This document shows, piece after piece, positions 1 through 64,000 of a stretch of 64,000 nucleotides of DNA; positions within the stretch are counted from its first letter, which is position 1, and the number at the start of each line of letters is the position of its first letter. The notes under the pieces are model-generated. The model ran no database searches and was not told where the DNA came from. It was given only the letters and a program-made list of their open reading frames with translations. Both the position numbers and the translations under genes were made by a program. The stretch is from positions 124,001 to 188,000 of IMG/VR virus record IMGVR_UViG_3300009104_001210. One strand, given 5' to 3'.

Positions 1-14
1 TAGTTACTTTTTTA

Positions 15-593
15 TTGGATCATAAGAGAAAAGATGATGAGATAGTTATAACTTATGATTCCAATAATGGTAATGAAGAAGTAGAGGATTATCTTAGATA
101 TAATCATATTAATGCAGGTCCTTGTGAACCTGGCTATGATATTCAATTTGTTTGGGAAGGTTTTGAGTTTAAAGGAAACTTTTCAGATTTAAAAAATCAT
201 ACGAAATCAATGTGTAGTGGAGATTATATATTTCATTTAGACGCAGATGAATATCCACATGAAATATTAATGGAACAATTACCAAGTATAATAGAAATGA
301 ATGATGTAGATTTAATATGGGTGCCAAGAGTAAATACAGTAACAGGTATTAATGATGAATGGATACAAAAGTGGGGTTGGAGAGTTAGTGAAAAAGGTTG
401 GGTAAATTATCCTGATTACCAAGCAAGAGTTTTTATAAATAAAGAGGATATTAAATGGAAAGGAAAAGTACATGAGGTTATAGGTGGATGTAAAACATAT
501 GCACATTTACCACCACATGAAGAGTTATCATTATATCATCCTAAAACAATAGAGAAACAGATAAAACAGAATGAACTTTACCAAAGTTTATGA
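15..593 (+). CDS. Glycosyltransferase family 2-like protein
   Basis: DYIFHLDADE DxD motif, PDYQAR and WKGKVHE segments typical of GT2 beta-glucosyltransferase-like proteins; true start uncertain. Confidence 0.7.
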   Translation: MDHKRKDDEIVITYDSNNGNEEVEDYLRYNHINAGPCEPGYDIQFVWEGFEFKGNFSDLKNHTKSMCSGDYIFHLDADEYPHEILMEQLPSIIEMNDVDLIWVPRVNTVTGINDEWIQKWGWRVSEKGWVNYPDYQARVFINKEDIKWKGKVHEVIGGCKTYAHLPPHEELSLYHPKTIEKQIKQNELYQSL

Positions 594-2121
594 ATTTGAA
601 TCTTTAATCGGAGATACTTATGGTGTTTTCAAATATGAAGATTTAGATTTTAATAGTTACAAACAAGTCAAACATAAAGATAGTCGTTGGGGAGAAGAAA
701 ATCACAATAGAACTATCTATCAGACAGATGAATACTTTGTCAAAGTATGGGATGAAGATTATATCAGAGCAAACACATTACAAAGTGCATTCGCAAGTGG
801 TTTTTATGACAGTACAATTGTACCAAATTTTGTTGGTATAATATATGATGAAAATGATATTTGTAGAGGTTATATAACTAAAGAATCTACACCATCAGAA
901 GAACATTTTGAAGAACTTTTCAAAAGAATAAAATTAAAAACTATAAATACTAATTACTTTACTTACGATTTTTGTAAAAACCACACATATGAATTTGAAG
1001 GAAAGCCAACTCTAATAGATTTAGAAGGAATATATCATATAGACGAGTACACTAATCTAAATAAACATCACTACGAAACTTATCTTTCAGCTGGAAATTT
1101 TATAGAGGATAATACTTATAAAACATTTATTGAAAACTTATTGATTACAGTACCAATCAACTTAGAATATTTTCTGAATATGGAGTTACAACATGGTAGT
1201 GGTGGTAAAGAGATTATACATAATGACAAACAAATCAAAACTGTAAGAGAAGCTTTAGAATATTTTTCGAATAAGAATAATGTAAAAGAAACTGAAAAGA
1301 AAGTTAATAAAGAAAATCATCAATATTGGAATGGTATGTGGGCTGAATTTAGAAATGATGTTCAAGGTCATCACGAAAGAGGTTGGGTGAATATGACTAA
1401 AGAATATTATGATTCTTTAGAACCAATGACTGATGAAGAAATAAAGATAACTTTGATTGATGATCCTGTTAATTTTGATGGTGGATGGATAAAACATAGT
1501 TATCATAGAGCAGTTGCTATGATTGGTAGATTAATTAATGGTAAAAAATATATTCCATTTCATATGCTGAAGCATAAGATTTATGAAACAAAGACAGGTA
1601 ATAAAAATTGTATAGATACGGTAGATTATATAAATTATATTGAAATGATGGATGTAATGGGATTTCCAAGAGAAGAGTATGCAATTTGTAATAGTGCTAT
1701 CTTAGCAGTTATGGGTGTTGATGCAAGAAAAAATAAGAATGGTGATTTAGATTTAGTCTTCAGTAGTAAGTTAAGAAAACAAATTGAAGATGAGAATATA
1801 GAGTTACCAAAAGAGATACATCCATTTGGTAAAGATAGTGATAAGTTTAGATTCTTTGGTTGTAAGGATGATGATGATTTGGTATATAACTATAGTGTAA
1901 ACATTAATGGATATAATTTCGCAGAACCAAGATTCTATTTTAGTAGAATGCATATGTTAAAACCATCAGCACATAGAAGTTTAGAAGAGAATAGAAAGAT
2001 AAAAGAAGAAGGTAAAAAAGGTGTTGAAAAATTTATTGAAATGGAAAGTTACAAAGGTTATCCGTTTAATGAAATAACTGAAGAACAATGGGGATTTGAT
2101 TTGATAAAGGATGTTGGATAA
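571..2121 (+). CDS. Multidomain protein: kinase-like N-terminus, ParB/Srx-like middle, nucleotidyltransferase-like C-terminus
   Basis: YFVKVWD...TLIDLE (kinase-like), HSYHRAVAM (ParB-like), NSAILAVMG..GDLDLV (NTase-like). Confidence 0.4.
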   Translation: MNFTKVYEFESLIGDTYGVFKYEDLDFNSYKQVKHKDSRWGEENHNRTIYQTDEYFVKVWDEDYIRANTLQSAFASGFYDSTIVPNFVGIIYDENDICRGYITKESTPSEEHFEELFKRIKLKTINTNYFTYDFCKNHTYEFEGKPTLIDLEGIYHIDEYTNLNKHHYETYLSAGNFIEDNTYKTFIENLLITVPINLEYFLNMELQHGSGGKEIIHNDKQIKTVREALEYFSNKNNVKETEKKVNKENHQYWNGMWAEFRNDVQGHHERGWVNMTKEYYDSLEPMTDEEIKITLIDDPVNFDGGWIKHSYHRAVAMIGRLINGKKYIPFHMLKHKIYETKTGNKNCIDTVDYINYIEMMDVMGFPREEYAICNSAILAVMGVDARKNKNGDLDLVFSSKLRKQIEDENIELPKEIHPFGKDSDKFRFFGCKDDDDLVYNYSVNINGYNFAEPRFYFSRMHMLKPSAHRSLEENRKIKEEGKKGVEKFIEMESYKGYPFNEITEEQWGFDLIKDVG

Positions 2122-2927
2122 TGTTATATATACTTACAGTACATTTCAATGATAAGTGGATAGATATTCAGAAAAGACAATTAGAAAGATTTATATCAGA
2201 ACCATATAAAGTTTATACAAGATTGGGTGATGGAGTAAAACAAGGTACTACTACAGTAAATTATGAAAAGAATAAACATAAGTTCGACGGTGCTATACCA
2301 GGAGCAGGACACGTGTCTGAATCATTTGGTAAAATTATAGATTATATAACAAAGAATGAAGAAATAAAATCAACTGATAAGATACTATTGTTGGATTCAG
2401 ATGCTTTTCCAATAGTATCCATATCAGATTTTATGAATGAGAAGTTAAAAGAGTATCCATTTATAGCAGTACAAGAACCAATGCACGAGTGGGATAGAAA
2501 CCCATTGTATATAGTACCACACTATTGCTTTATGATGTTTAAAGCTAAACATATTTTAGAGGATAACTTAACTGATCGTCTTAGAGAAATTATTGTAGAT
2601 AAAAATAGTAATTGGTGGTATGGAATTGTACAATGGTTAACAGAACGTGGATATGATTACTACCCATTAACAAGAAGTAATAAAGAAGATTTACATGAAT
2701 TATATTATGGAATTTATAATGATATGGTTTATCATCATTGGGCAGGCTCAAGGAATATGATTACAAGGCCAGATAGAATGAGAGCTCAACATTCGGGAGA
2801 GGATGTTGAAGATATAGCAAAAGAAAACCACGAAGTGTCAAATCAAGTTTTTGAGAGAGTATCAAGTGAAACAGATATAGATAATATGATGGCATATTTG
2901 AAAGGTGAGTATGAAGAGAATAACTAA
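2121..2927 (+). CDS. Putative GT-A fold glycosyltransferase
   Basis: ILLLDSDAF DxD motif; glycan cluster context. Confidence 0.5.
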   Translation: MLYILTVHFNDKWIDIQKRQLERFISEPYKVYTRLGDGVKQGTTTVNYEKNKHKFDGAIPGAGHVSESFGKIIDYITKNEEIKSTDKILLLDSDAFPIVSISDFMNEKLKEYPFIAVQEPMHEWDRNPLYIVPHYCFMMFKAKHILEDNLTDRLREIIVDKNSNWWYGIVQWLTERGYDYYPLTRSNKEDLHELYYGIYNDMVYHHWAGSRNMITRPDRMRAQHSGEDVEDIAKENHEVSNQVFERVSSETDIDNMMAYLKGEYEENN

Positions 2928-3318
2928 TATAGATACGTTATCAGCATACTTCGATAGACTGATAACAGAGAATATTAAGTTGTATTTCTTCAAGAAAGAG
3001 AAAGACTTACAGAAGATACACCATCAAGAGGTAGCAATTGATATGATTAGAGAAAAGATATCACAATTACTACAAGAGACTTTCGATACAGGCGAATATC
3101 AGTACGTTGGTGAGAAGAGAACTTTTGATTCAAGTTCTATCGTTGAAGAGTTAGAAGATTTAGTTACTAATGATATTCATATTGGTGAATCCGACAGAGC
3201 TAGACTTAGAATTACACAGATGGAAGAGAAAAGATTAAGAAAAGCAAATGAGGGTAGAGCTAAGAATAAGAATCAAATAGACATTTTGTTTAAGGATATG
3301 GTTGAGGTAAAAAAATGA
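2911..3318 (+). CDS. Hypothetical helical protein, paralogue of 7506-7916
   Basis: TLSAYFDRLITENIKL resembles TLGELIDRLSIHQLK; ATG at 2911 after GGTGAG. Confidence 0.5.
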   Translation: MKRITNIDTLSAYFDRLITENIKLYFFKKEKDLQKIHHQEVAIDMIREKISQLLQETFDTGEYQYVGEKRTFDSSSIVEELEDLVTNDIHIGESDRARLRITQMEEKRLRKANEGRAKNKNQIDILFKDMVEVKK

Positions 3319-4313
3319 ATATATTAATCACAGGTGTAGCAGGTTTACTTGGTTCAAGATTAGCAGATTGGATACAAAAGAATACAGAACATACTGTTAT
3401 TGGTATTGATGACATGAGTGGTGGTTATAAAGAAAATGTACCAGCAGGTGTTATAATGTATGAATTAAATTTATGTACACAAGAATATGTTGAAAAAGTA
3501 TTCATGGAAGAAGATATTGATATAGTTTATCATTTCGCAGCATATGCAGCAGAAGGTTTAAGTCCATTTATTAGAAATTATAATTATAAAAATAATTTAT
3601 TAGCATCAGCTAATTTAATTACTTGTTCAATAAAGTATGATGTAAAAAGATTTGTTTTTGCAAGTTCTATGTCAGTATATGGTAATATATATGAACCACC
3701 ATTTGATGAAGATATGCCACCTCAACCAATGGATCCATATGGTATTGCAAAGTTTTCAGTCGAACAAGATTTAAGAGTTGCTTATGATCAACACAGGCTA
3801 CCTTACACTATAGTTAGACCACATAACTTTTATGGTAGAAATCAAAACATATGGGACAAGTACAGAAATGTATTAGGTATATGGATGTGGCAAATATTAA
3901 ATGGTTATTCACCAACAATATTTGGTGATGGTTCTCAAGTTAGAGCATTCAGTTATGTAGATGATTCATTAGAACCATTTTGGAAGGCTTCACAAAAAGA
4001 TGAATGTATTGGTGAGATAATTAATCTTGGTGGAATAAATGAATATACAATACAAGAAGCTTGTGATATTTTATTAGAAGTTACAGAAACAGATTTACAG
4101 CCAGACTATTATGAGATGAGACATGAAGCACACTATGCTTATTCTACATATGAAAAGTCAGTTAAGATGTTAGATTTTAGACATTTAACAGATTTGGATA
4201 AAGGATTAGTTAAAATGTGGGAGTGGGCTAAACAACAACCAAATAGAGATAGATTTATTTGGGAGAATTATGAATTAGAAAAAGGAATTTATTCCTATTG
4301 GAAAAATGATTAA
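3315..4313 (+). CDS. NAD-dependent epimerase/dehydratase (extended SDR, GalE-like)
   Basis: GVAGLLG Rossmann motif, YGIAK catalytic YxxxK, RPHNFYG. Confidence 0.9.
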   Translation: MNILITGVAGLLGSRLADWIQKNTEHTVIGIDDMSGGYKENVPAGVIMYELNLCTQEYVEKVFMEEDIDIVYHFAAYAAEGLSPFIRNYNYKNNLLASANLITCSIKYDVKRFVFASSMSVYGNIYEPPFDEDMPPQPMDPYGIAKFSVEQDLRVAYDQHRLPYTIVRPHNFYGRNQNIWDKYRNVLGIWMWQILNGYSPTIFGDGSQVRAFSYVDDSLEPFWKASQKDECIGEIINLGGINEYTIQEACDILLEVTETDLQPDYYEMRHEAHYAYSTYEKSVKMLDFRHLTDLDKGLVKMWEWAKQQPNRDRFIWENYELEKGIYSYWKND

Positions 4314-4830
4314 TAGATATCGTGGTCATTGTTATAGTAAATTAAAATTTAAATCTACTTGTAGAGAAAGATTATTCAGATATGCTACAGAAGTAGATGA
4401 TTGGAGTGCAGATATAGGTGATAAAGGTAAAACATTTTTACAAAAGAGAGTGCCAATTGAACTTATAGAAGATGATTCCGTTGTAGCATATTTAGAAAAA
4501 ACAAGAGAAGATAGATTTAGAGATAGTAAGTTTGGTGCTATACGAATTTATAAGATGGAAGCAAATACATTCTATAGATATCATCGTGATAATAATAGAA
4601 TGTGTTCTGTAAATATGTTATTGAATGAAGATTGTGAAAGTCTTACATTTTTTAATGTTGGTGAGTTTAGAGAGAACCAAACACATATTTTTAATTTAAA
4701 TTATGAGTTAGATACATACTATTTATTGAATATACAAGTTCCTCATGCAGTTGTGAATTTAAATCAAGATAGATATATGTTAACTATTGGACTTGGTCAG
4801 ACATATGAGGAAGTAACAAAAATATTATAA
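4306..4830 (+). CDS. Cupin/2OG-Fe(II) oxygenase-like protein
   Basis: YRYHRD HxD motif and distal PHAVVN His. Confidence 0.55.
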   Translation: MINRYRGHCYSKLKFKSTCRERLFRYATEVDDWSADIGDKGKTFLQKRVPIELIEDDSVVAYLEKTREDRFRDSKFGAIRIYKMEANTFYRYHRDNNRMCSVNMLLNEDCESLTFFNVGEFRENQTHIFNLNYELDTYYLLNIQVPHAVVNLNQDRYMLTIGLGQTYEEVTKIL

Positions 4831-5780
4831 TGAAAAAGATAGTTATAGCACCAATCTTTAACGATACACATCTTGTAAAGTTACAGATACCAAACATAAT
4901 TAAATCAATTAATCCAGATTATATCTTATACAATGAGGGTATGTTCCCAAGTGGTCCAGAAAGTAGTACTTATGTTAATGATCACTTTCTAAGGACTTAT
5001 ACTTTAGATGGTAAGAGAGGATTTGATTATGAAGAACTTCAAGATGTTATTTCAGATGCACAAAAGGAATATAAAGATACAAAGATAATGTTGAATCCTA
5101 TGGATTATATGTCTACAGACGCACCAACTAACTATTATGTAGGTTGTAAGAACTTTAAAGATTTTGGAGTGGAAGTTGAAGAGGGTGATTTAATATTTCC
5201 ATATGAAGGAGATGTATTTCATCATGAAGATGATGCTCAAATGATAGAAGAGGCATGTAATAAGTTAGAACCAAATCAAGGATTGAAAACTATTTGGGTT
5301 GACTTTATAGTAAATCAGTATTATGCAGAAGAGAAGACATTAAAACCATTTTTTAAAGCAGAGGTTGGTAGACAGAGACGATTTGTTATAAAGTATGGTA
5401 CTGCTAGTTTTTATCAAGATGTTTTGTTAAACTTTATGACACAAAAGTATCCTATGTTAGAAGACTTAGAAATGATAACTTATCATTATGCTTGGTTCAG
5501 ACCTGGTAAGTATGCTGAGATGAGAATGCACCAATTGAATAGAGATCATAACTATTGGAGTTTCTTTCAAGAAGCATTAAAACAAATAGCGGCATTTAAT
5601 TATAAAAGGATAAGAATTAGACCAAATCCACCTCTCGACCCAAAGTTAACTCATGCTTGGATAAGGTTTTGTGATTTCGACCATCCTGAGGATATTAAAT
5701 CACATTCAAATTATTGTGAAATATTAGATGAAGAAGTAGTAGATAGAATTATAAAAGAAGAAAAAGAGTTTTATGGCTAA
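4830..5780 (+). CDS. Putative glycosyltransferase-like protein
   Basis: FPYEGDVFH, HYAWFR motifs; cluster context. Confidence 0.4.
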   Translation: MKKIVIAPIFNDTHLVKLQIPNIIKSINPDYILYNEGMFPSGPESSTYVNDHFLRTYTLDGKRGFDYEELQDVISDAQKEYKDTKIMLNPMDYMSTDAPTNYYVGCKNFKDFGVEVEEGDLIFPYEGDVFHHEDDAQMIEEACNKLEPNQGLKTIWVDFIVNQYYAEEKTLKPFFKAEVGRQRRFVIKYGTASFYQDVLLNFMTQKYPMLEDLEMITYHYAWFRPGKYAEMRMHQLNRDHNYWSFFQEALKQIAAFNYKRIRIRPNPPLDPKLTHAWIRFCDFDHPEDIKSHSNYCEILDEEVVDRIIKEEKEFYG

Positions 5781-6531
5781 AAATATTATATTCATTCCAT
5801 GTGTTCCATCCAAACACTTATCAGACGTAGATGATTATAAGGACTATTCACTAAATACTTGGAAACATTATGCACATAGAATTGGTGCAGAGTTGATGAT
5901 AATGGATACGCCATTAAGAGATCCTGATATGATGAAAATATGTTGGCAAAGATGGTATGTTCATGATATATTAGAAAGTAATGATATAGAATATGATAAT
6001 ATCTTTATGGTGGATGTAGATACTATGGTTAGGTGGGATGCACCTGATATATTTGAAAGGTATTCTAATGATAAGTTAAGAGCTTGTGTTGATAATGATA
6101 ATTTAGGTTGGTTGAAGGCAAGTATAGAAGGATACCAACATATGTTTACTGGTGTTGAATTAGATTGGGAAACTTATTTTAATTGTGGTGCAATACTAAT
6201 GAGTAAGAAACATAAGGATTTGTGTAAAGAGATTACTACTTTTTATGAAGAGAATGAATCACACTTATTGGATTTACAACATAATACTTTAAAGAAAGGT
6301 TCAGATCAAACACCTGTAAATTATATATTGAATGGTGATAAATGGAAATATGAACTATTACCAAAGAAGTGGAATTTAACCCACATGAATAGAAAAGAAG
6401 TATTACATGATTTTTTATTTACAGATATTGCTTGGGTGTGGCATTTTAATGGGTTTGATAAAGCATTAAGAAAACAAGTTATGTATTCTTTTTGGGATTA
6501 TTATAGAGGAAATTATGAAATTAAAAAATAA
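5773..6531 (+). CDS. GT8/GT34-like nucleotide-diphospho-sugar transferase
   Basis: MVDVDT DxD, YFNCG, SDQTPVN, WHFNG. Confidence 0.75.
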   Translation: MAKNIIFIPCVPSKHLSDVDDYKDYSLNTWKHYAHRIGAELMIMDTPLRDPDMMKICWQRWYVHDILESNDIEYDNIFMVDVDTMVRWDAPDIFERYSNDKLRACVDNDNLGWLKASIEGYQHMFTGVELDWETYFNCGAILMSKKHKDLCKEITTFYEENESHLLDLQHNTLKKGSDQTPVNYILNGDKWKYELLPKKWNLTHMNRKEVLHDFLFTDIAWVWHFNGFDKALRKQVMYSFWDYYRGNYEIKK

Positions 6532-7516
6532 ATATGTTATTGGAACTCATGTTATGTTCTATGAGATAGATATGATAGAAGAGTTTATAGAAAGTTGTGC
6601 TAATGCACTTGATGGAATAGATAATCCTGAGAATGTTACTTTCGATTTTTGTTTGAATTTATCTCAGTATTTTGAGAAGTTTGATACTGATACAAGAAGA
6701 GTTGAGATAATATCTAAATGGCATGAAATTATAAATACCTTAGATGAAATAGGTGTAGAGGTAGATACAGATTACTATGAGAATGATGATAAACCATATT
6801 GTATTGGTGATTATCGTAGAGATTTAAATAGCAAATATTGCATGGATAATGATTTTGTTATTTGGGGAGAATCAGATTGTTTACTACCAAGAGAGTTATT
6901 TGTATGTTTAGAAGAGGTTAGTAGATATGCAGAATCACAAAACATAAATAAATACATTACAACTTTTGGTGTAAGAAAAATGTGGGATGATAGCTGGGCT
7001 ATGTTACAACATCCTAAGTTTGATGATGCTACATACCATGAAATGCACCATGATACATGGCAAGACGATCCTTCAAGTATTTGGTATACAATGAGTAAGG
7101 AAGAAATGTATGAAATCAACGATGAATCTGAAGATATAGAATTGATTACACTCAACTCACCAAGATTTGATGGAAGTGGATTGGTTATATCTACAGACTT
7201 AATCAAAAATGGTTGTAATGTTCCGCATGGTGTTTGGTCATGTGGGGAAGATACTGCATTTCAGAATATAGTTAAAAGAATTATGGGTAGTGCTTATACT
7301 CAATTTGTGGTTAGAAATATACTTAAAGTTCATAATAGAAATCACCCAAAGAAGAGAGAGTATGTTAAAGGTGAAGAGAATATGAAAACAAACAAAGAAA
7401 AGAGAAAGTCTAATGAAAGGTGGATGAAAAACCATGAGACTTGTCAGTATAATTTAGACAATGTGTTAGGTCAAAATCAGAATAAATTTAGGAAAATAGG
7501 AGAAGATGATGGCTAA
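6515..7516 (+). CDS. GT-A fold glycosyltransferase-like protein
   Basis: IWGESDCL, CGEDTAF motifs. Confidence 0.5.
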   Translation: MKLKNKYVIGTHVMFYEIDMIEEFIESCANALDGIDNPENVTFDFCLNLSQYFEKFDTDTRRVEIISKWHEIINTLDEIGVEVDTDYYENDDKPYCIGDYRRDLNSKYCMDNDFVIWGESDCLLPRELFVCLEEVSRYAESQNINKYITTFGVRKMWDDSWAMLQHPKFDDATYHEMHHDTWQDDPSSIWYTMSKEEMYEINDESEDIELITLNSPRFDGSGLVISTDLIKNGCNVPHGVWSCGEDTAFQNIVKRIMGSAYTQFVVRNILKVHNRNHPKKREYVKGEENMKTNKEKRKSNERWMKNHETCQYNLDNVLGQNQNKFRKIGEDDG

Positions 7517-7916
7517 ACAGAGGAAGTGGCTACCAACATTAGGAGAATTAATAGATAGACTTAGTATACATCAGTTGAAGGAAGTTTTTATACCTGAAAA
7601 TAAAGATAACTATGCAAAAGAGATGAATGATATGGTTCATGATATTGATATGATACTTAAAGAACATAAAGGTGAAATAACAGGAGAAGTTATCAGAGCT
7701 ATAGTTGTATTATCACAAATGAATCTACATATTTGGCATAACGAATCACAAGTTAGACAAGGTAAAAAAGGTACAGATAATCTTATGTTAACTCATGGAT
7801 TAAATGGAATTAGAAATACTGCTATTAATAAGATTATGGAAGTAGTTGGTGGAAGAAAAGATTTCAAGGTTGATTGTATCGCATCTGATTTTAAAGATTG
7901 GGAAGTATCATGGTAA
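7506..7916 (+). CDS. Hypothetical protein (LGELIDRLSI family)
   Basis: Intact coupled ORF; paralogue of 2911-3318. Confidence 0.55.
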   Translation: MMAKQRKWLPTLGELIDRLSIHQLKEVFIPENKDNYAKEMNDMVHDIDMILKEHKGEITGEVIRAIVVLSQMNLHIWHNESQVRQGKKGTDNLMLTHGLNGIRNTAINKIMEVVGGRKDFKVDCIASDFKDWEVSW

Positions 7917-9667
7917 AAGTTTCCATAATAGGAAAAGGTAAGTTTGGTAGTAAGATAGAAAATACTATTAAAGATATGGTTCAGTTTGTAGAACCAAATG
8001 ATGCAGATTGGATTATTATATCTACACCAAATGATTTACACGCTGAACACGTAGAGTATTGGTTAACTCAAAGAAAGAATGTATTCTGTGAAAAACCATT
8101 AGCACTTTCTAAAAGAACTGCTGAAGGATTATTTTCTCTTGCTGATTTCTTTAGTGTTAGACTCTATGTTGATGATGTACTTTATTGGATTAAAGAGTTG
8201 AATATAGATGTAGAAGGTAATACAAGTTGGAATTGGAAGAAGTATGGTTCTTTTAATGCAAATATTATTGATAATTTGGCATATCATGATTTTTATATGT
8301 GGGTCGGTTCAGATGACTTTGAAATAAAAGATGTGAAAGTACCACAATATAGTAGGAATGGTATGTATGTTAACATTACTTTAGAAGATGGTAGAACCGC
8401 TATATTTGAATACGATATATTAAGTGATGATTATTCACATACAGTACATGATGGTTGGAATGAAACTACATTAGAATATTCAGAAGATAGTGCATTAAAA
8501 GATATGTTTGGTTGTGTATTAGTTGATGAAGTGAGATGGCCAGGTGGTGGAGGACCAACTATTAACTATGAAGATAATAGGAAAAGAACTTTAAACGCAA
8601 TTAAACTATGTGAAGCAGTAAAGAAAGAGGCTCTTCCAAAAGTATTAGTAGTGGGTGGTGGAATATTTGGAACGACAGCAAGTGTGGCATTAGCAACATC
8701 AGGTTTCAATGTAACTTTACACGAAGAGTTAAGTGGTATAATGAAATGCGCTTCAGACATAAACCAATACAGGTTACATAGAGGATACCACTATCCAAGA
8801 AGTAAACAGACTGCACAAGAATGTTTAGATGGATTGAAATCGTTTAAGAGAAAGTATGGAGATAGTGTAGTCAACGGAGATGGTGTAAATCATTTTTATG
8901 CTATATCATCTCGTGATTCATTGGTATCAAGTGAAGATTATATAAAGTTTGTAAAAGAAATGGGATTAGATTATAATATATGTGAACCATTTCTTGGAAC
9001 AGATTTAACTATTGAAGTAGATGAAGAATTATTCGATAGTGAGAAACTTAGAGTACAAGTTACACAGAAGATGAAAGGTGCTGGTGTCAATGTAGTTCTC
9101 AACAAACATACTACAAAAGAAGACTTTGATGATTATGATTATGTTGTGATTGCTACATACTCAAAGTTAAATGAGTTGTTGGATGATAAGATACAATATC
9201 AGTATGAAGTGATTGAGAAACCTGTAGTTAAGTTGCCAGAGTGGTATAAAAATAAAAGTGTAGTTGTAATGGATGGTCCCTTTATGTGTTTCGATCCATA
9301 TAAAGATGGATATCATGTTTTGGGTCATGTTGAACACGCAATACATTCTACTAATGTGGGGGATTATCCAATGGTGTTAAATAAACATATTGTTGGGTAT
9401 TTAAACAATGGTATTATTCATAATCCAAAGGTTACTAAGATACAAAAGTTTATAGATGCTGGTATGGAGTATTTCGAAGATTTTGATAAGTTGGAACATA
9501 TTGGTTCTATGTTTACTGTTAGAACTGTATTGGCACATAGAGACCACGATGATGCAAGACCAACTATTGTTACACAAGAGAATGATAAGGTTTATACTAT
9601 ATTTTCAGGTAAGATAGGTACTTGTGTTCAAGCAGCTAATGAGTTAGTGGAAGAGTTAAGAAAATGA
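7910..9667 (+). CDS. Fusion: Gfo/Idh/MocA oxidoreductase + FAD-dependent (DAO-like) oxidoreductase
   Basis: IGKGKFG and FCEKP in N-half; VVGGGIFG FAD-binding motif and RLHRGYHYPRS in C-half. Confidence 0.8.
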   Translation: MVKVSIIGKGKFGSKIENTIKDMVQFVEPNDADWIIISTPNDLHAEHVEYWLTQRKNVFCEKPLALSKRTAEGLFSLADFFSVRLYVDDVLYWIKELNIDVEGNTSWNWKKYGSFNANIIDNLAYHDFYMWVGSDDFEIKDVKVPQYSRNGMYVNITLEDGRTAIFEYDILSDDYSHTVHDGWNETTLEYSEDSALKDMFGCVLVDEVRWPGGGGPTINYEDNRKRTLNAIKLCEAVKKEALPKVLVVGGGIFGTTASVALATSGFNVTLHEELSGIMKCASDINQYRLHRGYHYPRSKQTAQECLDGLKSFKRKYGDSVVNGDGVNHFYAISSRDSLVSSEDYIKFVKEMGLDYNICEPFLGTDLTIEVDEELFDSEKLRVQVTQKMKGAGVNVVLNKHTTKEDFDDYDYVVIATYSKLNELLDDKIQYQYEVIEKPVVKLPEWYKNKSVVVMDGPFMCFDPYKDGYHVLGHVEHAIHSTNVGDYPMVLNKHIVGYLNNGIIHNPKVTKIQKFIDAGMEYFEDFDKLEHIGSMFTVRTVLAHRDHDDARPTIVTQENDKVYTIFSGKIGTCVQAANELVEELRK

Positions 9668-10446
9668 AGAATGTGGTTTTCATACCAAACATTGATTTAG
9701 GAAATGGTAGGTCTACACCTTACCACTATTCAGTAAAGAGTTGGCAGAAGTGGTGTGATAAACACGATGTTGAATTATTAGAGTGGACTGATACAATTAT
9801 GGATCATAATAACTTCCCAATTATCTATCAGAGAGAATGGGTATTTGATATCATAGAACATAACGATATAGATTATGACCAAGTATTGATTATTGATGCA
9901 GATACTATAGTTCATCCTGATTGTCCTAACTTTTTTGAGAGAACTAACCACGAATATACTGCAGTAGTTAACAATGGTTGTTTCGAATGGGTTACACGAA
10001 GTATAAATGCTTGGGGTGAGTTTATGTTTCCTGATGTAGAGAAACCAAAGGTGTGGGAGTATTTTAATACAGGTTTTATTATAGCTAACAAGAAACATAA
10101 ACCATTTTTTAAAACAATACAAGAGTTTTATTTAGAGAATGTAGAACGACTGTATGAGATTAGGAATAACGAGAGGTATGAGAACTTAGCAATACCTGGA
10201 GTTGGTCAAACTTGTGTTAACTTTTTGGTAAAGAAACATAATATTAAAATGACTTATTTACCTGAAAGATTTAATTTAACAGACTTGTATAGAAAAGATA
10301 TGTTACATATCCCAGGTCAGAGTTGGTGGCCAGATAAACTTATTTATGAAGATACAGGTTATATATTTCATTTTAATGCTATACCACAAAACGATAGACA
10401 CGTAGAGTATTGGATGAAAAGAACTTATGAAGAGTGGTATAAATGA
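9664..10446 (+). CDS. GT8/GT34-like glycosyltransferase, paralogue of 5773-6531
   Basis: IIDADT, YFNTG, GQTCVN, FHFNA. Confidence 0.75.
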   Translation: MKNVVFIPNIDLGNGRSTPYHYSVKSWQKWCDKHDVELLEWTDTIMDHNNFPIIYQREWVFDIIEHNDIDYDQVLIIDADTIVHPDCPNFFERTNHEYTAVVNNGCFEWVTRSINAWGEFMFPDVEKPKVWEYFNTGFIIANKKHKPFFKTIQEFYLENVERLYEIRNNERYENLAIPGVGQTCVNFLVKKHNIKMTYLPERFNLTDLYRKDMLHIPGQSWWPDKLIYEDTGYIFHFNAIPQNDRHVEYWMKRTYEEWYK

Positions 10447-11198
10447 AACAATTATTAACTTTTGGGTGTAGTTTTACAGATGGACAAGACGGTGTTGGTT
10501 GGCCAACTCGTTTAGCAGAATTAATGGGGAGAGAACTTACAAATTATGGTAAGGGATCTGCAGGCAATTTTTATATTTCTAGCAAGATAGTAGAAGCGGT
10601 ATCAAAGTTAGAGGAACAGGATGTTTATATAGTTGTAATGTGGTCGGGTATAGATAGAGAGGATTTGGTTGTAAATAAATATGAACATAATTTTACTAAT
10701 GAAGAAGCTATGGAACTTGGTTATACAAGTACAGATATCACAAATGCATCGGGAGATTGGTTTCATAGTGGAGGATTGCCAATACCAAAACCAACCAAAC
10801 ATAGCTTAGGTATTACTGATTATACTAGTGGTTCAAGATTTTTTGAATGGTTTTGGGGGACATTTTTTAAAAACTATCACACTTTCGGGAATTCTTATCT
10901 TAAATCATTAAACAATATGCTGGCTACACAAAATCTATTAAAATTAAAAAATATTCCATATAAATTTGTAACTTTCAAAGACATATTTTCACATTCATTT
11001 GGTAAGTATAAATCAGCAGAACCATTTGAAAACTTAATAGATTGGGATAAATTTCATTTTGAACAGATAGGTAAGAAAAAATTTTGTGGAGAAGCTGAAT
11101 GGGTTAGGTGGAATAAGTTGACAGTTGCGGAAGATAATATACATCCAACTGTAGAATCACATTATAAATACGCAGAGCATCTATATGAAATTCTTTGA
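10443..11198 (+). CDS. SGNH/GDSL hydrolase-like protein
   Basis: FGCSFTDG, NYGKGSAGN, DNIHP. Confidence 0.65.
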   Translation: MKQLLTFGCSFTDGQDGVGWPTRLAELMGRELTNYGKGSAGNFYISSKIVEAVSKLEEQDVYIVVMWSGIDREDLVVNKYEHNFTNEEAMELGYTSTDITNASGDWFHSGGLPIPKPTKHSLGITDYTSGSRFFEWFWGTFFKNYHTFGNSYLKSLNNMLATQNLLKLKNIPYKFVTFKDIFSHSFGKYKSAEPFENLIDWDKFHFEQIGKKKFCGEAEWVRWNKLTVAEDNIHPTVESHYKYAEHLYEIL

Positions 11199-12342
11199 TG
11201 GACAATTTGTAGGAGAAAACAAACAGTATTCTACTTATCAAGAATGGTTTGAATATATGAAACAACATTTTTTATATGACAGTTGGGACATTCTTACAGA
11301 GAATACTATTGTATATCCACATTTAGAATCCATGTATACTTTAGATTTAGAAAGTATTTTTAGAGATGATCTTTTCAAGTTGACATATGAAGAACTTTTA
11401 AAATCAGATAAAAAGTTTATAACAATAGTAGAACCCACAGAATCAATATGGAGATATGAAGAATTTAGGACTGAAGATGGTTTAGAGTGTAATGTTATAA
11501 GATATATTCATTTGATGTGCGAAAGAACTTCAGTACCACAAGATAAGATTTTATTTATAACGAATGATTTGAATTGTAGGGAAGCATATGATGAGTGGTT
11601 TGAATACCATAACTTTGATAGTAAAATAAATTTACTTGGTTATCCAATGTACATTAATATACTATTATCAAATTATAGAAAAAAGGGGTTAAGAGAAGTA
11701 AAACCAAAAAATCCAAATAAAACATTCATTTCATTATTTGGTAGAAGAGATGATTATAGAGAAAGAATGTATGACTATATTGTAAAAAGTGAGTCATTAA
11801 ATAGTAAGAGTTACGTATCTAATATGGCATTAAATAAATTATTACCAAATAGTCATGTAGATATGGATAAATTTCAAAAAGAGGTTGAAAACGGAATAAC
11901 TACAGAGTCAGATTTTGAAACAGATGTTTTAGAACAATATTATAATGATTCATATTTTTCACTTATACCAGAATCCGCTAATTTTTTACCAATGAATAAC
12001 CCTACAGGATTCAAAACACCAACAGTATTTTTATCAGAAAAGTTAACAAGAGCAATTTATCACGGACACCCATTTCTTATATGGAGTTACCCAGGTGTTT
12101 TGAAACAATTAAAAGAATGGGGATTTCATACATTTTCAGAAATATTTGATGAGAGTTATGATGAGATAGAAGATGTAGGTGATAGATGTAATGCTATTTT
12201 GTCAGAACTTAAAAGAGTTAGTCAGTTGGATTGGAAAAATATGGATTTGAAAAGTAAGTTAGAGCACAATTGTAAAATATTATTGGAATTTAAGAAGCCA
12301 ACTGAAATATTTATACAAGAGTTGAAAGGTTTATATTCATAA
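11185..12342 (+). CDS. Putative glycan-modifying protein, paralogue of 24731-25843
   Basis: FLSEKLTRAIYHGHPF...LKEWGFHTFSEIFDESYD conserved C-domain. Confidence 0.45.
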   Translation: MKFFDGQFVGENKQYSTYQEWFEYMKQHFLYDSWDILTENTIVYPHLESMYTLDLESIFRDDLFKLTYEELLKSDKKFITIVEPTESIWRYEEFRTEDGLECNVIRYIHLMCERTSVPQDKILFITNDLNCREAYDEWFEYHNFDSKINLLGYPMYINILLSNYRKKGLREVKPKNPNKTFISLFGRRDDYRERMYDYIVKSESLNSKSYVSNMALNKLLPNSHVDMDKFQKEVENGITTESDFETDVLEQYYNDSYFSLIPESANFLPMNNPTGFKTPTVFLSEKLTRAIYHGHPFLIWSYPGVLKQLKEWGFHTFSEIFDESYDEIEDVGDRCNAILSELKRVSQLDWKNMDLKSKLEHNCKILLEFKKPTEIFIQELKGLYS

Positions 12343-13271
12343 TGAAAGTAGCATTCTTTACAGAAATGGGTTGGGAAGGCAAAGTAGACAGAACAACTCA
12401 TAACAATATGAGAACAGAGTTTGCATGGATGACTACATTAGACGCTGACCATTATAATATTCATGCGCCAACGTTAAAACAAGACTATGACTTGGGTATT
12501 GTTATAGTTCCTAAATCTAATCCAGAAATAAATCTAAAACCCTTAAAACAACATTGTGATAAGATAGCAATACAGCAAGAAGGTCCTCATTGGTATTTTC
12601 AAGATTATCCATTGACACATCAATTTCATTTTCATAATCATTTGATGGAAACGGATTATATTTTCTGTCATAATGAAGTTGATAAAAAATATTATGAGGG
12701 AATAACAAATAAACCTGTATTTGTTAATAGAAGTTTAATGTTACCTGAAGACTTAGTTCCAAGAAGTGAGTGGGGTGATGCAGTTATAATTGGTGGTAAC
12801 TTTGTAAGTTGGTATGGTGGATTTGATTCATATATGGTAGCAAGTATATTTCAGCCAGAAATGCAGATTTATGCACCATCAATGGGTAGAAAACAGAAGA
12901 TGGAAAATCAGATAGAAGATATAAAATATCTACCTTATCAGTTATGGAAAGATTGGATAAATACTTTGTCTCAATTTCATGTGGGAATACATATGATGAG
13001 AACACACGCAGCAGGAACATTTGCTATGAATTGTGCATTTCATGGTATTCCTTGTATTGGTTATAAAGGGTTAGATACACAAGAGATTTTACATCCTTCA
13101 TTAAGTGTTGAGTTAAGTGATATAAAAGAAGCTCGAAGATTAGCAGTTAGGTTGAAAGAGGAAGATGGTTTTTATGATGAGTGTTCTAGAATTTCTCGAA
13201 CAAGATATGAAGATGAATATTCAGAGGAAGAGTGGTTAAAAAGATTTAATGATTTTTGGAGTACAACATGA
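12342..13271 (+). CDS. GT-B fold glycosyltransferase-like protein
   Basis: HAAGTFAMNCAFHGIPCIG resembles the GT-B C-terminal motif. Confidence 0.55.
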   Translation: MKVAFFTEMGWEGKVDRTTHNNMRTEFAWMTTLDADHYNIHAPTLKQDYDLGIVIVPKSNPEINLKPLKQHCDKIAIQQEGPHWYFQDYPLTHQFHFHNHLMETDYIFCHNEVDKKYYEGITNKPVFVNRSLMLPEDLVPRSEWGDAVIIGGNFVSWYGGFDSYMVASIFQPEMQIYAPSMGRKQKMENQIEDIKYLPYQLWKDWINTLSQFHVGIHMMRTHAAGTFAMNCAFHGIPCIGYKGLDTQEILHPSLSVELSDIKEARRLAVRLKEEDGFYDECSRISRTRYEDEYSEEEWLKRFNDFWSTT

Positions 13272-14170
13272 GAGCATTAGTTACAGGTGGTGCCGGCTTT
13301 GTTGGTACTAATTTAATAAAAAGATTGTTAGAAGATGGACATGATGTAGTTTCAGTTGATAACTATTCTACAGGTAAAAAAGAAAACCACCAAGAGGGTT
13401 GTCAGTATTTTGATTATGATATATCAAGTAAACATACACTTGGGATATATGTAGATGTTGCAACATATCCAAGTTGGAGAGATAGTGAATATGATGTAAT
13501 ATTCCATTTGGCAGCACTACCAAGAATACAACCATCGTTTGAAACACCTATAGAATCTTTTCAAAGTAATGTTGTTGGAACTATGAATATTTTAGAGTTG
13601 GCTAGAAAGAATGGAAATATTCCTGTAGTATATGCAGGTTCTTCATCAACACATGGAGATAAATACTCTAACCCATATACATTTACAAAGTGGCAAGGTG
13701 AAGAGTTGTGTAAAATGTATACTAAGATATATGATTTACCCGTTACTATATGTAGATTTTATAATGTTTATGGGCCACATCAACTTACAGAGGGTGAATA
13801 TTGTACAGTTATTGGTATATTTGAAAATTTATATAAAAAGAATAAACTATTCACAATTACAGATGATGGAGAACAACGAAGAGATTTTACTCATGTTGAT
13901 GATATAGTAGATGGGTTGATAAGAGTAAGTAATCGTTTAACTTTATTTAAAGGGGGACATATTACAGGTGAAGAGTTTGAATTTGGTAGAGGTAAAAACT
14001 ATTCTATCAATGAGATAGCTGATGCTTTTGGTGAAGGTTATCCAAGAAAATATATCTCAAAAAGAGATGGTGAGATGAGAGAAACTTTGTGTATTGATAA
14101 AAAAGCTAGAAAAGAATTGGGTTGGAAACCAACAAAGGACGTGATACAATGGATAAAATTAGTTTTATAA
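13268..14170 (+). CDS. NAD-dependent epimerase/dehydratase
   Basis: TGGAGFVG, YTFTK, RFYNVYG, RRDFTHV; ATG at 13268. Confidence 0.9.
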   Translation: MRALVTGGAGFVGTNLIKRLLEDGHDVVSVDNYSTGKKENHQEGCQYFDYDISSKHTLGIYVDVATYPSWRDSEYDVIFHLAALPRIQPSFETPIESFQSNVVGTMNILELARKNGNIPVVYAGSSSTHGDKYSNPYTFTKWQGEELCKMYTKIYDLPVTICRFYNVYGPHQLTEGEYCTVIGIFENLYKKNKLFTITDDGEQRRDFTHVDDIVDGLIRVSNRLTLFKGGHITGEEFEFGRGKNYSINEIADAFGEGYPRKYISKRDGEMRETLCIDKKARKELGWKPTKDVIQWIKLVL

Positions 14171-15342
14171 TACCTTCAAGAGATAATCTAAGATATCTCA
14201 AGTGGGCATATGAAGGATTAAGAAAGAATTGCAGTAAACAACATCAGATTTGTTTGGCTGATGATGCATCAACCGATGGAACTTGGGAGTGGATGGTTGA
14301 AGAAAAAAAGAAGAATAAAAATTTAACAATATATAGAAATGAAGGTCCTAATAGATTAGGTTTAACTGTTTTGTATGATCATTTAGCTGAAGATTTTGCT
14401 ATCAATGATATACTTATGTTTTTCCATGCAGATATGTATCCATCTAAAGGTATGGATAAAAAAATATTGAGAAGATTGGAAAGGGGAACTGTAGTGTGTG
14501 CTACAAGAATTGAACCACCATTACATCCTGATGGACCTGAAAAAGTAATAGATGATTTAGGTTTTGAGCCAGAAGAATTCGATGAAAAAAAATTCAATCA
14601 AACAGTTAGGTTATATAGTAGGGATGATTTTACAGATGGAGTATTTGCGCCTTGGGCAATACATAAAGAAGATTATTTTGATGTTGGTGGACACGATCAA
14701 TTATTCATACCACAATCAAGAGAAGATAGTGATTTATTTAATAGATTTTATTTGAATGGATATCAGTTTAGGCAGATATGGGATGGTATGGTATATCACT
14801 TAACAAGTCGTGGTAGTAGATTTAGAGATGGAGTTGGTAAAGATAGTGAAGAATGGAAATATTCTAATCGTAGAAATGAAAGAAATTTTATTCGCAAGTG
14901 GGGAACTATAGTACATCATTCAGAAATGATGAAACCTGTAGTATTTCCAAAATATGATATAGGTATTGTAGTTAAAAATTGTAATCTTAGTTTATTAGTA
15001 GAGTTAGAACCCTGGTGTAACAATGTTTATACTGATTTAAATGCAGAAGAAATAAGAAAATATATAGAAGCTGAGCAACCACATACTCAATTTGATTTGA
15101 AAAAGAAAATATTATATCATTCTTCACCAATAACAAATGATGTTATTGTACGATTTGATATGAACGAATTGACAGAAGCTAAGGCTATGTTTATATCACA
15201 AATACCAATGACACTTTTTGAACATAAAGATGTAGGAGAGTTTAAGTTTGATATTTTTTCCATAAAAGTTAAGACTTTAGAATATGAAATGAAATCATTA
15301 GTTAAAACTAAACCATTAAAAGAGTACAATTTTAAATTATGA
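14149..15342 (+). CDS. Glycosyltransferase family 2
   Basis: ISFIIPS, ADDASTDGT, FHADM, EDSDL. Confidence 0.85.
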   Translation: MDKISFIIPSRDNLRYLKWAYEGLRKNCSKQHQICLADDASTDGTWEWMVEEKKKNKNLTIYRNEGPNRLGLTVLYDHLAEDFAINDILMFFHADMYPSKGMDKKILRRLERGTVVCATRIEPPLHPDGPEKVIDDLGFEPEEFDEKKFNQTVRLYSRDDFTDGVFAPWAIHKEDYFDVGGHDQLFIPQSREDSDLFNRFYLNGYQFRQIWDGMVYHLTSRGSRFRDGVGKDSEEWKYSNRRNERNFIRKWGTIVHHSEMMKPVVFPKYDIGIVVKNCNLSLLVELEPWCNNVYTDLNAEEIRKYIEAEQPHTQFDLKKKILYHSSPITNDVIVRFDMNELTEAKAMFISQIPMTLFEHKDVGEFKFDIFSIKVKTLEYEMKSLVKTKPLKEYNFKL

Positions 15343-15587
15343 CATACTATTTATTATTGGAAGAAGATACTGAACAAGATGCTTTGTTCAGCAGTAATAT
15401 CTTAGGAGAAGAAAGTTTTGGTAAATTTTGGCCAGATGAAGGGTTAAAAGCGTTGTACACTATGATGAATCAAAAACCACACCTATTATCACAGGTAGTC
15501 GTTAAAAACGAGAAAAATGAAAAACTCACACTCGAAGAGTTTTTAGACGTAATATCCACATTAAAAATTGAAAAAGAAAAGGCTTGA
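15339..15587 (+). CDS. Hypothetical protein
   Basis: Coupled ORF, 82 aa. Confidence 0.55.
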   Translation: MTYYLLLEEDTEQDALFSSNILGEESFGKFWPDEGLKALYTMMNQKPHLLSQVVVKNEKNEKLTLEEFLDVISTLKIEKEKA

Positions 15588-15613
15588 CTTGTATAGTATT
15601 TTAGTATTATCTT
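15577..15613 (+). promoter_or_regulatory. Sigma70-like early promoter (AAAAGGCTTGAC class)
   Basis: TTGACT 15584-89, 18-nt spacer, TATCTT 15608-13, A-tract upstream. Confidence 0.65.
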
Positions 15614-15634
15614 GCAAATTGTATATGGAGAAAT

Positions 15635-15823
15635 GTGATGAATAATGATTATTGGGAATATGAACATTTAGAAGATGAATTACATGAACAAAATATTCGT
15701 GATAAAAAACAAAATAAAATAAAAAAACACACTTTAGAGGAATGGTCTAAAGTGGAAGACAAAATACAAAAAAAAGGACATAAAAAATATGTTAAAAATA
15801 AGCGTAGACAAGCTCGCCGCTAA
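15635..15823 (+). CDS. Hypothetical protein
   Basis: GGAG SD, downstream of promoter. Confidence 0.55.
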   Translation: MMNNDYWEYEHLEDELHEQNIRDKKQNKIKKHTLEEWSKVEDKIQKKGHKKYVKNKRRQARR

Positions 15824-16325
15824 AATAATAGCATTAACTTTACTATTCGTAGTAGGTTGTGAAGATAAGTATGAACCTATTGTTTATGATTTTGAGTTAT
15901 ATACAGAATCATTAACATTAGATGATAATGGATATTTCCATTTTGATTTGGAAGAAGGTATAGCCAATTCATTTACAAGTAGGACACTATTTGTAGCAAA
16001 TCTAAATAATCCAAATATACAGAAAGTTGTATTTAGTGCTTCACACTATTGGTTACTTGGGGACACTTTGGGTTATATAGTACACGATGGATATACAGAA
16101 AACTTAGTTTATGTTAGTTATGATACTACTTATATAACACAATTTAATGGATTTGAAGTACCAATAATTAATAGTGCTAGTTATACAAACACGGATGGTT
16201 TAGCTTTTTCTTGGGCAGCAATTCCATATAGTATGGTAGGTGATACTATTTATATTAAAGCAGAATACTTTGATGAGTATGAATGGCTTGAATATGAAAA
16301 AACGATTGGAGTAGTAGTAGAGTAA
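15789..16325 (+). CDS. Putative lipoprotein
   Basis: Hydrophobic signal ending VVG-C lipobox. Confidence 0.6.
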   Translation: MLKISVDKLAAKIIALTLLFVVGCEDKYEPIVYDFELYTESLTLDDNGYFHFDLEEGIANSFTSRTLFVANLNNPNIQKVVFSASHYWLLGDTLGYIVHDGYTENLVYVSYDTTYITQFNGFEVPIINSASYTNTDGLAFSWAAIPYSMVGDTIYIKAEYFDEYEWLEYEKTIGVVVE

Positions 16326-16549
16326 TGAAATTTAATCTTGTCAATAAACGCACTAAAGAAATTATCTCAACTGTAGATTTGTCGGATGATATTGGTGTTA
16401 GTGGGGCAAGAACATATTTTATAGGAATAAAAAAATTAAGTGATGAAAAATTTGATGAGTTATGGGAAGTAAAGGGAACAACATATAAATATCCCAGGTG
16501 GTGGGAAGAGGAAAAATCAATAATTGATGAGGAAATGAAATTGTTATGA
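16325..16549 (+). CDS. Hypothetical protein
   Basis: TAATG-coupled ORF. Confidence 0.55.
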   Translation: MKFNLVNKRTKEIISTVDLSDDIGVSGARTYFIGIKKLSDEKFDELWEVKGTTYKYPRWWEEEKSIIDEEMKLL

Positions 16550-16737
16550 TAGAAATAATATGTTATATTTTGATAGGCGCTATGTTAGGTGTAATGTCAA
16601 TGGCATTATTAAGTGCTAATAAATACAGCAAATATTGTTCAAGAGTTAGTGAGTTAGAACACGAAATAAAAACATTAAAACAAAGAGGTCGTAAACCTCA
16701 ACCAAAGAAGAAGCCCGTTAGGAGACGTAATGCCTAA
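16546..16737 (+). CDS. Small membrane protein
   Basis: N-terminal TM helix, basic tail. Confidence 0.55.
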   Translation: MIEIICYILIGAMLGVMSMALLSANKYSKYCSRVSELEHEIKTLKQRGRKPQPKKKPVRRRNA

Positions 16738-17368
16738 ACAGGGAGTTGATCCTTTTCGTAAAAAACCCATTCCAAAGGGTAGAATACAATGGGCTATATC
16801 AAATACTAAATCTTTGATGGCAGCTTCTCGGCTGTTACAAGTATCATATAATACATTTAAAAAGTATGCTAAACTGTATGATTTATTTCATCAGAATAAA
16901 AATGCAACAGGTATTGGTATATCTAAGGGACCAAAAGGTTCAAGTCAAGTAAAAATGGATAGAATTTTTAGTGGGCATCATCCCAACTATCCACATTATA
17001 GATTACAGGAAAGATTGTTGAAAGAGGGATACGCATCTCAAGAATGTAGTAATTGTGGGCATGATGAAGTTAGAAAATCAGATATGACTAGTCCATTACT
17101 ACTATGTTTTTTTGATAATGACCCAAAAAATCATAAGCTAGAAAATTTATATTTGTTGTGTTATAATTGTTTTTATTTATTAAAACCAGGTGGTCGTTTA
17201 CTTAACACACCATCTAATGTAGTTAGGTTGAGAAACAAAATGTTAGAAGCGTTAGGTCCTACACCCTTAGAAGAGCAAGAAGAGAGAGTAGCATATACAT
17301 TAGGTGATGTAGTTCAAGAAGAAAAAACAGATTTAATGAATCCATCACGTTCAATTGAAGATAAATAG
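16730..17368 (+). CDS. HTH + degenerate HNH/zinc-finger protein
   Basis: AASRLLQVSYNTFKKYA HTH; CSNC...NHKLENLYLLCYNC HNH-like scaffold. Confidence 0.6.
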   Translation: MPKQGVDPFRKKPIPKGRIQWAISNTKSLMAASRLLQVSYNTFKKYAKLYDLFHQNKNATGIGISKGPKGSSQVKMDRIFSGHHPNYPHYRLQERLLKEGYASQECSNCGHDEVRKSDMTSPLLLCFFDNDPKNHKLENLYLLCYNCFYLLKPGGRLLNTPSNVVRLRNKMLEALGPTPLEEQEERVAYTLGDVVQEEKTDLMNPSRSIEDK

Positions 17369-17432
17369 CCGTTTTTATTTTTAAGCTATATTTATATTAG
17401 TATAGTGGATAACAATTTAACGGAGTCAAACA

Positions 17433-17681
17433 TTGAACGGACAAGATAAAAAAGATTTAAATGTTATTTTGGAACGGTTAGAACAAGCAGATAAAGACCG
17501 TGAAACAATGCATACAGATATTAAGTTCATCAAGGAAAACTTATTCAACCCACACACAGGTTTGTGGGCAGAATCAAAACAGAATTCTCAGTTTAGAAAG
17601 GATACTACAAAGTGGCGCGGTGTAATAGGTGCAGGTTTTGTAGGGTTATTCATGAAACATATTTATGATATGTTTAATTAA
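17433..17681 (+). CDS. Coiled-coil + C-terminal TM protein (holin/XhlA-like architecture)
   Basis: TTG start after GGAG; C-terminal hydrophobic helix. Confidence 0.4.
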   Translation: MNGQDKKDLNVILERLEQADKDRETMHTDIKFIKENLFNPHTGLWAESKQNSQFRKDTTKWRGVIGAGFVGLFMKHIYDMFN

Positions 17682-17703
17682 TTAAAAAATAAAAAGGTTA
17701 CGT

Positions 17704-18480
17704 ATGTCAATAAAATATGTAGTTTCTTGTGGTTGTAGTTGGGCTCTTGGTATGGGTTCAAGAGCAAAAGAAGAAACAAGAGTATCTGCATTATTCTCTA
17801 AAAGATATAACGCAAGAGATATAAACATATCCAGAGAAGGTGGCAGCAATCAAAGAATTCTCAGGAAAATCATAGAGTGGATTTCAAATAATCAAGAAAA
17901 ATTAAACGAAACATTTTTTTTAATAGGATTAACCGAAATGTCCCGTTATGAATATTGGGATGATATAACTTCAGAATGGACTCGATCGTGCGGTTCACCA
18001 TCATCAGAAGCCGTTGAAAGAAGGCAAGATTATGAAAAATTAAGGCTTTCATTTATACAGAATAGAGAAATAGATCATCAAAAAACTGGTAATATAGTAC
18101 TATCTTTATTAGGAATTTTTCAGAAATATAATACTAAGCATTTAATATATGATGCACGAGGTGCATATAATACAGTCTTCCGCTCGGAAAAAATAATGGA
18201 ACAATTTGAAGTACCAGAACCATTTGAACCAAGCAAAAGTTGGGATTTGAATCATCAAGATAAACATTATTATTCAGAACAGGGTTGGGATGAATTTTGT
18301 GGTGGTCTTAATAGTAATAATACTTTGTGGGGTGGGAGTAGTCTAAATTATATATTTAATAAAAGAGAAGATAAAAAAGGAATGTATGCACCTAATGATT
18401 GTGGACATCCTAACGAAGAAGCAAATAGATTATGGTATGAGAAACTTGTAGAGTACGCCGAGAAGCAAAATATTTTGTAA
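17704..18480 (+). CDS. SGNH/GDSL hydrolase-like protein
   Basis: CGCSWALG, GGSNQRI, DCGHPN. Confidence 0.65.
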   Translation: MSIKYVVSCGCSWALGMGSRAKEETRVSALFSKRYNARDINISREGGSNQRILRKIIEWISNNQEKLNETFFLIGLTEMSRYEYWDDITSEWTRSCGSPSSEAVERRQDYEKLRLSFIQNREIDHQKTGNIVLSLLGIFQKYNTKHLIYDARGAYNTVFRSEKIMEQFEVPEPFEPSKSWDLNHQDKHYYSEQGWDEFCGGLNSNNTLWGGSSLNYIFNKREDKKGMYAPNDCGHPNEEANRLWYEKLVEYAEKQNIL

Positions 18481-18566
18481 ATAAAACAATTCGTAGTAAT
18501 AAAATAAAACTATGTTGATATATATTATTGGAGTTAGCAAAAATCTTTTTAACCAGAGAAAAATGA

Positions 18567-18797
18567 TTGAATAAAAAAATAGTTATCGTCGGCTTAATAT
18601 TTTTAATCGCCCCGATATTCACGTATTGGGAATACCGATTCACCCCCGACATACAAGATGTCGAGGGATTCCTACCTATCAACACCCAAAGCGTCTCATC
18701 TCGTAGCGTATCTTTATCTCATATTTCTCACCAAGTCAGACTTGTTTCGATTACTAATAGCGGATCATCACCCGAAATGGTATGGTTAGTACAATGA
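18567..18797 (+). CDS. Hypothetical membrane protein
   Basis: N-terminal TM; GC-richer codon use. Confidence 0.4.
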   Translation: MNKKIVIVGLIFLIAPIFTYWEYRFTPDIQDVEGFLPINTQSVSSRSVSLSHISHQVRLVSITNSGSSPEMVWLVQ

Positions 18798-19114
18798 GCG
18801 TAGCTAAAATTTGGTTAAGATTATGGTGGATTGGTATAGGTTTAATAGTTATCAGAGCTAAACTTATTGTTCAACGTCTTAGATGGACACTTGAAGATGA
18901 GTATAGCACCTATAGAGGTTGGAAGAAGCGTAGACATACAGAACCAGCAAGAGTAGCAGATACTATTGTTATACCAACGCCAAAGCAAACTAAATCAAAC
19001 CATGAAGGACCCGTAGACTATACCTCAGCGCCTTACATAGGTAACGGCTCAAGTGGTAAATTCTACGACTCTTCATTCAACGACGATAGTACCACAAACC
19101 AACACGATATATAG
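18794..19114 (+). CDS. Hypothetical membrane protein
   Basis: ATGA-coupled; N-terminal TM. Confidence 0.45.
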   Translation: MSVAKIWLRLWWIGIGLIVIRAKLIVQRLRWTLEDEYSTYRGWKKRRHTEPARVADTIVIPTPKQTKSNHEGPVDYTSAPYIGNGSSGKFYDSSFNDDSTTNQHDI

Positions 19115-19600
19115 ATATATATACAAGAATACACGAAGATTCTCGCTTCGCTCTAAATTTTAAAGCGCCAATACCCGAACAGTATATAGTAATCAGCGCC
19201 TCACTCTGATAAGCTCACAAAGCACACAAATCATTGAATCCTGAAGGATAAATACACTCGCCACTATTATACTTATGTGATATAATATAGGAAAAAAGCT
19301 ACAGGAGAGTAGAGGATGCGCTCTCTTAATGATACTATAAGCGTCTTACATATCATCCATATCCCACCCTTTTAACCCACCACAACCCACGAATATGATA
19401 GATTCATATGGCCTGGGAGTAAAAAATATAATACCTCACTACTAATTTTGCTTAGCGCGTGTGTGTCGCGCGCCATTTCCTGCCAGTAGGGGGGCTTTTC
19501 TACGCTAATGTAGCACGGTAGCCTATCCAAGCGCTATCGTATGACATTTTGACATACCCAGGCGCTAGGATTATATCACCGCCCGCCAAATTTTTTTGAG

Positions 19601-19637
19601 AAAAGGCTTGACTTATATAGCGTTTCTTTCGTATATT
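19601..19637 (+). promoter_or_regulatory. Sigma70-like early promoter
   Basis: AAAAGGC-TTGACT 19608-13, 18-nt spacer, TATATT 19632-37. Confidence 0.7.
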
Positions 19638-19691
19638 CGTAGTATCATGTAGTATATAGCCCACTTGAAAGGCAGCGCTGTCTAACCTGGT

Positions 19692-19730
19692 AATATACGC
19701 ACCCTGCCTGAGAAAGTCAAGCTTTATTTT
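19692..19730 (-). promoter_or_regulatory. Sigma70-like promoter, minus strand
   Basis: Minus strand AAAATAAAGC-TTGACT, 17-nt spacer, TATATT. Confidence 0.6.
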
Positions 19731-19802
19731 CATTATTTTGGTAAAACCTATACAGGGACCCCCAAATATTCCGCGCGGTACGCTAAAAAGAAAATAGTGA
19801 AG

Positions 19803-19838
19803 AAAAGGCTTGACACGTATTGCTTTATTTTGTATATT
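19803..19838 (+). promoter_or_regulatory. Sigma70-like early promoter
   Basis: AAAAGGC-TTGACA 19810-15, 17-nt spacer, TATATT 19833-38. Confidence 0.75.
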
Positions 19839-20082
19839 CCAGTATGATAATGAGGTTATATACTTGACTTAGATAAAGCCCGCTCCATGAAATAAGGGAA
19901 TAGTACTGAAAAGCGGCAAAGGGCGTAAAGCCGCATGAAAAAAGAATGGTATTTCAACGCTTTAGTTGATACTTATTCTTAGAAGGTTTTCATTACGTCA
20001 GGTTCTTATTCCTTTCTACCTGACATACGGTGGGTGGCTATGAAATACTATACAGCCGCCCACCAAAAAAATTAGAAGGTTT

Positions 20083-20154
20083 GCGGTGGAAGTATCAAGA
20101 GAGATACGCTATTCGTCCAGAGTAGAAGGTGCAGTGCGATTCTGTAACACCGCT
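20083..20154 (+). tRNA. Non-canonical tRNA-like cloverleaf, Gly(TCC)-like
   Basis: Acceptor GCGGTGG/ACACCGC (one mismatch), D stem GTAT/ATAC, anticodon stem CTATT/AGTAG with loop CG-TCC-AG, T stem TGCAG/CTGTA with loop TGCGATT, U73. Confidence 0.55.
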
Positions 20155-20159
20155 CTAAC

Positions 20160-20199
20160 TGAGTAGTATATTACTCACTTGAGTAGTATTTTACTCACT
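20160..20199. repeat. Tandem 20-bp palindromic repeat (operator-like or twin hairpins)
   Basis: TGAGTAGTATATTACTCACT followed by TGAGTAGTATTTTACTCACT. Confidence 0.8.
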
Positions 20200-20247
20200 A
20201 TATTGGAATAGGTAAAAAACGAAAGAAAGGCGGTACGCTAAAAAATA

Positions 20248-20442
20248 ATGAGCGCAAACTTACGAAGTATAATAGACATAGATAAAGAGATACAGCAAGA
20301 AATCGTGCAAGATCTAATAAGTGGTATATTCTATACAGAATGCGACGACGAAACGCTTGAAATTGCTCTGCAAGCGATGTTTGAGTCTCCACAGACAAAA
20401 GCGTATTGGCGCTCAACGGGAGTGATTTTAGGGGACGGGTAG
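20248..20442 (+). CDS. Hypothetical acidic protein
   Basis: 64-aa ORF with AAAGG upstream. Confidence 0.5.
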   Translation: MSANLRSIIDIDKEIQQEIVQDLISGIFYTECDDETLEIALQAMFESPQTKAYWRSTGVILGDG

Positions 20443-20525
20443 GCAATTACTCGTGAATCGCAAAGTATGACAAAATGACACGCTCGCCTTACCTGTACTC
20501 GTATCGAGGAGAAATTTTGAGGAAT

Positions 20526-20717
20526 ATGAAAATGATATATCAAGTCTTATCACAAGTGATAAAAGCCTTACACAATAGCGTCGTAACTGTAGTGAATAAG
20601 TGTATTTCTTTGTTTCACAGTACTCATATGAGAATATTTGAGTTGGCGTTATATAATAATCAGCGTAAGTATTCTAAGAAAGTAAATAATAGTGTATTTA
20701 ACGGCTGGCTACCCTAA
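20526..20717 (+). CDS. Hypothetical protein
   Basis: GAGGA SD before ATG 20526. Confidence 0.35.
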   Translation: MKMIYQVLSQVIKALHNSVVTVVNKCISLFHSTHMRIFELALYNNQRKYSKKVNNSVFNGWLP

Positions 20718-20780
20718 TGTTTGAAGGTATAGTTATATGTTTATTAGCGTACATTGCCTATAAATTAAGTGAGATGAGTG

Positions 20781-20954
20781 ATGATTAGAGGAAAAAGAAA
20801 TAAAGCAAGAGTAATTCAACGTGTACAGGATGCTGCTAAGCGTCGTATAGTATATGAGAAGCTATCTGATAGTGAGAAATTAGAACTTATTAGTAAACGG
20901 CGTGGATCATCTAAAAAAGAAACAGCTCGTATACTGAAACGAATTGATGATTAA
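20781..20954 (+). CDS. Small basic protein (57 aa, not in ORF track)
   Basis: MIRGKRNKARVIQRVQDAAKRR...RIDD. Confidence 0.55.
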   Translation: MIRGKRNKARVIQRVQDAAKRRIVYEKLSDSEKLELISKRRGSSKKETARILKRIDD

Positions 20955-21021
20955 ACAGGTTATAGTATTAGTACTGGCTACTATGTTAGCTACAGTTCTT
21001 ATGTTAGAATTAATATTATGA
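20947..21021 (+). CDS. Micro membrane peptide (24 aa)
   Basis: MIKQVIVLVLATMLATVLMLELIL; overlaps upstream stop. Confidence 0.5.
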   Translation: MIKQVIVLVLATMLATVLMLELIL

Positions 21022-21119
21022 TGCCACGGCTACCAAACAATAAAGATACTAATCAATTAATGATTGCATTTATATTAACCGTACTATTTGTACTATATGC
21101 ATCAGGAGTTATAGGATGA
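21018..21119 (+). CDS. Micro membrane peptide (33 aa)
   Basis: MMPRLPNNKDTNQLMIAFILTVLFVLYASGVIG; ATGA coupling. Confidence 0.5.
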   Translation: MMPRLPNNKDTNQLMIAFILTVLFVLYASGVIG

Positions 21120-21241
21120 AAAATATCAAAATTAAAAAACCGTTTCCAATGAAAGTAGTTCAGATAATGGTAGTATTATTACTATTATCAGCAAATATTT
21201 TATTGTTTAAGATTTTTAATATAGTGAGTGTAGGGTTATGA
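21116..21241 (+). CDS. Micro membrane peptide (41 aa)
   Basis: MKNIKIKKPFPMKVVQIMVVLLLLSANILLFKIFNIVSVGL; ATGA coupling at both ends. Confidence 0.5.
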   Translation: MKNIKIKKPFPMKVVQIMVVLLLLSANILLFKIFNIVSVGL

Positions 21242-21501
21242 ATTTAACTTGGTTTTACTTTCACTGCGTATTGGCTATGGTGATATTAGTTAAAGACTAC
21301 AACGGTACTTTAGAAGCGTCTTTAGATAAGTTCGAAAAGAAGATTGGGTTGTATACACCACCTGATACTACTACTATTGATGCACCACCACCTTATTATA
21401 TACCACCGACAGAACAGGTAGATTCTACTTGGATATTACCACCTAAACTTGAAGAATCTGTTCCAGATTCTAACTTTGCAGAAACATTTTATGATGCTTA
21501 A
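21238..21501 (+). CDS. Hypothetical membrane-anchored Pro-rich protein
   Basis: N-terminal hydrophobic segment, PPPYY tract. Confidence 0.55.
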   Translation: MNLTWFYFHCVLAMVILVKDYNGTLEASLDKFEKKIGLYTPPDTTTIDAPPPYYIPPTEQVDSTWILPPKLEESVPDSNFAETFYDA

Positions 21502-21504
21502 ATT

Positions 21505-21849
21505 ATGAAGAAGTGGTTATTATTAATATTATTATTAACTGCGTGTGGGCCTGGTTATAGATGGGCACCGTTAAATGAATGGGATATATCTAGTATACTT
21601 GATACGACAGTAAAAGATTGGGTTCTTCTATTAGTGTTTATTTTAGTATTGTGGTATAGCCTAAAGCGAACATTTATTGGTAAGTTGATTATTTTTATGA
21701 AAGATGGAATGGGTGATATTGAAGCTCATATGAGTGAAAAAGAAAAAAAAGAATTGGATGAATGGTCAGAAAAACGATCAGAAGAAATAATAGCTAAAGT
21801 TAAAAGTAAACTTAGTTATTGGTGGAAACTGATAAAAGAAAATAAATGA
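21505..21849 (+). CDS. Putative lipoprotein/membrane protein
   Basis: LLTA-C lipobox plus internal TM. Confidence 0.55.
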   Translation: MKKWLLLILLLTACGPGYRWAPLNEWDISSILDTTVKDWVLLLVFILVLWYSLKRTFIGKLIIFMKDGMGDIEAHMSEKEKKELDEWSEKRSEEIIAKVKSKLSYWWKLIKENK

Positions 21850-21850
21850 G

Positions 21851-22117
21851 ATGACGTACTTATCCAACAAAGATTATTATCGAATAGGTGGATGTGATAA
21901 CGTAGTAGATTTACACGGAATGAAACACGAAGAAGTAGAAAGTAAATTAGAGAATTGGTTAATATTACATTATAACATAGGTAACTTTCCTATTAAAGTT
22001 ATTACAGGTAATAGTGAGAGAATGAAAGAGATAGTAAAAGAATCAGCGTATAGAAGAGGATTTAAAACAACTAATCCACTTGACGGAAATACAGGAGTAC
22101 TGATAGTAACTTCATAA
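21851..22117 (+). CDS. Stand-alone Smr domain protein
   Basis: VVDLHG and IKVITGNS motifs. Confidence 0.75.
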   Translation: MTYLSNKDYYRIGGCDNVVDLHGMKHEEVESKLENWLILHYNIGNFPIKVITGNSERMKEIVKESAYRRGFKTTNPLDGNTGVLIVTS

Positions 22118-22119
22118 TT

Positions 22120-22308
22120 ATGTTATATTTATTAGACCTATGGAAAGACCACATACACAAATATCAGAAAAGCCTAAGAAATTTTGCACCATATGCAAGA
22201 GAGAAGTATTTGAAACAGTTCATACTGCCAACTCGTATTGGGCAGATTGGTTTGGAACGCCCGCTAGAGTTATTTGTGTGGATTGTTATAAGGATAAACC
22301 ATGAGTAA
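22120..22308 (+). CDS. Hypothetical protein
   Basis: Short ORF in operon. Confidence 0.4.
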   Translation: MLYLLDLWKDHIHKYQKSLRNFAPYAREKYLKQFILPTRIGQIGLERPLELFVWIVIRINHE

Positions 22309-22489
22309 ATATAGAAATAAAGATGGAATAGAATTAAGTTATGAGGGGCATAGTGATGACATCCACGTAGATTTAGTTAAAGAAGTAATTAGTGAAGCCG
22401 TTAGACTTATATCAACGGGTGGTAATAAAAAAGAAGTAATACAATTCTTAACTGAAAATTTTTCCATTAATGAGCAAACTGATAGATAA
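22301..22489 (+). CDS. Hypothetical protein
   Basis: AAGGA SD. Confidence 0.55.
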   Translation: MSKYRNKDGIELSYEGHSDDIHVDLVKEVISEAVRLISTGGNKKEVIQFLTENFSINEQTDR

Positions 22490-22919
22490 AAAATATATAA
22501 TAGAGAGGTTAGAAATGTTGGTTTCTTTAGTAGAGGAAACGAATACAGATGCGCTCCCTACAAATAAATATTTATTTAATGATCATATAATAACTGCTAA
22601 TGAAATGTTAGAAGAAGTAAAACTTATTATTGAAGATTCTGTAGATTCAAGAACGACGTTAACTAGAATAATGAGACAAGCAAATAAAATATGGCGAATG
22701 ACTAATAGAGTTAAGAATGGTGAAGTTGAATTAATAGATCATATGGAAATGATAGAAGAGATAGAACAGTATATAATGTCTGGTCAAAAGATAAATGCAA
22801 TTAAGTGTTATAGAAATAATATGAATCACAATGATAAAGATACTGTTAGTTTAAGAGAAGCTAAAGACTATGTTGATTCAATACACAGAGATATGATAGC
22901 AAGAGGTTCAACTTCATAA
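22470..22919 (+). CDS. Protein with C-terminal bL12 (L7/L12)-CTD-like motif
   Basis: GQKINAIKCYR...SLREAKDYVD. Confidence 0.5.
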   Translation: MSKLIDKKYIIERLEMLVSLVEETNTDALPTNKYLFNDHIITANEMLEEVKLIIEDSVDSRTTLTRIMRQANKIWRMTNRVKNGEVELIDHMEMIEEIEQYIMSGQKINAIKCYRNNMNHNDKDTVSLREAKDYVDSIHRDMIARGSTS

Positions 22920-22927
22920 TAAAAGAT

Positions 22928-23019
22928 TTAGTAGAGTGGACGACGCCGGCTTGGGTGAGAGCCCTGTTAACATGATCGTGAGCCCGACTTTGGTTGGTAG
23001 CTTTTTGCCACTCTACTAA
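22928..23019 (+). ncRNA. Candidate structured RNA / RNase III-type stem
   Basis: Perfect 12-bp closing stem TTAGTAGAGTGG/CCACTCTACTAA around a GC-rich core with a GGGT-GAGA-GCCC GNRA hairpin. Confidence 0.55.
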
Positions 23020-23029
23020 TAATTAAGAA

Positions 23030-23548
23030 ATGCAAGTAAAAATTATTCAAACATCAGAACCACGTACAGCAAGTACTGTTTTACATAATATATTGTTTGG
23101 TATGATAAGTCCAAATGAACCAGCAGAAGATGCAACAGAAAACGTAGATAAACCTATTGTTATTACACATAAAACAAATATTGATGAGTGGATATCTACA
23201 TATGGTAAGAAATACGATTTATATTTTATATGTTCAGAAAGAGATAAAGTTAGTAAATATCAAGAATATAAGATGGACAAAAAATATCATTCATATAAAA
23301 ATGTTTTGATATTTCAATTTGAAGAATTAGATGATACTGATCAAAGTGAGGAACAGATAGTAGATATAGTACATAAGAAGGTAAGAAAGTTGTTACCAAA
23401 TACTATAGAATTAAATAAAGAGACAGGGTTAAAACGATTAAAAGATATGAATATGAAATATAGTAAGATAAAAGATATGCCATTTCGTAGTTATGTTGAT
23501 CCATTTTATTCATTACATGGACACCATAGAAATAGAGAAGATTCATAA
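23030..23548 (+). CDS. Sulfotransferase-like P-loop protein
   Basis: IIQTSEPRTASTVLHNIL resembles the 5'-PSB loop. Confidence 0.45.
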   Translation: MQVKIIQTSEPRTASTVLHNILFGMISPNEPAEDATENVDKPIVITHKTNIDEWISTYGKKYDLYFICSERDKVSKYQEYKMDKKYHSYKNVLIFQFEELDDTDQSEEQIVDIVHKKVRKLLPNTIELNKETGLKRLKDMNMKYSKIKDMPFRSYVDPFYSLHGHHRNREDS

Positions 23549-23564
23549 TACGTGATATTTATTT

Positions 23565-23978
23565 ATGGATATGATTAAACTACAAAAATTAATGGAACAT
23601 TTTGAAATAGATTCAGAGGATACTGCAGGTATTTGTGTAATCTATGGAAAAAAATTACTTGCGTGTAAACGTACAGAGTCTTATTGGTCAATACCAAAAG
23701 GACATATACATATAAATGAAGAACCATTAGATGGTGCTTTGAGAGAGTTTACAGAAGAGACGCAAGTTATGTTAAATGGTGTACCAGAGTTAGTATCTAC
23801 TACAAATAAAAAAAGTGGTAAATTTTATTTGTATAAATACGAAACTGATAAAAGAATAAACCCACACTTAGATCATGAACATGAAGAGTGGGGATATTTT
23901 GAGGTAGATAAATTACCACAACCCTTTGATGAAAAGGTATTAAATGAGTTACAAAAGGTTATAGGAGATATAAAATGA
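23565..23978 (+). CDS. NUDIX hydrolase
   Basis: KGHIHINEEPLDGALREFTEET Nudix box. Confidence 0.85.
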   Translation: MDMIKLQKLMEHFEIDSEDTAGICVIYGKKLLACKRTESYWSIPKGHIHINEEPLDGALREFTEETQVMLNGVPELVSTTNKKSGKFYLYKYETDKRINPHLDHEHEEWGYFEVDKLPQPFDEKVLNELQKVIGDIK

Positions 23979-24157
23979 GTAGAAGACAGTTTACAGAAGC
24001 TAGTGGAGATTTTTCAATATATGGTGTAATGAGATTTACAGGATATATGATGTCAGCAGTGGCACTATATATGGAAAATTTACAAGTAGCTGCAATAGCA
24101 TTTGGTTTCGGAGCTACACTTGGATTCATTCGTAGATTAGCAAGGATTTGGGAGTAA
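23975..24157 (+). CDS. Small membrane protein (2 TM)
   Basis: Two hydrophobic helices. Confidence 0.55.
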   Translation: MSRRQFTEASGDFSIYGVMRFTGYMMSAVALYMENLQVAAIAFGFGATLGFIRRLARIWE

Positions 24158-24161
24158 TAAA

Positions 24162-24734
24162 ATGAGTAAAACTAAAAGCACTTTAATTAATGTTATATTG
24201 GGAGTTGTTATAGGTGTTAGTGGATTTTATGGTGGCATATATTATGGTATTAAGAAAACCGATGTTTATATAGAAAATCTTATGGGTGAATTTGAGAAAA
24301 TAAGTGATGATGTATCAGCGTTCTCAAAAATTTCAGACCCAAAGACTATTCGTGCATATGTTGATGAGTTAAATAAGATATTGGATGATGTAAAGTTTCT
24401 AAACAAAGTTATAGAGACTGGACAGTTAGCTGATGAAGCATTAGACGATTTCTTTGATGAATCTCAAGGTCAGATTAAAGAAGTTAATGAAAGAATAATA
24501 GCATTACATACAGAACTATTAGGTGTTGTTGAGAAGTTTACAATACAAAGTAATGTACATTATGAGAATGCTGAAAAGAATATGCAATTGATTGATAAGA
24601 GTGGGATGGAAGTTAAAGCAGAAATTGGAAAACTCTATGATAAAATAGATGAGTTATATAAAGAGTTAGAAGAAGTATCTATTATTTTAGACCAAGCTAA
24701 AGAAACATTTTTAGGAAAATATATCATTAAATGA
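24162..24734 (+). CDS. Membrane-anchored coiled-coil protein
   Basis: N-terminal TM then heptad-rich region. Confidence 0.55.
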   Translation: MSKTKSTLINVILGVVIGVSGFYGGIYYGIKKTDVYIENLMGEFEKISDDVSAFSKISDPKTIRAYVDELNKILDDVKFLNKVIETGQLADEALDDFFDESQGQIKEVNERIIALHTELLGVVEKFTIQSNVHYENAEKNMQLIDKSGMEVKAEIGKLYDKIDELYKELEEVSIILDQAKETFLGKYIIK

Positions 24735-25843
24735 GTATAGTTCCAAATAATTGGACAGGTTTTTCAGAAAAAACTGAACGTTTATTGGTAGAAAATAGTT
24801 ATTTATTCGAAAAAAGACCATTTGACTATAAAAAAGATGGTGATCCTGTAAGAGAAAGTGAGTTAAAAGAGGCAGTAGAGTCAACTAATAAGCCTTTTTT
24901 AATGATAAATCTAACTGAATTTTGGGAATGTGATATGTTTAATCACGCTGGTGGTAAACATTTTATAAAATTACATGACTTTTTAGAGACAATTATCCCA
25001 TTAAATAGAGTTATATTGGTTGGAGACGACTGTAATTTAGCTAAATTGTATGATAAATGGTTTGAAACTACCAATTATAAAGAAAAAATGCATGTAATAT
25101 CATACCCAATTCTTTTTGCTGAAAGATCAAGGGAGTATATTCGAGAAGATCAAGGATTTGGTGGTAATAATTTTCATGTAATAGAACGTTATAAAGATAG
25201 AAGAAAGTTACCAAGTAAAAAGTTAATGTGTCTTATGGGAATATACTCAAGACATAGAAACTCTTTACAAAAATTTTTCCACAACAATGATTTATGGGAA
25301 AGTAATTATATTAGTTATATTGGAAATGATAATTATAAAAATCCAATACTATTACCTGATAGTGGCATCATGGAGCGGATCGTAATGAGGTCATCTACAC
25401 CAAGAACTGATTTTGGTTTAGCAAAATATTTCAAAGATTCTTGTTATTCATTTATACCCGAATCAAATAAATGGACTGTGGCACCAAACTCATTATTCTT
25501 AACAGAAAAAACAACTAAAGTATTATATCACGGACACCCATTTATGATCATGTCTAGTGTTGGTGCATTAAAACAATTAAGAGAGTGGGGATTCGAAACC
25601 TTTCCTGAAATGTTTGATGAGACTTATGATGAAATAGAAAATGCTGTTGAGAGAGATAGATTTTTTAAAAATAATATGTTAAGATTACAAAGAATGGAAT
25701 TATCAGAATTGCATAAGTTGTGTGAAAGTGTAGAAGAGAAATGTATACACAATCAAAAAGTTTTATTAGAATCAAAAATAATAGATGATAAATTTTATAA
25801 TGAAATCTCAGGTGTTGTTAATAGTTCGGTGGTGGTTCCCTGA
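24731..25843 (+). CDS. Putative glycan-modifying protein, paralogue of 11185-12342
   Basis: FLTEKTTKVLYHGHPF...LREWGFETFPEMFDETYD. Confidence 0.45.
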   Translation: MSIVPNNWTGFSEKTERLLVENSYLFEKRPFDYKKDGDPVRESELKEAVESTNKPFLMINLTEFWECDMFNHAGGKHFIKLHDFLETIIPLNRVILVGDDCNLAKLYDKWFETTNYKEKMHVISYPILFAERSREYIREDQGFGGNNFHVIERYKDRRKLPSKKLMCLMGIYSRHRNSLQKFFHNNDLWESNYISYIGNDNYKNPILLPDSGIMERIVMRSSTPRTDFGLAKYFKDSCYSFIPESNKWTVAPNSLFLTEKTTKVLYHGHPFMIMSSVGALKQLREWGFETFPEMFDETYDEIENAVERDRFFKNNMLRLQRMELSELHKLCESVEEKCIHNQKVLLESKIIDDKFYNEISGVVNSSVVVP

Positions 25844-25883
25844 ATGGTGTTGACTTACACATTAAATTCAGCTGCGACGTATT

Positions 25884-26330
25884 ATGCAACAGTATTGGAG
25901 AGAACCTTTAATGTGGACAGCACCTGAGATGAATAAACGTTATCCACCTTTAAAAATAATACAATATGAAAGTGAAGATTTACAAGTACATTTTACTTAT
26001 GGTAAGAACAAAGGAGTATTTAGTACTAAAGACTATGAGATAGGTCAATTAGTATATACATTTGAACCATATTATATAGAAGAACCAACACGAACTTCAA
26101 TACAAGTTGAAGATAAACATTTTGAAGACGACACTGGTATGTATTTAAATCATCATTGTGAACCAAATAGTTGTATTGTTTCTGATGAAAGAGGTATACA
26201 TTTATTTGCTATAGATATTATAAAGAAGAAAGATGAAATAACATTCGATTATAATACTACAGAAGATAAAATTACACACCCATTTAAATGTAATTGTCAT
26301 GGAAAATTAATAAAAGGAAAAACACTATGA
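25884..26330 (+). CDS. SET domain methyltransferase with post-SET
   Basis: KGVFS, YLNHHCEPN, EITFDY, FKCNC. Confidence 0.85.
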   Translation: MQQYWREPLMWTAPEMNKRYPPLKIIQYESEDLQVHFTYGKNKGVFSTKDYEIGQLVYTFEPYYIEEPTRTSIQVEDKHFEDDTGMYLNHHCEPNSCIVSDERGIHLFAIDIIKKKDEITFDYNTTEDKITHPFKCNCHGKLIKGKTL

Positions 26331-26548
26331 GACGTAAATGTTATAGTTGTGGTAAAATGGCTACAAATCCATATACATTCGATATTGTACCAACATATAA
26401 TGTGTATGAAAACATACCTATATATTCTAAAAAAGCAAAGAAAACTAAAAGATCTGATTTGAAAGGGGATAGAAAGGTTAGTACATACAATTATTGTAAT
26501 AGAGAATGTTATGAAAACAGAAAACCACAAGAAACATACAAAATCTAA
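26327..26548 (+). CDS. Small zinc-finger protein
   Basis: CYSC and YCNREC. Confidence 0.55.
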   Translation: MRRKCYSCGKMATNPYTFDIVPTYNVYENIPIYSKKAKKTKRSDLKGDRKVSTYNYCNRECYENRKPQETYKI

Positions 26549-26669
26549 GAAAAAAGAAAAACCAAAAAGTAAATATTCTAACGCTGGTAAAGGTGATAAG
26601 AGTAGAGTATCAGATATTAATAAGTACGCTGAGAATTGGGAAAAGATTTTTGGGAAAAATAAAAAATGA
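26511..26669 (+). CDS. Small basic phage protein (52 aa, not in ORF track)
   Basis: AGKGDKSR..KYAENWEKIFGK motif. Confidence 0.55.
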   Translation: MKTENHKKHTKSKKKEKPKSKYSNAGKGDKSRVSDINKYAENWEKIFGKNKK

Positions 26670-26701
26670 AAAAAATATAATAGAGAAGAATATTTATTAA
26701 T

Positions 26702-27916
26702 ATGAAAGAAATATATTTAGATCACGCTGCAACAACTTATGTTAGAGATGAAGTCTTGGGAGTAATGAATAAATATTTCCAAGATGAATATGGAAACCCT
26801 GGTAGTTTCCACACAATAGGATTACGACCTAAACGGGCGATGGCTCAAGCAAGAGAAACCGTTAGAGATATTATTAATGCTAAACGAGTAGAGGAAATTA
26901 TCTTTACGGGTAGTGGAACTGAATCAGTAAATTTGGCAATAAAAGGTTTAGTGGAAAAGTTAGAACCTCATTATGGCCCAGCACATATTATCACTTCTAC
27001 GATTGAACACGAAGCAGTAACTGAAACATTATATTATTTAGAACACGATAGAGGATACCGTATAACAAGAATACCAGTTGATAAATATGGTATGGTTAAT
27101 CCAAAAGATGTTGAAGATGCTATTGAAGAAGATACTATCTTGGTTACTATAATGTATGCTAATAATGAGATAGGAACAATACAACCGATAGAAGAAATCG
27201 GAAAGATATGTAGAGAGAAGAAAGTTTTATTCCATACAGATGCTTGTCAGGCAGGTGGAGTGTTAGATTTAGATGTAGAGAAACTAAATGTAGATATGAT
27301 GACATTGAATGGTAGTAAGATATACGGCCCCAAAGGTATTGGGATGTTGTATAAAAAGAATTCAGTAAAGTTAGTTCCATTGATTCATGGTGGAGGCCAA
27401 GAGTTTGGGTATAGGAGTGGAACACAAAATGTAGCATTCATTATGGGATTTACTGAAGCATTAAGATTAGGTCAGGAAGAAAGAGAGAAAGAAAATAAAA
27501 GATTAATTAAATTAAGAACAATGTTGGAAGAAGGTATATTAAGAAGTATAGATAAAACATTTTTAAATGGTCATCCAACAATGAGATTACCAAACAATGC
27601 TAATATCACTATATCAGATATTGAAGGCGAGGCTATGATGTTGTATTTAAATGAGTATGGGATTTGTACTTCATCTGGAAGTGCTTGTACTTCATTAACA
27701 TTAGAACCAAGTCATGTTATATTGGCAATGGGATTACCATATGAGGTAGCTCACGGAACACTAAGATTTACATTAGGTAGGAAAACTACCAAGAAAGATA
27801 TAGAAAAAATAATAGAGGTTTTACCAGGAATAGTAGAAACACTAAGAAAGATATCTCCAGTAAATGTCAATATGGATAAGTTGGAGATACAGGGAGAAAA
27901 AGTTTATGCCAACTAA
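26702..27916 (+). CDS. iscS: Cysteine desulfurase (IscS/NifS group I)
   Basis: YLDHAAT, HTDACQ, GSKIYGPKG PLP lysine, SSGSACTS catalytic Cys. Confidence 0.93.
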   Translation: MKEIYLDHAATTYVRDEVLGVMNKYFQDEYGNPGSFHTIGLRPKRAMAQARETVRDIINAKRVEEIIFTGSGTESVNLAIKGLVEKLEPHYGPAHIITSTIEHEAVTETLYYLEHDRGYRITRIPVDKYGMVNPKDVEDAIEEDTILVTIMYANNEIGTIQPIEEIGKICREKKVLFHTDACQAGGVLDLDVEKLNVDMMTLNGSKIYGPKGIGMLYKKNSVKLVPLIHGGGQEFGYRSGTQNVAFIMGFTEALRLGQEEREKENKRLIKLRTMLEEGILRSIDKTFLNGHPTMRLPNNANITISDIEGEAMMLYLNEYGICTSSGSACTSLTLEPSHVILAMGLPYEVAHGTLRFTLGRKTTKKDIEKIIEVLPGIVETLRKISPVNVNMDKLEIQGEKVYAN

Positions 27917-28589
27917 AAAGGTAACAATAGAAAAATCAGATGTATCTAACAAGAGCCAAACAGAAGGTTGGTTCTACACCGATACAGTTAAAGACCATTT
28001 CTTTAATCCAAGAAATTTATTCTATTCAGATGAAGATGCTGAAGGTTACGAGTATGATGCAGTAGGAATGGTAGGTTCACCAGCTTGTGGTGATATGATG
28101 AAGATATGGATTAGATGTTCAGAAGAACAAGATTGTATTAAAGAATGTAAGTGGCAAACCTTTGGGTGCGCATCAGCAATTGCAAGTACTTCTATGATGT
28201 CGGAAATGGTAACAGAAGATGATGGTATGAAATTAGATGATGCTATGGCGATGAAACCAAAAGATATTAATGATAGACTTGGTGGATTACCAACAAGGAA
28301 ATATCATTGTTCGGTATTGGGTGATAAAGCATTGAGAATGGCCATCAATAATTATTATGATGAAACAAATCAATCACATAGAAAGATTGAAGAAAAGACA
28401 AGAGTGATTGATAAGAAATCTAACACAACCGACCAAGATATAGAGGAAGCAGTATTAGAGGGTGCAAGAACATTTGAAGAAGTACAGAAGAAAACTAAAG
28501 TAGGAATAGGTAATCCAAAAGTTCAAATGGATGTAGAACAATTACTTAGATTCTATGTAGAGAAATATTTTGGAGAAGATGCTTTATGA
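27906..28589 (+). CDS. iscU: IscU/NifU-N Fe-S scaffold with C-terminal BFD-like domain
   Basis: GSPACGD, TFGCASAIAS, KYHCS; C-terminal EAVLEGARTFEEVQKKTKVG. Confidence 0.88.
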   Translation: MPTKKVTIEKSDVSNKSQTEGWFYTDTVKDHFFNPRNLFYSDEDAEGYEYDAVGMVGSPACGDMMKIWIRCSEEQDCIKECKWQTFGCASAIASTSMMSEMVTEDDGMKLDDAMAMKPKDINDRLGGLPTRKYHCSVLGDKALRMAINNYYDETNQSHRKIEEKTRVIDKKSNTTDQDIEEAVLEGARTFEEVQKKTKVGIGNPKVQMDVEQLLRFYVEKYFGEDAL

Positions 28590-28912
28590 TTACAGAAGCA
28601 CAAGTTATAGAAAAGTTACGAGGAGTTTATGATCCAGAGATTCCAATCAATCTATATGATTTGGGATTGATATATTCTATAGGTGTAGATGAGAATACAG
28701 TAACTATAGATATGTCATTAACTACACCACATTGTGGATTGAAGGATATGATTATAAATCAAGTAGTTATGGCAGTAGAAACAATAGAAGATGCAGAGTG
28801 TGATGTGAGATTAACATTTGATCCTCAATGGACACCAACTATGTTGAGACCAGAAGCAATTGAAGTGTTGGGTGAAAATCATCCGTTAGCACAAATGGCA
28901 ATAGGAGTTTAA
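28586..28912 (+). CDS. DUF59/SufT Fe-S assembly protein
   Basis: VYDPEIPINLYDLGLIY, LTTPHC, FDPQWTP. Confidence 0.88.
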   Translation: MITEAQVIEKLRGVYDPEIPINLYDLGLIYSIGVDENTVTIDMSLTTPHCGLKDMIINQVVMAVETIEDAECDVRLTFDPQWTPTMLRPEAIEVLGENHPLAQMAIGV

Positions 28913-28913
28913 A

Positions 28914-28997
28914 ATGAGTGGTTGGTTACAAATAATAGCTGCATTATCAATAGTTGTAGCACTTGGTTATTGGTTATTTTGGGGAGAGGATTTTTAA
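28914..28997 (+). CDS. Micro membrane peptide (27 aa)
   Basis: AGGAG SD; MSGWLQIIAALSIVVALGYWLFWGEDF. Confidence 0.55.
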   Translation: MSGWLQIIAALSIVVALGYWLFWGEDF

Positions 28998-29153
28998 ATG
29001 AATGAATTTTTACATTTTATAAAACATTTAATTGGTTTGTGTGGTGAAACTTCACATCCAAGTTTACTAATAAGTGGTGGAGCATTTCTTACCACAATAG
29101 GATTGTATTGGAAAAAATTAATAAGTTATATGAAAAATTTGGAGGGATTTTAA
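28998..29153 (+). CDS. Small membrane protein (51 aa)
   Basis: GGAGAGG SD; HLIGLCGETSHP then TM. Confidence 0.55.
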   Translation: MNEFLHFIKHLIGLCGETSHPSLLISGGAFLTTIGLYWKKLISYMKNLEGF

Positions 29154-29360
29154 ATGGATATTAGAATAGAATATTGTGTTCAATGAAATTACAAACCAAG
29201 AGCTCGTAGTTTACGACAAGAATTAAGTGATACATTTGGTTATTGGGCTGAATTAAAACCTGGAGAAAGAGGAGCATTTGAAGTGTATGTAAATGGTAAT
29301 CTAATTTTTTCAAAATTAAAGGAAGATAGATTTCCAAATGAAGGAGAAATAGTATTATGA
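29154..29360 (+). CDS. Rdx/SelW-family selenoprotein (CxxU), UGA at 29184-86 read as Sec
   Basis: GGAGG SD; MDIRIEYCVQ-U-NYKPRARSL...GAFEVYVNGNLIFSKLKEDRFPNEGEI; family-like sequence continues 57 codons past the in-frame TGA. Confidence 0.88.
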
Positions 29361-29449
29361 ATCAAAAATTTGGTGATATGTTTGGGAAGTTCCTTATTCT
29401 ATTTGGGATGTGGACTTTTATAGCATTTATGTTTGGAATAGGATACTAA
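29357..29449 (+). CDS. Micro membrane peptide (30 aa)
   Basis: ATGA overlap; MNQKFGDMFGKFLILFGMWTFIAFMFGIGY. Confidence 0.5.
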   Translation: MNQKFGDMFGKFLILFGMWTFIAFMFGIGY

Positions 29450-29468
29450 AATATAAGGAGTTATTATA

Positions 29469-30476
29469 ATGAGTCATAAGTTAGAATATATTTGGCTGGA
29501 TGGTGTAGAACCAACAGCGCAGTTAAGAAGTAAAACTAAAATAGTATCAAAGTTTGGTATAGAGGGTGGTGTAACAGCAACACAAGCACCAATATGGGGA
29601 TTTGATGGTTCGTCAACACAACAAGCAGAAGGTGGGAGTTCTGATTGTGTGTTGAAACCTGTAAGATTATATCGAAATCCATTGGAAGAAGGTACATTGG
29701 TATTATGTGAAGTATGGAATGTAGATGATACACCACATAAATCTAATACAAGACATGGTTTAGATAATACATTACAGAGTTTAGATCATGATCCAGAAGA
29801 GTGGGTTGGATTTGAGCAAGAGTATACATTATATGAAGGTGGAATACCTTATGGTTGGCCACCCGATTTAAGTGATCCATTACCACAAGGCGATTATTAT
29901 TGTGGTAGAAATGCTGGAGAACATATAATGAAAGAACATACTGATGCTTGTATAGAAGCAGGTATTAGTATTTGTGGAACTAACGCAGAAGTAATGTTAG
30001 GACAATGGGAATATCAGATTGGTGCAGGTTCTTCATTAGAAATGAGTGATGATTTATGGGTTGCTCGTTGGTTAATGGAAAAGATTTGTGCTGAATATGA
30101 TGTGGAAGTTGTTTTAGATCCAAAGCCAGTTAAGGGTGATTGGAATGGTGCAGGTTGTCATACTAATTTCTCTACTAAAGATATGAGAGGACATGGTGGA
30201 GATGAACTTATATTTAAGGCGTGTATGGATTTAGAGAAGGTACATAAAGAACATATGGCAGAATATGGTGAAGGAAACGAAAGACGACTTACGGGACTTC
30301 ATGAGACTCAGGCTATAGATACATTTAGTTGGGGAGTTTCAGACAGAGGTGCTTCCATTCGTATTCCCTGGCAAGTAGATAAAGATGGTAAAGGATATCT
30401 TGAAGATAGAAGACCATCAGCGAATTGCGATCCATATAGAGTTTGTAAAAAGTTAATTGAGACAATTATTATATGA
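29469..30476 (+). CDS. glnII: Glutamine synthetase type II
   Basis: LEYIWLDG, WGFDGSST, EQEY, NAEVMLGQWEYQ, WNGAGCHTN, YLEDRRPSANCDPY. Confidence 0.92.
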   Translation: MSHKLEYIWLDGVEPTAQLRSKTKIVSKFGIEGGVTATQAPIWGFDGSSTQQAEGGSSDCVLKPVRLYRNPLEEGTLVLCEVWNVDDTPHKSNTRHGLDNTLQSLDHDPEEWVGFEQEYTLYEGGIPYGWPPDLSDPLPQGDYYCGRNAGEHIMKEHTDACIEAGISICGTNAEVMLGQWEYQIGAGSSLEMSDDLWVARWLMEKICAEYDVEVVLDPKPVKGDWNGAGCHTNFSTKDMRGHGGDELIFKACMDLEKVHKEHMAEYGEGNERRLTGLHETQAIDTFSWGVSDRGASIRIPWQVDKDGKGYLEDRRPSANCDPYRVCKKLIETIII

Positions 30477-31342
30477 CGACAATGATTTGGAGTGGGTGTT
30501 CCATGACATTTGGGAGTGGAATACTTTGTGATAAATCACAAAAGAAAAATGATAAACCAGAATGGCATCATCCTAAGCTTAAAGAAATGTTTTCTGATAT
30601 TAAAACAGTTGGTGAGGCTAGGGAAGTTATAAAACAAATTAGTTATCCAATGCAATTAGGTAAAAGATTGGGTATGGATACTTATAATTTATCAGTTCAG
30701 GGTTATGGTATAGAATCACAATTTAGAACAGTATCTTCATTTTTAATCAAAAATAAAGATAAAATTGATTATACTAAAACTATGTTTTGTTATCAGATTC
30801 CAGAGTTAAGTAGAGTTGAATTGTTAATGTGGGGGCCAGGCGAAAAAGGCTGGAAACGTTCAGATCCGAATCGTGAGCCAGAAATATTTTCGTTCAATGC
30901 TAATGAGTTACCAAAAGGATTTTTAACACAACATTTTAATATTGATTATTATATAGCAAAATATTTAATGACGATGTTAGAATATAAAGGATTTTTAGAA
31001 TCAAAAGGTATTAAAGTTTTTTATTTTGATCAACAGAATCAACTATATCCACTAATGATAACTAAGAATTATAGAAAGAAAAGTGATAAGTTTATGATGA
31101 AGAATATGCTATTTTTTAATGAGTGGAATCATGAACCTGTAGGATTTCCAAGTAAACAAACTATTTTAAAAGAGTTAGACATACAAGAACTAGATATGAA
31201 GAATCCGAATTCACCAACTGGTAGGGAAATTGCAATTGAAACTTTATATGCAGGTGGTTTTCATGAGGATGGCCACTATTCACCTAAAGGACATACACAA
31301 TTAGCTGAAGTATATGAGAGATTTTTTTTAAAAATATTATGA
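30473..31342 (+). CDS. SGNH/GDSL hydrolase-like protein
   Basis: SGCSMTFG, NLSVQGYG, DGHYS. Confidence 0.6.
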   Translation: MTTMIWSGCSMTFGSGILCDKSQKKNDKPEWHHPKLKEMFSDIKTVGEAREVIKQISYPMQLGKRLGMDTYNLSVQGYGIESQFRTVSSFLIKNKDKIDYTKTMFCYQIPELSRVELLMWGPGEKGWKRSDPNREPEIFSFNANELPKGFLTQHFNIDYYIAKYLMTMLEYKGFLESKGIKVFYFDQQNQLYPLMITKNYRKKSDKFMMKNMLFFNEWNHEPVGFPSKQTILKELDIQELDMKNPNSPTGREIAIETLYAGGFHEDGHYSPKGHTQLAEVYERFFLKIL

Positions 31343-31419
31343 TAGAAAATTTATTGAATGTTATATAATATCATACTATTTATTAATGATTATGAGTATT
31401 ATTATAGGGAGTAAAAAAA

Positions 31420-31743
31420 ATGGATTTAACAATAGAATATAATAAAAAATATAAAAAACATGCTTTAGAATTAGAAGAATTGTTAGAAGATGTTGATGCG
31501 TGGGATCCACACAGGTCAACTATTTCACCTGAAGGTCAATTGAATGTGGAATTGATATTATCTGATAACGATATTTTTGAGGTGCAACACGCAGACTCAG
31601 AGATACTTTATGACAATACAGATGTAGTTTGTGCTGATGTGATTGAAGCTTTGTTGTTAGAAGGTACTGATATGGAATCTATACCAGAAGATGACGGCAC
31701 ACCCGTACCTCTTCGACCTTCAAGTGAAAAATCTGAGGAATAA
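31420..31743 (+). CDS. Degenerate Rdx-fold protein lacking CxxC/U
   Basis: MDLTIEY..KYKKHALEL...DIFEV aligns with 29154-29360. Confidence 0.5.
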   Translation: MDLTIEYNKKYKKHALELEELLEDVDAWDPHRSTISPEGQLNVELILSDNDIFEVQHADSEILYDNTDVVCADVIEALLLEGTDMESIPEDDGTPVPLRPSSEKSEE

Positions 31744-31745
31744 TT

Positions 31746-32117
31746 GTGCTATTTGAAATTGTATATAAAAGTGATTATCAAACTCAAGCAGATGCAATAA
31801 AATCAACTTTACAAGAATATTCAGGTTCATTATGGGATCCAGATAGTATATTACATTCGACGGGTAGTTATATTGAAGTTGAATTAACATCTACTGATGA
31901 TGACGATCTTAGTGTACATAATTTAGAAATATTACATGAAGATGGATATACTTATCCATCGGGTTCTGCACATCCATCAGCAACATCAGAAAATTTAATA
32001 TGGAGTAAATCAACTAAGGTTATTAAACGAACAGGAGACGATTGGCCAGATGAAGGAGAAATAGAAGATGCGATATGGGGAACACACAGACCACATCAAG
32101 CAGAAGGGGAAGATTAA
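31746..32117 (+). CDS. Degenerate Rdx-fold protein lacking CxxC/U
   Basis: FEIVY..DYQTQA; LIWSK...WPDEGEI matches LIFSK...FPNEGEI. Confidence 0.55.
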   Translation: MLFEIVYKSDYQTQADAIKSTLQEYSGSLWDPDSILHSTGSYIEVELTSTDDDDLSVHNLEILHEDGYTYPSGSAHPSATSENLIWSKSTKVIKRTGDDWPDEGEIEDAIWGTHRPHQAEGED

Positions 32118-32118
32118 A

Positions 32119-32331
32119 ATGAATAATGGATATAGGTTTATATTATTCTTTATATTAGGATTTTTCATGGCAACTACAATTGGTTGTATAAGTATACAAC
32201 CTACTTCAGAAGATACAGGTTGGCCAGGAGAGTTTACACCACAATGTTGTAAAGGACAAGAAACACATACTTGTGGTATGCCAGGAATGACAGGTAAACC
32301 ATTACCATTACCGAAAGGAAGAGAAAAATGA
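32119..32331 (+). CDS. Small Cys-containing secreted/lipoprotein
   Basis: Signal-like TM ending TIG-C; CC and C residues. Confidence 0.5.
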   Translation: MNNGYRFILFFILGFFMATTIGCISIQPTSEDTGWPGEFTPQCCKGQETHTCGMPGMTGKPLPLPKGREK

Positions 32332-32519
32332 GAAATTGGGTATATTATATGCAAGAAGGATTAAAGTCTATGTGGAAAAGTAAAGAAGTACCAGATTATA
32401 GAGAAAAAGAATATCCATACAATATAGAATTTGGTGATGGTAGAACAAAAAAAGAAATGGATAAGATGCAAAAAGAATTAATGGAATGTGGTTGTTTACC
32501 TGATTGTGGATGCAAATAA
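32328..32519 (+). CDS. Hypothetical protein with C-terminal CGCxxxCGC
   Basis: Coupled ORF. Confidence 0.5.
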   Translation: MRNWVYYMQEGLKSMWKSKEVPDYREKEYPYNIEFGDGRTKKEMDKMQKELMECGCLPDCGCK

Positions 32520-32533
32520 TGATATAGTTTTTA

Positions 32534-33004
32534 ATGAGTTATAAAATAGAGAGTTATACAAGAGAAGAATTAGAGTTATTTCCGAATGATGAATATGGAT
32601 ATGTTAAACAGAGAGTATGGTCTACTGGACAACTTAGTACACTTGAATACTTTGATAGAAATTTTGTAAAAATTTATTTAATAAGAGATGAAAATTTAAA
32701 AATAATAGCCTTTTCTTGTGAAAAAATACCAAGATATGAAGGCTTTGATTTTGAATGGGGATACTCATATGTTGAACCAACATATAGAGGAACTCGATGT
32801 TACTTTAAATTATGTAAATATAAAAGAGATGAGGCTCGACAACAAGGTTTGATTGGTTATACAATATGTTTAAAATCTCAACCCGCTACTGTAAAGTGTG
32901 GTAAAATCCTTTGTGATATTAAAATAGATAATCCATTACATCTTGGAGAAACAGAATCATCTTTTGATAACGAAAATTTAGAATTTTGGGGAATGATGTT
33001 ATGA
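32534..33004 (+). CDS. GNAT-like acetyltransferase
   Basis: YSYVEPTYRGTRC resembles motif A V.P.YRG.G. Confidence 0.45.
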   Translation: MSYKIESYTREELELFPNDEYGYVKQRVWSTGQLSTLEYFDRNFVKIYLIRDENLKIIAFSCEKIPRYEGFDFEWGYSYVEPTYRGTRCYFKLCKYKRDEARQQGLIGYTICLKSQPATVKCGKILCDIKIDNPLHLGETESSFDNENLEFWGMML

Positions 33005-34266
33005 ATGTAGCAATAAAATATATTTGGCAGCCAGATCCAGATATAGTTAAATTTGAAGAACTGTATCTAAAACAAGAAACAGATACATATAAAATAAAAC
33101 TAACCGATTTACCAATTAAAAATAGTAAAGAATTGACGAAACGTGAACTACAAACGATTGATTCTGATATAGTGAAACGTGGTTTTATTTTAAAACCAAT
33201 AGGAATTTGGTCAGATCCTTTAGAAGATGATACTCCTGATAAAGCACATTATTTAGTATTATGTGAAGATGGTGTATCTAAAGACTCATACCGTGATAAG
33301 TTAAAAAAATTATTAGAAAAAACAAATTTCTATAATCCCTGGGTTGGAATAGAACAAGAGTATTATCTTTTTCCAAATGAAGATACTACTTCCCCATCAG
33401 AACAAGAATTATTTAATATACAAACATCTGAAGGAGTATGTCAAACTGTTCAAAAACTTCTTGATAACTCAACTCGAAAAAATAATAGAAGATTACTTGA
33501 ACACTTATGTGTTTATTCTAAAAACGAATTATCATCATTGGATACACAAGATGATATAGTTTTTGCTTGTGCTAAAATGGGTTTAAAAGTTAATAGGGTA
33601 CAGGCAGTTAAAGAACAAGGTCCTGGACATTGGGAAGTACAGTTTGGTCCTACAGAACCATTACAAACTTTAGATGAAACAATGATTGGTCGTTATATTA
33701 TATGGAAAATAGGTAATGAAGAATTAACTGTTTCATTTGAACCAAAACCAAAAGGTTGGTCTGTAGAATATGATCTTTGGGCAGGTTCTGGATTACATTT
33801 TAATTATTCTAATGATAAAACAAGAGCAGAAAGTGTTGAAGATTATTTAGATATTAAAAAAGCTGAAGATAATCCATCATCAATAATTGAAATGGATAAA
33901 GAAGAGAGAATAAATCTTATTAAAAAAGCACCATATACTAAAGCATTATTAAAACAATTAGCTAAAAATCATAGAAAACACGTAACTGAATATGGTATAG
34001 GAAATGAAAAAAGACAAGATGGTGATCACGGAACTACTACTGGTAATGTATTTGTTTTATCAAAAGAAATAGATAATAAAAATGTTTCTGTTAGAATAGT
34101 AACTATGGGTTTGAATAAAAGATTATTATCCGACGAAGATTATTATGGATTATATCTTGAAGATAGAAGACCAAGTGCAAATGCTAATCCATATAGAGTT
34201 GCTTTAAGATATTTCGAAACAGTTGCAGAAATGCAAAAGAATAATGAAGGTAAAAAAACTAAATAG
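33001..34266 (+). CDS. Divergent glutamine synthetase-family protein
   Basis: GIEQEY, GPGHWEVQ, GSGLHFNYS, YLEDRRPSANANPY; FDGSS motif absent. Confidence 0.75.
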   Translation: MNVAIKYIWQPDPDIVKFEELYLKQETDTYKIKLTDLPIKNSKELTKRELQTIDSDIVKRGFILKPIGIWSDPLEDDTPDKAHYLVLCEDGVSKDSYRDKLKKLLEKTNFYNPWVGIEQEYYLFPNEDTTSPSEQELFNIQTSEGVCQTVQKLLDNSTRKNNRRLLEHLCVYSKNELSSLDTQDDIVFACAKMGLKVNRVQAVKEQGPGHWEVQFGPTEPLQTLDETMIGRYIIWKIGNEELTVSFEPKPKGWSVEYDLWAGSGLHFNYSNDKTRAESVEDYLDIKKAEDNPSSIIEMDKEERINLIKKAPYTKALLKQLAKNHRKHVTEYGIGNEKRQDGDHGTTTGNVFVLSKEIDNKNVSVRIVTMGLNKRLLSDEDYYGLYLEDRRPSANANPYRVALRYFETVAEMQKNNEGKKTK

Positions 34267-34912
34267 TTATAAAGAATTAAGTTCAACTGTAGCAGATATA
34301 GTTGAGGAACAGCTTGTAGAAAAAGTTTTTCAACAACTAGTCCTTCCTACAGGTAGTACACCAATCGGATTATATAAAGAACTTGCTAAAAGAAATTTAA
34401 ATTGGTCTTATGTTAGAACATTTAATCTTGATGTTTATATTATGAATCCAAATCATTCACAAAGTTATCAAACATTTATGAAGGAAAATTTATTTAATAG
34501 AATTAATATCTATCCTGATAATTGTCATTTCCCATTTAGACCTACTTTAGCATATGAAGATAAAATAAATTATTTTGGTGGAGTTGATTTGTGTATATTG
34601 GGTATAGGTAGTAATGGTCATATAGCATTTAACGAACCTGGTTCTTCATTTAAGTCAAGAACAAGAGTAGTAGATTTAGACGAACAAACTATACAAGACA
34701 ATTCAAGATTTTTTGATTCAGTAGATGATGTACCTAAACAAGCAATAACTATGGGAATAGGAACTATAATGGAATCAAAGAAAATAATATTAATGGCAAG
34801 TGGAGATCATAAAAAAGACATTTTAGAAAAAGCATTAAATGGTAAAGTAACTGAAGATGTACCAGCATCAGTATTACAAACACATAAAAATGTAGAAGTG
34901 TATTATCATTGA
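34244..34912 (+). CDS. nagB: Glucosamine-6-phosphate deaminase
   Basis: LPTGSTP, TFNLD, GIGSNGHIAFNEPG, TMGIGTI, PASVLQTH. Confidence 0.9.
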   Translation: MKVKKLNSYKELSSTVADIVEEQLVEKVFQQLVLPTGSTPIGLYKELAKRNLNWSYVRTFNLDVYIMNPNHSQSYQTFMKENLFNRINIYPDNCHFPFRPTLAYEDKINYFGGVDLCILGIGSNGHIAFNEPGSSFKSRTRVVDLDEQTIQDNSRFFDSVDDVPKQAITMGIGTIMESKKIILMASGDHKKDILEKALNGKVTEDVPASVLQTHKNVEVYYH

Positions 34913-35712
34913 AGTATAAAAGACTTATAGTTAATGGTTGTAGTTTCACTGCGTGTGATGGAGATGGTGTTACACCTGAAATAAATGGGTGGCCAGCAGT
35001 ATTAGGAGAAAAATTAGGAGCTGAAGTAACAAATATTAGAATTGATGAAAAAAAATTTAGTAAATTTTTACCTGGTCCAAGTACTGCAGGTGGATCTAAT
35101 GATAGAATAATTAGAACTACTTTAGATTGGGTATCACAATTGTGGCCATGGAAAGAACAGGAACTTAAAAAACAAATTATTACTAAAAATTTTAAAGACA
35201 GTTTGTTTATTATTGGTTGGACAGAATTTACAAGATTTGAAATGTTTAGTAATTTAACTAAACAATATTTGAGATCAAGTAAAATACGTCATAGAGAATG
35301 GAAAAAAGAGTTTTTAAACGAAAGTGATCAATTTAGAAAATATTTAGAACAAATAATTTTTTTACAATCTTGGTTTGAAGCACATGAAATATCATATTTA
35401 TTTTTTGATGCATTAGAAAATTTATTAAGTCCACTTTGTAAAGAATATAGAAAGAATAATAGTAATTTATTTCAGTTGGTTAATTTAGATAATTGGGTTC
35501 ATAGTAAAGGACATTATTGGTCTTGTAAAAGTTACTTAGAAACCCTTTGTGATTCTAAAGATATATTATCGGGACTCACAATATCAGATCGTCCATTAAG
35601 AGAAGAAATTATAGAAGGCCAATTTGGATTGTTAAGAGGTCATCCAAATGTTCTTGGGAATGAGAAATGGGCTGAAGTTTTGTATGAAAACATACGAACA
35701 AAAAAAATATAG
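34909..35712 (+). CDS. SGNH/GDSL hydrolase-like protein
   Basis: NGCSFTA, GGSNDRI, GHPN. Confidence 0.65.
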   Translation: MKYKRLIVNGCSFTACDGDGVTPEINGWPAVLGEKLGAEVTNIRIDEKKFSKFLPGPSTAGGSNDRIIRTTLDWVSQLWPWKEQELKKQIITKNFKDSLFIIGWTEFTRFEMFSNLTKQYLRSSKIRHREWKKEFLNESDQFRKYLEQIIFLQSWFEAHEISYLFFDALENLLSPLCKEYRKNNSNLFQLVNLDNWVHSKGHYWSCKSYLETLCDSKDILSGLTISDRPLREEIIEGQFGLLRGHPNVLGNEKWAEVLYENIRTKKI

Positions 35713-35872
35713 AAGGAAAGAGACGTTAGGTGAATATTTATCTAGGAGACTTAATAAAAATATAGATCCTGACGAATTAGATTTCTATATTCAACAATAT
35801 AAGATAAAGGAAGGTCATTCAGAATGGTCAGAACGGTTTCAAAGAAATTTTTGGGTAGAAGATGAAGACTAA
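35684..35872 (+). CDS. Hypothetical protein
   Basis: Coupled ORF. Confidence 0.5.
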   Translation: MKTYEQKKYRRKETLGEYLSRRLNKNIDPDELDFYIQQYKIKEGHSEWSERFQRNFWVEDED

Positions 35873-36185
35873 ATGTTTATTATGTACTGCTTTAACTGAG
35901 CCGGGTCAAGGATTCTATGACCATTTAGAAGATGTTCATATGATGCCTATTAGGCGGAAGAGAATTGTACAACCTGAGAATTGGATTCATGGTATGTCTT
36001 TAGAGAAAAAGGATATGATGAGAGAAGAAACACACGATGAATGTATGGAAAGATTTAAATTTAATCATCCTGAATATGGTACTGAACAATGTTGGTGTCC
36101 TGATTGTCTTGGTGGAGAAACATTAGAAATGGTAAATAAAATTTGTTCTAAACATGGACAACTTTATATAAAGGGTAAACATTGA
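35862..36185 (+). CDS. Zinc-finger-like hypothetical protein
   Basis: CLLC..HLEDVH and CWCPDC. Confidence 0.55.
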   Translation: MKTKCLLCTALTEPGQGFYDHLEDVHMMPIRRKRIVQPENWIHGMSLEKKDMMREETHDECMERFKFNHPEYGTEQCWCPDCLGGETLEMVNKICSKHGQLYIKGKH

Positions 36186-36186
36186 A

Positions 36187-37626
36187 GTGTGTGGCATAGC
36201 AGGTATTTATAGTCATAGGTCTGTAGCACCAGAATTGTATGAGTGTATAGTTCATTTACAACATAGGGGACAAGATGCCGCAGGGATGATGACATATGAT
36301 GAACGTATGCACAAACATAAAGGATTGGGATTAGCTAGAGACGTATTTACAAAAAATAATATATCTTTACTTAAAGGTAATGTTGGTATTTCACATAATA
36401 GATATCCTACACATGGAGAGTTTGGTCATGGTGAGATACAACCCGTATGGACTTCCGTACCATATGGAATAGCAATAGCACATAATGGACAGATAACAAA
36501 CTATGATGAATTAGTAGAAGAAGTTACACAAAAGGAAAAGAGATATCTTAATACCACAAGTGATACTGAAGTTTTATTACATATATTAGCAAATGAATTA
36601 GATAAGAATGGAATACCAAAAACTTCAGAAGAGTTTTTTAATCATTTATGTGAGGCAGTTAGTACTATATTTACAAAAGTTAAAGGGGCTTATTCTGTTA
36701 CAGGTATTATTGTTGGAAAAGGATTAATTGTTTTTAGAGATCCACGAGGTATTAGACCATTAGTTAAAGGTGAAAGAGATGATAACGGTAAAAAGGAGTA
36801 TATCTTTTCATCAGAAAATACTATGTTTTATTCATTAGGTTATGAACCAAAGGGTAATGTATTACCTGGAGAACTTATTTACATAGATGAAAGTGGTAAG
36901 TATTTTAGCAAACGATTAGTTAAGGAAGAATTTAATCCTTGTATATTTGAGTATGTATATTTTTCACGACCAGATGCAGTACTGAATGATGTAGGTGTGT
37001 ATCGTTCAAGATTGAGAATGGGTCAGAATTTAGCATATGCATGGATGAAGAAGTATCCATATATAGTACCTGATATAGTTATACCTGCACCGAGTACGGC
37101 AAATACCGCCGCATTATCATTTGCTCATGAAATAGATGTTAGATATTCAGAAGGATTGTATAAGAATCCGTTTGTTGGTAGAACATTTATTATGCCAGGA
37201 CAAGAAGAACGTAAAAGTTCTGTTAAACATAAACTCGTACCACAAGATACAGAGATACGAGATAAGAAAGTATTAATAGTAGATGATAGCATTGTTCGTG
37301 GTAATACAAGTAAAGAGATAGTAAGAATGGTAAAAGATTTTGGAGCAAAAGAAGTGTATTTTGTTAGTGCTTGTCCACCAATAAAACACCCTTGTTATTA
37401 TGGTGTTGATATGCCAACTAAAGAGGAATTAATTGCTGGAATTAATAAAATAGATACTATTAAAAAAGATTTAGGAGTTGATATTTTACTATATCAAGAG
37501 ATAGATGATTTAGTTGAAGCAGTAACACGAAGAGGTGATCATCATATAGAGAATCCATGTATGGCTTGTCTTGATGGACACTATGTAGTTAATGGAAGAA
37601 AAGTTCATGAATTGGTACTTAATTAA
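36187..37626 (+). CDS. purF: Amidophosphoribosyltransferase (Fe-S type)
   Basis: N-terminal C1 GIAG, HRGQDAAG, IVDDSIVRG PRPP motif, CIFE/CYYG/CMAC Cys ligands. Confidence 0.95.
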   Translation: MCGIAGIYSHRSVAPELYECIVHLQHRGQDAAGMMTYDERMHKHKGLGLARDVFTKNNISLLKGNVGISHNRYPTHGEFGHGEIQPVWTSVPYGIAIAHNGQITNYDELVEEVTQKEKRYLNTTSDTEVLLHILANELDKNGIPKTSEEFFNHLCEAVSTIFTKVKGAYSVTGIIVGKGLIVFRDPRGIRPLVKGERDDNGKKEYIFSSENTMFYSLGYEPKGNVLPGELIYIDESGKYFSKRLVKEEFNPCIFEYVYFSRPDAVLNDVGVYRSRLRMGQNLAYAWMKKYPYIVPDIVIPAPSTANTAALSFAHEIDVRYSEGLYKNPFVGRTFIMPGQEERKSSVKHKLVPQDTEIRDKKVLIVDDSIVRGNTSKEIVRMVKDFGAKEVYFVSACPPIKHPCYYGVDMPTKEELIAGINKIDTIKKDLGVDILLYQEIDDLVEAVTRRGDHHIENPCMACLDGHYVVNGRKVHELVLN

Positions 37627-38126
37627 TGATTAATAAGATAATGATTGTAGCGCACCCTGATGATGAAGCACTATTTGGTGGCGCTGAATTATTATCACAC
37701 CCAAAAGAATATAAAGTTGTAGTAGTAGATGAATATCACAATGATGTTAGACAAAAAGAGTTTAAGGATTCCATGCAATTTATAGGAATTACAGATTTTG
37801 AACATTGGACAGGTTATAAAGGTGGAGAAGATTATCATAGAGAAAAACTTATTTATGAGTTATTGAGAGTATTGAGAGAAAAAAAATGGGAAAAGATTGT
37901 AACTCATAATAGAGCAGGTGAATATGGTCACCCAAGACATAGAGCATTGCATGATATATTAAATCATTTAAGACCTGAAATACTATGGCAGTTTGATAAA
38001 GGTAAAGAAAGATTACCACAAGATTTATTAATTAAGAAAAGAGATTTATTAAAAGTATATGGAAGCCAAAGAGATGTTTTAGATTGGTTTAGTCCCTGGT
38101 ACGAGAAAATAACGAAGGTAAATTGA
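37626..38126 (+). CDS. PIG-L/LmbE family deacetylase
   Basis: AHPDDE and GHPRH motifs. Confidence 0.8.
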   Translation: MINKIMIVAHPDDEALFGGAELLSHPKEYKVVVVDEYHNDVRQKEFKDSMQFIGITDFEHWTGYKGGEDYHREKLIYELLRVLREKKWEKIVTHNRAGEYGHPRHRALHDILNHLRPEILWQFDKGKERLPQDLLIKKRDLLKVYGSQRDVLDWFSPWYEKITKVN

Positions 38127-39163
38127 TGAGAAGAGCATTAGCATATGATGACATAAATATTACACCTAAATATTCAGATGTGGAACATAGAGACGACATA
38201 AATATTACTACAAGATTTACTAAGAAAACTTTATTAGATATACCAATTGTATCTTCACCTATGGATACTATTACTGGATTTGATATGGCTTTTGCTATGA
38301 TGGTGTTGGGTGGAGTTGGTGTTGTACATAGATTTAATACTATTGAAGAACAATCATTGATAATGAATCAGTTACATACTGAAAAGTATGATCATTGTGA
38401 ATTACCATTATCTGCAGCTATTGGAGTTACAGGGGATTATTTAGAAAGGGCACAAGAATTAATTAAGAACGGATGTAATGTTCTACTTATAGATGTAGCG
38501 CATGGACATCATAAATTAGTAGGAGAAGCAATTGAAGAGGTCAAAACCAAGTTATCAGGAGTTGAAATCATTGCGGGATCAGTTGCGACAGGAGAAGCGT
38601 GTGAATACTTATGTGAAAAAGGAGCGGACTCGATTAGAGTCGGAATTGGAAATGGAAGTTTATGTGAAACGAGAATTAGAACGGGTGTCGGAATCCCTCA
38701 AGTGTCTGCTCTCATTGATTGCGTCGCCGTTGCTGATAGGTTTGATGTTCCTATTATTGGTGATGGTGGGATCCGTAATGTTGGTGATGTGTGTAAAGGA
38801 CTTGCTTGTGGGGCTGACTCGATTATGTTGGGCTCCCTGTTATCAGGTACTAAAGAAACTCCAGGCACGATTGAAAAAATAGGCCAATGGCCGAATGAAA
38901 TGTTACATAAAAAATATAGAGGTTCAGCATCATTGGACTCTAAAAAATCAAGAGGGGATAATAAAAATGTCGAAGGTAATCACAAAGTTATACCATACAA
39001 AGGGAAGGTCAAAAGAATTATACAAGATATACAAGAGGGAATTCGTAGTTCTTTCAGCTATGTTGGTGCTAACAATTTTCCTGAGTTTTATTCTAAAGTA
39101 GAGTTAATAGAAGTTACAAGAGCAGGAAATATTGAAGGTATGCCACACCTTCTTAATACTTAA
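38123..39163 (+). CDS. IMP dehydrogenase/GMP reductase family protein (no CBS domains)
   Basis: SSPMDT, IDVAHGH, GIGNGSLCETR, DGGIRN; YRGSAS/NVEG looks closer to GuaC-type. Confidence 0.9.
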   Translation: MMRRALAYDDINITPKYSDVEHRDDINITTRFTKKTLLDIPIVSSPMDTITGFDMAFAMMVLGGVGVVHRFNTIEEQSLIMNQLHTEKYDHCELPLSAAIGVTGDYLERAQELIKNGCNVLLIDVAHGHHKLVGEAIEEVKTKLSGVEIIAGSVATGEACEYLCEKGADSIRVGIGNGSLCETRIRTGVGIPQVSALIDCVAVADRFDVPIIGDGGIRNVGDVCKGLACGADSIMLGSLLSGTKETPGTIEKIGQWPNEMLHKKYRGSASLDSKKSRGDNKNVEGNHKVIPYKGKVKRIIQDIQEGIRSSFSYVGANNFPEFYSKVELIEVTRAGNIEGMPHLLNT

Positions 39164-39169
39164 TAATAT

Positions 39170-39604
39170 GGGGCTGAATGGTTTCGACAGATGCTATTTG
39201 ATAATATAGTGCAACGGAGTTTGAGTAAGACTTGCTATAAAAGACTCACAAACCCAAAATGGCGATAAATCGCTACAAGGGTTGGAAATTGATTGGCATT
39301 TAGCCAATACCGAACAGATGTTTGACACTTATGTTGAACCTGCAAGGGCTTCCCAACCAACTTACGCATACGCATAAGTTACTGAGTTACCTAACACTCG
39401 GTCATAAAATGAGTTAGGTGGTAGGATGGTTGGTATATGTCTTTGAGTAGGAATTAGACGATAAAGAAACCTATCAGTTAAACTCATCTGAGTAAATGAG
39501 GTATGGTGGGTTGTTAGTTGACTACCGATTTGGAAACTAACTAAGTTGTAAATGACTATTTATTAAAAGTAGACTGGACGCGGGTTCGAATCCCGCCAGC
39601 TCCA
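39170..39604 (+). ncRNA. ssrA: tmRNA (one-piece)
   Basis: 5' GGGGCTGAATGGTTTCGAC, 3' T-arm GCGGG-TTCGAAT-CCCGC, acceptor CAGCTCC-A with G3:U70; internal ORF ending TAA 39375-77. Confidence 0.93.
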
Positions 39605-39624
39605 CTAAAATTGAGGAGAATATT

Positions 39625-39867
39625 ATGAGAGGGAGAACCGATCTAATAGACGCATTAACAAAATACTTTGAAGGCTGTATTGCTAAGCACAAAGTTAATA
39701 TTGATAACTTGTTAGATAATCATGTAGCTTTAGCAGAACATCCTGATATTATTGACACACTTGATAAAGAAGTTGATATAATGTCTAACTACGAAGATAA
39801 GTTGAGTGTTTTACAAAAATATTTTGTTGTTGAAGAAACGAATAAAAAAGAACTATTAAAGGATTAA
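39625..39867 (+). CDS. Hypothetical phage protein
   Basis: GAGGAG SD; EHPDIIDTLDKEV. Confidence 0.6.
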   Translation: MRGRTDLIDALTKYFEGCIAKHKVNIDNLLDNHVALAEHPDIIDTLDKEVDIMSNYEDKLSVLQKYFVVEETNKKELLKD

Positions 39868-39868
39868 T

Positions 39869-40093
39869 ATGAAGCATATTATTGCAAAGAGAGTTCCACC
39901 TGGAGATAGATGGTCTATCGAAGGAGATGAAGTTGTTCACTCAACACTTACAGATTGTCTTAATTCTATTTTTATGGTAAATGGTTCTACACGATTTGAT
40001 ATAGATGCTAAGGCTGGAGAAATTTATACAGACGATGGTGTAGTTAAACCTGAACCAATCAAGAAGTATAGTTTGTATGGTGAAGAGATGTAA
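39869..40093 (+). CDS. Hypothetical protein
   Basis: AAGGA SD; RVPPGDRW. Confidence 0.6.
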   Translation: MKHIIAKRVPPGDRWSIEGDEVVHSTLTDCLNSIFMVNGSTRFDIDAKAGEIYTDDGVVKPEPIKKYSLYGEEM

Positions 40094-40097
40094 TCTT

Positions 40098-40331
40098 ATG
40101 AAAGAAAATACAGTATATAATCATTGGGATAATCTTGTAATGGTTAGAACTAATGAAAATTTTATAAATGTTATATGTCATAAAGAAGATCAAGTTCAAC
40201 CAGTATTAGATAGAATGTCTACTGATTGTTGTATTCTATCTGAATATGAAGAGTGGGATGAAGGTGAAGATGTGAAATGGATATTAACGTTTAGATTATT
40301 GGAAGAACACGAAACAATTCATAGTAACTAA
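40098..40331 (+). CDS. Hypothetical protein
   Basis: ORF in operon. Confidence 0.55.
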   Translation: MKENTVYNHWDNLVMVRTNENFINVICHKEDQVQPVLDRMSTDCCILSEYEEWDEGEDVKWILTFRLLEEHETIHSN

Positions 40332-41075
40332 ATGATAAATCATAAACATAAGTTTATTTTTGTACATATACCACATACTGCAGGAACAAGTATAGAAGAG
40401 GCTTTTGGTTGGTATATACCAAATGAATCAAAGGAAATTACTAATGAAGAGTTTGCATTAATTAAAGATAGACATTTAACAGGCGCACAGAGTAAAAGAA
40501 AATATAAAAAATATTGGGATGATTATTTTGTATTTACAATTATAAGGAATCCATTTGATTATTTAGTTTCTAGTTGGGCAAGTTCTTCTGATTATATAGA
40601 TGTTAAGAATAGGTATGCTAGTTATGGTAAATATTTGGGTGATGAAATAATATATAAAAGACGTGAACGACGATTTAGTTCAAGTTCTGATAGAGACTTA
40701 TTGGAAAGAATGGGGCTTAGTATAGATAAAATTTATTTTAAAGATTATGTAAATGCTTGTATAGATTATAAAAGAAATTTGAATCAAACAAATATGTTAG
40801 GTGATTTAGGTAGATATGATTTTATTGGTAAGTTTGAAGATATAGAAAATAGTTGGCAATATATTTGTAAAGAACTTGGAGTAGAAATAATATTAGGAAA
40901 CTCTAATCCAACATTTAATTTGAAGAAAAAGCATTATAGTCATTGGTATACAAAAGATATAGAGTTAATAGATAAAAGTATTCCAATACTTGATGATGAA
41001 TTAATAGATAGAGTTGCAGATTATTGTTCAAGAGATTTAGAAACATTTGATTATAAGTTCGATTATGGATTATGA
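40332..41075 (+). CDS. Sulfotransferase family 2 protein
   Basis: FIFVHIPHTAGTSI, FTIIRNPFD, FIGKFE. Confidence 0.85.
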   Translation: MINHKHKFIFVHIPHTAGTSIEEAFGWYIPNESKEITNEEFALIKDRHLTGAQSKRKYKKYWDDYFVFTIIRNPFDYLVSSWASSSDYIDVKNRYASYGKYLGDEIIYKRRERRFSSSSDRDLLERMGLSIDKIYFKDYVNACIDYKRNLNQTNMLGDLGRYDFIGKFEDIENSWQYICKELGVEIILGNSNPTFNLKKKHYSHWYTKDIELIDKSIPILDDELIDRVADYCSRDLETFDYKFDYGL

Positions 41076-41539
41076 AGAGTACGCCAAGCAATAAAGAAAT
41101 TGGTTTTTTTAAACAGTTATATTCAGAAGAACCACATAGTTGGGTTAATCCAATGTTCATTTCACGAAGCGATTGGCCACCACCTCAAGATTGGTTAGAT
41201 GAAGCGCCACATTTAAATCATAAAATGATACATAAAAGAGCTTCAGTTTGTTTATGTGTTTGGGAAAGATTTGGTGAAGTAACAAATCGTGCACTTATAG
41301 ATTACTTTAAATTAATAATACCACACGTTCATTTACCATTAGACTTAGATGGTTTTATGAAAATAGTAGATGGTAGACATAGATTAATAGCATATAAAGA
41401 ATTAGATATAATGTGTCCTGTTTATATAGGTAGAAAAAGAGTGAGATATGGTACTTGTTGGCAAAAAGGACTTGCTTATAATGATGGAACAGTTGATAAG
41501 AATGTAAGACATAGAAGTGGATATTATGATCTTAAATAA
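41072..41539 (+). CDS. ParB/sulfiredoxin-like domain protein
   Basis: IVDGRHRLIAY. Confidence 0.6.
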   Translation: MKSTPSNKEIGFFKQLYSEEPHSWVNPMFISRSDWPPPQDWLDEAPHLNHKMIHKRASVCLCVWERFGEVTNRALIDYFKLIIPHVHLPLDLDGFMKIVDGRHRLIAYKELDIMCPVYIGRKRVRYGTCWQKGLAYNDGTVDKNVRHRSGYYDLK

Positions 41540-42242
41540 TGAATATAAATTTATTTTTATACATATCCCAAAAAATGCTGGCACTTCTTTGAGAAGTAAT
41601 TTGTGTAGATTAAGTGGTATGAAACAACCGTACACTTTTGAAGAAAAAGCGTTTGCACGTTTATGTACACATACTAAACCATGTGATTGTAAAAAGGATG
41701 GCGTCTTATCAGGTAGACATATTAGGGCTATTACATTACGAGATGAAAAAGAAATAGATAATTGGAATGATTTGTATAAGTTTGCATTTGTAAGAAATCC
41801 ATATGATAGAATGGTATCATTCTGGGCATTCTATAGAAACATAGGAACATCTATGACAAATGTTAGAAGGTCAGCAGAAATGATGTCTTTTGATGATTGG
41901 GTTAAATATTTAAGAAAGAAATCATTTGCCAAAATGGGAGAGCATCCTGAATCACTTGTTCCACCTTGGCGGTGGCCACAAGTATCTTGGATTGAAAAGG
42001 ATGGTAAACAGATAATAGATTTTGTAGGTAGATACGAAAATTTACAGGAAGATTTTGAATACATATGTAAACATATTGGTTTAGATAAAGATAGTTCTTT
42101 GTGGAAAGGACATGAACAATTAGAAGAATTTAATAAATCAGGTAGATTAAAAGATTATAGACAATACTATACGGAAGAATCAAAGAAGATAGTTGGTTGG
42201 TGGTTTAAAAGAGATTTGGAATTATTTGATTATTCCTTTTAA
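41526..42242 (+). CDS. Sulfotransferase family 2 protein
   Basis: FIFIHIPKNAGTSL, FAFVRNPYDRMVS, FVGRYE. Confidence 0.88.
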   Translation: MILNNEYKFIFIHIPKNAGTSLRSNLCRLSGMKQPYTFEEKAFARLCTHTKPCDCKKDGVLSGRHIRAITLRDEKEIDNWNDLYKFAFVRNPYDRMVSFWAFYRNIGTSMTNVRRSAEMMSFDDWVKYLRKKSFAKMGEHPESLVPPWRWPQVSWIEKDGKQIIDFVGRYENLQEDFEYICKHIGLDKDSSLWKGHEQLEEFNKSGRLKDYRQYYTEESKKIVGWWFKRDLELFDYSF

Positions 42243-42245
42243 TAT

Positions 42246-42317
42246 GGCCCCATCGTCTAATGGTGAGGACGTCGCCCTTTCAAGGCGGAGATATGGGTTC
42301 GACTCCCGTTGGGGCTA
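42246..42317 (+). tRNA. tRNA-Glu(TTC)
   Basis: Full cloverleaf; loop CT-TTC-AA; no encoded CCA. Confidence 0.92.
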
Positions 42318-42318
42318 C

Positions 42319-42401
42319 GGGCAGGTAGCAAAGCGGTTAAATGCACCAAACCGTAAGTTTGGCGTCGTGAGACTACGGTGGTTCGAATCCATCCCTGCCC
42401 T
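42319..42401 (+). tRNA. tRNA-Tyr(GTA), atypical C33/G38/U73
   Basis: GGGCAGG/CCTGCCC acceptor, long variable arm, loop CC-GTA-AG. Confidence 0.8.
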
Positions 42402-42402
42402 C

Positions 42403-42475
42403 GGGGCTGTAGCTCATTTGGGAGAGCGCTTCCCTTGCACGGAAGAGGCAGCAGGTTCGATTCCTGTCAGCTCCA
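42403..42475 (+). tRNA. tRNA-Ala(TGC)
   Basis: G3:U70, loop CT-TGC-AC. Confidence 0.93.
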
Positions 42476-42476
42476 C

Positions 42477-43070
42477 ATGAAAAATCTATCTAGATCTGAA
42501 ATAAGAGAAATAAAGAATAACCAATCAGAGTTGTATATGGAAAATGATAACTTTAAAGTTATTATACCATATACACATGATGCAGTTAAGATATATGGTA
42601 AAGGTACTAGTTGGTGTGTTTCTTGGGCAAAAGACGAAGACTATCAGTTTTATAATAAAACAGGTAAAATTCTTTTAATACTTAAAAAGAATGTTCATAT
42701 TAAAGATAATACTGAAATAGATGATGTGTGTTATAAAGTATCTATGTGGATGCCATATCAAAAATATTTGCCACTATATAGAAATTTTGGAAAAGGTGGT
42801 ATAGAAGATATAGCTAAAAGATATGAGTCCGATAAAGAGTTATATAAAAGCGTATTAAATGGTTATGTAAATTCGGTTGATGGTATTACTATTCATAAAA
42901 TAACAGCAGATTTTGAATATTATGATGCTGATGATGCGCATTGTTTTATGCCTGTAAAGTATATAGAAGGAGATAAAGTAGTTTGCATAGATAGAGATTG
43001 GGAATTAGATTGGGAAATATTTGATAGTATAAGATATAAGTATGAATATGAGTGGCAATTTGAAGGATAA
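42477..43070 (+). CDS. Hypothetical protein (GTSWC motif)
   Basis: ATG one base after the tRNA-Ala discriminator; upstream track start lies inside tRNAs. Confidence 0.6.
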   Translation: MKNLSRSEIREIKNNQSELYMENDNFKVIIPYTHDAVKIYGKGTSWCVSWAKDEDYQFYNKTGKILLILKKNVHIKDNTEIDDVCYKVSMWMPYQKYLPLYRNFGKGGIEDIAKRYESDKELYKSVLNGYVNSVDGITIHKITADFEYYDADDAHCFMPVKYIEGDKVVCIDRDWELDWEIFDSIRYKYEYEWQFEG

Positions 43071-43074
43071 TAAT

Positions 43075-43148
43075 GTGCTGGTGCCGGAGTGGTCTAACGG
43101 GGTGGGTTGCAAACCCATTATTCACAGGTTCGAATCCTGTTCAGCACT
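43075..43148 (+). tRNA. tRNA-Cys(GCA)
   Basis: Loop TT-GCA-AA, U73. Confidence 0.9.
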
Positions 43149-43301
43149 CATAACTAAGGAGAAATACCAATGTAATATACAACACTAAATATAAGATTAG
43201 GGTTTAGCAGTACCAATATATAAACTGTCGGTGTTTAAAGTACACCACAAAATTTAGTGTACGGATGGTATCTAAAGAGGGACGGAGGCGGGAAAAAATT
43301 A

Positions 43302-43374
43302 GCCACTTTAGCTCAGTTGGTAGAGCAGCTCACTTGTAATGAGCAGGTCCTCAGTTCGAGTCTGAGAAGTGGCT
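43302..43374 (+). tRNA. tRNA-Thr(TGT)
   Basis: GCCACTT/AAGTGGC acceptor, loop CT-TGT-AA. Confidence 0.93.
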
Positions 43375-43385
43375 CAAAAATAATT

Positions 43386-43425
43386 AAAAAAAGGCTTGAC
43401 TCGCATGGTCCAAAATGCCTATATT
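43386..43425 (+). promoter_or_regulatory. Sigma70-like early promoter
   Basis: A-tract-GGC-TTGACT 43396-401, 18-nt spacer, TATATT 43420-25. Confidence 0.75.
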
Positions 43426-43450
43426 TAGGTATAAATGAGAGGATATAAAA

Positions 43451-43834
43451 ATGGCACATGAAACAGTAAGAGATTTTGTAAATTGGGAAGATGTCGCTGA
43501 ATGTGATGATATAGTTGGTGCAGGAAAAGATTTTGATACCGCTGTGTCAAATCTTTTAGAAAATATTGAAGAAAAATTTGTTAAATCATTTCCTAATCAT
43601 AGGGATATGATATTATCACTTGTGGCTGGTAGGAAATTTGTTAAAGTAGTACACGATAATAGTGTTTGGGGATTTGTTGCTAAAGTAAATGGTTTACATA
43701 AAGGTGAACCATATGAAGTTGGTGATGTATTTAAAGCCGCTAGTTGGAAATCACCAGCTAAGTATGTACGGGGTAGTATTTTTGATAGTAATACTGATTG
43801 GTATCATTGGACAGGTCCTAATTATTTGAAATGA
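43451..43834 (+). CDS. Conserved hypothetical phage protein
   Basis: GRKFVKV...GDVFKAASWKSPAKYVRGSIF. Confidence 0.65.
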   Translation: MAHETVRDFVNWEDVAECDDIVGAGKDFDTAVSNLLENIEEKFVKSFPNHRDMILSLVAGRKFVKVVHDNSVWGFVAKVNGLHKGEPYEVGDVFKAASWKSPAKYVRGSIFDSNTDWYHWTGPNYLK

Positions 43835-44340
43835 ACTATAGTATAGGAGCAAATAAACCCAAACCCGAATGGGTTAAAAAAAATAAGTCTATGTATGGTA
43901 AGAGGATAAAACAACTTGAACATATAATTAAAGATGACTCATATATTCCAAAAGGAAGTACCAATGGTTATCATGATTTTATATTTAGTATGCATCGGGC
44001 ATTGGTAACTGGTAGAAAAATAACACCAAAGATGGAATCATCTATTACCAATATTGTTAAGAAATATACAGAACATTTTAATAAAGAAAAAGATCCTGAA
44101 TATAGAAATGAAAAATTAAGGTATATTAATACTACTTTAGAAAAATTAACAGTTATTAAAAACAATTTAAAAGAAGCTAAATACTCAAGATCTTATACAA
44201 GTAATAGTTTATACTTCTTAAATTCTATCGAAACACAAGTAAAATCACGTGGTAAATTGACTATAAAACAGAGAAAAGCCCTTAATTCGATGAATTTACA
44301 GTTCAAAAAAAGAATTAAAAATAATGAAAAAAAGGCTTGA
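43831..44340 (+). CDS. Hypothetical protein
   Basis: Coupled basic ORF. Confidence 0.55.
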   Translation: MNYSIGANKPKPEWVKKNKSMYGKRIKQLEHIIKDDSYIPKGSTNGYHDFIFSMHRALVTGRKITPKMESSITNIVKKYTEHFNKEKDPEYRNEKLRYINTTLEKLTVIKNNLKEAKYSRSYTSNSLYFLNSIETQVKSRGKLTIKQRKALNSMNLQFKKRIKNNEKKA

Positions 44341-44366
44341 CTCGTATGGTCCTTTATGCGTATGAT
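44327..44366 (+). promoter_or_regulatory. Sigma70-like early promoter
   Basis: TTGACT 44337-42, 18-nt spacer, TATGAT 44361-66. Confidence 0.75.
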
Positions 44367-44412
44367 CAGGTGTAATGAGAGTTAAGTCAATTAAAAAAGA
44401 AAAGGATAATAA

Positions 44413-45579
44413 ATGAATAAAGTTGTAGTCAAAATCGAAATGTCGGGAAACCGATATAACGCTTTTGATTCTGATGGTAATAAATACACATCAGAAATTG
44501 GTACTGGAACACGTAAAAGAGCATTTGAACAAGGTATGGCTCTTGAACGTCGTGAAGGTAAAACTGGTAAAACCTATTGGTGGAAAGTTCCAATGAGTGA
44601 ATTTGAAGTATCATCAGTTCCTGAGTTTGATGTTTCTTCGGTAGAAGTACCTGAAGAACATGGTGAGATGTTGAATTTCATTCATAGTTCATATAAACTG
44701 AAACCTAAAGGTTTGGTTATGAAGGAACTGAAGTGGAAATATTTAGTTCGTTCAGGTGTTAGAGGTAAGAACATTCTAATGACAGGTCCTGCCGGATGTG
44801 GTAAAACATTGGCAGCTAAGTCGTTAGTTAACGCACTTGATCGTCCTGATTTTTACTTTAATTTGGGTGCGACTCAAGACCCTCGTTCCTCTCTAATTGG
44901 TAATACTCACTTTGATAAGTCAAAGGGTACTTACTTTTCAGAATCACTTTTTGTGAAGGCGATTTCGACGCCTAACTCAGTTATTCTGTTAGATGAGTTA
45001 AGTAGGGCTCACCCTGACGCTTGGAATATTTTGATGACAGTTCTTGATGAAGGTCAGAGATATCTAAGGTTGGATGAGGCTGACGGGCAGGCGACGATTA
45101 AAGTTGCAAGTGGTGTTACTTTTGTAGCGACAGCGAACATTGGTAATGAATACACTTCTACAAGAGTTATGGATAAAGCCTTAATGGATAGATTCATTAT
45201 TGTAGAAATGGATGTTCTAAACTCTGATGAGGAATATGGATTGTTACAATATATGTTTCCTCATGTGGATCCTGAGTTATTGAAAGCAGTTGCTGAGATA
45301 GCTCACGCATCAAGGTCAGAATCAAAATCAGAAGCAGGTAGGATTTCAAGTGGAATTTCGACAAGAACTTCAGTTGAAATGTCTGGTCTTCTGTATGATG
45401 GTTTTGGATTAGATGAAGCGTCTGAAGTTAGTATCTATCCTCAGTATTCTGAAGATGGTGGAATGGAATCTGAAAGAACTTACATTAGACAGTTAGTACA
45501 GAAGTTCGTTTCTGATGGTAGTTCTGAAGACCTCTTTAATGAAGACGAAATAGAATCTACAGAAGATTCTGATTCTTAA
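44413..45579 (+). CDS. AAA+ ATPase, MoxR/CbbQ/NorQ-like
   Basis: GPAGCGKT Walker A, ILLDELSR Walker B, ATAN, ALMDRF. Confidence 0.88.
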   Translation: MNKVVVKIEMSGNRYNAFDSDGNKYTSEIGTGTRKRAFEQGMALERREGKTGKTYWWKVPMSEFEVSSVPEFDVSSVEVPEEHGEMLNFIHSSYKLKPKGLVMKELKWKYLVRSGVRGKNILMTGPAGCGKTLAAKSLVNALDRPDFYFNLGATQDPRSSLIGNTHFDKSKGTYFSESLFVKAISTPNSVILLDELSRAHPDAWNILMTVLDEGQRYLRLDEADGQATIKVASGVTFVATANIGNEYTSTRVMDKALMDRFIIVEMDVLNSDEEYGLLQYMFPHVDPELLKAVAEIAHASRSESKSEAGRISSGISTRTSVEMSGLLYDGFGLDEASEVSIYPQYSEDGGMESERTYIRQLVQKFVSDGSSEDLFNEDEIESTEDSDS

Positions 45580-45596
45580 TAATTGACTGACTACTA

Positions 45597-45640
45597 AAAA
45601 ACAGCGCCCGAAATAAAATACATTTTCGGGCGTTTGTTTT
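45597..45640. terminator. Bidirectional intrinsic terminator
   Basis: AAAA-GCGCCCGAAA/TTTCGGGCGT-TTGTTTT. Confidence 0.8.
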
Positions 45641-45718
45641 ATATTTATAGGAGACAAAGATATAAGGTAATTATAAATTAAATTAAAATATAGAATGATT
45701 TTACTCTCTCATTCCAAC

Positions 45719-45755
45719 GAGCCCGTTCCTCTTATAGAAGTTCGGGCTTTTTTTT
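45719..45755 (+). terminator. Intrinsic terminator
   Basis: GAGCCCG/CGGGCTT stem followed by a T run. Confidence 0.8.
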
Positions 45756-45773
45756 AATATAAAGAGGTTTTTT

Positions 45774-46613
45774 ATGAAACAATTAATAAAAGATGTATTA
45801 GAGACTCAAGCAGCTAATCAAGTAAATCTATCATCAGATGCTGCACGTGAACAAATAGCTAATGCTATCTTAGCAAAGATAAAGAATAATAATACAGGTT
45901 GGACTTTGGATCTTAGTACTTTAGACGGCAAAGCAAAGTTAACACCCGAAGAAATAGAAGAGCAGAATTATAAAGAATTTTGGACCTGTGCAATTTGTGG
46001 TGAAGATACTTCAAAAGTAGATTATGATTATATAGGCTCAGGGACTAATCATTTAGGCTGTGAACTAAAAACAGAGCAAGAGATAGAAGAGTTTGTTGAA
46101 GATATAGATGAGCAAGCATACGCACAGGGACGTAAAAGTAGTTATGATGGAGATTCACTTCAACAAAAAGAAGATTTTGAGAAAAGATCAACCAAAGATA
46201 GACGAAAAGGTGATAGACGAGAAAAGAATTGGGCTCAAAAGAAACATGAAGAAAAAGTTTTTGGTATTGAAGCTGAAGCATCAGCTCGTAGAACATCAAA
46301 ATCATTTGAAAAAGGTGATGCGTCTTCAATAGCAACAAAAGCTTATGTAGAAATGACTGCTGATGGATTACCTCCTGGTGGAGACGCACAAGCTGTATTA
46401 GAATCGCATAAGTTAGCAGAGGAAATAGTAGATAACCAAGAAGGTAAATGGATTTATGAATCTCCTGATGGTGGTAAAACAGTTTTTCGAAGACCATTTG
46501 GTGATTATGATATGAAGAATAAAGAAGAAATAAATTGGGAAACGAAACAACCTACAGGTAGAATGTTTACTCAATTTCCATTTCCCTCAGATGAGATAGT
46601 GAAAGAGGTGTAA
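45774..46613 (+). CDS. Hypothetical protein
   Basis: GAGG SD; CAIC motif; WIYESPDGGKTVFRRPFG C-terminal motif. Confidence 0.6.
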   Translation: MKQLIKDVLETQAANQVNLSSDAAREQIANAILAKIKNNNTGWTLDLSTLDGKAKLTPEEIEEQNYKEFWTCAICGEDTSKVDYDYIGSGTNHLGCELKTEQEIEEFVEDIDEQAYAQGRKSSYDGDSLQQKEDFEKRSTKDRRKGDRREKNWAQKKHEEKVFGIEAEASARRTSKSFEKGDASSIATKAYVEMTADGLPPGGDAQAVLESHKLAEEIVDNQEGKWIYESPDGGKTVFRRPFGDYDMKNKEEINWETKQPTGRMFTQFPFPSDEIVKEV

Positions 46614-46614
46614 A

Positions 46615-46926
46615 TTGATGGAAAGAAAATATTGGTCTGATTATGATGTGTATATTGAGATGGCACATTCCCATACAAATAGATTAGAAGTAAGTTATTC
46701 GGGTTTTATAAGATTTAAAAAAGTAAAAGAAGTAATAAGTTCTATAGCAAATACAAACCCAGACTCTAAACATTTTTTATATGAAGGAGAAATAGTGCCA
46801 AAAAAAATTAGTCAAACAGAAGCACTATCTATACTTGATAATATTTATAAAGGTAAGTGGGATAAAACCACTGCGAAATGTATAAGAGTTGCGAATCAAG
46901 TAGGAATTGATTTAAGAAAAGAATAA
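46615..46926 (+). CDS. Hypothetical protein
   Basis: GAGGTG SD. Confidence 0.55.
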   Translation: MMERKYWSDYDVYIEMAHSHTNRLEVSYSGFIRFKKVKEVISSIANTNPDSKHFLYEGEIVPKKISQTEALSILDNIYKGKWDKTTAKCIRVANQVGIDLRKE

Positions 46927-46962
46927 GCCGAAGACTTTTCTTCGGTTAAACGGAGAAGAGTT

Positions 46963-47460
46963 ATGGCTAAAAAAGTAGATGTTAAAGAATATCAATGTAA
47001 GTTAATTAAGGTTTTAGATGGAGATACTATAGATTGTTTTATTGATTTAGGTTTCAATCTGAAAACTAAAAAACGTATACGATATATGGGAATAGATACT
47101 TGGGAATCAAGAACAAGAGATTTAGAAGAAAAGGCAAAAGGTTTAAAAGCTAAAGCTCGTAATAAAGAATTATTAGAAGGTGGAGTTTTTAAACTTAAAT
47201 CATTTGGTACAGGTAAGTTCGGTAGAGTGTTAGGTGAAGTGTTTGTGGATCCTGATATTGTAGGAGAACATATTCAAGAGTGCATAGTAAATGATGATAG
47301 TGATATTGATTTAGACCATGATGGTTGGGTAAGTGTTAATGATATCTTAATCGAAGAAGGACACGCTTACGAATATCATGGTGGTAAGAAAAAAGATTTC
47401 AAAAAAGAAATCAAAGAAGAAAAAGCTAACGCTAAATTAGTTAAAGGTAATGAAGTATGA
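46963..47460 (+). CDS. Thermonuclease (SNase-like) family protein
   Basis: VLDGDTI, IRYMGIDTWE, KFGRVLG. Confidence 0.8.
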   Translation: MAKKVDVKEYQCKLIKVLDGDTIDCFIDLGFNLKTKKRIRYMGIDTWESRTRDLEEKAKGLKAKARNKELLEGGVFKLKSFGTGKFGRVLGEVFVDPDIVGEHIQECIVNDDSDIDLDHDGWVSVNDILIEEGHAYEYHGGKKKDFKKEIKEEKANAKLVKGNEV

Positions 47461-47702
47461 AAACATTAAAATATTTTTCAGCAACTTGGTGTGGTCCTTG
47501 TAAGGCGTTTAAACCTGTTATGAATGAAATTGCATCAGAAGGGCATTTAGTAGAATTTATTGATATAGATAGATCACAGGATGTAGCATCAAAATATGGA
47601 ATTAGATCTGTACCTACTGTAATAATAGAACAAGGTGGACAAGAAGTTGACAGATTTTCAGGTGCTTTGCCAAAACAATTAGTATTGGAGAAAATAACCT
47701 AA
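47457..47702 (+). CDS. trxA: Thioredoxin
   Basis: WCGPC, IRSVPT. Confidence 0.9.
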   Translation: MKTLKYFSATWCGPCKAFKPVMNEIASEGHLVEFIDIDRSQDVASKYGIRSVPTVIIEQGGQEVDRFSGALPKQLVLEKIT

Positions 47703-47864
47703 ATGCCTAGAATTTTTGGTAATGAAGAACCTTCGAAAACAGGTAAGAGTACAAGACAAGGAATGGGTAGAGGAACTAAGTGGGGAACTAAACCTGCTGG
47801 TAAAGGTAATAAGAAAGCATTAACCCGTTATAAGAAAAAATATCGTGGCCAAGGAAAGAGATAA
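47703..47864 (+). CDS. Small basic phage protein (53 aa, not in ORF track)
   Basis: KSTRQGMG...KKYRGQGKR. Confidence 0.6.
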   Translation: MPRIFGNEEPSKTGKSTRQGMGRGTKWGTKPAGKGNKKALTRYKKKYRGQGKR

Positions 47865-48573
47865 AGTCGCAAATAGTTTATGGATAGGTAAGAAATTATT
47901 ACCACAAAATATAATATCTATAAAATCTTTTTTACAAAATGGATTTGATTATAACTTATATGTTTATGATGAAGTAAAAGATATTCCATCAGGAGTAAAT
48001 GTTCTTGATGGTAATGATATATTACCTGATTCTGCTATATGGTACTACGGCAAAGGATTTAATAAAGGATCACCTTCAGGTTTTTCAAATGAATTTAGAT
48101 TTACTTTCCTATATGATATTGGTGGATTATGGACTGATACTGATATAGTTTTATTGAAAGAATTCAATTTAGAACAACCTTTAATTTTTATAAGTCAAGA
48201 AAATCCTGATCAAAGTATAATGGCAACTACTTCTTTAATATATTCAAAACATCCAAAATTAGAAATTTTTAAAGATGCTTTAAATGAAATAACTTTTAGA
48301 AATAAAGAAAGAATTAAACATGGAGAAACTGGTCCAGATTTACTTGATTATTTAGTAAAGAAATATCAATTAGAAGAATTTGTTTTAGGTTATAATGCGT
48401 TTTGTTCAATAGGTTGGCATGAAATAGATAAGTTAATTAATGGAACTAAACTTTCAGAAGAAGCTATAGGATTACATTTGTTTAATGCTAGATGGGAAGC
48501 TGATGGAATTGATATTGATAATTATAGTACATCTAAATCTATTCTTACTGAATTGAAGAAAAAGTATTTATGA
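47845..48573 (+). CDS. GT32-like (alpha-1,4) glycosyltransferase
   Basis: SLWIG, FSNEFRF..LYDIGGLWTDTD, TGPDL. Confidence 0.8.
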   Translation: MAKERDKVANSLWIGKKLLPQNIISIKSFLQNGFDYNLYVYDEVKDIPSGVNVLDGNDILPDSAIWYYGKGFNKGSPSGFSNEFRFTFLYDIGGLWTDTDIVLLKEFNLEQPLIFISQENPDQSIMATTSLIYSKHPKLEIFKDALNEITFRNKERIKHGETGPDLLDYLVKKYQLEEFVLGYNAFCSIGWHEIDKLINGTKLSEEAIGLHLFNARWEADGIDIDNYSTSKSILTELKKKYL

Positions 48574-49523
48574 AATTAAGTAGAGAGAAAAGAAGAGAAG
48601 TAGCATTATATCAAAGTGTTTATTTTTATGATAGGAATACAAGATTTAATACTGATATTCATCCAGATGATTTTTTTCATACAACTAAATTTAGATCTTA
48701 TTTTGATGATGATAATAGAATTAACGGTATTGTTCCTATAAATAAAATAGAGCAATCTATTTTTTTTAAAGATAAATATTATTATCCTAAAACTTATATT
48801 AAAAATCCAAAGTTAGAAGGAATTTGGTTTATTAAACCAACGGATGGGTCTTTGGGTAATGATATTGAAATAACTGATGATTTAAGTTCAGTAAAAAATA
48901 ATAAAAAAGCTATTTATCAACAATCAATTGATAATCCTTTATTACATAAAAATAAAAAAATAGATTTTAGAACTTTTTTATTATTACAAACATTTGAGGG
49001 AAAATTTAGAGCATATTTTTATAAAGATTCTATGTTAAGATGGACAACACTTGATTATAAAAAAGATGATTTTACATTGGAACGCCAAATAACAAATTAT
49101 CTTGCAAAAAGAGATGGTAAATTTTTTGGTAATACTATGGTTAGGGCATATTCTAAACACACATATCATTATTATAAAGAGTTACATGAAACTATGAAAA
49201 ATATTATTGTAGATATTTCAAAAAGTATTTTTGATAGAGTGAATAATAAAACACAAAGAAATATATTTCAATTGTTTGGTGTAGATTTTATTCCTGATGA
49301 AGATAAGAATGTTTGGTTATTAGAAATGAATGGTAATCCAGGTCCTTATTTACATTTAGATAGACCATTAACAAAACAATTAAAGAATTGGACTTTAGAT
49401 ATAGTTGAAGATATATTTGATTTAACAGTATATCCAATGTATTATGGAAGAAAAAAAAAGTTAGGTGAATTTGAATTAGTATTTGAAAAAGATTTACAAT
49501 TTGAAAAATGGATAGAAGTATGA
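48570..49523 (+). CDS. Tubulin-tyrosine ligase/polyglutamylase (TTL) family ATP-grasp
   Basis: WFIKP...G.G, QQSIDNPLL, KIDFR, FQLFGVDF, WLLEMNGNP. Confidence 0.85.
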   Translation: MKLSREKRREVALYQSVYFYDRNTRFNTDIHPDDFFHTTKFRSYFDDDNRINGIVPINKIEQSIFFKDKYYYPKTYIKNPKLEGIWFIKPTDGSLGNDIEITDDLSSVKNNKKAIYQQSIDNPLLHKNKKIDFRTFLLLQTFEGKFRAYFYKDSMLRWTTLDYKKDDFTLERQITNYLAKRDGKFFGNTMVRAYSKHTYHYYKELHETMKNIIVDISKSIFDRVNNKTQRNIFQLFGVDFIPDEDKNVWLLEMNGNPGPYLHLDRPLTKQLKNWTLDIVEDIFDLTVYPMYYGRKKKLGEFELVFEKDLQFEKWIEV

Positions 49524-49987
49524 ATATTAACAGAAAAAGAGATAGACATATAGTAGATTATTTAAATAATCATTTTTATTGTAAATTAGGTATATCAAAA
49601 GTTCATGGTATAGGAGTTTTTGCATTAAGAGATATACCTGCTGGTATTGATCCGTTTGTTTTACCTAAAAAAGATAGGTTGGTTACAGTATATAAAGCAA
49701 GTTTGAAAAATTTAGATGAGAATATTAAAGAATGGTTAGCTGAAAAATTTATAAATGATGATAAAGTTCAAACAATTTTACTTACTGATACTTTACAAAA
49801 ACAGTTTAAATACTATTTTAATCATAATGAAAAACCAAATTTAGAGTGGAATACACCAAAACATCGCCATCCATGTATGCCACCTTGTCCAAAATGTGGC
49901 GGACAAAATTTTATTACATTACAAGATATAAAAAAAGATGAAGAAATTTTTGTTAATTATGCTATTGACACTAATATTTATAATTGA
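49520..49987 (+). CDS. SET domain methyltransferase
   Basis: SKVHGIGVFA, YFNHNEKPN, DIKKDEEIFVNY. Confidence 0.8.
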   Translation: MNINRKRDRHIVDYLNNHFYCKLGISKVHGIGVFALRDIPAGIDPFVLPKKDRLVTVYKASLKNLDENIKEWLAEKFINDDKVQTILLTDTLQKQFKYYFNHNEKPNLEWNTPKHRHPCMPPCPKCGGQNFITLQDIKKDEEIFVNYAIDTNIYN

Positions 49988-50019
49988 CATATTTATACTT
50001 AGGAATATGGAGTTAATTA

Positions 50020-51354
50020 ATGACATGGATTAATACTAAAACGGTATTCACTTGGAATACTAAGGACAAAAAGTACGAAGAAACTCTTAATGAGGGTTAT
50101 GATTATACTGGTCCTACTGCTGAATGTTTTGGTTGTTTTATAGCAGGAACAGCTGTACCTACCTCAGATGTAACATATGAGTTGATAGAAAATTTAAAAG
50201 TTGGTGATACAGTACTTACAGTTAATACAAATACAAAACCATTCACATTAGAAGAAAATAAAATACTTGAAATAGCTACACCTGTTCATGAGAATATGGT
50301 TGAGATAAAATTTGATGCTAAAATGTTCAAAGATGGTATGCCAACATATAAGTATAGTTTAGATGAAGCAAAACCATCTCCCTCTAAGATAGCAGTTGGT
50401 CCGAAGAAATTTCCAGAGTTCTGGCTTGAAGTTTCAGAACTAGATAAACTTTCTGATGATGAGAAAGAAGCAGAGTTTAATAAATATATTGACGCCACTT
50501 GGAAGGATTTAGTAAATACAAATACATTTGATCACCCATATTTGGTAAAAAATAAAGGTTGGTGTTCATATAAACCAAGTTTAACTAAAGAAACATATAG
50601 TATGGATGTTGGTCAGCTTGAAGTTGGTGATATTTGTTATGTGCTCAATCCTGTAAGGGGAAGAAGTCCTTTTACTGAGGTAAAGATTGTTAGTATTGAA
50701 GAAAAAAATGAAGAAACCCAAACATATAACTTAGCTAGTGTTGAAAATAATCATAATTATTTAGCTAATGGTGTATTAGTTCACAATAAAGAAAGTTTGG
50801 GTGGTGAAGATGTAACTATTTTAAGTAGTTCTGTTGACCACGCTGATGGAGAAGTACATGCTTCTATGTCAATTGATGATAAAGTTTTAGCAGCTAGTAT
50901 TTCAGGTTTACCTGATACAGATGTAGCATCAGAATTTTTATTGTGGGAATATACGGGCAGTGATATTGCTTCTCAAATTACATTAGTTACTGCTTCAGTT
51001 GATTATATTATGTCTTCTTCTCGTAACAATTGGTTAAATATTGATTGTAAAAATGGTAGATCTGATACTTTTAGAATTACACCTGGACACCCATTATTAG
51101 TTAAGAGTGAAAGTTATGGTGAGGGATATGGGCTTCCTGGTTCTACAGGATCAGCAGCACTTACAGGATCTGTTTGGTATTTTGATTATGCAGGAGACAT
51201 TAATACAAATTATAAACTTTTAAGTTCTTCATTGGAAGAGGTAGACATTGAATCAATTACACCATATAGTGCGTCTGAATCGTCTAGCTTTTTTAGATTT
51301 GATATAGAACCACAGGATACATATTTCGTAGATCACATATTAATACATAATTAG
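50020..51354 (+). CDS. 38-aa peptide fused to two tandem Hint (intein/BIL-like) domains
   Basis: Hint1 C39 CFIAGT, TFDHP, VHN256; Hint2 S259 SLGGED, TPGHP, terminal IHN444. Confidence 0.8.
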   Translation: MTWINTKTVFTWNTKDKKYEETLNEGYDYTGPTAECFGCFIAGTAVPTSDVTYELIENLKVGDTVLTVNTNTKPFTLEENKILEIATPVHENMVEIKFDAKMFKDGMPTYKYSLDEAKPSPSKIAVGPKKFPEFWLEVSELDKLSDDEKEAEFNKYIDATWKDLVNTNTFDHPYLVKNKGWCSYKPSLTKETYSMDVGQLEVGDICYVLNPVRGRSPFTEVKIVSIEEKNEETQTYNLASVENNHNYLANGVLVHNKESLGGEDVTILSSSVDHADGEVHASMSIDDKVLAASISGLPDTDVASEFLLWEYTGSDIASQITLVTASVDYIMSSSRNNWLNIDCKNGRSDTFRITPGHPLLVKSESYGEGYGLPGSTGSAALTGSVWYFDYAGDINTNYKLLSSSLEEVDIESITPYSASESSSFFRFDIEPQDTYFVDHILIHN

Positions 51355-51361
51355 AGGTTAC

Positions 51362-52276
51362 ATGATATTAACTACTTCTTATACAAGTCCACCTGGATTT
51401 GGTCATAGAATTTTTGTTTGGGAATATCTTTATTTAATTAATCAATATAATGATTTCAAATTTGATTTAGTTTTATCCGATAGTGTTTATGAGGAAACTA
51501 AATATTTAGATTTTCCAAAAACAAAAATAGTGTCGGATGATAGATATACTACTAAGAAATTTAGAGCGAAAAAAATCGTAGCTGAGATATTAGATAAACA
51601 ATTAACTTCACACGACCATATGCTCAAAGATTGGGATTGTTGTTATTACCATAACGAAAATATTTTTATACCTGATATAGATACTCTTAGACCAATTCAA
51701 GAAATTCAAATGAAAGACAAAAAACTATTACAGAAAATAAAAGATACTGTTAAAGATTGTATTGGAATTCATGTGAGACGGGGAGATTTAAAAGATGATG
51801 GTAGTGAGAATTATAAAAAATGGTTAAATAGAGATAATAACAATTGGAGATATGCATACTTAGAAGATAATTATTATCTTACAAGATTAGAAAATCATCC
51901 AAATAAAAAATTCTATTTAAGTTCAGATGCTACATTAGAAGAATTAAAATTTATTACAGATAACTATGATGTTATTATGAGTGATGATATTTTAGGAGAA
52001 AAAAAAGAAAGAATTAAATGGGGATTTAATGACAACTATTATATGCATGGTGGTCCTAAAATAGATTTACATTCAATAGTAGATTTGATGGCACTAACAT
52101 ATTCTAAAAAATTTATTGCAAGTAATTCTATGTGGAGTGAATTTATTTCAAATTATAAACAAGATAGTTGGAATAATACAGATACTATTTATCCAACAAG
52201 ATGTTATAAAGTTGCACCAAGAGAAGGATTATATTATTTGGATTACGGATTTCCGTCATCTATGTTACACTCATGA
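51362..52276 (+). CDS. GT11/GT23-like fucosyltransferase
   Basis: PGFGHRIF, IGIHVRRGD, YLSSD, IASNSMWS. Confidence 0.75.
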   Translation: MILTTSYTSPPGFGHRIFVWEYLYLINQYNDFKFDLVLSDSVYEETKYLDFPKTKIVSDDRYTTKKFRAKKIVAEILDKQLTSHDHMLKDWDCCYYHNENIFIPDIDTLRPIQEIQMKDKKLLQKIKDTVKDCIGIHVRRGDLKDDGSENYKKWLNRDNNNWRYAYLEDNYYLTRLENHPNKKFYLSSDATLEELKFITDNYDVIMSDDILGEKKERIKWGFNDNYYMHGGPKIDLHSIVDLMALTYSKKFIASNSMWSEFISNYKQDSWNNTDTIYPTRCYKVAPREGLYYLDYGFPSSMLHS

Positions 52277-53001
52277 GTTTATATAAACATCCAATAAAAT
52301 TCGATCTAGATAAATTATTAAAAGAAAAAGACTATGCTGAATCAGTAGTTACATATGATTCAGGATTTAGAAATCATTGTATATCTTTGTTAGGTAGAAA
52401 AGAAGAAGAAATGGAAGGTTGGAATCTTTATTTAGCAGAAATGAATAGGCATAGAATATGGAAAGATTATAATAGACAAGTGAATGTATTATATGATACA
52501 GAAATCTTACAAGATATTCCTTTTGATAGAAAACATTTACCTTATATGAATAGTGTATTTGATATATTTAATGAAGGAACTGAAGTTTTAGTTGCTAGAT
52601 TAATTCGAAGAGAATCACATTCTTCATACGGCATACATAGAGATTATGGAAAAGGTATGGAAGAACTTGAAGATTCTAAGAAGATGATGTGGAGATTTCA
52701 GATTCCACTTATATCAAATAAAGACTGCTACTTAATTATTTTTAAAGATCATGTAGTTGACAAATGGAAAGAGTTATATGGTGAATATCAATTAGAAGAT
52801 TTTTTAGATAAACCATCTGATGATTTTCAGGTTCATCATTTAGAGGATGGTTATTTATATCACTTTAAAGTTTGGAAGTATGCACACACGGTATGGAATA
52901 TGGGGGAAACAGATAGATATACATTAGTAGTTGATACAATACCAAATGAGTGGATAGAAAATTGGGCAAAGGAAAATTTAAATGAAGTTTTACCTTCATA
53001 A
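52273..53001 (+). CDS. Asp/Asn beta-hydroxylase-like 2OG-Fe(II) oxygenase
   Basis: GIHRD, RFQIPL, AHTVWN, RYTLVVD. Confidence 0.7.
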   Translation: MSLYKHPIKFDLDKLLKEKDYAESVVTYDSGFRNHCISLLGRKEEEMEGWNLYLAEMNRHRIWKDYNRQVNVLYDTEILQDIPFDRKHLPYMNSVFDIFNEGTEVLVARLIRRESHSSYGIHRDYGKGMEELEDSKKMMWRFQIPLISNKDCYLIIFKDHVVDKWKELYGEYQLEDFLDKPSDDFQVHHLEDGYLYHFKVWKYAHTVWNMGETDRYTLVVDTIPNEWIENWAKENLNEVLPS

Positions 53002-53950
53002 AGATATTTTATATGAAGATCAAGCGTGGAAAACTGTTAAGTTTTTATTAGATGTAAAAAAAATATCTAATGAGGTTGTAGATATGCACAATATAGAATC
53101 TATAAAGCAATTAAATGTTTCAAGTGATGATATATGTTTTGCTAGATTTGGTCATCATTTTGATGATAAGATAGCAACTAATAAAGCATATGATGTATTA
53201 ACTCAAAAATTTAATAAAATATATCCTTCAAAAGACGCATATTATTATTATGATGATAAATTAAAGCAATATGAATTTATGTTAGAAAATGATATACCTT
53301 GTTTGAAAACATATTATGTAGGTAGTAAAGAAGAGATAGAAAAATTAAATATAAAATTTCCTATAGTTACTAAAAAAACTTGGGGGGCTGGAACTGAACA
53401 AGTTAATAAGTGGGATGATTATGAATCTATTGTTGATAATAAAGATACTCGAAGTTGGACAGGGGGATCTATATTTCCATGTTTAGTTCAAGAATATAAA
53501 GATGTAGATTATGATATTAGAGTTAGAATTTTAAACTCTAAAGTTTTCTTTACTAAAAGAATGCACGAATTTAAAACAAAAAATAAAGATAATTTTCCAT
53601 ATGGTACAAAAGAGATTCTTAAAAAAGATAGAATAAAATATCATTTACCACCATATGAAGTTCCTGTAGCATTACCAATAAATGATTTAGCAGAAGTAGA
53701 AGATATTATACCTATAGTAGAAAAATTACATAAGATTCAAAATGAAAAATTGAATAGTAATTTTGTGGTGTGGGATATTCTTAGAACAAATGAAGGAATA
53801 AAAATTCTTGAATTTAGTCATGTTACAGTATATAAAAGTTTTCCACAAATTTATTATGATATAGAATATAAAGAAGCAAATAAATTAACAATAAAAAATC
53901 GTGAACATTTTTTTTATTTGTATAACGAAATATTAAAAGGATTAATATGA
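52982..53950 (+). CDS. RimK-like ATP-grasp ligase
   Basis: DDKLKQY, IPCLKT, FPIVTK, LVQEY, DIRV, WDIL, ILEF. Confidence 0.7.
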   Translation: MKFYLHKDILYEDQAWKTVKFLLDVKKISNEVVDMHNIESIKQLNVSSDDICFARFGHHFDDKIATNKAYDVLTQKFNKIYPSKDAYYYYDDKLKQYEFMLENDIPCLKTYYVGSKEEIEKLNIKFPIVTKKTWGAGTEQVNKWDDYESIVDNKDTRSWTGGSIFPCLVQEYKDVDYDIRVRILNSKVFFTKRMHEFKTKNKDNFPYGTKEILKKDRIKYHLPPYEVPVALPINDLAEVEDIIPIVEKLHKIQNEKLNSNFVVWDILRTNEGIKILEFSHVTVYKSFPQIYYDIEYKEANKLTIKNREHFFYLYNEILKGLI

Positions 53951-55512
53951 AGAAAGTTATTATAGTTGGTGGTGGATTTGCAGGTTACTTAACAGCGTTG
54001 TTTTTAAATAAAAAATTTCCTAAATTAAAAATTGATATAATAAAATCATCAGATAAAGAACAAATTTCTGCTGGAGAACAAACAGGCAAAGAACAACTAC
54101 AATTGTTTTTTGAATCATTAGGAATTGAAGAAACTGAATGGTTTAGTAGAACAAAATCTTTTTTAAAAATAGGTAATTCTTTTGTTGGGTGGGGAAACCG
54201 TGAAAATTTTGATCCTCGAGTTGGTGGACCAGATGTAGTTAATCATAGTTTTGTAATGGAAAATAAATTATTACCTTTACTTAGGAATGGTGGTGGTATG
54301 AAATCCGTAAAGGATTCTATGAAATATAATGATAAGTTACATACTGAATTATATCAAAATAGTTTTTTAGAAACACCCATAGATAATACGGATGATTATA
54401 TAGATAGTTTTAAAAAACACTTTAAAAATAGTTTTTTTAATAGAAAGAATAATAGAGCCATAGCTCATATGCATGATTGGTTAGAGATAGGTAAATTTAT
54501 AGAAACTAAGTTTGATGATAATGTTAAAATAATTACTGATCATATAACTGATGTGGTTGTAGATAAAAAAAATAATACTATAGAATATCTTGTTAATAAA
54601 GATAAAGAAAAGATTAAAGCAGATCACTACGTAGATTGTACAGGTATTAGTAGAATTTTGATTTCTAAACTTAGTAAAGTTGTAGATATTAGTGATGAAT
54701 ATCCTGTAAATAGTGCCGTATTTGGTCCAGTAGAATATATAGATAGAACTAAAGAGATGGTGCCAACCTTATATACTACTGCTTTTAAAAATGGTTATTC
54801 ATTTAAAACACCATTACAACATAGGATAGGAACAGGATATGTCTATTCAGATAAGTATATTAGTAAAGATGAAGCAATAGATGAGATAAATGATTATTGG
54901 GATGGTAGATTTAAGTCAGATCAAGTTAATCATTTAAAATGGACTCCATCTTATGTAGTTAAACCTTTTCAGAAAAATTGTAGCGCTGTAGGATTAGCAG
55001 GACAATTTGATTGTCCAATGGAATCTACAGTATTTACTCAGATATCAACTGCTCTTCAACAATTAGGAAATTATTTAAATAGAGATAATAAATTATTATA
55101 CATGAATCGTTCTGATATAAGAGATGAAGATATGTTAAATTATTGTAATACTTGGACTGAATATACTTTTCATAATACAAGACATTTTAAACAAATGATG
55201 TTTTATACTACAAATAGAGATGATAGCGAATTTTGGAAGAATATTAAAACACTTAATTATTCTGATATTTTTTATAAAAAATTAAGTTTCTTTTTAGACA
55301 ATTCATTTGATTATATAATAGAAAATAGAAATAAGTTTCCTGATTATACTCCACCAACAAATTTTAATATTAATGAAGATAGATTTTGGAGAGTATATCA
55401 AAAAGGATTTAAAGGATATTTTGATTATATGGGAATAAGGGGTGTAGGACATAGTATGATATTAGATGTTCATAATTGGTTAATGATTCTTGCGTATAAA
55501 AAATACATTTAA
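53947..55512 (+). CDS. Tryptophan halogenase-like flavoprotein
   Basis: IVGGGFAG, AGEQT, VDCTG, PLQHRIGTGYVYS, PMESTV. Confidence 0.8.
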   Translation: MKKVIIVGGGFAGYLTALFLNKKFPKLKIDIIKSSDKEQISAGEQTGKEQLQLFFESLGIEETEWFSRTKSFLKIGNSFVGWGNRENFDPRVGGPDVVNHSFVMENKLLPLLRNGGGMKSVKDSMKYNDKLHTELYQNSFLETPIDNTDDYIDSFKKHFKNSFFNRKNNRAIAHMHDWLEIGKFIETKFDDNVKIITDHITDVVVDKKNNTIEYLVNKDKEKIKADHYVDCTGISRILISKLSKVVDISDEYPVNSAVFGPVEYIDRTKEMVPTLYTTAFKNGYSFKTPLQHRIGTGYVYSDKYISKDEAIDEINDYWDGRFKSDQVNHLKWTPSYVVKPFQKNCSAVGLAGQFDCPMESTVFTQISTALQQLGNYLNRDNKLLYMNRSDIRDEDMLNYCNTWTEYTFHNTRHFKQMMFYTTNRDDSEFWKNIKTLNYSDIFYKKLSFFLDNSFDYIIENRNKFPDYTPPTNFNINEDRFWRVYQKGFKGYFDYMGIRGVGHSMILDVHNWLMILAYKKYI

Positions 55513-55542
55513 CCTTATCTAATTAGAAGAGTCTAATATAGT

Positions 55543-55686
55543 ATGATAGATACAGAAAAATTTATAAAAAACCTACATAAAGAAATAAAACGTAGAAAAG
55601 AACGTAAACAACGTGTATTCAATACTATTTATTTAGTAGGAGTGTTTATCTTTGATTTTATAATAGACACAGGAGAATGGATATGA
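55543..55686 (+). CDS. Small membrane protein (47 aa)
   Basis: Basic N-terminus, TM; ATGA overlap with next gene. Confidence 0.45.
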   Translation: MIDTEKFIKNLHKEIKRRKERKQRVFNTIYLVGVFIFDFIIDTGEWI

Positions 55687-56018
55687 AAAAATATTTATTA
55701 ATGTTTGCTTTTATTTTACCATTAATGGCTCAAGAAGTTGAAGTTAAAGAAACAGATGGTAAGACAGAAGTTACCGTTAAGAAACAACACGATAAGAAAA
55801 AATGGGATCGTGGCAGTATGAAGCGCGGTATGGACAGACGTGATAAACGAATGATGATGGCTAAACGAAAAAAGATGCAAAGGAAGAGATTCTGGCGCTC
55901 AGCAGTTCGTGTAGTTGTTATTGGTGGAGTAGCTTATTATGTTGGATATACTCAAGGCCAAAAGCATGAACATAAACGTGGTTGGAATAAAAAACCATAT
56001 ATGGGTGATAGAAAATAA
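55683..56018 (+). CDS. Secreted/membrane basic protein
   Basis: Signal peptide MKKYLLMFAFILPLMA-Q. Confidence 0.6.
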   Translation: MKKYLLMFAFILPLMAQEVEVKETDGKTEVTVKKQHDKKKWDRGSMKRGMDRRDKRMMMAKRKKMQRKRFWRSAVRVVVIGGVAYYVGYTQGQKHEHKRGWNKKPYMGDRK

Positions 56019-56602
56019 TGAAACTTAAAAAAATATTAATGAGTTGTGTATTACTTTTTGGGAGCTTGTCTCTATCGGGATGTTATACGCAACTCTCTAT
56101 GTTTTATCCTGAACCAGAAATCGAAAATGATGATAGTGAACAGTTCTACGAAACTTATTCAAGAGCAGTTCCAAGACCTCTTAACGTAGGTATTTACGCA
56201 CAAGACGGAGCAGGAACACCATTGAGTTTAGCTTATAGTTCAATGTATAATAGATTTCAACCATACTATGGATTTGGTTATGGTTATGGTAGAAGTGGTT
56301 ACTATAATAGTTACGGAACTTATTATGGATATGATTCATATCTAATAGGTGGATATACAATGTATGTTCCAGTTAATACAGGTGAAAGAAAACCAAGAAC
56401 ATTTTCTACAAGTAGAGATAGTGATGGTTCACCTGGAACAAATTTAAATGTTACAAGAACAAGAAGTTCCAACACTTCACAATCAAGTAATAGTGGTTAT
56501 AGTAATAGTTCGAATGTATCAAGTACAAGAAGTTCTTCAGGGCGCTCGTCAAGTTCTTCCTCAAGTTCTAATTCAGGAAGAAGAGTAACCAAGAGGAATT
56601 AA
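56018..56602 (+). CDS. Lipoprotein with Tyr/Gly-rich and Ser-rich tail
   Basis: LSG-C lipobox. Confidence 0.65.
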   Translation: MKLKKILMSCVLLFGSLSLSGCYTQLSMFYPEPEIENDDSEQFYETYSRAVPRPLNVGIYAQDGAGTPLSLAYSSMYNRFQPYYGFGYGYGRSGYYNSYGTYYGYDSYLIGGYTMYVPVNTGERKPRTFSTSRDSDGSPGTNLNVTRTRSSNTSQSSNSGYSNSSNVSSTRSSSGRSSSSSSSSNSGRRVTKRN

Positions 56603-56603
56603 T

Positions 56604-56894
56604 ATGATATTAGAATTATTATTTAGCTTTGTACTCTTTATTACTGGTGGACATTTAATAGATACTAAATTTAAAGTACATCATTATAGTGATGAGGATT
56701 ATAAGGAAATTTTCTTTCTACAAGCTAAAAAGGAAATTTCTAAGGAATGTATAAAACACTCTGTAGTGGAAACTATTACTTATAAAAATAGTTATCGTGA
56801 AGGTAAGCAACAGAGGGATTATACAATATCTAATCCATATCCAATACAAGATACACCACAACAAGATACTTTTAATAGTCAAAGGAGAAATTAG
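56604..56894 (+). CDS. Hypothetical membrane protein
   Basis: N-terminal TM. Confidence 0.55.
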   Translation: MILELLFSFVLFITGGHLIDTKFKVHHYSDEDYKEIFFLQAKKEISKECIKHSVVETITYKNSYREGKQQRDYTISNPYPIQDTPQQDTFNSQRRN

Positions 56895-56896
56895 TT

Positions 56897-57148
56897 ATGA
56901 GTAGTTTAGCAAAAATAATTGGAGCTATTTTAGCTGCATTAGGGTTAAGTTCTTTAGTATCAGGAAAGAAAAAAGCTGCAGTTAAGAAGATAGATGCCAA
57001 GAAAAAAGTTGTAAAGAAAAAAGTTAAAAAAATTGATAAGGAACTAAAACAGGTTAAGAAAGCACAAACAAAAGCTAAAAAACCTACTAAGAGAAAAAAA
57101 GTAAAAGACTCTGATAAGTTTCTGAAAGATTTTGCAAAGAAAAAATGA
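56897..57148 (+). CDS. Lys-rich membrane-anchored protein
   Basis: N-terminal TM then basic coiled coil. Confidence 0.55.
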   Translation: MSSLAKIIGAILAALGLSSLVSGKKKAAVKKIDAKKKVVKKKVKKIDKELKQVKKAQTKAKKPTKRKKVKDSDKFLKDFAKKK

Positions 57149-57513
57149 AGAAAACAAAAATGATTAGTTGGGTTGTTGGTTTCATGTTATTTTGTGGATG
57201 GGCCGATTTAGTATGGGGTCAAACAACTTTAACTAAAGAACAAGCAGACAATCTTGCAAATAATATACAAGAGTTACAAATCAAAGCGGATTCTCTATCT
57301 ACTTCAGATAGCTTAAAGACTATTGAAATAGATTTACTTAATGAGAAAATTGATTCGTTAGAAGAAGATTTAACTCTTACAGAAAAGAAAGCTAAGTTAG
57401 TTAAGCCAAGTTGGTATGAGAATAAGTGGTTATATTTCGGATATGGTTCAGTACTAACATATGCAGTACTTACACTTGTTGAACAAGCTGGTCACGCTAT
57501 AAATATTTTTTAA
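57145..57513 (+). CDS. Secreted coiled-coil protein with C-terminal TM
   Basis: Signal-like N-terminus, heptads, KPSWYE then TM. Confidence 0.55.
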   Translation: MKKTKMISWVVGFMLFCGWADLVWGQTTLTKEQADNLANNIQELQIKADSLSTSDSLKTIEIDLLNEKIDSLEEDLTLTEKKAKLVKPSWYENKWLYFGYGSVLTYAVLTLVEQAGHAINIF

Positions 57514-57783
57514 ATATTTCTTTCCCTTTAATATAATATTTTTCATATACACTTAAAATCTTTTCAGGAAGATTGTGTTTTAAGCAAGCATATAAAGTTA
57601 AAACAACAATTAACTTTTTTATATGAGGATTTGGTGGCAAAGACATTTCTACTGCCATAATTATACAGATTAGGATCATCAATGTCCAACGTATTTGCTC
57701 TTTTAGTATGTGAAAATTCAATTTTTTTCCTTTTTTTTTAAATAAAATGTATTTTAGACTTTTATGTTTATATATATACATAT

Positions 57784-58210
57784 AAAGTTTTTTGAAAATT
57801 TGAAATGGGAACGCATCAGCAGGCATGTTGATGTGGGGTTGACTGAATAACAGGTTGTGTTAAAGGCTTGTAATGTATCCTAATCCCTCTTGTGGTAGAG
57901 GAGTATTCACCTAAATGTTGGTAATACTGAAAGACATTTCGTGCGGGAGTTTGAGTCAATATAATTAGAAAAAGAAGCCTACTTTTTCACTTCATTGGGA
58001 GTACCCGAAAGGAAATCTCCCTGTAAACTGACCGAATAAACTTTTCTTTGAGAGTTAAGGTAGTTGTTTAGAAGTTGTATTCGCCTCAACGGTGTTAATA
58101 GCATTGAGAGAGAATCGAAGTAACTTTCGGAAATAACGTGTGAAGCTATAAAATCAGAGTGATTCAATGCGAAATGGCATTTTCGCACCCCCAAAATTTC
58201 AAAACTTTTT
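57784..58210 (+). ncRNA. Large structured ncRNA candidate (GOLLD/ROOL-class size and style; family unverified)
   Basis: ORF-poor ~430 nt with a long closing helix and at least 6 internal hairpins, several GNRA-capped. Confidence 0.65.
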
Positions 58211-58407
58211 TACGAGGAAGCCTCTTTATTCTCACTTTTATTATTTTAAATTATACTATCGAATATATGCTTCCTCAAACTTTTAATATGAGGCTCGAAA
58301 ATTTTTAGTTTCCACTTGAAATAAACAACTTAAAAATGAGGGCCTCATATTTTTTAAAAAAAAATGTATTTTTATGAAAAAACATTATATTTATAAGTAA
58401 TAAAGGT

Positions 58408-58434
58408 TTGATATCGCTCAATTGAGGATATCAA
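58408..58434. promoter_or_regulatory. Inverted repeat upstream of hsp20 (operator or 5' RNA hairpin)
   Basis: TTGATATC-G-CTC-AATT-GAG-GATATCAA. Confidence 0.6.
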
Positions 58435-58470
58435 TGTTTGACTAAATAGTAAACAAAACAGGAGAAAACA

Positions 58471-58947
58471 ATGACTAAAATCGCATTTCGTACAAACATC
58501 CCTTACTTCGATAGGGATTCTTTTTTGACCCCGTTTGATAAAATATTCGATCAAATGGTTGAAACTCATTATCCAGAAATAACAAAATCCGTTGGTGTAA
58601 AACCATATGGTAATACTGCATATCCAAAAGTTAACGTATATGAATACGACGACAAAGTGGGTATTGTAGCAGAGATTCCTGGATTAAACAAGAAACAACT
58701 CAAAGTAGATGTTGAAGATGGAACTCTTACAATATCTGGAGATAAACACGGTTCTTTAATGAAAGATCAAGGTGCTAGAGTTATCCGTAAGGAATTAAAG
58801 CAATCTTCATTTAAAAGACAATTTGAATTGGGTGAGTTGTTAGATGGTGAGAACATTTCAGCCAATTTTAAGGATGGAATTTTATCTGTCTCAATTCCTA
58901 AGATGGAGCAGGAACAACCGAAGAAGACTACTGTAAAAATATCCTAA
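58471..58947 (+). CDS. Small heat-shock protein Hsp20
   Basis: YPKVNV, AEIPG, DGTLTISG, FKRQF, ANFKDGILSV. Confidence 0.92.
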   Translation: MTKIAFRTNIPYFDRDSFLTPFDKIFDQMVETHYPEITKSVGVKPYGNTAYPKVNVYEYDDKVGIVAEIPGLNKKQLKVDVEDGTLTISGDKHGSLMKDQGARVIRKELKQSSFKRQFELGELLDGENISANFKDGILSVSIPKMEQEQPKKTTVKIS

Positions 58948-59148
58948 ATGAAGGAAATGATACGCATCGGAGATGATGTGTATGTTCTACTTGGAACTGT
59001 ATCGGTAAGTTCTGGTTACACAATTGATGAACTAAAAAATATGTATTCACTTGCGGATACAGTTCTGAGAAAGAATGATTTGTGGTATATTACCCATAAA
59101 ACCATAGTTGCTGAATTTGAAGATATTATAGATAAAAAAGACAGTTAA
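58948..59148 (+). CDS. Hypothetical protein
   Basis: TAAATG-coupled. Confidence 0.55.
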   Translation: MKEMIRIGDDVYVLLGTVSVSSGYTIDELKNMYSLADTVLRKNDLWYITHKTIVAEFEDIIDKKDS

Positions 59149-59205
59149 GTAAATATATATTCTATTTATAATTGTATTAATAAACAGATATTAAAGGAGA
59201 ATTTT

Positions 59206-59391
59206 GTGGATGATTTTTTTGATAAATTATTTCAAAAAATAGCAGAATTTCATGAAAGAGAAATTCATATGAGTCAATCTTTAGCAGAGAATGATGAAGA
59301 CATACCAATGTATGTTTTAGAGAAGGCAAGACAAGATTTTCATCTTAAAGAATATTTGTGGTTTAATAGAGATAAGATACCTAGTGCATAA
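59206..59391 (+). CDS. Hypothetical protein
   Basis: AAGGAG SD, GTG start. Confidence 0.55.
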   Translation: MDDFFDKLFQKIAEFHEREIHMSQSLAENDEDIPMYVLEKARQDFHLKEYLWFNRDKIPSA

Positions 59392-59408
59392 TAACATTAA
59401 GGAGTTAC

Positions 59409-59588
59409 ATGAAATATCAACGTACTGTAGAAGAAAGACTTGATCAATTATTACAAGTTATTGAAAGACTCATTGAAAGAGTAACAGATAATACTATTGA
59501 TAGAGATGATCTTTCTAATCAATTAAGTAATTTACATGAAAGATTAGAACAAGTACATGGGTTAGTAGAATTGGAAGATGAAGATTAG
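59409..59588 (+). CDS. Small coiled-coil protein (59 aa, not in ORF track)
   Basis: AAGGAG SD, heptad pattern. Confidence 0.55.
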   Translation: MKYQRTVEERLDQLLQVIERLIERVTDNTIDRDDLSNQLSNLHERLEQVHGLVELEDED

Positions 59589-59603
59589 AGAACTAAATAT
59601 TAT

Positions 59604-60437
59604 ATGCTTGAACGATTTAAAAACTTTAAATTATTAATCGGTATATCTGCTTTAACAGTAGCAGGGTCAGCAGCGTTCTTTTCAGTATTTGGTTTATCAA
59701 AGTTATTTTCAGGAGCACAAACTTCAGTAATTATAATGGCAGGTTCATTAGAGTTTACTAAACTTGTAGCCGCTTCATTTTTATATCAGTATTGGTATAG
59801 AGCCAGTAAGATATTAAAAACTTATTTGGGTATTGGTGTGGTTACTTTAGTGTTAATAACTTCAGCAGGTATATTCGGATATCTATCAAATGCCTATCAA
59901 GGCGCAACAATTAATTTCGAAAAACAATCCACAACTTTATTATATAAAGAAGATAGATTAGAACAATTAGAAGATGATAAAACTTATCTAAAAGAAGAGT
60001 TAGAACAATCTATTGCTTCTTTACCAGAAAATTATATTACAGCAAAAAGAAAACTTCGTGAAGATTATAATCCAAAAGTATTAGCAGTCAATGATGAGAT
60101 ATTAAAAATTAAACAAGAGATTGGTGATTTAAAAGTTGAATTAATAGAAACTGGGGTGGATGTGGGTCCCGCAATTTATTTGGCAAGAGTATTTGGAACT
60201 GATGTAGATACAGTTGTAAAGTTCTTTATATTCATTTTAATTTTTGTATTCGATCCAATGGCATTAGCTATGGTATTAGCATGGAATACTGCACTTGGTA
60301 GAAGAAGTTTTGAAGTATATGAAGAGGGTGATAAAAAGGAAAAAGAAAAGGGTGATAAAAATAAAAAAGAAAGAAAAGTCCTAACAGGCCCCGAATTTGA
60401 TGATAGACCACGAAAGGGAAGTGTAAAAATTGTATAA
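59604..60437 (+). CDS. Conserved phage membrane protein (TM-coiled coil-TM)
   Basis: AFFSVFGLSKLFSGA, GIFGYLS, VGPAIYLA, IFVFDPMA. Confidence 0.65.
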   Translation: MLERFKNFKLLIGISALTVAGSAAFFSVFGLSKLFSGAQTSVIIMAGSLEFTKLVAASFLYQYWYRASKILKTYLGIGVVTLVLITSAGIFGYLSNAYQGATINFEKQSTTLLYKEDRLEQLEDDKTYLKEELEQSIASLPENYITAKRKLREDYNPKVLAVNDEILKIKQEIGDLKVELIETGVDVGPAIYLARVFGTDVDTVVKFFIFILIFVFDPMALAMVLAWNTALGRRSFEVYEEGDKKEKEKGDKNKKERKVLTGPEFDDRPRKGSVKIV

Positions 60438-60459
60438 TAAAAATTTCACATACCGCGGG

Positions 60460-60510
60460 GGTGATAACCGAAAACAGGCAGTTGACGCACCTGTAGAAAA
60501 ATGCGTCTTA
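60460..60510 (+). promoter_or_regulatory. Candidate cis-regulatory H-type pseudoknot in the TBDR leader
   Basis: S1 ACAGG 60474-78/CCTGT 60490-94; S2 GACGCA 60484-89/TGCGTC 60502-07. Confidence 0.55.
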
Positions 60511-60537
60511 CACTAAAAAAAAACGAGGAGACGTTTC

Positions 60538-63330
60538 ATGAAAAACAAACGTAATCTAATCTCATTGGTAATAACATTTCTAATGCCTATGTTCATTTAT
60601 GGACAAAGTGTTAGTGGTACGGTTGCTGATGAGGCAGGGAATCCTTTGGCTGGAGCTAATGTAGTTGTACAAGGAACTGATTTGGGTGCCGCTTCTTTGG
60701 AAGATGGTACTTATTCGATTAAAATCGGAGAAGGTTCACATACACTAATAGCTTCTGTTATCGGGTATGAATCATCTTCACAAACAGTAGATGTTAGTGG
60801 AGATATTAGTCTCGACTTTAGCTTAGCGGTTTCCGCAGTCGAGATGTCAGCATTGGAAGTTTTGGCTTCCCGTGCAGGCGAAAAAACACCTGTTGCTTAT
60901 ACTACGGTAGAAAAAGCAGATATGGAATTCCGTCTTGGTAGTCAAGACCTTCCAATGGCGCTTAATCTAACACCATCAGTATATGCTACGCAACAAGGTG
61001 GTGGTGCGGGTGATGCTCGTATCAATGTTCGAGGTTTTAATCAACGGAATGTAGCAGTAATGATTAATGGAGTACCACAAAATGATATGGAAAACGGTTG
61101 GGTTTATTGGTCCAATTGGGATGGTGTAGCAGATGCTGCACATTCTATCCAGATGCAACGTGGTTTAAGTGCTGTTAATTTAGCTACACCTTCCATTGGT
61201 GGAACTATGAACATAATTACAGACCCTACCTCTCACATAAAGGGTGGTAAGGTAAAACAAGAAGTTGGTGCTGGTGATTTTCTTAAAACTACAGTAAACT
61301 ATAATACTGGCTTGATAGGTGATAAATTTGCCTTGAGTGGTACAGTAGTACGTAAAACTGGTGGTGGAATCATTGACAAAACGTGGACAGATGCTTGGGC
61401 ATATTACTTTGGTGCAAGTTACGCACTAAATGCTGATAACCGATTTGAATTATACGCAATCGGTGCGCCACAGCGACACGCACACAATCTATATAAACAG
61501 AATATTGGTGCATATGATGCTGATTTTGCTGCAAGTATAGATGGATATGATACTGAAGCACTTGGTGAAGATGGTAAGTTCAAGGATGTTGGACGTACAT
61601 TTAATCAAAATTGGTCTCCAGTAGACCCATCATATACAGGTAAACAATACTATTATATGTATGGTGCTAAAACAGTAGCAAGACACGATCCCAACTTTAT
61701 TAACGAAAGAGAAAATTTCTTTCACAAGCCTTTAGTAAACCTAAATCATTTTCTAACTATTAATGACAAAACAATGTTAAGTTCAGTATTGTATTGGAGT
61801 GGTGGTTCAGGTGGTGGTACAGGTACTTATGGTAGGATTCCTACTATGGATGCTGATGGTAATCTTGGTGATGATGACTATAAATTTTATTATGGTCGTT
61901 CTCCCTGGACACGTGATTGGAATGCTCTTATCGCTATGAATAGTGGTGATTCTGATACAGTTTATGTAGACAAAAGAGTAATCACACGCACACATGGTAT
62001 TGATAATAATCAATCTGTAGGTATTTTGAGAAATAGCATTAATCGTCAGAATACATATGGCCTTATTTCTAAACTTAATTATGATGTAAGTGATGAACTT
62101 CAATTACAATTAGGTATAGATTGGAGAACTGCTGGTATAGAACACGCACGTGAAGTACGTGATCTAATGGGTGGTGATTATTATGTGGATTATGCTGATG
62201 ATAATGTACCTGATGGTAAAAGAGTTGGATTAGGTGATATAATCGCTTATCATAACTCAACCACAGTTGATTGGTTAGGTGGATTCTTACAAGGAGCTTA
62301 TGCTTCAGGTCCACTTTCAGCCTATGGTATGGTAGGATTATCACAGATTGGATATTCATATCAAGACCATTTTACTGTAGCCGATGAGAAGATTGTAGCA
62401 GATCCTATTTCCACTTTACAATGGAAAGGTGGGGCAATGTATGATGTTACTGATAACGTTTCAGTTTTTGGTAATTTTGGTATTGTTGAAAAGCCACCAA
62501 TTATGGATAATGTAATCTATTATGATGGTACGGTTGCTTCAGATCCTGCAAATGAAAGATTTGTAAGTTCAGAAGCTGGTGCTCACTACGCGACGGATAA
62601 AGTAGCAGTTAAAGTGTCTGCATATAATACAGATTGGAAAGACAGAAACCTTACCAAATCTGTAACAAGCGGACAAGGTTCAAGCGGTGATACTGATGTG
62701 ATTTTCCTTTCGGGGATAAATCAGAATCATAAAGGTGTTGAAGTTGAAGCTTCTACACAAGTACTTGATGTACTTAACTTACAAGCTATAGTAAGTCTTG
62801 GTACTTGGAAGTTTGTAGGTGATGCAGCAGGTAACTATCAAGAAGATGAGTTTAACGAAGAAGGTCAAGTTATCGGACAGACAACTACACCTTATTCTTA
62901 CGCACTTGATGGTTTGTTTGTTGGTGATATGCCTCAAACATCTTACGCACTTGTTGGAACGCTTACACCAATTAAAGGTCTAAAAATGCAAGCAGTATAC
63001 AAACAGTATGATAATAATTATGCTGATTGGAGTCCTGACGCTCGTGAGTATGATGGCTCAGATGCTGGTGCAGATAGAGAACAAGTATGGATGGCACCTG
63101 GATATTCCAGAGTTGACTTACATGCTTCATATGCTCTACCTTCAATTGGTGGTATGGATTTTACCGCATTTGCTCATGTATTTAATGCAACAGATGCAAC
63201 ATACATTCAAGATGCAGTAGATCATAGTCAGTATAATAGCTACGGAGATAAAACTCACGCAGCACACAACGCTGAAGTTTTTCTTGGAACACCAAGATAC
63301 TTTAACGCAGGAATTTCTGTAAATTTCTAA
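60538..63330 (+). CDS. TonB-dependent outer-membrane receptor with N-terminal CarboxypepD_reg-like domain
   Basis: Signal peptide, VSGTV..GNPLAGANVVV, plug (INVRGFNQRNVAVMINGVP), beta-barrel ending in Phe. Confidence 0.92.
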   Translation: MKNKRNLISLVITFLMPMFIYGQSVSGTVADEAGNPLAGANVVVQGTDLGAASLEDGTYSIKIGEGSHTLIASVIGYESSSQTVDVSGDISLDFSLAVSAVEMSALEVLASRAGEKTPVAYTTVEKADMEFRLGSQDLPMALNLTPSVYATQQGGGAGDARINVRGFNQRNVAVMINGVPQNDMENGWVYWSNWDGVADAAHSIQMQRGLSAVNLATPSIGGTMNIITDPTSHIKGGKVKQEVGAGDFLKTTVNYNTGLIGDKFALSGTVVRKTGGGIIDKTWTDAWAYYFGASYALNADNRFELYAIGAPQRHAHNLYKQNIGAYDADFAASIDGYDTEALGEDGKFKDVGRTFNQNWSPVDPSYTGKQYYYMYGAKTVARHDPNFINERENFFHKPLVNLNHFLTINDKTMLSSVLYWSGGSGGGTGTYGRIPTMDADGNLGDDDYKFYYGRSPWTRDWNALIAMNSGDSDTVYVDKRVITRTHGIDNNQSVGILRNSINRQNTYGLISKLNYDVSDELQLQLGIDWRTAGIEHAREVRDLMGGDYYVDYADDNVPDGKRVGLGDIIAYHNSTTVDWLGGFLQGAYASGPLSAYGMVGLSQIGYSYQDHFTVADEKIVADPISTLQWKGGAMYDVTDNVSVFGNFGIVEKPPIMDNVIYYDGTVASDPANERFVSSEAGAHYATDKVAVKVSAYNTDWKDRNLTKSVTSGQGSSGDTDVIFLSGINQNHKGVEVEASTQVLDVLNLQAIVSLGTWKFVGDAAGNYQEDEFNEEGQVIGQTTTPYSYALDGLFVGDMPQTSYALVGTLTPIKGLKMQAVYKQYDNNYADWSPDAREYDGSDAGADREQVWMAPGYSRVDLHASYALPSIGGMDFTAFAHVFNATDATYIQDAVDHSQYNSYGDKTHAAHNAEVFLGTPRYFNAGISVNF

Positions 63331-63345
63331 AATAGTATAATATGT

Positions 63346-63374
63346 GGGGGCTGGGGAAACTGGCCCCCCTATTT
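63346..63374 (+). terminator. Probable intrinsic terminator
   Basis: GGGGGCTGG/CTGGCCCCC stem, weak U tract. Confidence 0.55.
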
Positions 63375-63377
63375 ACT

Positions 63378-63563
63378 ATGTTAAAACAGAAAGATATACC
63401 AAATAAAGATTTTGATTGTAATCCAAAAGGTGATTGTTGGTGTAGAAAAAAACCATTTCCACAATTACCATATTCAGGATCTATTACTTTTATAGGTGAT
63501 GCACCCGACATATGTTATTCACCAAAAGAGCTAGAATTAATCATTAAAGAGCAAAAAAAATAA
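63378..63563 (+). CDS. Cys-rich CWC-family small protein
   Basis: DCNPKGDCWC...CYSP. Confidence 0.55.
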   Translation: MLKQKDIPNKDFDCNPKGDCWCRKKPFPQLPYSGSITFIGDAPDICYSPKELELIIKEQKK

Positions 63564-63565
63564 TT

Positions 63566-63605
63566 AAAAAAAGGCTTGACTCGTATTGCATTTTATCCTT
63601 ATGAT
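63566..63605 (+). promoter_or_regulatory. Sigma70-like early promoter
   Basis: TTGACT 63576-81, 18-nt spacer, TATGAT 63600-05. Confidence 0.75.
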
Positions 63606-63623
63606 CAGGATGAAAGGGAAATT

Positions 63624-63983
63624 ATGAGAATATACGACAAATATGATGCAGTGAAAAAAGCGGCATCTTCTTTACGATCAGAAATGAATCGTATTCTAAA
63701 ACCCAAAGGGTTTAAATTAAACATAAAAACAAATGCAAATTATTACTATAAATATGAGTTAATTGCTACGATTTGTTCACCAAATTGGTTCGATGATTAT
63801 ACTGATCCTAATGACCGATGGTCAGTAACGCCTAAATTAGAAAGCCTCAGGGATTCCATTACAAAGCGTTTTATACACATATTACACGATATAGTTAAGG
63901 ATATGGATGAAATTACAGATTGGGTTGAAGAAGATGATGTTAGTGCTGATATTAGGTTTAGTTACAACGTAGGTAGTTGGTAA
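63624..63983 (+). CDS. Hypothetical early protein
   Basis: AAAGGG SD; ATG downstream of promoter. Confidence 0.55.
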   Translation: MRIYDKYDAVKKAASSLRSEMNRILKPKGFKLNIKTNANYYYKYELIATICSPNWFDDYTDPNDRWSVTPKLESLRDSITKRFIHILHDIVKDMDEITDWVEEDDVSADIRFSYNVGSW

Positions 63984-64000
63984 TGGCTGATTTAAGATTA

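What the first reader, a model, noticed from the sequence alone, without database searches (positions are those of the whole stretch)
50020..51354. Protein made of a 38-aa peptide plus two back-to-back intact Hint domains
Seen: Hint1 (C39...TFDH...HN256), then only K-E, then Hint2 (S259...TPGH...HN444-stop). There is no C/S/T at Hint1 +1 and no C-extein after Hint2, and the peptide ends ...AECFG at the scissile bond. Established: Hint/BIL domains form an N-terminal (thio)ester that can be hydrolysed or transferred to a nucleophile (Hedgehog cholesterolysis). Inference: an autocatalytic device generating an activated Gly-terminated peptide for conjugation, with Hint2 enabling a second cleavage or ligation. 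I know no described function for this architecture.
Basis: partly seen in the sequence, partly recalled or inferred. Interest (0 to 1): 0.8.

Follow-up and report, generated by a model that had tools for sequence, protein, structure and literature searches.

The report
Mobile Hint inside self-cleaving phage protein
This marine phage gene encodes a short conserved peptide fused to a previously unrecognised self-cleaving (Hint) domain, and in this phage a second, mobile intein-like Hint domain has landed in the cleavage junction. The family is widespread in ocean phages, unannotated, and of unknown purpose.

Summary
ORF 50020-51354 (444 aa) is a 38-aa peptide, a Cys1 Hint (C39...TFDH...HN256), a Lys-Glu linker, and a Ser1 Hint (S259...TPGH...HN444-stop).

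Comparative data change the reading. The basic gene is a 190-225 aa protein: a conserved leader plus only the Ser1 Hint, ending exactly at His-Asn-stop. It is common in uncultured marine myovirus contigs and has no Pfam hit.

- Of 83 complete family genes, 52 have no upstream Hint, 28 have one and 3 have two.
- The extra Hints always sit 0-7 residues upstream of the invariant Ser1. They belong to five lineages.
- Their presence needs at least 5-11 gains or losses on the host-domain tree.
- They are under purifying selection and are often far more alike than their host alleles, so they move between alleles.

Hint1 is therefore a BIL-like mobile insertion (Lys at +1, no endonuclease) in a resident Hedgehog-like self-cleavage junction.

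Processing itself is inferred, not shown, and the role of the products is unknown. The conserved neighbours are TTL- and RimK-like ATP-grasp ligases and glycosyltransferases.

The ancestral scissile bond is Glu/Asp|Ser, and some alleles have no leader at all.

The parts
50009..50012 (+). GGAG ribosome-binding site, 7 nt upstream of the ATG
   Evidence: Read directly from the sequence.
50020..51354 (+). Whole ORF: 444 aa plus the TAG stop
   Evidence: It is 100% identical in L008.
50020..50133 (+). Type-a leader peptide, M1-G38 (MTWINTK...GPTAECFG). It includes the family-conserved Cys36.
   Evidence: The leader is nearly invariant across Hint-free alleles (A4). There are 0 changes in 38 codons against L026. 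AF2 predicts a beta-hairpin at residues 9-22.
50125..50136 (+). C36-F-G-C39: a CxxC motif spanning the Hint1 N-terminal junction
   Evidence: The possibility of a redox trap is inference only.
50134..50787 (+). Hint1 (C39-N256): an inserted, BIL-like, type-I Cys-Hint
   Evidence: Pfam, NCBIfam and Foldseek matches. It is absent from 52 of 83 alleles. It falls in lineage cluster I.
50351..50503 (+). Strain-variable loop inside Hint1. In other samples these 153 nt are replaced by 27 nt. The AF2 model is disordered over roughly aa 104-136.
   Evidence: Joint seen in runs X3 and X5. P0002/L026 alignment. pLDDT.
50524..50535 (+). Hint1 block B, T169-F-D-H172. It lies inside the AXH-like stretch, residues 167-210.
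50782..50793 (+). H255-N256 | K257-E258: the end of Hint1 and the two-residue linker. The +1 residue is Lys.
   Evidence: Lys at +1 is seen in most Hint-bearing alleles.
50794..51351 (+). Hint2 (S259-N444): the family's resident Ser1 Hint domain, which ends at the stop codon
   Evidence: hhalign E 2e-10. Foldseek. Invariant S259, H357 and H443. Alignment to Cys1 Hints.
50905..50961 (+). Clade-specific insert GLPDTDVASEFLLWEYTGS (aa 296-314)
   Evidence: It is nearly invariant. It is shared as LPDxD...W with phage cargo-Hint proteins.
51079..51090 (+). Hint2 block B, T354-P-G-H357
   Evidence: H357 is invariant.
51346..51354 (+). H443-N444-stop: the terminal His-Asn with no C-extein
   Evidence: All but a few family members end in HN-stop. 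P0035 and P0078 end in HS.
47845..48573 (+). DXD glycosyltransferase (Gly_transf_sug, weak hit). A syntenic neighbour in almost all family loci.
48570..49523 (+). TTL-family ATP-grasp ligase. It lies directly upstream of the family gene in most type-a loci.
   Evidence: Pfam TTL E 3.6e-26. Synteny.
49508..49987 (+). SET-domain protein, lying between TTL and the Hint gene in this lineage
52982..53950 (+). RimK-like ATP-grasp (weak hit). A recurrent downstream neighbour in both subfamilies.

Best explanation
**What it is.** The gene is one allele of a widespread, unannotated gene family of uncultured marine T4-like or jumbo myoviruses.

**The family's basic product.** It is a 190-225 aa protein with three parts:
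- a short conserved N-terminal peptide (type a, MKWINTK...C-Gly(n)-Glu/Asp; or type b, MK.YKLMWGGK...)
- joined directly to a Hint domain that starts with an invariant Ser
- which ends exactly at His-Asn-stop.

This makes it a Hedgehog-like protein, or an intein without a C-extein.

**Inferred mechanism of the basic protein.** Ser1, helped by the block-B Thr/His, shifts the preceding peptide bond to an ester. With no +1 nucleophile present, the ester is resolved by water or by an unknown acceptor. That separates the leader peptide from the Ser-Hint.

**The window's allele.** A second, canonical Cys1 Hint (C39...HN256) has been inserted into the flexible linker two residues upstream of Ser259. 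It has A-type-BIL-like traits: no homing endonuclease and Lys at +1.

**Inferred processing of this allele.**
- Hint1 removes itself by thioester formation at Gly38|Cys39 and Asn256 cyclisation at Asn256|Lys257. This happens either without ligation or, less likely, with BIL-type aminolytic ligation.
- Hint2 then trims the remaining Lys-Glu (or leader-Lys-Glu) at Glu258|Ser259.

The host bond is meant to be broken anyway. A Hint that only cleaves at both ends is therefore harmless there. This explains why such Hints accumulate, singly or in tandem, at exactly this junction, and why they need no +1 Cys/Ser/Thr.

**Shown versus inferred.** The architecture, the insertion polymorphism, the mobility signature and the conservation of catalytic residues are shown. 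All chemical steps, and the biological role of the products, are inferred.
For: **Hint-free alleles are the majority.**
- An exhaustive HMM search with the Hint2 profile found leader+Hint2-only proteins: P0074, P0071, P0079 and P0077.
- A leader-targeted search found about 60 clusters of 216-226 aa with no Pfam domain. P0236 has none even at E<=1.
- Of 83 complete genes, 52 are Hint-free, 28 have one inserted Hint and 3 have two.

**The insertion site is fixed.** It is always 0-7 residues upstream of the invariant Ser1. The residue after HN is Lys in most alleles.

**Hint2 looks catalytically intact.**
- Ser1, block-B His and the penultimate His are invariant. The terminal Asn and the block-F Asp are nearly invariant.
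- Ser1 aligns with Cys1 of paralogous phage Hints.

**Hint folds are supported**.

**The upstream Hints are sporadic and mobile.**
- On the Hint2 tree, presence of an upstream Hint needs at least 11 changes, and at least 5 on strongly supported branches.
- There are five unrelated Hint lineages. The same lineage occurs in host alleles of classes a, b and c.
- Synonymous divergence of the Hint is often far below that of its host domain in the same pair: L033/L034, 0 against 0.277; L051/L057, 0.088 against 0.467.

**Both parts are under purifying selection.** dN/dS is 0.15-0.42 for Hint2 and 0.12-0.62 for inserted Hints.

**Established chemistry.** A-type BIL domains end in His-Asn and cleave their C-terminus without a +1 nucleophile (PMC7765530). 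My own recollection of Dassa et al. 2004, J Biol Chem 279:32001, is that they can also splice.

**Closest structures to Hint1.** These are Tetrahymena BUBL BIL2 (6y75/6tmm) and the C. thermocellum BIL (2lwy).
Against: - No processing has been observed. The only expression evidence is one 246-nt metatranscriptome contig on 50952-51194, which could be DNA carry-over.
- The Hint2-only model has low confidence (pLDDT 57.5). Hint2 does better in the full-length model, at 75-90 over most of 280-444.
- Leaderless alleles (MG|C...) show that the leader is not always needed. No allele is a bare Met-Ser-Hint. The model does not explain what the mandatory N-terminal acyl group is for.
- Strict retention of His-Asn at the very C-terminus has no role in a cleavage-only scheme.
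- In the window's own lineage, the only available comparison (against L026) gives Hint1 dN/dS of about 1.2. That is 36 changes in 176 codons, against 10 in Hint2 and 0 in the leader. Hint1 may be drifting here, although its catalytic residues are intact.
- Ser1 esters are less reactive than thioesters, so cleavage may be slow or may need a partner.
Confidence: 0.55

Rival explanations
1. The two Hints are a designed pair that produces a thioester-activated, Gly-terminated 38-aa peptide. The peptide is conjugated to a target, as in BUBL or Hedgehog, and Hint2 provides a second cleavage or ligation.
For: - Hint1 has an intact Cys1, TxxH and HN, and its nearest structure is the BUBL BIL2 conjugation domain.
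- The leader is strongly conserved.
Against: - 63% of alleles lack Hint1 altogether.
- The Gly end is not conserved. Type-a Hint-free alleles end in Glu/Asp in 27 of 27.
- Leaderless alleles exist.
- The leader has no ubiquitin-like fold or Pfam hit.
- The leader is not found on other proteins, apart from one probably chimeric hit, P0287.
Confidence: 0.1
2. Hint1 behaves as a true splicing element. It excises and ligates leader-FG to KE-Ser259, by BIL-A-type aminolysis or with Ser259 as a displaced nucleophile. This restores the host protein, which is only then processed, or not, by Hint2.
For: - Ser1 and the whole of Hint2 stay under purifying selection in Hint-bearing alleles.
- In some alleles (P0022, P0053) Ser follows His-Asn directly, which is a canonical +1 position.
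- From memory, A-type BILs can splice without a +1 nucleophile (Dassa 2004, cited in PMC7765530).
Against: - The +1 residue is Lys here and in most alleles.
- The linker to Ser1 varies from 0 to 7 residues.
- Leaderless alleles have nothing meaningful to ligate.
- The review states that A-type BILs generally cleave but do not ligate.
Confidence: 0.2
3. Hint2 is a catalytically silent, exapted Hint-fold domain, for example a structural or binding module. Only the inserted Hint1 is active, and Ser259 is conserved for structural reasons.
For: - Hint2 carries a large, nearly invariant, clade-specific insert (GLPDTD...EFLLWEYTGS) and many invariant Ser, Asp and Glu residues that are not Hint catalytic residues.
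- Related Hints sit at the C-termini of proteins matching a PHROG annotated as virion structural protein.
- A terminal His-Asn with nothing to cleave is not needed for catalysis.
Against: - The complete N-terminal catalytic set (Ser1, Thr/Ser-x-x-His, block-F Asp) is retained across more than 80 diverged sequences.
- No allele lacks an N-terminal acyl extension on Ser1.
- The -1 residue is Glu/Asp in 27 of 27 type-a alleles.
Confidence: 0.15
4. The gene is decaying selfish DNA: stacked intein-like remnants with no host function.
For: - The protein consists almost only of Hint domains.
- Hint1 dN/dS is about 1.2 in the window lineage.
Against: - Hint2 and the leader are under purifying selection (dN/dS 0.15-0.46).
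- They are syntenic across two diverged subfamilies.
- The reading frame is intact in all 83 complete genes.
Confidence: 0.04

Closest known systems
A-type bacterial intein-like (BIL) domains, e.g. Clostridium thermocellum BIL (PDB 2lwy)
   Same: - Hint1 has Cys1, TxxH, a C-terminal His-Asn and a non-nucleophilic +1 residue.
- It has no homing endonuclease.
- It sits in a variable position of a non-housekeeping protein.
- 2lwy is among the best sequence and fold matches.
   Different: - It is found in phages, not bacteria.
- It is inserted immediately in front of another Hint domain.
- It shows an intein-like presence/absence polymorphism and a horizontal-transfer signature among alleles.
Hedgehog/Hog C-terminal autoprocessing domains
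   Same: - Hint2 is the C-terminal domain of its protein.
- It has a position-1 nucleophile and a block-B Thr/His.
- It is preceded by a cargo that would be released through an ester intermediate.
   Different: - The nucleophile is Ser, not Cys.
- The cargo is only 20-45 residues.
- There is no sterol/adduct-recognition region.
- The protein ends at an intein-type His-Asn.
- It carries a clade-specific LPDTD...LLWEY insert.
Tetrahymena BUBL loci (BIL-ubiquitin-like; PDB 6y75, 6tmm)
   Same: - They are the best structural match to Hint1 (E 4e-9).
- BILs in a row process small intervening polypeptides.
   Different: - There is no ubiquitin-like domain between or before the Hints.
- Only Lys-Glu separates them.
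- The leader is too short for a beta-grasp fold.
Class 1 mini-inteins
   Same: - Hint1 is an in-frame insertion absent from most alleles.
- It has Cys1, TxxH and HN.
- It is under purifying selection and has a mobility signature.
   Different: - The +1 residue is Lys, not Cys/Ser/Thr.
- The host is not a conserved replication or repair protein.
- The insertion site is a flexible linker, not an active site.
- No endonuclease is present or nearby.
Pre-toxin HINT (PT-HINT, PF07591) of polymorphic toxins
   Same: - Homologues of Hint1 carry precomputed PT-HINT hits.
- Both have an autoproteolytic release role.
   Different: - No toxin domain follows.
- The window protein itself has no PT-HINT hit at E<=10.
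Phage cargo-Hint proteins (phrog_38766 'virion structural protein'; two paralogues in this genome)
   Same: - They belong to the same Hint clade as Hint2: the LPDxD...W insert and the D[VI]EP.D.YF...VHN end.
   Different: - They have Cys1, a 150-330 aa cargo and a short Lys-rich tail after His-Asn.
- Hint2 has Ser1, a peptide-sized cargo and no tail.

Membership tests
Hint (Hedgehog/intein) superfamily - Hint1 | Significant match to Hint/intein profiles and to the Hint fold | tested here: met
   - Pfam Intein_splicing: 38.6 bits against a cut-off of 35.8.
- TIGR01443: 22.9 bits against 15.6.
- Foldseek: E 4e-9, target-normalised TM 0.87.
Hint (Hedgehog/intein) superfamily - Hint2 | Hint fold and blocks A, B, F and G | tested here: met
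   - hhalign probability 96.9%, E 2e-10.
- All top PDB fold hits are inteins or BILs, from a low-pLDDT model.
- Motif-by-motif alignment to Cys1 Hints.
- No curated profile detects it.
Canonical (class 1) intein - Hint1 | In-frame insertion absent from homologous alleles | tested here: met
   52 of 83 alleles lack any upstream Hint. Hint-free and Hint-bearing alleles interleave on the tree.
Canonical (class 1) intein - Hint1 | Cys/Ser/Thr at position 1, block-B TxxH, and C-terminal His-Asn | tested here: met
   C39, T169-H172 and H255-N256.
Canonical (class 1) intein - Hint1 | Cys/Ser/Thr at +1 of the C-extein | tested here: not met
   The +1 residue is Lys257. It is Lys in most Hint-bearing alleles.
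Canonical (class 1) intein - Hint1 | Protein splicing, i.e. ligation of the flanks | not testable with these tools
   This needs expression and mass spectrometry.
A-type BIL domain - Hint1 | His-Asn end with a non-nucleophilic +1 residue, no endonuclease, and a variable host context | tested here: met
   Structural and sequence similarity to 2lwy.
A-type BIL domain - Hint1 | Membership in the BIL-A sequence clade (type-specific motifs of Amitai et al. 2003) | tested here: inconclusive
   No BIL-A-specific profile was available. 2lwy matches at E 0.0038 by sequence, and mini-inteins match almost as well.
Hog/Hedgehog autoprocessing domain - Hint2 | C-terminal Hint preceded by a cargo, with a position-1 nucleophile and TxxH | tested here: met
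   S259, T354-H357, and the domain ends the protein. The nucleophile is Ser instead of Cys.
Hog/Hedgehog autoprocessing domain - Hint2 | Adduct (sterol) recognition region after the Hint; transfer of the cargo to a small-molecule nucleophile | tested here: not met
   The protein stops right after His-Asn. Whether transfer chemistry occurs cannot be tested here.
BUBL (BIL-ubiquitin-like) | Ubiquitin-like domain flanked by BIL domains | tested here: not met
   No ubiquitin-like hit. Only a 38-aa leader precedes the Hints and only Lys-Glu lies between them.
PT-HINT polymorphic-toxin module | Toxin domain C-terminal to the Hint | tested here: not met
   Nothing follows Hint2. What follows Hint1 is another Hint.

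The most novel reading that the evidence does not exclude
**The reading.** The family is a Hint-driven peptide-maturation system, analogous to RiPPs (ribosomally made, post-translationally modified peptides).
- The conserved leader is the product, not a leader in the usual sense.
- The Ser1 Hint releases it, either as an ester-activated peptide or as a peptide ending in Gly(n)-Glu/Asp.
- The conserved neighbouring C-terminus-modifying ATP-grasp ligases then extend or couple this new C-terminus. These are TTL directly upstream in type-a loci and a RimK-like gene downstream in both subfamilies.
- Alternatively, the conserved Cys 3-7 residues upstream captures the ester as a thiolactone.
- Either route would yield a phage-made modified peptide that acts on the host or on other phages.

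**What is compatible with it.**
- Glu/Asp at -1 in 27 of 27 type-a alleles.
- TTL adjacency.
- An invariant leader.

**What weakens it.**
- Leaderless alleles exist.
- The synteny is confounded by shared ancestry.
Probability: 0.12. Interest if true: 0.85.

Novelty: new variant of a known kind. Interest (0 to 1): 0.6.

Why it matters
- **A hidden Hint family.** Current domain libraries miss an abundant phage family of Hint domains. It has a minimal architecture: a peptide-sized cargo, a Ser1 nucleophile and termination at His-Asn. It is a natural counterpart of the engineered inteins without a C-extein that are used for N-terminal cleavage.
- **A new niche for mobile Hints.** Endonuclease-free, non-splicing, BIL-like Hints can colonise the scissile junction of another self-cleaving domain. 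There, cleavage alone is enough to be harmless. This offers an explanation for tandem Hint arrays, and a model for how BIL domains persist and spread without a +1 nucleophile.
- **A testable link.** The constant association with TTL- and RimK-type ligases and glycosyltransferases suggests a connection between Hint self-cleavage and C-terminal protein or peptide modification in phage infection.

Tried and rejected
- **Cultured phages.** tblastn of the window protein and of a Hint-free allele against 50,697 phage records gave no match. No annotated relative exists there.
- **Cellular genomes.** The scan found only distant Hints in Nannocystis. There is no prophage or host clue.
- **Leader peptide.**
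  - It has no PDB sequence match.
  - The one other weak match in the genome lies inside a thiamine-enzyme-like ORF and is a chance hit.
  - P0287 shares only the first 26 residues on a 1.4-kb contig and is probably chimeric.
- **Hint2-only structure prediction.** It came out with low confidence. The fold claim rests mainly on the profile comparison and the motif alignment.
- **hmmsearch of the Hint2 profile against PDB sequences.** It found nothing meaningful.
- **IMG/VR scans for the family and for TTL.** They returned only two contigs. TTL-family co-occurrence could not be tested independently of phylogeny.
- **Promoter and terminator scan.** It was uninformative: 35 promoter-like sites found against 36 expected, and no terminators.
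- **dN/dS of the window against L026.** It rests on very few synonymous changes and should not be over-read.
- **Readthrough or frameshift into the next ORF.** The next ORF starts at 51362 in another frame. Rejected, because nearly all homologues also stop right after His-Asn.
- **Literature searches.** They found no paper describing this family.
Full report
**1. The observation**

The window is bases 124001-188000 of a 216,422-bp IMG/VR virus record that CheckV rates 100% complete.
- The record has 31% G+C and nearly all its genes are on one strand.
- It encodes a tail sheath, a baseplate-wedge-like protein, ribonucleotide reductase and a family-B DNA polymerase.
- The polymerase's nearest cultured relative is Microcystis phage Mel-JY01 at 47.5% identity, followed by T4-like cyanophages at about 33%.
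- It is therefore a large uncultured marine myovirus.

ORF 50020-51354 is real.

**2. Are both halves Hint domains?**

Hint1 (39-256):
- It passes Pfam Intein_splicing and NCBIfam intein_Cterm above their curated cut-offs.
- In the full-length AlphaFold2 model (mean pLDDT 70.9) it superposes on BIL and mini-intein structures.
- The best matches are Tetrahymena BUBL BIL2 and the C. thermocellum BIL, at E 4e-9 to 1e-7.

Hint2 (259-444):
- It gets no hit from Pfam, NCBIfam or PHROGs.
- A profile of 26 Hint2 sequences aligns to a profile of the family's Cys-Hints with hhalign probability 96.9%, E 2e-10. The alignment runs from the VGD strand through TxxH to the terminal VHN.
- A Hint2-only model has low confidence (pLDDT 57.5), but it finds only inteins and BILs in the PDB.
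- A multiple alignment with paralogous phage Hints puts S259 in the Cys1 column, T354/H357 in the TxxH columns, and H443-N444 on the His-Asn end.

**3. What the relatives show**

A word-indexed search found 70 homologues, all from metagenomes. They carry one, two or, as it later turned out, zero canonical Cys-Hints in front of a much better conserved C-terminal domain. Mean column identity is 58% for that domain against 28% for the Cys-Hints.

Further searches:
- An exhaustive HMMER search of 1.84 billion representatives with the Hint2 profile found proteins that are only leader plus Hint2: P0074, P0079, P0071 and P0077.
- A search restricted to the leader found about 60 clusters of 216-226 aa with this Hint-free architecture. 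Some were seen on dozens of contigs and none has a Pfam domain. P0236 has no Pfam hit even at E<=1.
- A metagenome scan, added to the earlier loci, gave 83 complete genes. 52 are Hint-free (27 with leader type a, 25 with type b), 28 have one inserted Hint and 3 have two.

The inserted Hints always sit in the linker 0-7 residues upstream of the invariant Ser1. Lys follows their His-Asn in most cases.

**4. Hint1 is a mobile insertion**

- On a maximum-likelihood tree of Hint2 sequences, presence of an upstream Hint needs at least 11 state changes, and at least 5 on well-supported branches. Hint-bearing and Hint-free alleles interleave at very short distances, for example L018 with two Hints next to Hint-free L032.
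- The inserted Hints fall into five unrelated lineages. The window's lineage (type I) occurs in host alleles of leader classes a, b and c.
- In several pairs the Hint is much less diverged at synonymous sites than its host domain. For L033/L034 dS is 0 against 0.277, for L051/L057 0.088 against 0.467, and for L051/L067 0.227 against 0.597. This is the signature expected if Hints are exchanged among alleles.
- Inserted Hints are generally under purifying selection (dN/dS 0.12-0.62), as is Hint2 (0.15-0.42).
- The window lineage is a partial exception. Against its 95%-identical relative L026, Hint1 has 36 changes in 176 codons (dN/dS about 1.2), Hint2 has 10 and the leader has 0.
- Contigs from other samples carry the L026/P0002-type allele, in which window bases 50351-50503 are replaced by 27 nt. 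That segment is a loop which is disordered in the model.

**5. How it most likely works**

Established chemistry:
- A Hint with a position-1 Cys or Ser and a block-B Thr/His converts the preceding peptide bond into a (thio)ester.
- Without a +1 nucleophile, the ester is resolved by hydrolysis or by an external nucleophile.
- A C-terminal His-Asn can cleave the following bond by succinimide formation.
- A-type BILs do this without a +1 nucleophile (PMC7765530). My recollection is that Dassa et al. 2004 showed they can also splice.

Applied to this protein, all of which is inference:
- The basic leader-Ser-Hint protein cleaves itself at Glu/Asp|Ser (type a, 27 of 27) or X|Ser (type b).
- In the window allele, Hint1 cuts itself out at Gly38|Cys39 and Asn256|Lys257.
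- Hint2 then removes the Lys-Glu stub.

The host junction is destined to be broken. A cleaving-only Hint is therefore neutral there. This accounts for four things:
- the fixed insertion site
- the absence of a +1 nucleophile
- the tolerance of tandem insertions
- the continued conservation of Ser259 in Hint-bearing alleles.

I give the whole scheme about 0.55. The architectural and evolutionary part is near-certain. The chemistry is plausible but untested.

**6. What remains unexplained**

- Leaderless alleles such as L018 start 1 nt after the upstream gene and read MG|C.... The leader is therefore dispensable in some lineages. Yet no allele is a bare Met-Ser-Hint, so some N-terminal acyl group on Ser1 seems always to be required.
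- The protein ends at His-Asn in almost every member, which a cleavage-only mechanism does not need.
- The nearly invariant insert GLPDTDVASEFLLWEYTGS is shared in looser form with cargo-Hint proteins of the same phages. Those proteins match a PHROG annotated as virion structural protein. The insert has no assigned role.

**7. Context**

The gene sits in a conserved block.
- Type a: DXD glycosyltransferase, (2OG oxygenase), TTL-family ATP-grasp, (SET), the gene itself, a GT11-like gene, then a RimK-like ATP-grasp.
- Type b: a 362-aa protein, the DXD glycosyltransferase, the gene itself, then after one or more genes a RimK-like ATP-grasp.

TTL and RimK enzymes add amino acids to protein C-termini ending in Glu. 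That statement comes from established knowledge of those families and was not tested here. Type-a cleavage would expose ...Gly(n)-Glu/Asp. This is suggestive, but it is confounded by shared ancestry of the contigs. I keep it as the novel reading at probability 0.12.

**8. Comparison with known systems**

- Hint1 works like, and by sequence traits qualifies as, an A-type-BIL-like domain.
- Hint1 fails the +1 nucleophile criterion for a canonical intein. It does show intein-like presence/absence polymorphism.
- Hint2 works like a Hog domain, but it has Ser1, no adduct-recognition region and an intein-type end.
- Neither BUBL (no ubiquitin-like domain) nor PT-HINT (no toxin domain) membership holds.
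- No paper in the searchable library describes this family or Hints inserted in front of Hints.
- The family is absent from cultured phage records and from one genome per prokaryotic species.

**9. Verdict**

- What is there is a new variant of a known kind: a cryptic Ser1 Hint family with peptide-sized cargo, carrying in this phage a mobile BIL-like Hint at its scissile junction.
- Interest is 0.6.

Noticed in passing
window 50518-50649 (aa 167-210 of the ORF); also P0082 594-705 and P0086 497-594: The Pfam AXH model (ataxin-1/HBP1 module, PF08517) hits the block-B region of Hint1 at E 1.2e-15 (58.5 bits against a cut-off of 33). It aligns almost end to end (model positions 1-110 of 116) to type-I Hints in P0082 and P0086. 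The PDB AXH domain of HBP1 shares DHPFYVKNKGWSS..PSLT with the phage sequence. This points to homology between the eukaryotic AXH domain and this Hint lineage. No searchable paper mentions both. From memory, CATH/Gene3D may already place AXH in the Hint topology; I did not verify this.
   Followed up: partly
outside the window: G000:C1:2007-2975 and 4029-5144 (L003 724-1692, L004 598-1713): The same genome encodes two cargo-plus-C-terminal-Cys1-Hint proteins of the LPDxD...W clade, with short tails after His-Asn. They lie next to a Peptidase_S74-like tail-fibre chaperone end and match phrog_38766, 'virion structural protein', at E 7e-8 and 1e-13.
   Followed up: partly
window 50351-50503: Strain polymorphism inside Hint1. 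Contigs from two independent marine metagenome runs replace these 153 nt with 27 nt, which is the P0002/L026 allele.
   Followed up: yes
window 50125-50136: The family-conserved leader Cys36 lies at -3 of Cys39, giving C-F-G-C across the Hint1 N-junction. P0003 has C-G-E-C. This resembles the CPGC redox trap engineered in the DnaE intein (PDB 3nzm appears among the fold hits). A thioredoxin gene lies at 47457-47702. Redox control of cleavage is speculation only.
   Followed up: no
window 60538-63330: A 930-aa phage ORF with a signal-peptide-like start, CarbopepD_reg_2 and a TonB-dependent-receptor Plug domain, i.e. SusC-like. It is an unusual auxiliary gene and hints at a Bacteroidota host.
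   Followed up: partly
window 48570-49987 and 53947-55512: A tubulin-tyrosine-ligase-family ATP-grasp (E 3.6e-26) and a SET-domain protein lie side by side, and a tryptophan-halogenase homologue (E 2e-58) lies nearby. These are eukaryote-like or secondary-metabolism-like enzymes in a phage.
   Followed up: partly
window 42246-43375: A cluster of five tRNA genes: Glu-TTC, Tyr-GTA, Ala-TGC, Cys-GCA and Thr-TGT.
   Followed up: no
P0082 (751 aa), P0086 (651 aa): The reverse arrangement occurs in related metagenomic proteins: a large N-terminal region, then an LPD-clade Hint, then one or two canonical Cys-Hints directly after its His-Asn. Hints therefore also accumulate downstream of resident Hints.
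   Followed up: no
L016, L017, L047, L061 (P0050-P0059): One inserted Hint lineage (type d) has lost Cys1 (Glu instead) and the block-B His, but keeps His-Asn. It is nearly identical between L016 and L047, with 2 changes in 155 codons. It may be a domesticated or C-cleavage-only Hint.
   Followed up: no
window 32986-39163: A run of nucleotide and amino-acid metabolism genes: a glutamine-synthetase-like gene, an amidophosphoribosyltransferase-like gene and IMPDH/GMP reductase.
   Followed up: no

Follow-up and report, generated by a model that had tools for sequence, protein, structure and literature searches.

Is a stretch of about 430 nt in the genome of an uncultured 216-kb marine phage an ornate non-coding RNA, and if so, to which family does it belong? 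The element lies at positions 57784-58210 on the + strand of a 64-kb window, the whole stretch of DNA that was analyzed here (IMG/VR record IMGVR_UViG_3300009104_001210, positions 124,001 to 188,000). An earlier note, made from the sequence alone, had listed a closing helix, six hairpins and one long-range pairing, and had suggested a compact relative of the cage-forming GOLLD and ROOL RNAs or a new RNA class. We found that the interval encodes a real, abundantly expressed non-coding RNA of ~380-400 nt, which represents a divergent, two-core version of the manA family (RF01745). Ordinary members of this family were reported in 2026 to self-assemble into RNA cages.

Conservation and covariation of the structured RNA

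The observation made in the earlier note was confirmed, since the listed closing helix and hairpins were all located on the + strand of the window. The minimum free energy of the + strand is -111.4 kcal/mol, corresponding to z = -2.5 against dinucleotide shuffles. Stronger evidence comes from the comparison with 29 non-redundant homologues (<98% identical) from marine viral and metagenome contigs. In a structure-blind MAFFT alignment of these sequences, 60 well-aligned base pairs were 95.5% canonical, compared to 79.4 +/- 0.6% in column shuffles and 33-48% with slid partners. Compensatory changes were found in 39 of these pairs, compared to 25.9 +/- 2.1 (maximum 31) in the shuffles; both values exceeded every one of 500 shuffles. 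The hairpins that are misaligned by MAFFT re-fold at the same place in every homologue with different stem sequences. A tandem-motif scan of metagenome contigs returned many unrelated stretches, such as termite-gut repeats; these were removed with nhmmer, and Rfam confirmed that six of them are not manA.

Of the individual pairings, the closing helix (57784-57802 and 58192-58208) can form in all 29 sequences (-6 to -13 kcal/mol, mean z = -2.6), although its register shifts between lineages and it shows only a few compensations. In contrast, the proposed long-range pair GTTGA..GAATA/TATTC..TCAAC was rejected, as it has little covariation support (one compensatory pair in one arm, none in the other) and competes with two local hairpins that do covary. 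The orientation of the RNA is supported by 182 G.U cells against 42 A.C cells.

The unit extends beyond 57784-58210 on both sides, with a promoter-like block at 57740-57783 and a terminator at 58286-58355. The parts of the region, all on the + strand, are as follows.

57740-57783 (+), promoter-like block (A-tract, -35-like TTTTAGAC, A/T-rich -10 region), with an inferred transcription start near 57786. Homologues carry a conserved TTGAGA/TTGGGA - N16-17 - TATTAT/TATAAT with an upstream A-tract at the same place (up to 10 of 12 consensus matches). The copy in the window is more degenerate and lacks the small 5' hairpin of its relatives.
57784-57806 (+), 5' arm of the closing helix P0, with the most conserved block of the element (GTTTTTTGAAAATT, 57787-57800), which is nearly invariant in the 29 homologues and unique in the window; it is not a repeated genome motif.
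57813-57834 (+), hairpin P1a of the outer core (GCATCAGCA-GGCA-TGTTGATGT), which re-folds in every homologue with more than 10 different stem sequences.
57835-57838 (+), 5' strand of P2 (GGGG), pairing with 58188-58191, so that the enclosing helix spans both cores; 98% canonical, with G-C changing to A-U in step between lineages.
57840-57870 (+), invariant junction motif TGACTGAATAA, matching the manA consensus UGaCUGAAUAA, and hairpin P3a (57851-57870), whose stem is 92% canonical with 4 compensatory pairs.
57878-57948 (+), outer four-way junction of P4a (57878-81/57945-48), P5a (57886-57901, CCTCT/AGAGG, loop TGTGGT), P6a (57902-57928) and P7a (57929-57940, loop GACA). The same closed three-hairpin junction is predicted in most homologues with different stem sequences; P7a is 84% canonical with 3 compensatory pairs.
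57968-57988 (+), hairpin P8a (GAAAAAG/CTTTTTC, loop AAGCCTA), with a covarying stem.
57990-57995 (+), 5' strand of the long-range helix PL (CTTCAT), which pairs with 58140-58145 and closes the inserted second core; 98% canonical, 5 of 6 pairs compensatory.
57997-58021 (+), hairpin P1b of the inner core (GGGAG..CTCCC), with a GAAA tetraloop on a short inner stem. Seven different stem versions occur, for example GGGAG/CTCCC, GTGGG/CCCAC, GTTGG/CCAAC and GTAAG/CTTAC.
58029-58056 (+), second junction motif TGACCGAATAA and hairpin P3b (58039-58056), which is 100% canonical with 3 compensatory pairs; the flanking AC/GT pair changes A-U to G-C or G.U. Its loop (58046-58051) is the 5' strand of pseudoknot PK.
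58064-58136 (+), inner four-way junction of P4b (58064-69/58131-36; 6 of 6 pairs compensatory), P5b (58071-82, loop GTTGTA; 100% canonical), P6b (58085-58108) and P7b (58115-58130, containing CGAAG/TTTCG, loop TAAC; 96% canonical, 5 compensatory pairs).
58140-58145 (+), 3' strand of PL (GTGAAG).
58154-58159 (+), 3' strand of PK (TCAGAG), pairing with the P3b loop; 99% canonical with 4 compensatory pairs and the strongest loop pairing in an all-against-all loop test.
58168-58187 (+), hairpin P9 (TGCGAAA/TTTCGCA, loop TGGCAT), with a covarying stem.
58188-58191 (+), 3' strand of P2 (CCCC).
58192-58209 (+), 3' arm of P0, which can pair with the 5' arm in all homologues.
58214-58276 (+), spacer specific to the window with an 8-bp inverted repeat (GAGGAAGC / GCTTCCTC), absent from the other homologues, in which the terminator follows within about 30 nt.
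58286-58355 (+), long interrupted terminator hairpin and T-run, with a conserved inner part (TTTAGTTTCCAC ... ACTTAAAAA).
58356-58400 (+), second promoter-like block before hsp20, which repeats AAATGTATTTT from 57745; these are the only two exact + strand copies in the window.
58471-58947 (+), downstream gene for an Hsp20/IbpA-type small heat-shock protein (Pfam HSP20, E = 1.8e-20; PHROG 432).

Relationship to manA and nested architecture

The interpretation given in the earlier note was only partly supported: the element is a large, ornate, phage-encoded RNA whose transcript exists and whose fold is backed by covariation, but it is neither a compact relative of GOLLD or ROOL nor a new class. 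A permissive scan of all 4227 Rfam models (E up to 10) over 57400-58500 on both strands, a comparison that had been proposed beforehand, gave no GOLLD, ROOL, OLE, RNase P or group I/II match, and neither GOLLD nor ROOL was found at the gathering cut-off over the whole window. The only meaningful matches were two adjacent manA hits at 57997-58193 (44.7 bits, E = 5e-10) and 57814-57985 (18.8 bits), whereas weak URE2_IRES, SraC/RyeA and sok matches are chance hits. Both manA scores lie below the curated cut-off of 55.2 bits. However, the second halves of alignable homologues score 61.6-73.4 bits; in relatives the element scores 29-73 bits, compared to 155-197 bits for ordinary members.

Covariation shows that the two cores are nested rather than simply arranged in tandem. 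The outer part of the ~380-nt core (about 57813-58192) has all nine helices of the manA family, namely P1a, the enclosing helix P2, the UGACUGAAUAA junction with P3a, the four-way junction of P4a-P7a, P8a and P9. A second manA-like core, consisting of P1b, UGACCGAAUAA with P3b, and the P4b-P7b junction, is inserted between P8 and P9, closed by PL and tied down by PK between the P3b loop and the strand following PL. In line with this, the Rfam alignment of a 72-bit homologue has the enclosing helix deleted and the outer P8 stem non-canonical in the second half. A sequence-only HMM built from 100 ordinary manA RNAs was too insensitive to compare the outer core, the inner core and a core with the insert removed (all below 20 bits), so that the nesting rests on covariation alone. 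By inspection, no convincing partner of the P3a loop equivalent to PK was found.

The element shares with manA (PMC2864571) the UGACYGAAUAA junction followed by a hairpin and UAAGGU, which occurs twice here (57840-57876 and 58029-58061) with the motif invariant in the 29 homologues, the GGGG/CCCC helix placed after a 5' hairpin (consensus GGGaG/CuCCC), a closed three-hairpin junction whose first loop is GUGGU, and two 3' hairpins, P8 and P9, with complementary loops. Further shared traits are a marine phage setting, a sigma70-like promoter directly upstream and an ibpA/hsp20 gene downstream. The inner core has no enclosing helix of its own. While the junction architecture is present twice, the consensus loops (GUGGUG in P5, GNRA in P6, UAACCA in P7) are only partly kept: L5a is UGUGGU and L5b GUUGUA, neither P6 has a GNRA loop, and L7a and L7b are GACA and UAAC. 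The second core, PL, PK, the 5'/3' closing helix and the dedicated terminator set the element apart from ordinary members, and all 88 ordinary manA loci examined in IMG/VR have a single core. The next ORF lies about 190-280 nt away behind a terminator (about 280 nt in the window, on the same strand, also behind the second promoter-like block), whereas ordinary manA RNAs are followed by an ORF at a median distance of about 60 nt.

The host phage group differs as well. Its gp32 is nearest to those of Microcystis phage Mel-JY01 and the Flavobacterium immuto phages, cultured phages that have a short intergenic region before gp32 and no manA anywhere. A blastn search of 50,697 GenBank phage records with the window copy and a clade II copy, run in distant mode, found nothing, and neither did a megablast search with 14 kb around the element.

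Transcription of the element

In four metatranscriptomes from three studies, contigs identical to the window lie only on 57820-58193, at depth 4-150, and stop at 58192/58193, just before the 3' arm of P0. The rest of the surrounding 3-kb stretch, including the terminator, is essentially uncovered, with only two or three short, depth-1 pieces of contigs that mostly do not fit. Six RNA runs hold the element, of which only one holds 14% of the hsp20 stretch. As these data are assembled contigs without strand or true ends, the transcript boundaries and a processing at P0 remain inferences.

The genome layout suggests that the RNA is a gene of its own. The region 58286-58350 is predicted to fold at -19.3 kcal/mol and is followed by T6, and a hairpin with U-run was found in 24 of 29 homologues, with a covarying outer stem. 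Relatives have the same kind of promoter-like block between the terminator and gp32 as is found here before hsp20. Ordinary manA RNAs also start right at sigma70-type promoters. A simple sigma70/terminator scan gave nothing useful and missed the terminator because of its 8-nt loop limit, and TATATTATW is not enriched in the window as a general promoter motif.

Loop complementarity and possible self-assembly

A July 2026 preprint (bioRxiv 10.64898/2026.07.01.735769) shows by cryo-EM that manA RNAs form decamers and a 60-mer cage in vitro through L5-L7', L8-L9' and related contacts. The element keeps one of the kissing-loop complementarities used there, and the cage analogy drawn for GOLLD and ROOL may therefore hold through a different family. 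In the element, the P8a and P9 loops stay complementary through changes on both sides (ACGAUU/AAUCGU, AUGAUU/AAUCAU, CCGAUU/AAUUGG, AACCA/UGGUU, AGCC/GGCU), and 0 of 2000 and 0 of 400 permutations reached the observed value, although these tests ignore relatedness among the sequences. In the window itself the match is only 3 bp (GCC/GGC), and the pairing could be intramolecular. The Rfam consensus loops UaCUguA (L8) and uacAguA (L9) are likewise complementary; the assignment of the published loop numbers to our helices is inferred from this consensus. The inner L5b and L7b loops are also mutually complementary (AGUUGU/GUAACU) as read from the sequences, whereas the outer L7 is GACA instead of UAACCA, so that the L5-L7' contact is not obviously kept in the outer core. 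The inner P3 loop is used in the intramolecular pseudoknot, while in one published variant the P3 loop makes an intermolecular L3-L8' contact.

Taken together, we consider it more likely than not, with moderate confidence, that the RNA itself is the product: a stand-alone, stable and probably self-assembling structural RNA, which would associate with copies of itself through kissing P8 and P9 loops, rather than an aptamer controlling hsp20. The fold and its conservation, the strand, the transcript with its relative abundance, and the covarying complementarity of the P8 and P9 loops are established by our data. In contrast, the promoter, the transcript ends, processing at P0, multimerization and any cellular role as scaffold, compartment or sequestration device are inferred, and multimerization in particular is extrapolated from shorter relatives scoring far higher than this 45-bit RNA. 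The location upstream of a gene also speaks against this reading: the element always precedes a gene, and ordinary manA RNAs sit before an ORF as cis-regulators do.

A more far-reaching, tentative and on present evidence rather unlikely possibility is that the double manA RNA is a natural, covalently doubled protomer that assembles into cage-like particles in infected cells, with PK and PL representing a captured inter-subunit interface. Its own promoter and terminator and its accumulation without the neighbouring mRNA would then mean that manA-class RNAs in general are phage-made structural RNAs, forming a third cage-forming family beside ROOL and GOLLD, rather than riboswitches. manA has been an orphan riboswitch candidate since 2010. 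The locus adds to this a natural two-core architecture, which shows how the fold tolerates a whole extra core between P8 and P9 and is useful for structural work and RNA design, evidence from genome layout for a separate RNA gene with its own promoter, closing helix and terminator, and evidence from environmental RNA data that the core accumulates far above its neighbouring mRNAs. These features make it directly testable whether manA-class RNAs are regulators or structural products of phage infection.

Alternative explanations

The best surviving alternative, which we regard as possible but unlikely, is a cis-acting riboswitch or attenuator that would sense a metabolite or condition and set read-through of the terminator into hsp20, or into gp32-recA-exonuclease in relatives. 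manA was proposed as a riboswitch candidate upstream of mannose/fructose, nucleotide, ibpA-chaperone and photosynthesis genes (PMC2864571), and an ibpA/hsp20 gene follows here. Moreover, the element precedes gp32 in 25 of 29 homologues even though the upstream genes differ, a conserved terminator follows it, highly conserved unpaired junction nucleotides look like a binding pocket, and two similar domains recall tandem aptamers. Tandem-aptamer riboswitches such as the glycine riboswitch likewise combine two homologous structured domains joined by inter-domain pairing, but here the domains are nested instead of side by side. However, the terminator does not overlap the core, lying about 95 nt away beyond a lineage-specific spacer in the window, and by inspection we found no conserved alternative pairing between the two. 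The second promoter-like block and a separate conserved leader hairpin lie between terminator and gene, two hsp20-linked relatives have no terminator at all, and the RNA contigs cover the core but neither the terminator nor, essentially, the gene. Some ordinary manA RNAs are followed by a tRNA gene rather than an ORF, and no ligand is known for manA in the papers returned by our literature searches. Since nearly all genes in the window are on the + strand, co-orientation carries no weight.

A processive antitermination element like HK022 put, or a 5' stabilizing leader, by which the nascent structure would modify RNA polymerase or protect the transcript so that early transcription passes the strong terminator, is improbable. 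The order of promoter, structured RNA, strong terminator and genes, and the promoter-proximal start of ordinary manA RNAs, would fit. However, no read-through RNA is seen in the four metatranscriptomes, the downstream gene has its own promoter-like block, there is no similarity to the put or EAR families in Rfam, and a ~380-nt, two-core fold with a pseudoknot is far more elaborate than known antiterminator RNAs.

A relationship to GOLLD or ROOL, or an entirely new class, is very unlikely given the absence of any GOLLD or ROOL match even at E up to 10 and the clear homology to manA (shared junction motif, helix order and homologues above the family cut-off), although the element resembles ROOL and GOLLD in being a large phage-encoded RNA product, possibly multimeric (it is smaller), and one relative lies just after a cluster of eight tRNAs.

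Finally, a small protein gene or a DNA-level element such as a replication origin can practically be dismissed: despite Table-11 ORFs of 47-109 aa overlapping on the - strand, the proximity to gp32/recA in relatives and A/T-rich repeats in the flanks, no ORF is conserved in frame or strand (longest stop-free runs 43-79 aa, in varying frames and strands), the 109-aa - strand ORF (57497-57826) overlapping the 5' end has no family match, and RNA libraries hold the core and not its flanks, while the compensatory changes and the excess of G.U over A.C are RNA signatures.

Genomic setting and identity of the element

The window, bases 124001-188000 of a 216,422-bp IMG/VR virus record that is rated as complete by CheckV, has about 30% G+C, and nearly all of its genes are located on the + strand. 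It carries a cluster of five tRNA genes (Glu, Tyr, Ala, Cys, Thr) at 42246-43375 (+), about 14 kb upstream of the element, and a tmRNA-like gene at 39170-39607 (+), which matched the Rfam tmRNA model at 77.5 bits (E = 2e-28) over the full model length but with large insertions, and which was not called by ARAGORN. Additionally, we found unusual phage cargo at 53947-55512 and 60538-63330 (+). One gene encodes a tryptophan-halogenase-family flavoenzyme (Pfam E = 2e-58), and the other a 930-aa protein with CarboxypepD_reg and TonB-receptor Plug domains (SusC-like), which hints at a Bacteroidota host. The element lies in a 957-nt gap between a 122-aa ORF that ends at 57513 and an Hsp20/IbpA gene at 58471-58947.

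The observation in the earlier note, a large structured RNA candidate with a series of hairpins, holds, and every sequence string it listed is present at its position. Thermodynamics alone is weak evidence, since the + strand minimum free energy is -111.4 kcal/mol (z = -2.5) but the - strand also gives z = -2.8. The G+C content rises to 37-40% inside the element, compared to 22-29% in the surrounding spacer. At gathering thresholds, Rfam reported nothing in the interval. With permissive thresholds, the only meaningful matches were two adjacent full-length alignments to manA (RF01745), at 57997-58193 with 44.7 bits (E = 5e-10) and at 57814-57985 with 18.8 bits, both below the cut-off of 55.2 bits. 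The GOLLD, ROOL, OLE, RNase P and group I/II models did not match. The interpretation in the note was only partly supported, in that the element is a large non-coding RNA but neither a compact relative of GOLLD or ROOL nor a new class; it is a divergent variant of manA. The manA motif has been described as a marine and cyanophage motif located in potential 5' UTRs of mannose/fructose, nucleotide-synthesis, ibpA-chaperone and photosynthesis genes (Weinberg et al., PMC2864571), and an ibpA-type gene follows here.

Homologues of the element

In order to obtain homologues, we searched viral and metagenome contigs with a pattern of two TGACYGAATAA motifs spaced 165-195 nt apart and with a second pattern that includes the 5' block. 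nhmmer kept 55 full-length homologues and discarded unrelated pattern hits. Among the latter, three termite-gut and sediment metagenome contigs (L028, L060 and L076) hold three to seven matches each of TGACYGAATAA pairs spaced about 200 nt apart; these are not manA (no Rfam match) and represent an unexplained repeat. At 98% identity, the homologues collapsed to 32 sequences, of which 29 are full length. The MAFFT alignment of these sequences contains roughly three clades that are 50-75% identical to the window, plus an outlier (homologue L007), while homologue L013 is identical to the window. In clades II and III, the second half passes the manA cut-off at 61-73 bits, whereas the first half gives only 17-28 bits.

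Covariation supports a nested double fold

We analyzed the alignment by an unbiased scan for stacked covarying columns, followed by explicit counts of base pairs. Helices are numbered as in the manA family, with the suffixes a and b for the outer and the inner core.

Helices supported by the alignment, with window coordinates (+ strand) and support.
P2: 57835-38 / 58188-91; 98% canonical, G-C changes to A-U
P3a: 57851-70; 92% canonical, 4 compensatory pairs
P7a: 57929-40; 84% canonical, 3 compensatory pairs
PL (long-range helix closing the inserted core): 57990-95 / 58140-45; 98% canonical, 5 of 6 compensatory
P3b: 58039-56; 100% canonical
P4b: 58064-69 / 58131-36; 6 of 6 compensatory
P5b: 58071-82; 100% canonical
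P6b: 58085-58108; 82% canonical, 1 compensatory pair
P7b: 58115-30; 96% canonical, 5 compensatory pairs
PK (pseudoknot): 58046-51 / 58154-59; 99% canonical, 4 compensatory pairs
P9: 58168-87; 81% canonical, 4 compensatory pairs

Taken together, 60 pairs are 95.5% canonical, compared to 79.4 +/- 0.6% in shuffles and 33-48% with slid partners, and 39 pairs are compensatory, compared to 25.9 +/- 2.1 in shuffles. P1a, P4a-P7a, P8a, P1b and P9 are misaligned by MAFFT because their loop lengths differ. Each of them nevertheless re-folds at the same position in every sequence with many different stem sequences. G.U cells outnumber A.C cells 182 to 42, so the + strand is the RNA strand. No ORF is conserved.

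These data indicate a nested rather than a tandem arrangement. The GGGG that follows P1a pairs with the CCCC at the far 3' end, while the second core has no enclosing helix of its own and sits inside PL, between P8a and P9. The Rfam alignment of a 72-bit relative shows the same from the other side, in that for the second half the enclosing helix is deleted and the outer P8 stem is non-canonical. The element is therefore an outer manA fold with all nine helices, plus an inserted P1/P3/P4-P7 core fixed by PL and PK. In contrast, the long-range pair GTTGA..GAATA/TATTC..TCAAC proposed in the earlier note conflicts with P5b and P6b and has little covariation support, with one compensatory pair in one arm and none in the other.

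All 29 sequences can additionally pair a GAAAAU-type 5' segment with an AUUUUC-type segment just after the CCCC (closing helix P0), with duplex energies of -6 to -13 kcal/mol and a mean z of -2.6. The register of this helix shifts between lineages, and a few changes are compensatory, for example GAAAAUU/AAUUUUC against GAAAAUA/UAUUUUC. The 5' block GTTTTTTGAAAATT is more conserved than pairing would require, and it is unique in the window.

Organization of the putative transcription unit

Upstream of the element, the homologues share an A-tract, TTGAGA/TTGGGA, a 16-17-nt spacer and TATTAT/TATAAT, usually followed by a small variable hairpin that precedes the conserved 5' block. The copy in the window (57740-57783) is more degenerate and has lost that hairpin. 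Downstream, 24 of 29 homologues have a long interrupted hairpin plus a U-run, whose outer stem covaries and whose inner part is conserved in clades I and II. In the window, this terminator lies at 58286-58355, beyond a lineage-specific spacer. It is followed by a second promoter-like block. The 11-mer AAATGTATTTT, which occurs after an A-tract at 57745-57755 and 58362-58372 (+), flanks the RNA unit on both sides, and these are the only exact + strand copies in the 64 kb. The two blocks look like duplicated promoter modules.

A conserved leader hairpin then precedes the gene. In the window, it is located in the hsp20 leader at 58408-58434 (+) (TTGATATC-GCTCAATTGAGG-ATATCAA). In the two other hsp20-linked relatives (L141 and L113), the inner GCTCA..TGAGG is kept while the outer stem changes on both sides, and the hairpin could be an operator or an RNA thermometer. 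The downstream gene is gp32, followed by a RecA/UvsX-like recombinase and a 5'-3' exonuclease, in 25 of 29 homologues. It is hsp20 in the window, L141 and L113, and an 84-aa ORF in L007. In L004, L005, L009, L017 and other homologues, a conserved hairpin (GTATCAAGG-TTATA-CTTGATAC type) about 60-80 nt before gp32 is followed by an A/U-rich leader, an arrangement that recalls the autoregulatory operator of T4 gene 32. The window's own gp32 lies about 78 kb upstream, at record position 103764-104300, with only 92 nt of upstream spacer and no manA match.

The core is represented in metatranscriptomes

Six metatranscriptome runs hold 21-48% of the sampled words of an 801-nt stretch around the element, whereas only one RNA run holds 14% of the hsp20 stretch. 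We compared the contigs of four RNA runs, from three studies, with the region 56500-59500. The contigs identical to the window cover only 57820-58193, at a word depth of 4-150. Apart from two or three short, depth-1 pieces of contigs that mostly do not fit, the remaining ~2.6 kb is uncovered, including both P0 arms, the terminator and hsp20. DNA contamination would have covered the flanks as well, so the signal is RNA. Two runs from the source study have identical contigs ending at 58192 and 58193, and one contig of a close variant joins a sequencing adapter to the position equivalent to about 57805. As contigs carry no strand and do not give true ends, a mature species of about 57805-58193, with P0 acting as a processing or stabilising stem, is a suggestion only.

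Comparison with ordinary manA RNAs and their assemblies

For comparison, we searched IMG/VR with GGGAGTGACTGAATAA, which hits at least 120 stretches. All 88 distinct loci with sufficient flanks have a single core, in which the 3' CYCCC lies 159-172 nt after the GGGAG. The next ORF starts a median of 231 nt after the GGGAG, which is about 60 nt after the 3' end of the motif, and only 18 loci have a terminator-like hairpin before the ORF. A textbook TTGACA-N17-TATAAT promoter ends a few bases before P1. In the 60 nt upstream of the ordinary manA loci L171-L188, the -35 box often sits in the loop of a hairpin that is followed by a T-run, a promoter/stem-loop cassette arrangement. Several ordinary manA RNAs (L181, L182, L184 and L186) are directly followed by a conserved hairpin (AGACCTAAGATGCAACT...GGTCTTTTT), which, like the terminator of the double element, is terminator-like with a conserved interior. 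The eight loci tested score 155-197 bits.

A July 2026 preprint (bioRxiv 10.64898/2026.07.01.735769) reports cryo-EM structures of manA RNAs, which form pentamer-based octamers and decamers, and a 60-subunit icosahedral-like cage. The subunits are held by L5-L7', L8-L9' and L3-L8' kissing loops and an L6-P6' GNRA-receptor contact. The preprint mentions neither tandem variants nor in-cell data. In the Rfam consensus, L8 (UaCUguA) and L9 (uacAguA) are complementary, as are L5 (GUGGUG) and L7 (uaACCA), which fixes, by inference, the numbering used here. In the double element, the P8a and P9 loops remain complementary through changes on both sides.

Pairing of the P8a loop with the P9 loop (P8a / P9).
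Clade II: ACGAUU / AAUCGU
L147: AUGAUU / AAUCAU
L007: CCGAUU / AAUUGG
L158, L161, L150: AACCA / UGGUU
L141, L145, L031: AGCC / GGCU
Window: GCC / GGC

Matched loop pairs beat all 2000 and all 400 permutations, and in an all-against-all loop test this pair ranks just behind the PK positive control. The inner L5b and L7b loops are also mutually complementary, but they are invariant, so covariation cannot test them.

A stand-alone RNA or a cis-regulator

Several lines of evidence point to an RNA that is itself the product, although of undefined biological role, namely the separate promoter and terminator, the second promoter-like block before the gene, the lack of any overlap between terminator and core, the accumulation of the core without neighbouring mRNA, and the retained kissing-loop complementarity. 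The RNA is probably self-associating. While the fold, the strand, the presence of the core in RNA data and the covarying P8a-P9 loop complementarity are shown by our analysis, promoter function, the mature ends, the role of P0 and self-association are inferred.

A cis-regulatory role is the main alternative, and it is supported by the persistent position of the element in front of gp32 or hsp20 and by the 5'-UTR position of ordinary manA RNAs. However, two of the eight ordinary loci that were scored, L174 344-627 (-) and L186 3525-3834 (+), with 169 and 197 bits, are followed within 14-50 nt by a tRNA gene instead of an ORF, which is hard to reconcile with translational cis-regulation.

What the first reader, a model, noticed from the sequence alone, without database searches (positions are those of the whole stretch)
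60460..60537. Riboswitch-like H-type pseudoknot before the TonB-dependent receptor
Seen: small GGT-GATA-ACC hairpin, then interlocked 5-bp and 6-bp helices with an A-rich loop 3, then CACTAAAAAAAAA and GAGGAG. The topology and the GGCAGTTGA / CACTAAAAA segments recall SAM-II/SAM-V, but the SAM-binding core is not clearly present. Established: TBDR leaders often carry ligand riboswitches. Inference: an orphan riboswitch whose ligand would reveal the receptor substrate.
Basis: partly seen in the sequence, partly recalled or inferred. Interest (0 to 1): 0.7.

Follow-up and report, generated by a model that had tools for sequence, protein, structure and literature searches.

The report
Conserved pseudoknot leading phage receptor mRNA
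The flagged stretch is a real, strongly conserved RNA pseudoknot in the leader of an outer-membrane receptor gene carried by abundant marine T4-like phages; it matches no known RNA family and looks more like a fixed expression-boosting leader than a ligand-sensing riboswitch.

Summary
The interlocked helices exist. S1 is 60474-60478 with 60490-60494, and S2 is 60484-60489 with 60502-60507. They are not chance: no shuffle of the leader gives such a knot, and 93 distinct homologous leaders keep both helices (97.7% of cells paired, S2 100%). Six of the 11 pairs show compensatory double changes, which recur many times on a gene tree.

The window lies in a 216-kb T4-like marine myovirus. The element occurs once per genome. 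In every case seen it sits before the same TonB-dependent-receptor-like gene, in more than 120 viral and more than 120 marine metagenome contigs. The closest cellular (Flavobacteriales) receptor genes lack it.

No Rfam family matches, including SAM-II, SAM-V, preQ1 and cobalamin. I found no terminator and no conserved pairing that competes with the ribosome-binding site. Each helix is stable alone.

The pseudoknot is followed by a 12-27 nt A-rich unstructured linker and a second conserved hairpin that encloses the start codon. This layout matches the T4 gene 32 leader and the tisB ribosome-standby site.

My best reading (0.45) is a constitutive 5' leader module that gives mRNA stability and/or ribosome standby. 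A riboswitch (0.15) or a protein operator (0.2) is not excluded.

In most relatives the gene sits right after a B12-dependent ribonucleotide reductase, which hints at cobalamin as the receptor's substrate.

The parts
60445..60453 (+). TTCACATAC, a conserved single-stranded motif 5' of the knot
   Evidence: Present with at most 1 mismatch in 146 of 222 distinct upstream flanks, 0-22 nt before S1. It is the only intergenic copy in the 216-kb genome. It moved with the cassette in this genome. The spacing is too variable and too short for a -10 box, so it is probably part of the RNA. Role unknown; a processing site is one idea.
60474..60478 (+). S1, 5' strand (ACAGG)
   Evidence: Pairs with 60490-60494. 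Pair 7:25 is CG in 82 sequences and UA in 11. Pair 8:24 is AU in 78 and UA in 15. The two G-C pairs next to the junction are invariant.
60479..60483 (+). L1 (CAGTT)
   Evidence: The first two bases, CA, are invariant in A1, the third is mostly G, and the last two are free. One natural variant has ATAAG (L344).
60484..60489 (+). S2, 5' strand (GACGCA)
   Evidence: Pairs with 60502-60507 in 100% of 93 sequences. Variants are GACACA/TGTGTC, GGCACA/TGTGCC, AGCACA/TGTGCT and AACACA/TGTGTT.
60490..60494 (+). S1, 3' strand (CCTGT)
   Evidence: Follows S2's 5' strand directly, with no L2, so the two helices can stack coaxially.
60495..60501 (+). L3 (AGAAAAA)
   Evidence: 7-9 nt long. The last five A are invariant and the first 2-4 nt vary.
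60502..60507 (+). S2, 3' strand (TGCGTC)
   Evidence: See S2 5' strand.
60508..60524 (+). Unstructured A-rich linker
   Evidence: 12-27 nt in relatives (median 17). Composition A 55%, U 22%, C 17%, G 6%. No self-structure in 83% of cases. The sequence is not conserved.
60525..60530 (+). Shine-Dalgarno-like GAGGAG
   Evidence: (A/G)AGGAG is conserved in the relatives examined. Phage genes as a whole show G enrichment at -11 to -8.
60527..60557 (+). Hairpin enclosing the start codon
   Evidence: GGA 60527-29 pairs with UCU 60555-57, and ACGUUU 60531-36 pairs with AAACGU 60547-52. In 86 distinct relatives the AUG is enclosed by at least 6 pairs in 93%, against 29% of this phage's other genes. Median dG is -6.0 against -2.25 kcal/mol. 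Spacers pair better than their own shuffles in 27 of 28 classes, with mean z -1.95. Compensatory changes include ACGTTT/AAACGT to ACTTTT/AAAAGT, which costs an Arg-to-Ser change.
60538..63330 (+). 930-aa TonB-dependent-receptor-like gene
   Evidence: Pfam hits CarbopepD_reg_2, Plug and CarboxypepD_reg. PF00593 is recorded on close relatives. The closest cellular homologues are Flavobacteriales, at 47-51% identity.

Best explanation
The element is the first part of a three-part, cis-acting mRNA leader that these phages use to get strong, durable expression of their receptor gene. The parts are:
1. [quoted passage not shown]
2. A 12-27 nt unstructured A-rich stretch.
3. A hairpin that holds part of the Shine-Dalgarno, the spacer and the AUG.

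Shown: the two interlocked helices, the unstructured linker and the start-codon hairpin are all under selection. The leader is transcribed together with the gene.

Inferred: the knot folds constitutively. Its junction would be locked by L1 bases in the deep groove of S2 and the A-run of L3 in the shallow groove of S1. I propose it does two things. It shields the 5' end from decay, as the T4 gene 32 leader does after RNase E processing. With the adjoining single strand, it also gives 30S subunits a standby landing site from which they enter the weakly closed ribosome-binding site, as in tisB mRNA. No small-molecule ligand is involved.
For: - Structure: covariation in both helices. Invariant bases cluster at the junction: the GG/CC of S1, the CA of L1, the last five A of L3 and the junction-side pairs of S2. 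The distal pairs and distal loop bases vary.
- Stability without ligand: S1 alone averages -4.0 and S2 alone -5.0 kcal/mol.
- No switch: knot-to-RBS complementarity does not exceed shuffles, and there is no terminator.
- Standby layout: the linker is unstructured and the RBS hairpin is conserved.
- Transcription: in two metatranscriptomes, contigs of relatives cover the leader at the same depth as the 5' part of the coding region (265 and 398 against 242-380; later, more conserved bins run higher). These contigs begin at 60475 and about 60481. In a run that holds this very strain, the gene is covered and the 1.5 kb upstream is not.
- Specificity: there is one copy per genome. It stands before this gene in every instance checked. 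It moved with the gene when the cassette changed place.
- Precedents: in tisB mRNA a 5' pseudoknot plus a single-stranded region form an S1-dependent standby site for a sequestered RBS (PMC7708055; PMC6690012). T4 gene 32 mRNA is cut by RNase E at -71, carries a pseudoknot from about -67 followed by an unstructured A/U-rich region to the RBS, and is the most stable T4 mRNA (PMC3014915). Here the knot starts 64 nt before the AUG, and the phage is T4-like.
Against: - No half-life, toeprint or binding data exist.
- The 5'-end evidence is weak. The runs are assembled contigs without strand, and assemblers break where conserved sequence meets strain-specific sequence. Three metagenome contigs (sample type not checked) also start 3-4 nt before the knot. 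One RNA contig runs 107 nt further upstream.
- A purely protective or standby structure would not obviously need 17 invariant positions, which suggests a specific partner.
- If the host is a Flavobacterium, Shine-Dalgarno use and S1 behaviour may differ from E. coli (my own knowledge, not tested here).
Confidence: 0.45

Rival explanations
1. Translational operator for a protein. A phage protein (for example its gp32-type single-strand-binding protein, by analogy with T4) or a host protein recognises the knot. It then spreads over or blocks the adjoining unstructured stretch and ribosome-binding site, tying receptor synthesis to the state of replication or infection.
For: The layout matches the T4 gene 32 operator: a knot, then an unstructured A-rich region, then the RBS (PMC3014915). 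The phage encodes a gp32 homologue. In 127 of 172 distinct contexts the cassette sits in the replication module, between class II ribonucleotide reductase and DNA polymerase B. The many invariant loop bases suggest a specific partner.
Against: In T4 the operator regulates gene 32 itself, but here the product is an outer-membrane protein that cannot bind its own mRNA. The phage's own gene 32 leader shows no copy of this knot.
Confidence: 0.2
2. Orphan riboswitch. The knot is a small aptamer of preQ1-I size whose ligand, possibly linked to the receptor's substrate, changes how well the downstream ribosome-binding site is used.
For: A 34-nt core has covarying stems and invariant junction and loop bases. 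The P1 plus A-rich 3' loop arrangement resembles preQ1-I and SAM-II (my own knowledge). Receptor genes of this class are often riboswitch-controlled in bacteria. The start-codon hairpin could serve as the output module.
Against: No Rfam aptamer matches. The Shine-Dalgarno is not part of the knot. There is no conserved alternative pairing between knot and RBS and no terminator. S2 is 6 bp, always paired and stable without ligand. There is no L2 to form a pocket wall. The closest cellular homologues carry neither this motif nor any Rfam riboswitch.
Confidence: 0.15
3. Transcription-level element. The nascent knot acts on RNA polymerase (processive antitermination, as the put RNAs of HK022 do) or on Rho loading, so that the 2.8-kb gene is fully transcribed.
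For: It is a promoter-proximal, sense-strand structure with invariant loops. The linker is G-poor and unstructured.
Against: No terminators to be overridden are seen near it. The linker is far shorter than a Rho loading site. The tight coupling to an RBS hairpin points to translation. The put comparison rests on my own knowledge only.
Confidence: 0.05

Closest known systems
T4 gene 32 mRNA leader (RNase E site at -71, pseudoknot, unstructured A/U region, RBS)
   Same: It comes from a T4-type phage. It has an H-type knot with two coaxial stems about 65 nt before the AUG. An unstructured A-rich stretch runs from the knot to the RBS. The mRNA is very abundant or stable. A conserved single-stranded motif lies just upstream of the knot (PMC3014915).
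   Different: There is no sequence similarity. The downstream gene is an outer-membrane receptor, not the single-strand-binding protein, so autoregulation is impossible. L1 is 5 nt with a conserved CA (1 nt in T2 gene 32, from memory). An extra start-codon hairpin is present. Binding by gp32 and cutting by RNase E are untested.
tisB +42 mRNA standby site (5' pseudoknot plus single-stranded region, S1-dependent)
   Same: A 5' knot, an adjoining single strand and a sequestered RBS are the three parts that paper defines (PMC7708055; PMC6690012).
   Different: In tisB the single strand lies about 100 nt from a strongly closed RBS. Here it is 12-27 nt long, directly abuts the RBS, and the RBS hairpin is only about -6 kcal/mol. 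tisB is a chromosomal toxin gene, not a phage gene. There is no sequence similarity.
Small H-type pseudoknot riboswitches (preQ1-I, SAM-II, SAM-V)
   Same: Same size class. A 5-bp first helix has an A-rich 3' loop that could lie in its minor groove. Invariant bases sit at the junction (the comparison is from my own knowledge).
   Different: No covariance-model match. The second helix is long and ligand-independent. There is no L2. The Shine-Dalgarno lies outside the knot. No switching partner is seen.
Luteovirus-type compact triplex pseudoknots (for example the BWYV frameshift signal)
   Same: A 5-bp G-C-rich S1 ends in GG, L1 begins with CA, and a 7-nt A-rich loop crosses S1. That is the pattern expected for a mechanically rigid knot (from memory, not tested).
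   Different: Those knots sit inside coding regions and stall ribosomes for frameshifting. This one is intergenic, with S2 of 6 bp and L1 of 5 nt.

Membership tests
SAM-II (RF00521) / SAM-V (RF01826) | Match to the family covariance model (sequence plus structure of the SAM-binding core) | tested here: not met
   No hit at the gathering score in the window. No hit at E<=10 in 60380-60600 or in 12 homologous loci.
preQ1-I (RF00522) | Covariance-model match; a short P2 closed only with ligand; an L2 cytosine pocket; the Shine-Dalgarno or a terminator overlapping P2 | tested here: not met
   No model hit. S2 is 6 bp and paired in 100% of sequences. L2 has length 0. The Shine-Dalgarno lies 12-27 nt downstream.
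Cobalamin riboswitch | Covariance-model match to the roughly 100-200 nt aptamer with the B12 box | tested here: not met
   No Rfam hit. The whole leader is only 100 nt.
Riboswitch (generic) | Conserved aptamer with covarying stems | tested here: met
Riboswitch (generic) | Expression platform: a terminator, or RBS pairing that excludes the aptamer fold | tested here: not met
   No + strand terminator. The knot-versus-RBS duplex energy is no better than for shuffled knots, z +0.46.
Riboswitch (generic) | Direct, specific binding of a small molecule | not testable with these tools
T4 gene 32-type translational operator | 5' pseudoknot followed by an unstructured A/U-rich stretch that reaches the RBS | tested here: met
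   definition from PMC3014915.
T4 gene 32-type translational operator | The regulated gene encodes the single-strand-binding protein that binds the operator | tested here: not met
   The downstream gene is a receptor-like outer-membrane protein. gp32 is encoded elsewhere (genome 103764-104300) with a different leader.
T4 gene 32-type translational operator | Endonucleolytic processing just 5' of the knot that gives a stable mRNA | tested here: inconclusive
   RNA contigs at depth 242-341 begin at 60475 and about 60481. However, three metagenome contigs also break there, and one RNA contig reads through.
Ribosome standby site (tisB type) | 5' structured element (pseudoknot), single-stranded region and structurally sequestered RBS | tested here: met
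   definition from PMC7708055.
Ribosome standby site (tisB type) | S1/30S binding to the knot plus single strand, needed for translation | not testable with these tools
   Needs toeprinting and filter binding. The complex predictor gave no verdict for RNA.

The most novel reading that the evidence does not exclude
The knot is the aptamer of a new, phage-specific riboswitch class. Alternatively it is a gene-32-like operator through which the phage's single-strand-binding protein couples import of a cofactor (probably cobalamin for the neighbouring B12-dependent ribonucleotide reductase) to DNA replication. In either case it would be an active sensor on the mRNA of a virus-encoded outer-membrane transporter.
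Probability: 0.15. Interest if true: 0.85.

Novelty: new variant of a known kind. Interest (0 to 1): 0.6.

Why it matters
The motif is a well-supported structured RNA family with no Rfam entry. It is confined to a widespread group of marine T4-like phages, probably of Flavobacteriales, and it heads an mRNA that reaches depths of hundreds in ocean metatranscriptomes.

It would be a second natural example, after T4 gene 32, of a phage leader built as a pseudoknot followed by a single strand and then the RBS. Here that leader is attached to an auxiliary gene rather than to a core replication gene.

The gene itself is notable. It is a virus-encoded TonB-dependent receptor, placed in most relatives between a B12-dependent ribonucleotide reductase and the DNA polymerase. 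This suggests that the phages equip infected cells to import cobalamin for nucleotide synthesis. Working out the leader would show how the phage secures that expression.

The 34-nt knot is also small enough for structural and biophysical work.

Tried and rejected
- **Known RNA families:** Rfam at gathering and permissive thresholds gave nothing relevant.
- **Nested folding of the window sequence:** not significant, as expected for a pseudoknot.
- **TTCACATAC as a general phage promoter:** rejected. It is the only intergenic copy in the genome, and its spacing to the knot is 0-22 nt. The phage's real recurrent intergenic motif is TATATTTAT(A).
- **Sigma-70 promoter scan:** nothing on the + strand near the leader.
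- **Minus-strand terminator:** the scan's site at 60494-60474 depends on a T-run that relatives lack, and the G-U pairs fit only the + strand.
- **S2's 3' strand re-pairing with GACG after the Shine-Dalgarno:** seen in the window, but it does not covary in relatives.
- **RNAalifold on the start region:** no consensus structure, because relatives use different pairing registers. I replaced it with per-sequence folds and spacer shuffles.
- **Readthrough or frameshift signal for the upstream gene:** rejected, because the element follows the receptor gene, not the reductase, when the two are separated.
- **Cellular origin of the contig:** rejected by the tail sheath, baseplate, fibre and gp32 genes. 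The pattern gave only seven matches in 185,579 species genomes: four on MAG contigs that carry the receptor leader, and three that lack it and look like chance.
- **Prior description:** literature searches found none. The IMG/VR catalogue of 8,495 candidate structured RNAs (PMC10690425) could contain it unnamed, but its supplements are not held.

Full report
**What is there.** The 100-nt gap between the stop of a 277-aa ORF (60437) and the ATG at 60538 holds, in order:
- TTCACATAC (60445-60453).
- S1 5' ACAGG (60474-78), L1 CAGTT (60479-83), S2 5' GACGCA (60484-89), S1 3' CCTGT (60490-94), L3 AGAAAAA (60495-501) and S2 3' TGCGTC (60502-07).
- An A-rich stretch (60508-24), then GAGGAG (60525-30).

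The downstream ORF (60538-63330, 930 aa) carries CarboxypepD_reg-like and Plug domains. Close relatives also score PF00593.

**Is it more than chance?** None of 3000 shuffles of the leader has a Watson-Crick 5+6 bp H-type knot with comparable loops, and only 8 of 1278 tiles of the window do. The nested MFE is unremarkable (z -0.25), which says nothing about a pseudoknot.

The decisive evidence is comparative. A protein-guided scan found 307 viral contigs that encode relatives of the receptor at 65-100% identity. Every one that includes upstream sequence has the same knot.

Alignment A1, of 93 distinct leaders, gives these figures:
- 97.7% of cells are paired, and S2 is paired in 100%.
- 6 of 11 pairs show double changes.
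- 76 cells are compensatory, against 15.7 in shuffles.
- 0 of 500 shuffles reach the observed score.
- Pairing collapses when the partners are slid.

On a tree built from 1.2 kb of coding sequence only (190 sequences), pair 19:38 switches between A-U and G-C at least 18 times and 17:40 changes 24 times. Pair 7:25 changes 9 times, 8:24 5 times and 16:41 7 times. Phage recombination may inflate these counts. No A-C mismatch was seen at the S2 positions where the pattern allowed one. G-U pairs occur in both helices, so the fold belongs to the sense strand.

Seventeen columns are invariant, and they lie around the helical junction:
- the two G-C pairs of S1 next to S2;
- the first two bases of L1 (CA);
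- the last five A of L3;
- the junction-side pairs of S2.

The distal pairs and distal loop bases vary freely. This is the pattern of a tightly packed triplex-type core.

**What carries it.** The window is bases 124001-188000 of a 216,422-bp IMG/VR virus record. The genome has 31% G+C, and 234 of 237 ORFs lie on one strand. It encodes a tail sheath, baseplate wedge and tail fibres and a gp32-type single-strand-binding protein. The nearest sheath proteins belong to Microcystis phage Mel-JY01 (47.5%) and Flavobacterium phages (39%). It is therefore a distant T4-like myovirus.

The receptor's best cellular relatives among 151 Flavobacteriales genomes reach 47-51% identity. This makes Flavobacteriales the likely source and host. 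Those cellular genes have neither the knot nor any Rfam riboswitch.

In 185,579 species genomes the pattern gave seven matches. Four carry the receptor leader, and all four are on MAG contigs labelled as unrelated taxa (a Methanobacteriota archaeon, a Flavobacteriales bacterium, a Pelagibacter and an unnamed bacterium), which suggests mis-binned phage DNA. The other three lack the leader and look like chance.

A covariance model finds a single copy in the phage genome. Every instance precedes the same gene. Of 80 further relatives, 77 match the pattern, two have slightly degenerate knots and one lacks upstream sequence.

**The rest of the leader.** After the knot comes a linker of 12-27 nt (median 17). 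It is A 55%, U 22%, C 17% and G 6%, unstructured in 83% of cases, and not conserved in sequence. An (A/G)AGGAG follows.

The spacer between that motif and the AUG pairs with codons 4-7 of the signal peptide, whose CGTAATCT is almost invariant even at synonymous sites. In the window, GGA pairs with UCU and ACGUUU pairs with AAACGU.

Across 86 distinct relatives the AUG is enclosed by at least 6 pairs in 93% and by at least 8 pairs in 74%. The figures for the phage's other genes are 29% and 10%. Median dG is -6.0 against -2.25 kcal/mol.

Spacers pair better than their own shuffles in 27 of 28 spacer classes, with mean z -1.95. Compensatory pairs are plain:
- ACGTTT/AAACGT becomes ACTTTT/AAAAGT, at the price of an Arg-to-Ser change.
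- Others are ACGCAA/AAGCGT, ACGTAA/ATACGT, ACGATA/TATCGT, GATTATA/TATAATC and GATTAC/GTAATC.

Relatives use different pairing registers, so RNAalifold sees no consensus. This second structure is therefore less firmly established than the knot.

**Is it a riboswitch?** No Rfam family matches, at the gathering score or at E<=10, in the window or in 12 homologous loci. This rules out membership of SAM-II, SAM-V, preQ1 and cobalamin.

I looked for an expression platform and found none:
- There is no + strand terminator.
- The Shine-Dalgarno lies outside the knot.
- The best duplex between knot and RBS region is weaker than for shuffled knots (mean z +0.46).
- The GACG after the Shine-Dalgarno could pair with S2's 3' strand in the window, but it does not follow S2's changes in relatives.

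Each helix is stable as an isolated hairpin (-4.0 and -5.0 kcal/mol on average), and S2 never loses a pair. So the fold should not need a ligand. These points lower the riboswitch reading but cannot exclude it. The invariant junction would also suit a binding pocket.

**Expression.** Public marine metatranscriptomes hold the gene. In a run that contains this very strain (contigs with no mismatches), the receptor gene is covered, while 58900-60348 upstream and the region beyond 63528 are not.

In two other runs, relatives reach word depths of 242 and 341. The leader bin (265 and 398) matches the 5' part of the coding region. The contigs begin at 60475 and about 60481, and another begins 14 nt before S1.

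This shows that the knot is transcribed with the gene, and it fits a 5' end close to the knot. I do not treat it as proof, for four reasons:
- Contigs carry no strand.
- Assemblers break where conserved sequence meets strain-specific sequence.
- Three metagenome contigs, whose sample type I did not check, start at the same place.
- One RNA contig continues 107 nt upstream, through TTCACATAC.

**The upstream motif.** TTCACATAC (at most 1 mismatch) is present in 146 of 222 distinct flanks, 0-22 nt before S1. It is the only intergenic copy in the genome. It therefore belongs to this cassette and is not a general promoter. The phage's recurrent intergenic motif is TATATTTAT(A), with 15 copies of which 12 are intergenic, including one before the sheath gene.

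The short and variable spacing argues against a -10 box and for a role in the RNA. By analogy with T4 gene 32 it could mark a processing site. The A/U-rich context recalls the RNase E preference I remember from the T4 literature, but I could not verify that consensus here.

**Genomic context.** In 127 of 172 distinct contexts the gene directly upstream is a class II (B12-dependent) ribonucleotide reductase. In 41 of 62 the gene downstream is DNA polymerase B.

In the window's own genome the reductase sits at 108319-110292, followed directly by the polymerase gene with no cassette between them. The whole cassette (motif, knot, linker, gene) lies 74 kb away. So the leader belongs to the receptor gene.

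The usual neighbourhood suggests that the receptor imports cobalamin for the phage reductase. JGI's automatic name for some relatives, 'outer membrane cobalamin receptor', agrees with this but is weak evidence. NCBIfam gives only sub-threshold matches over the first ~230 residues, to the SusC/RagA and haemoglobin/transferrin/lactoferrin receptor families.

**Mechanism.** The layout is a 5' knot, then a single strand, then a weakly closed RBS. It has two experimentally defined precedents.
- In tisB mRNA, a 5' pseudoknot and a single-stranded region form an S1-dependent standby site that lets 30S subunits reach a sequestered RBS (PMC7708055; PMC6690012).
- In T4, all gene 32 transcripts are cut by RNase E at -71. 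The resulting mRNA starts with a pseudoknot (from about -67), followed by an unstructured A/U-rich region to the RBS. It is the most stable T4 message, and gp32 binds the knot to repress translation (PMC3014915).

Here the knot begins 64 nt before the AUG, in a T4-like phage.

I therefore favour a constitutive leader that protects the 5' end and supplies a standby platform (0.45). A protein operator is second (0.2), a riboswitch third (0.15) and a transcription-level role last (0.05). The remainder is unassigned.

Shown: the structures, their selection, their exclusivity to this gene and their transcription. Inferred: every functional step.

**Novelty.** I found no description in Rfam or in the searched literature. 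A 2023 catalogue of 8,495 unnamed candidate structured RNAs from IMG/VR may include it, but I could not check its files. I rate it a new variant of a known kind: a phage mRNA leader pseudoknot of the gene 32 or standby type, attached to an auxiliary outer-membrane receptor gene.

**Limits.** Many of the leaders aligned were collected with a pattern that fixes the invariant bases, so conservation of those bases is partly built in. Covariation is not, since the pattern leaves the R/Y positions independent and does not include S1's 5' strand. The host is inferred only from homology. Both read-laying runs returned assembled contigs, not raw reads.

Noticed in passing
window 39170-39607 and 42246-43374: The phage carries a full-length tmRNA gene (77.5 bits, gathering score 47) and a cluster of five tRNA genes.
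   Followed up: no
window 58386 (TATATTTAT); genome-wide 15 copies: TATATTTAT(A) is about 50-fold enriched between genes (12 of 15 copies intergenic). It stands before the tail sheath and other structural genes, so it is probably this lineage's late promoter, replacing T4's TATAAATA.
   Followed up: partly
window 57863 and 63571: AAGGCTTG is a second motif enriched between genes (9 copies in the genome). It faintly recalls the T4 MotA box, a comparison from memory.
   Followed up: no
window 58471-58947: A phage-encoded HSP20/alpha-crystallin small heat-shock protein (Pfam E 1.8e-20).
   Followed up: no
L034:902-2905 and L013:5980-8472; genome 108319-110292: In most relatives the receptor gene lies between a class II (B12-dependent) ribonucleotide reductase and DNA polymerase B (127 of 172 and 41 of 62 contexts). 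In the window's own genome the cassette has moved 74 kb away. This suggests a virus-encoded cobalamin receptor serving the viral reductase.
   Followed up: partly
L202, L205, L207, L201 (genome contigs): Contigs with this phage leader and gene are binned in MAGs labelled Methanobacteriota archaeon, Flavobacteriales bacterium, Candidatus Pelagibacter and 'uncultured bacterium'. This is probably phage DNA mis-binned into MAGs.
   Followed up: partly
window 60550-60557 (CGTAATCT): The codons for Arg-Asn-Leu near the start of the signal peptide are almost invariant at the nucleotide level, including synonymous sites and the rare CGT codon in a 31% G+C genome. They form the 3' strand of the start-codon hairpin.
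   Followed up: yes
L019, L066, L070, L097 and L105, L115, L136, L143, L148 (linker): Some relatives carry a small palindromic hairpin inserted in the linker between knot and Shine-Dalgarno (TTCGTTAACGAA or TTCATTAATGAA).
   Followed up: no
whole genome (G000): 234 of 237 ORFs of at least 60 aa lie on one strand of a 216-kb genome with 31% G+C and 93% coding density.
   Followed up: no
L213:3588-3679 (leader of the gp32 homologue): The 92-nt leader of the phage's own gene 32 contains hairpin-forming repeats but no copy of the receptor-leader knot. Whether it has a T4-like operator of its own was not analysed.
   Followed up: no
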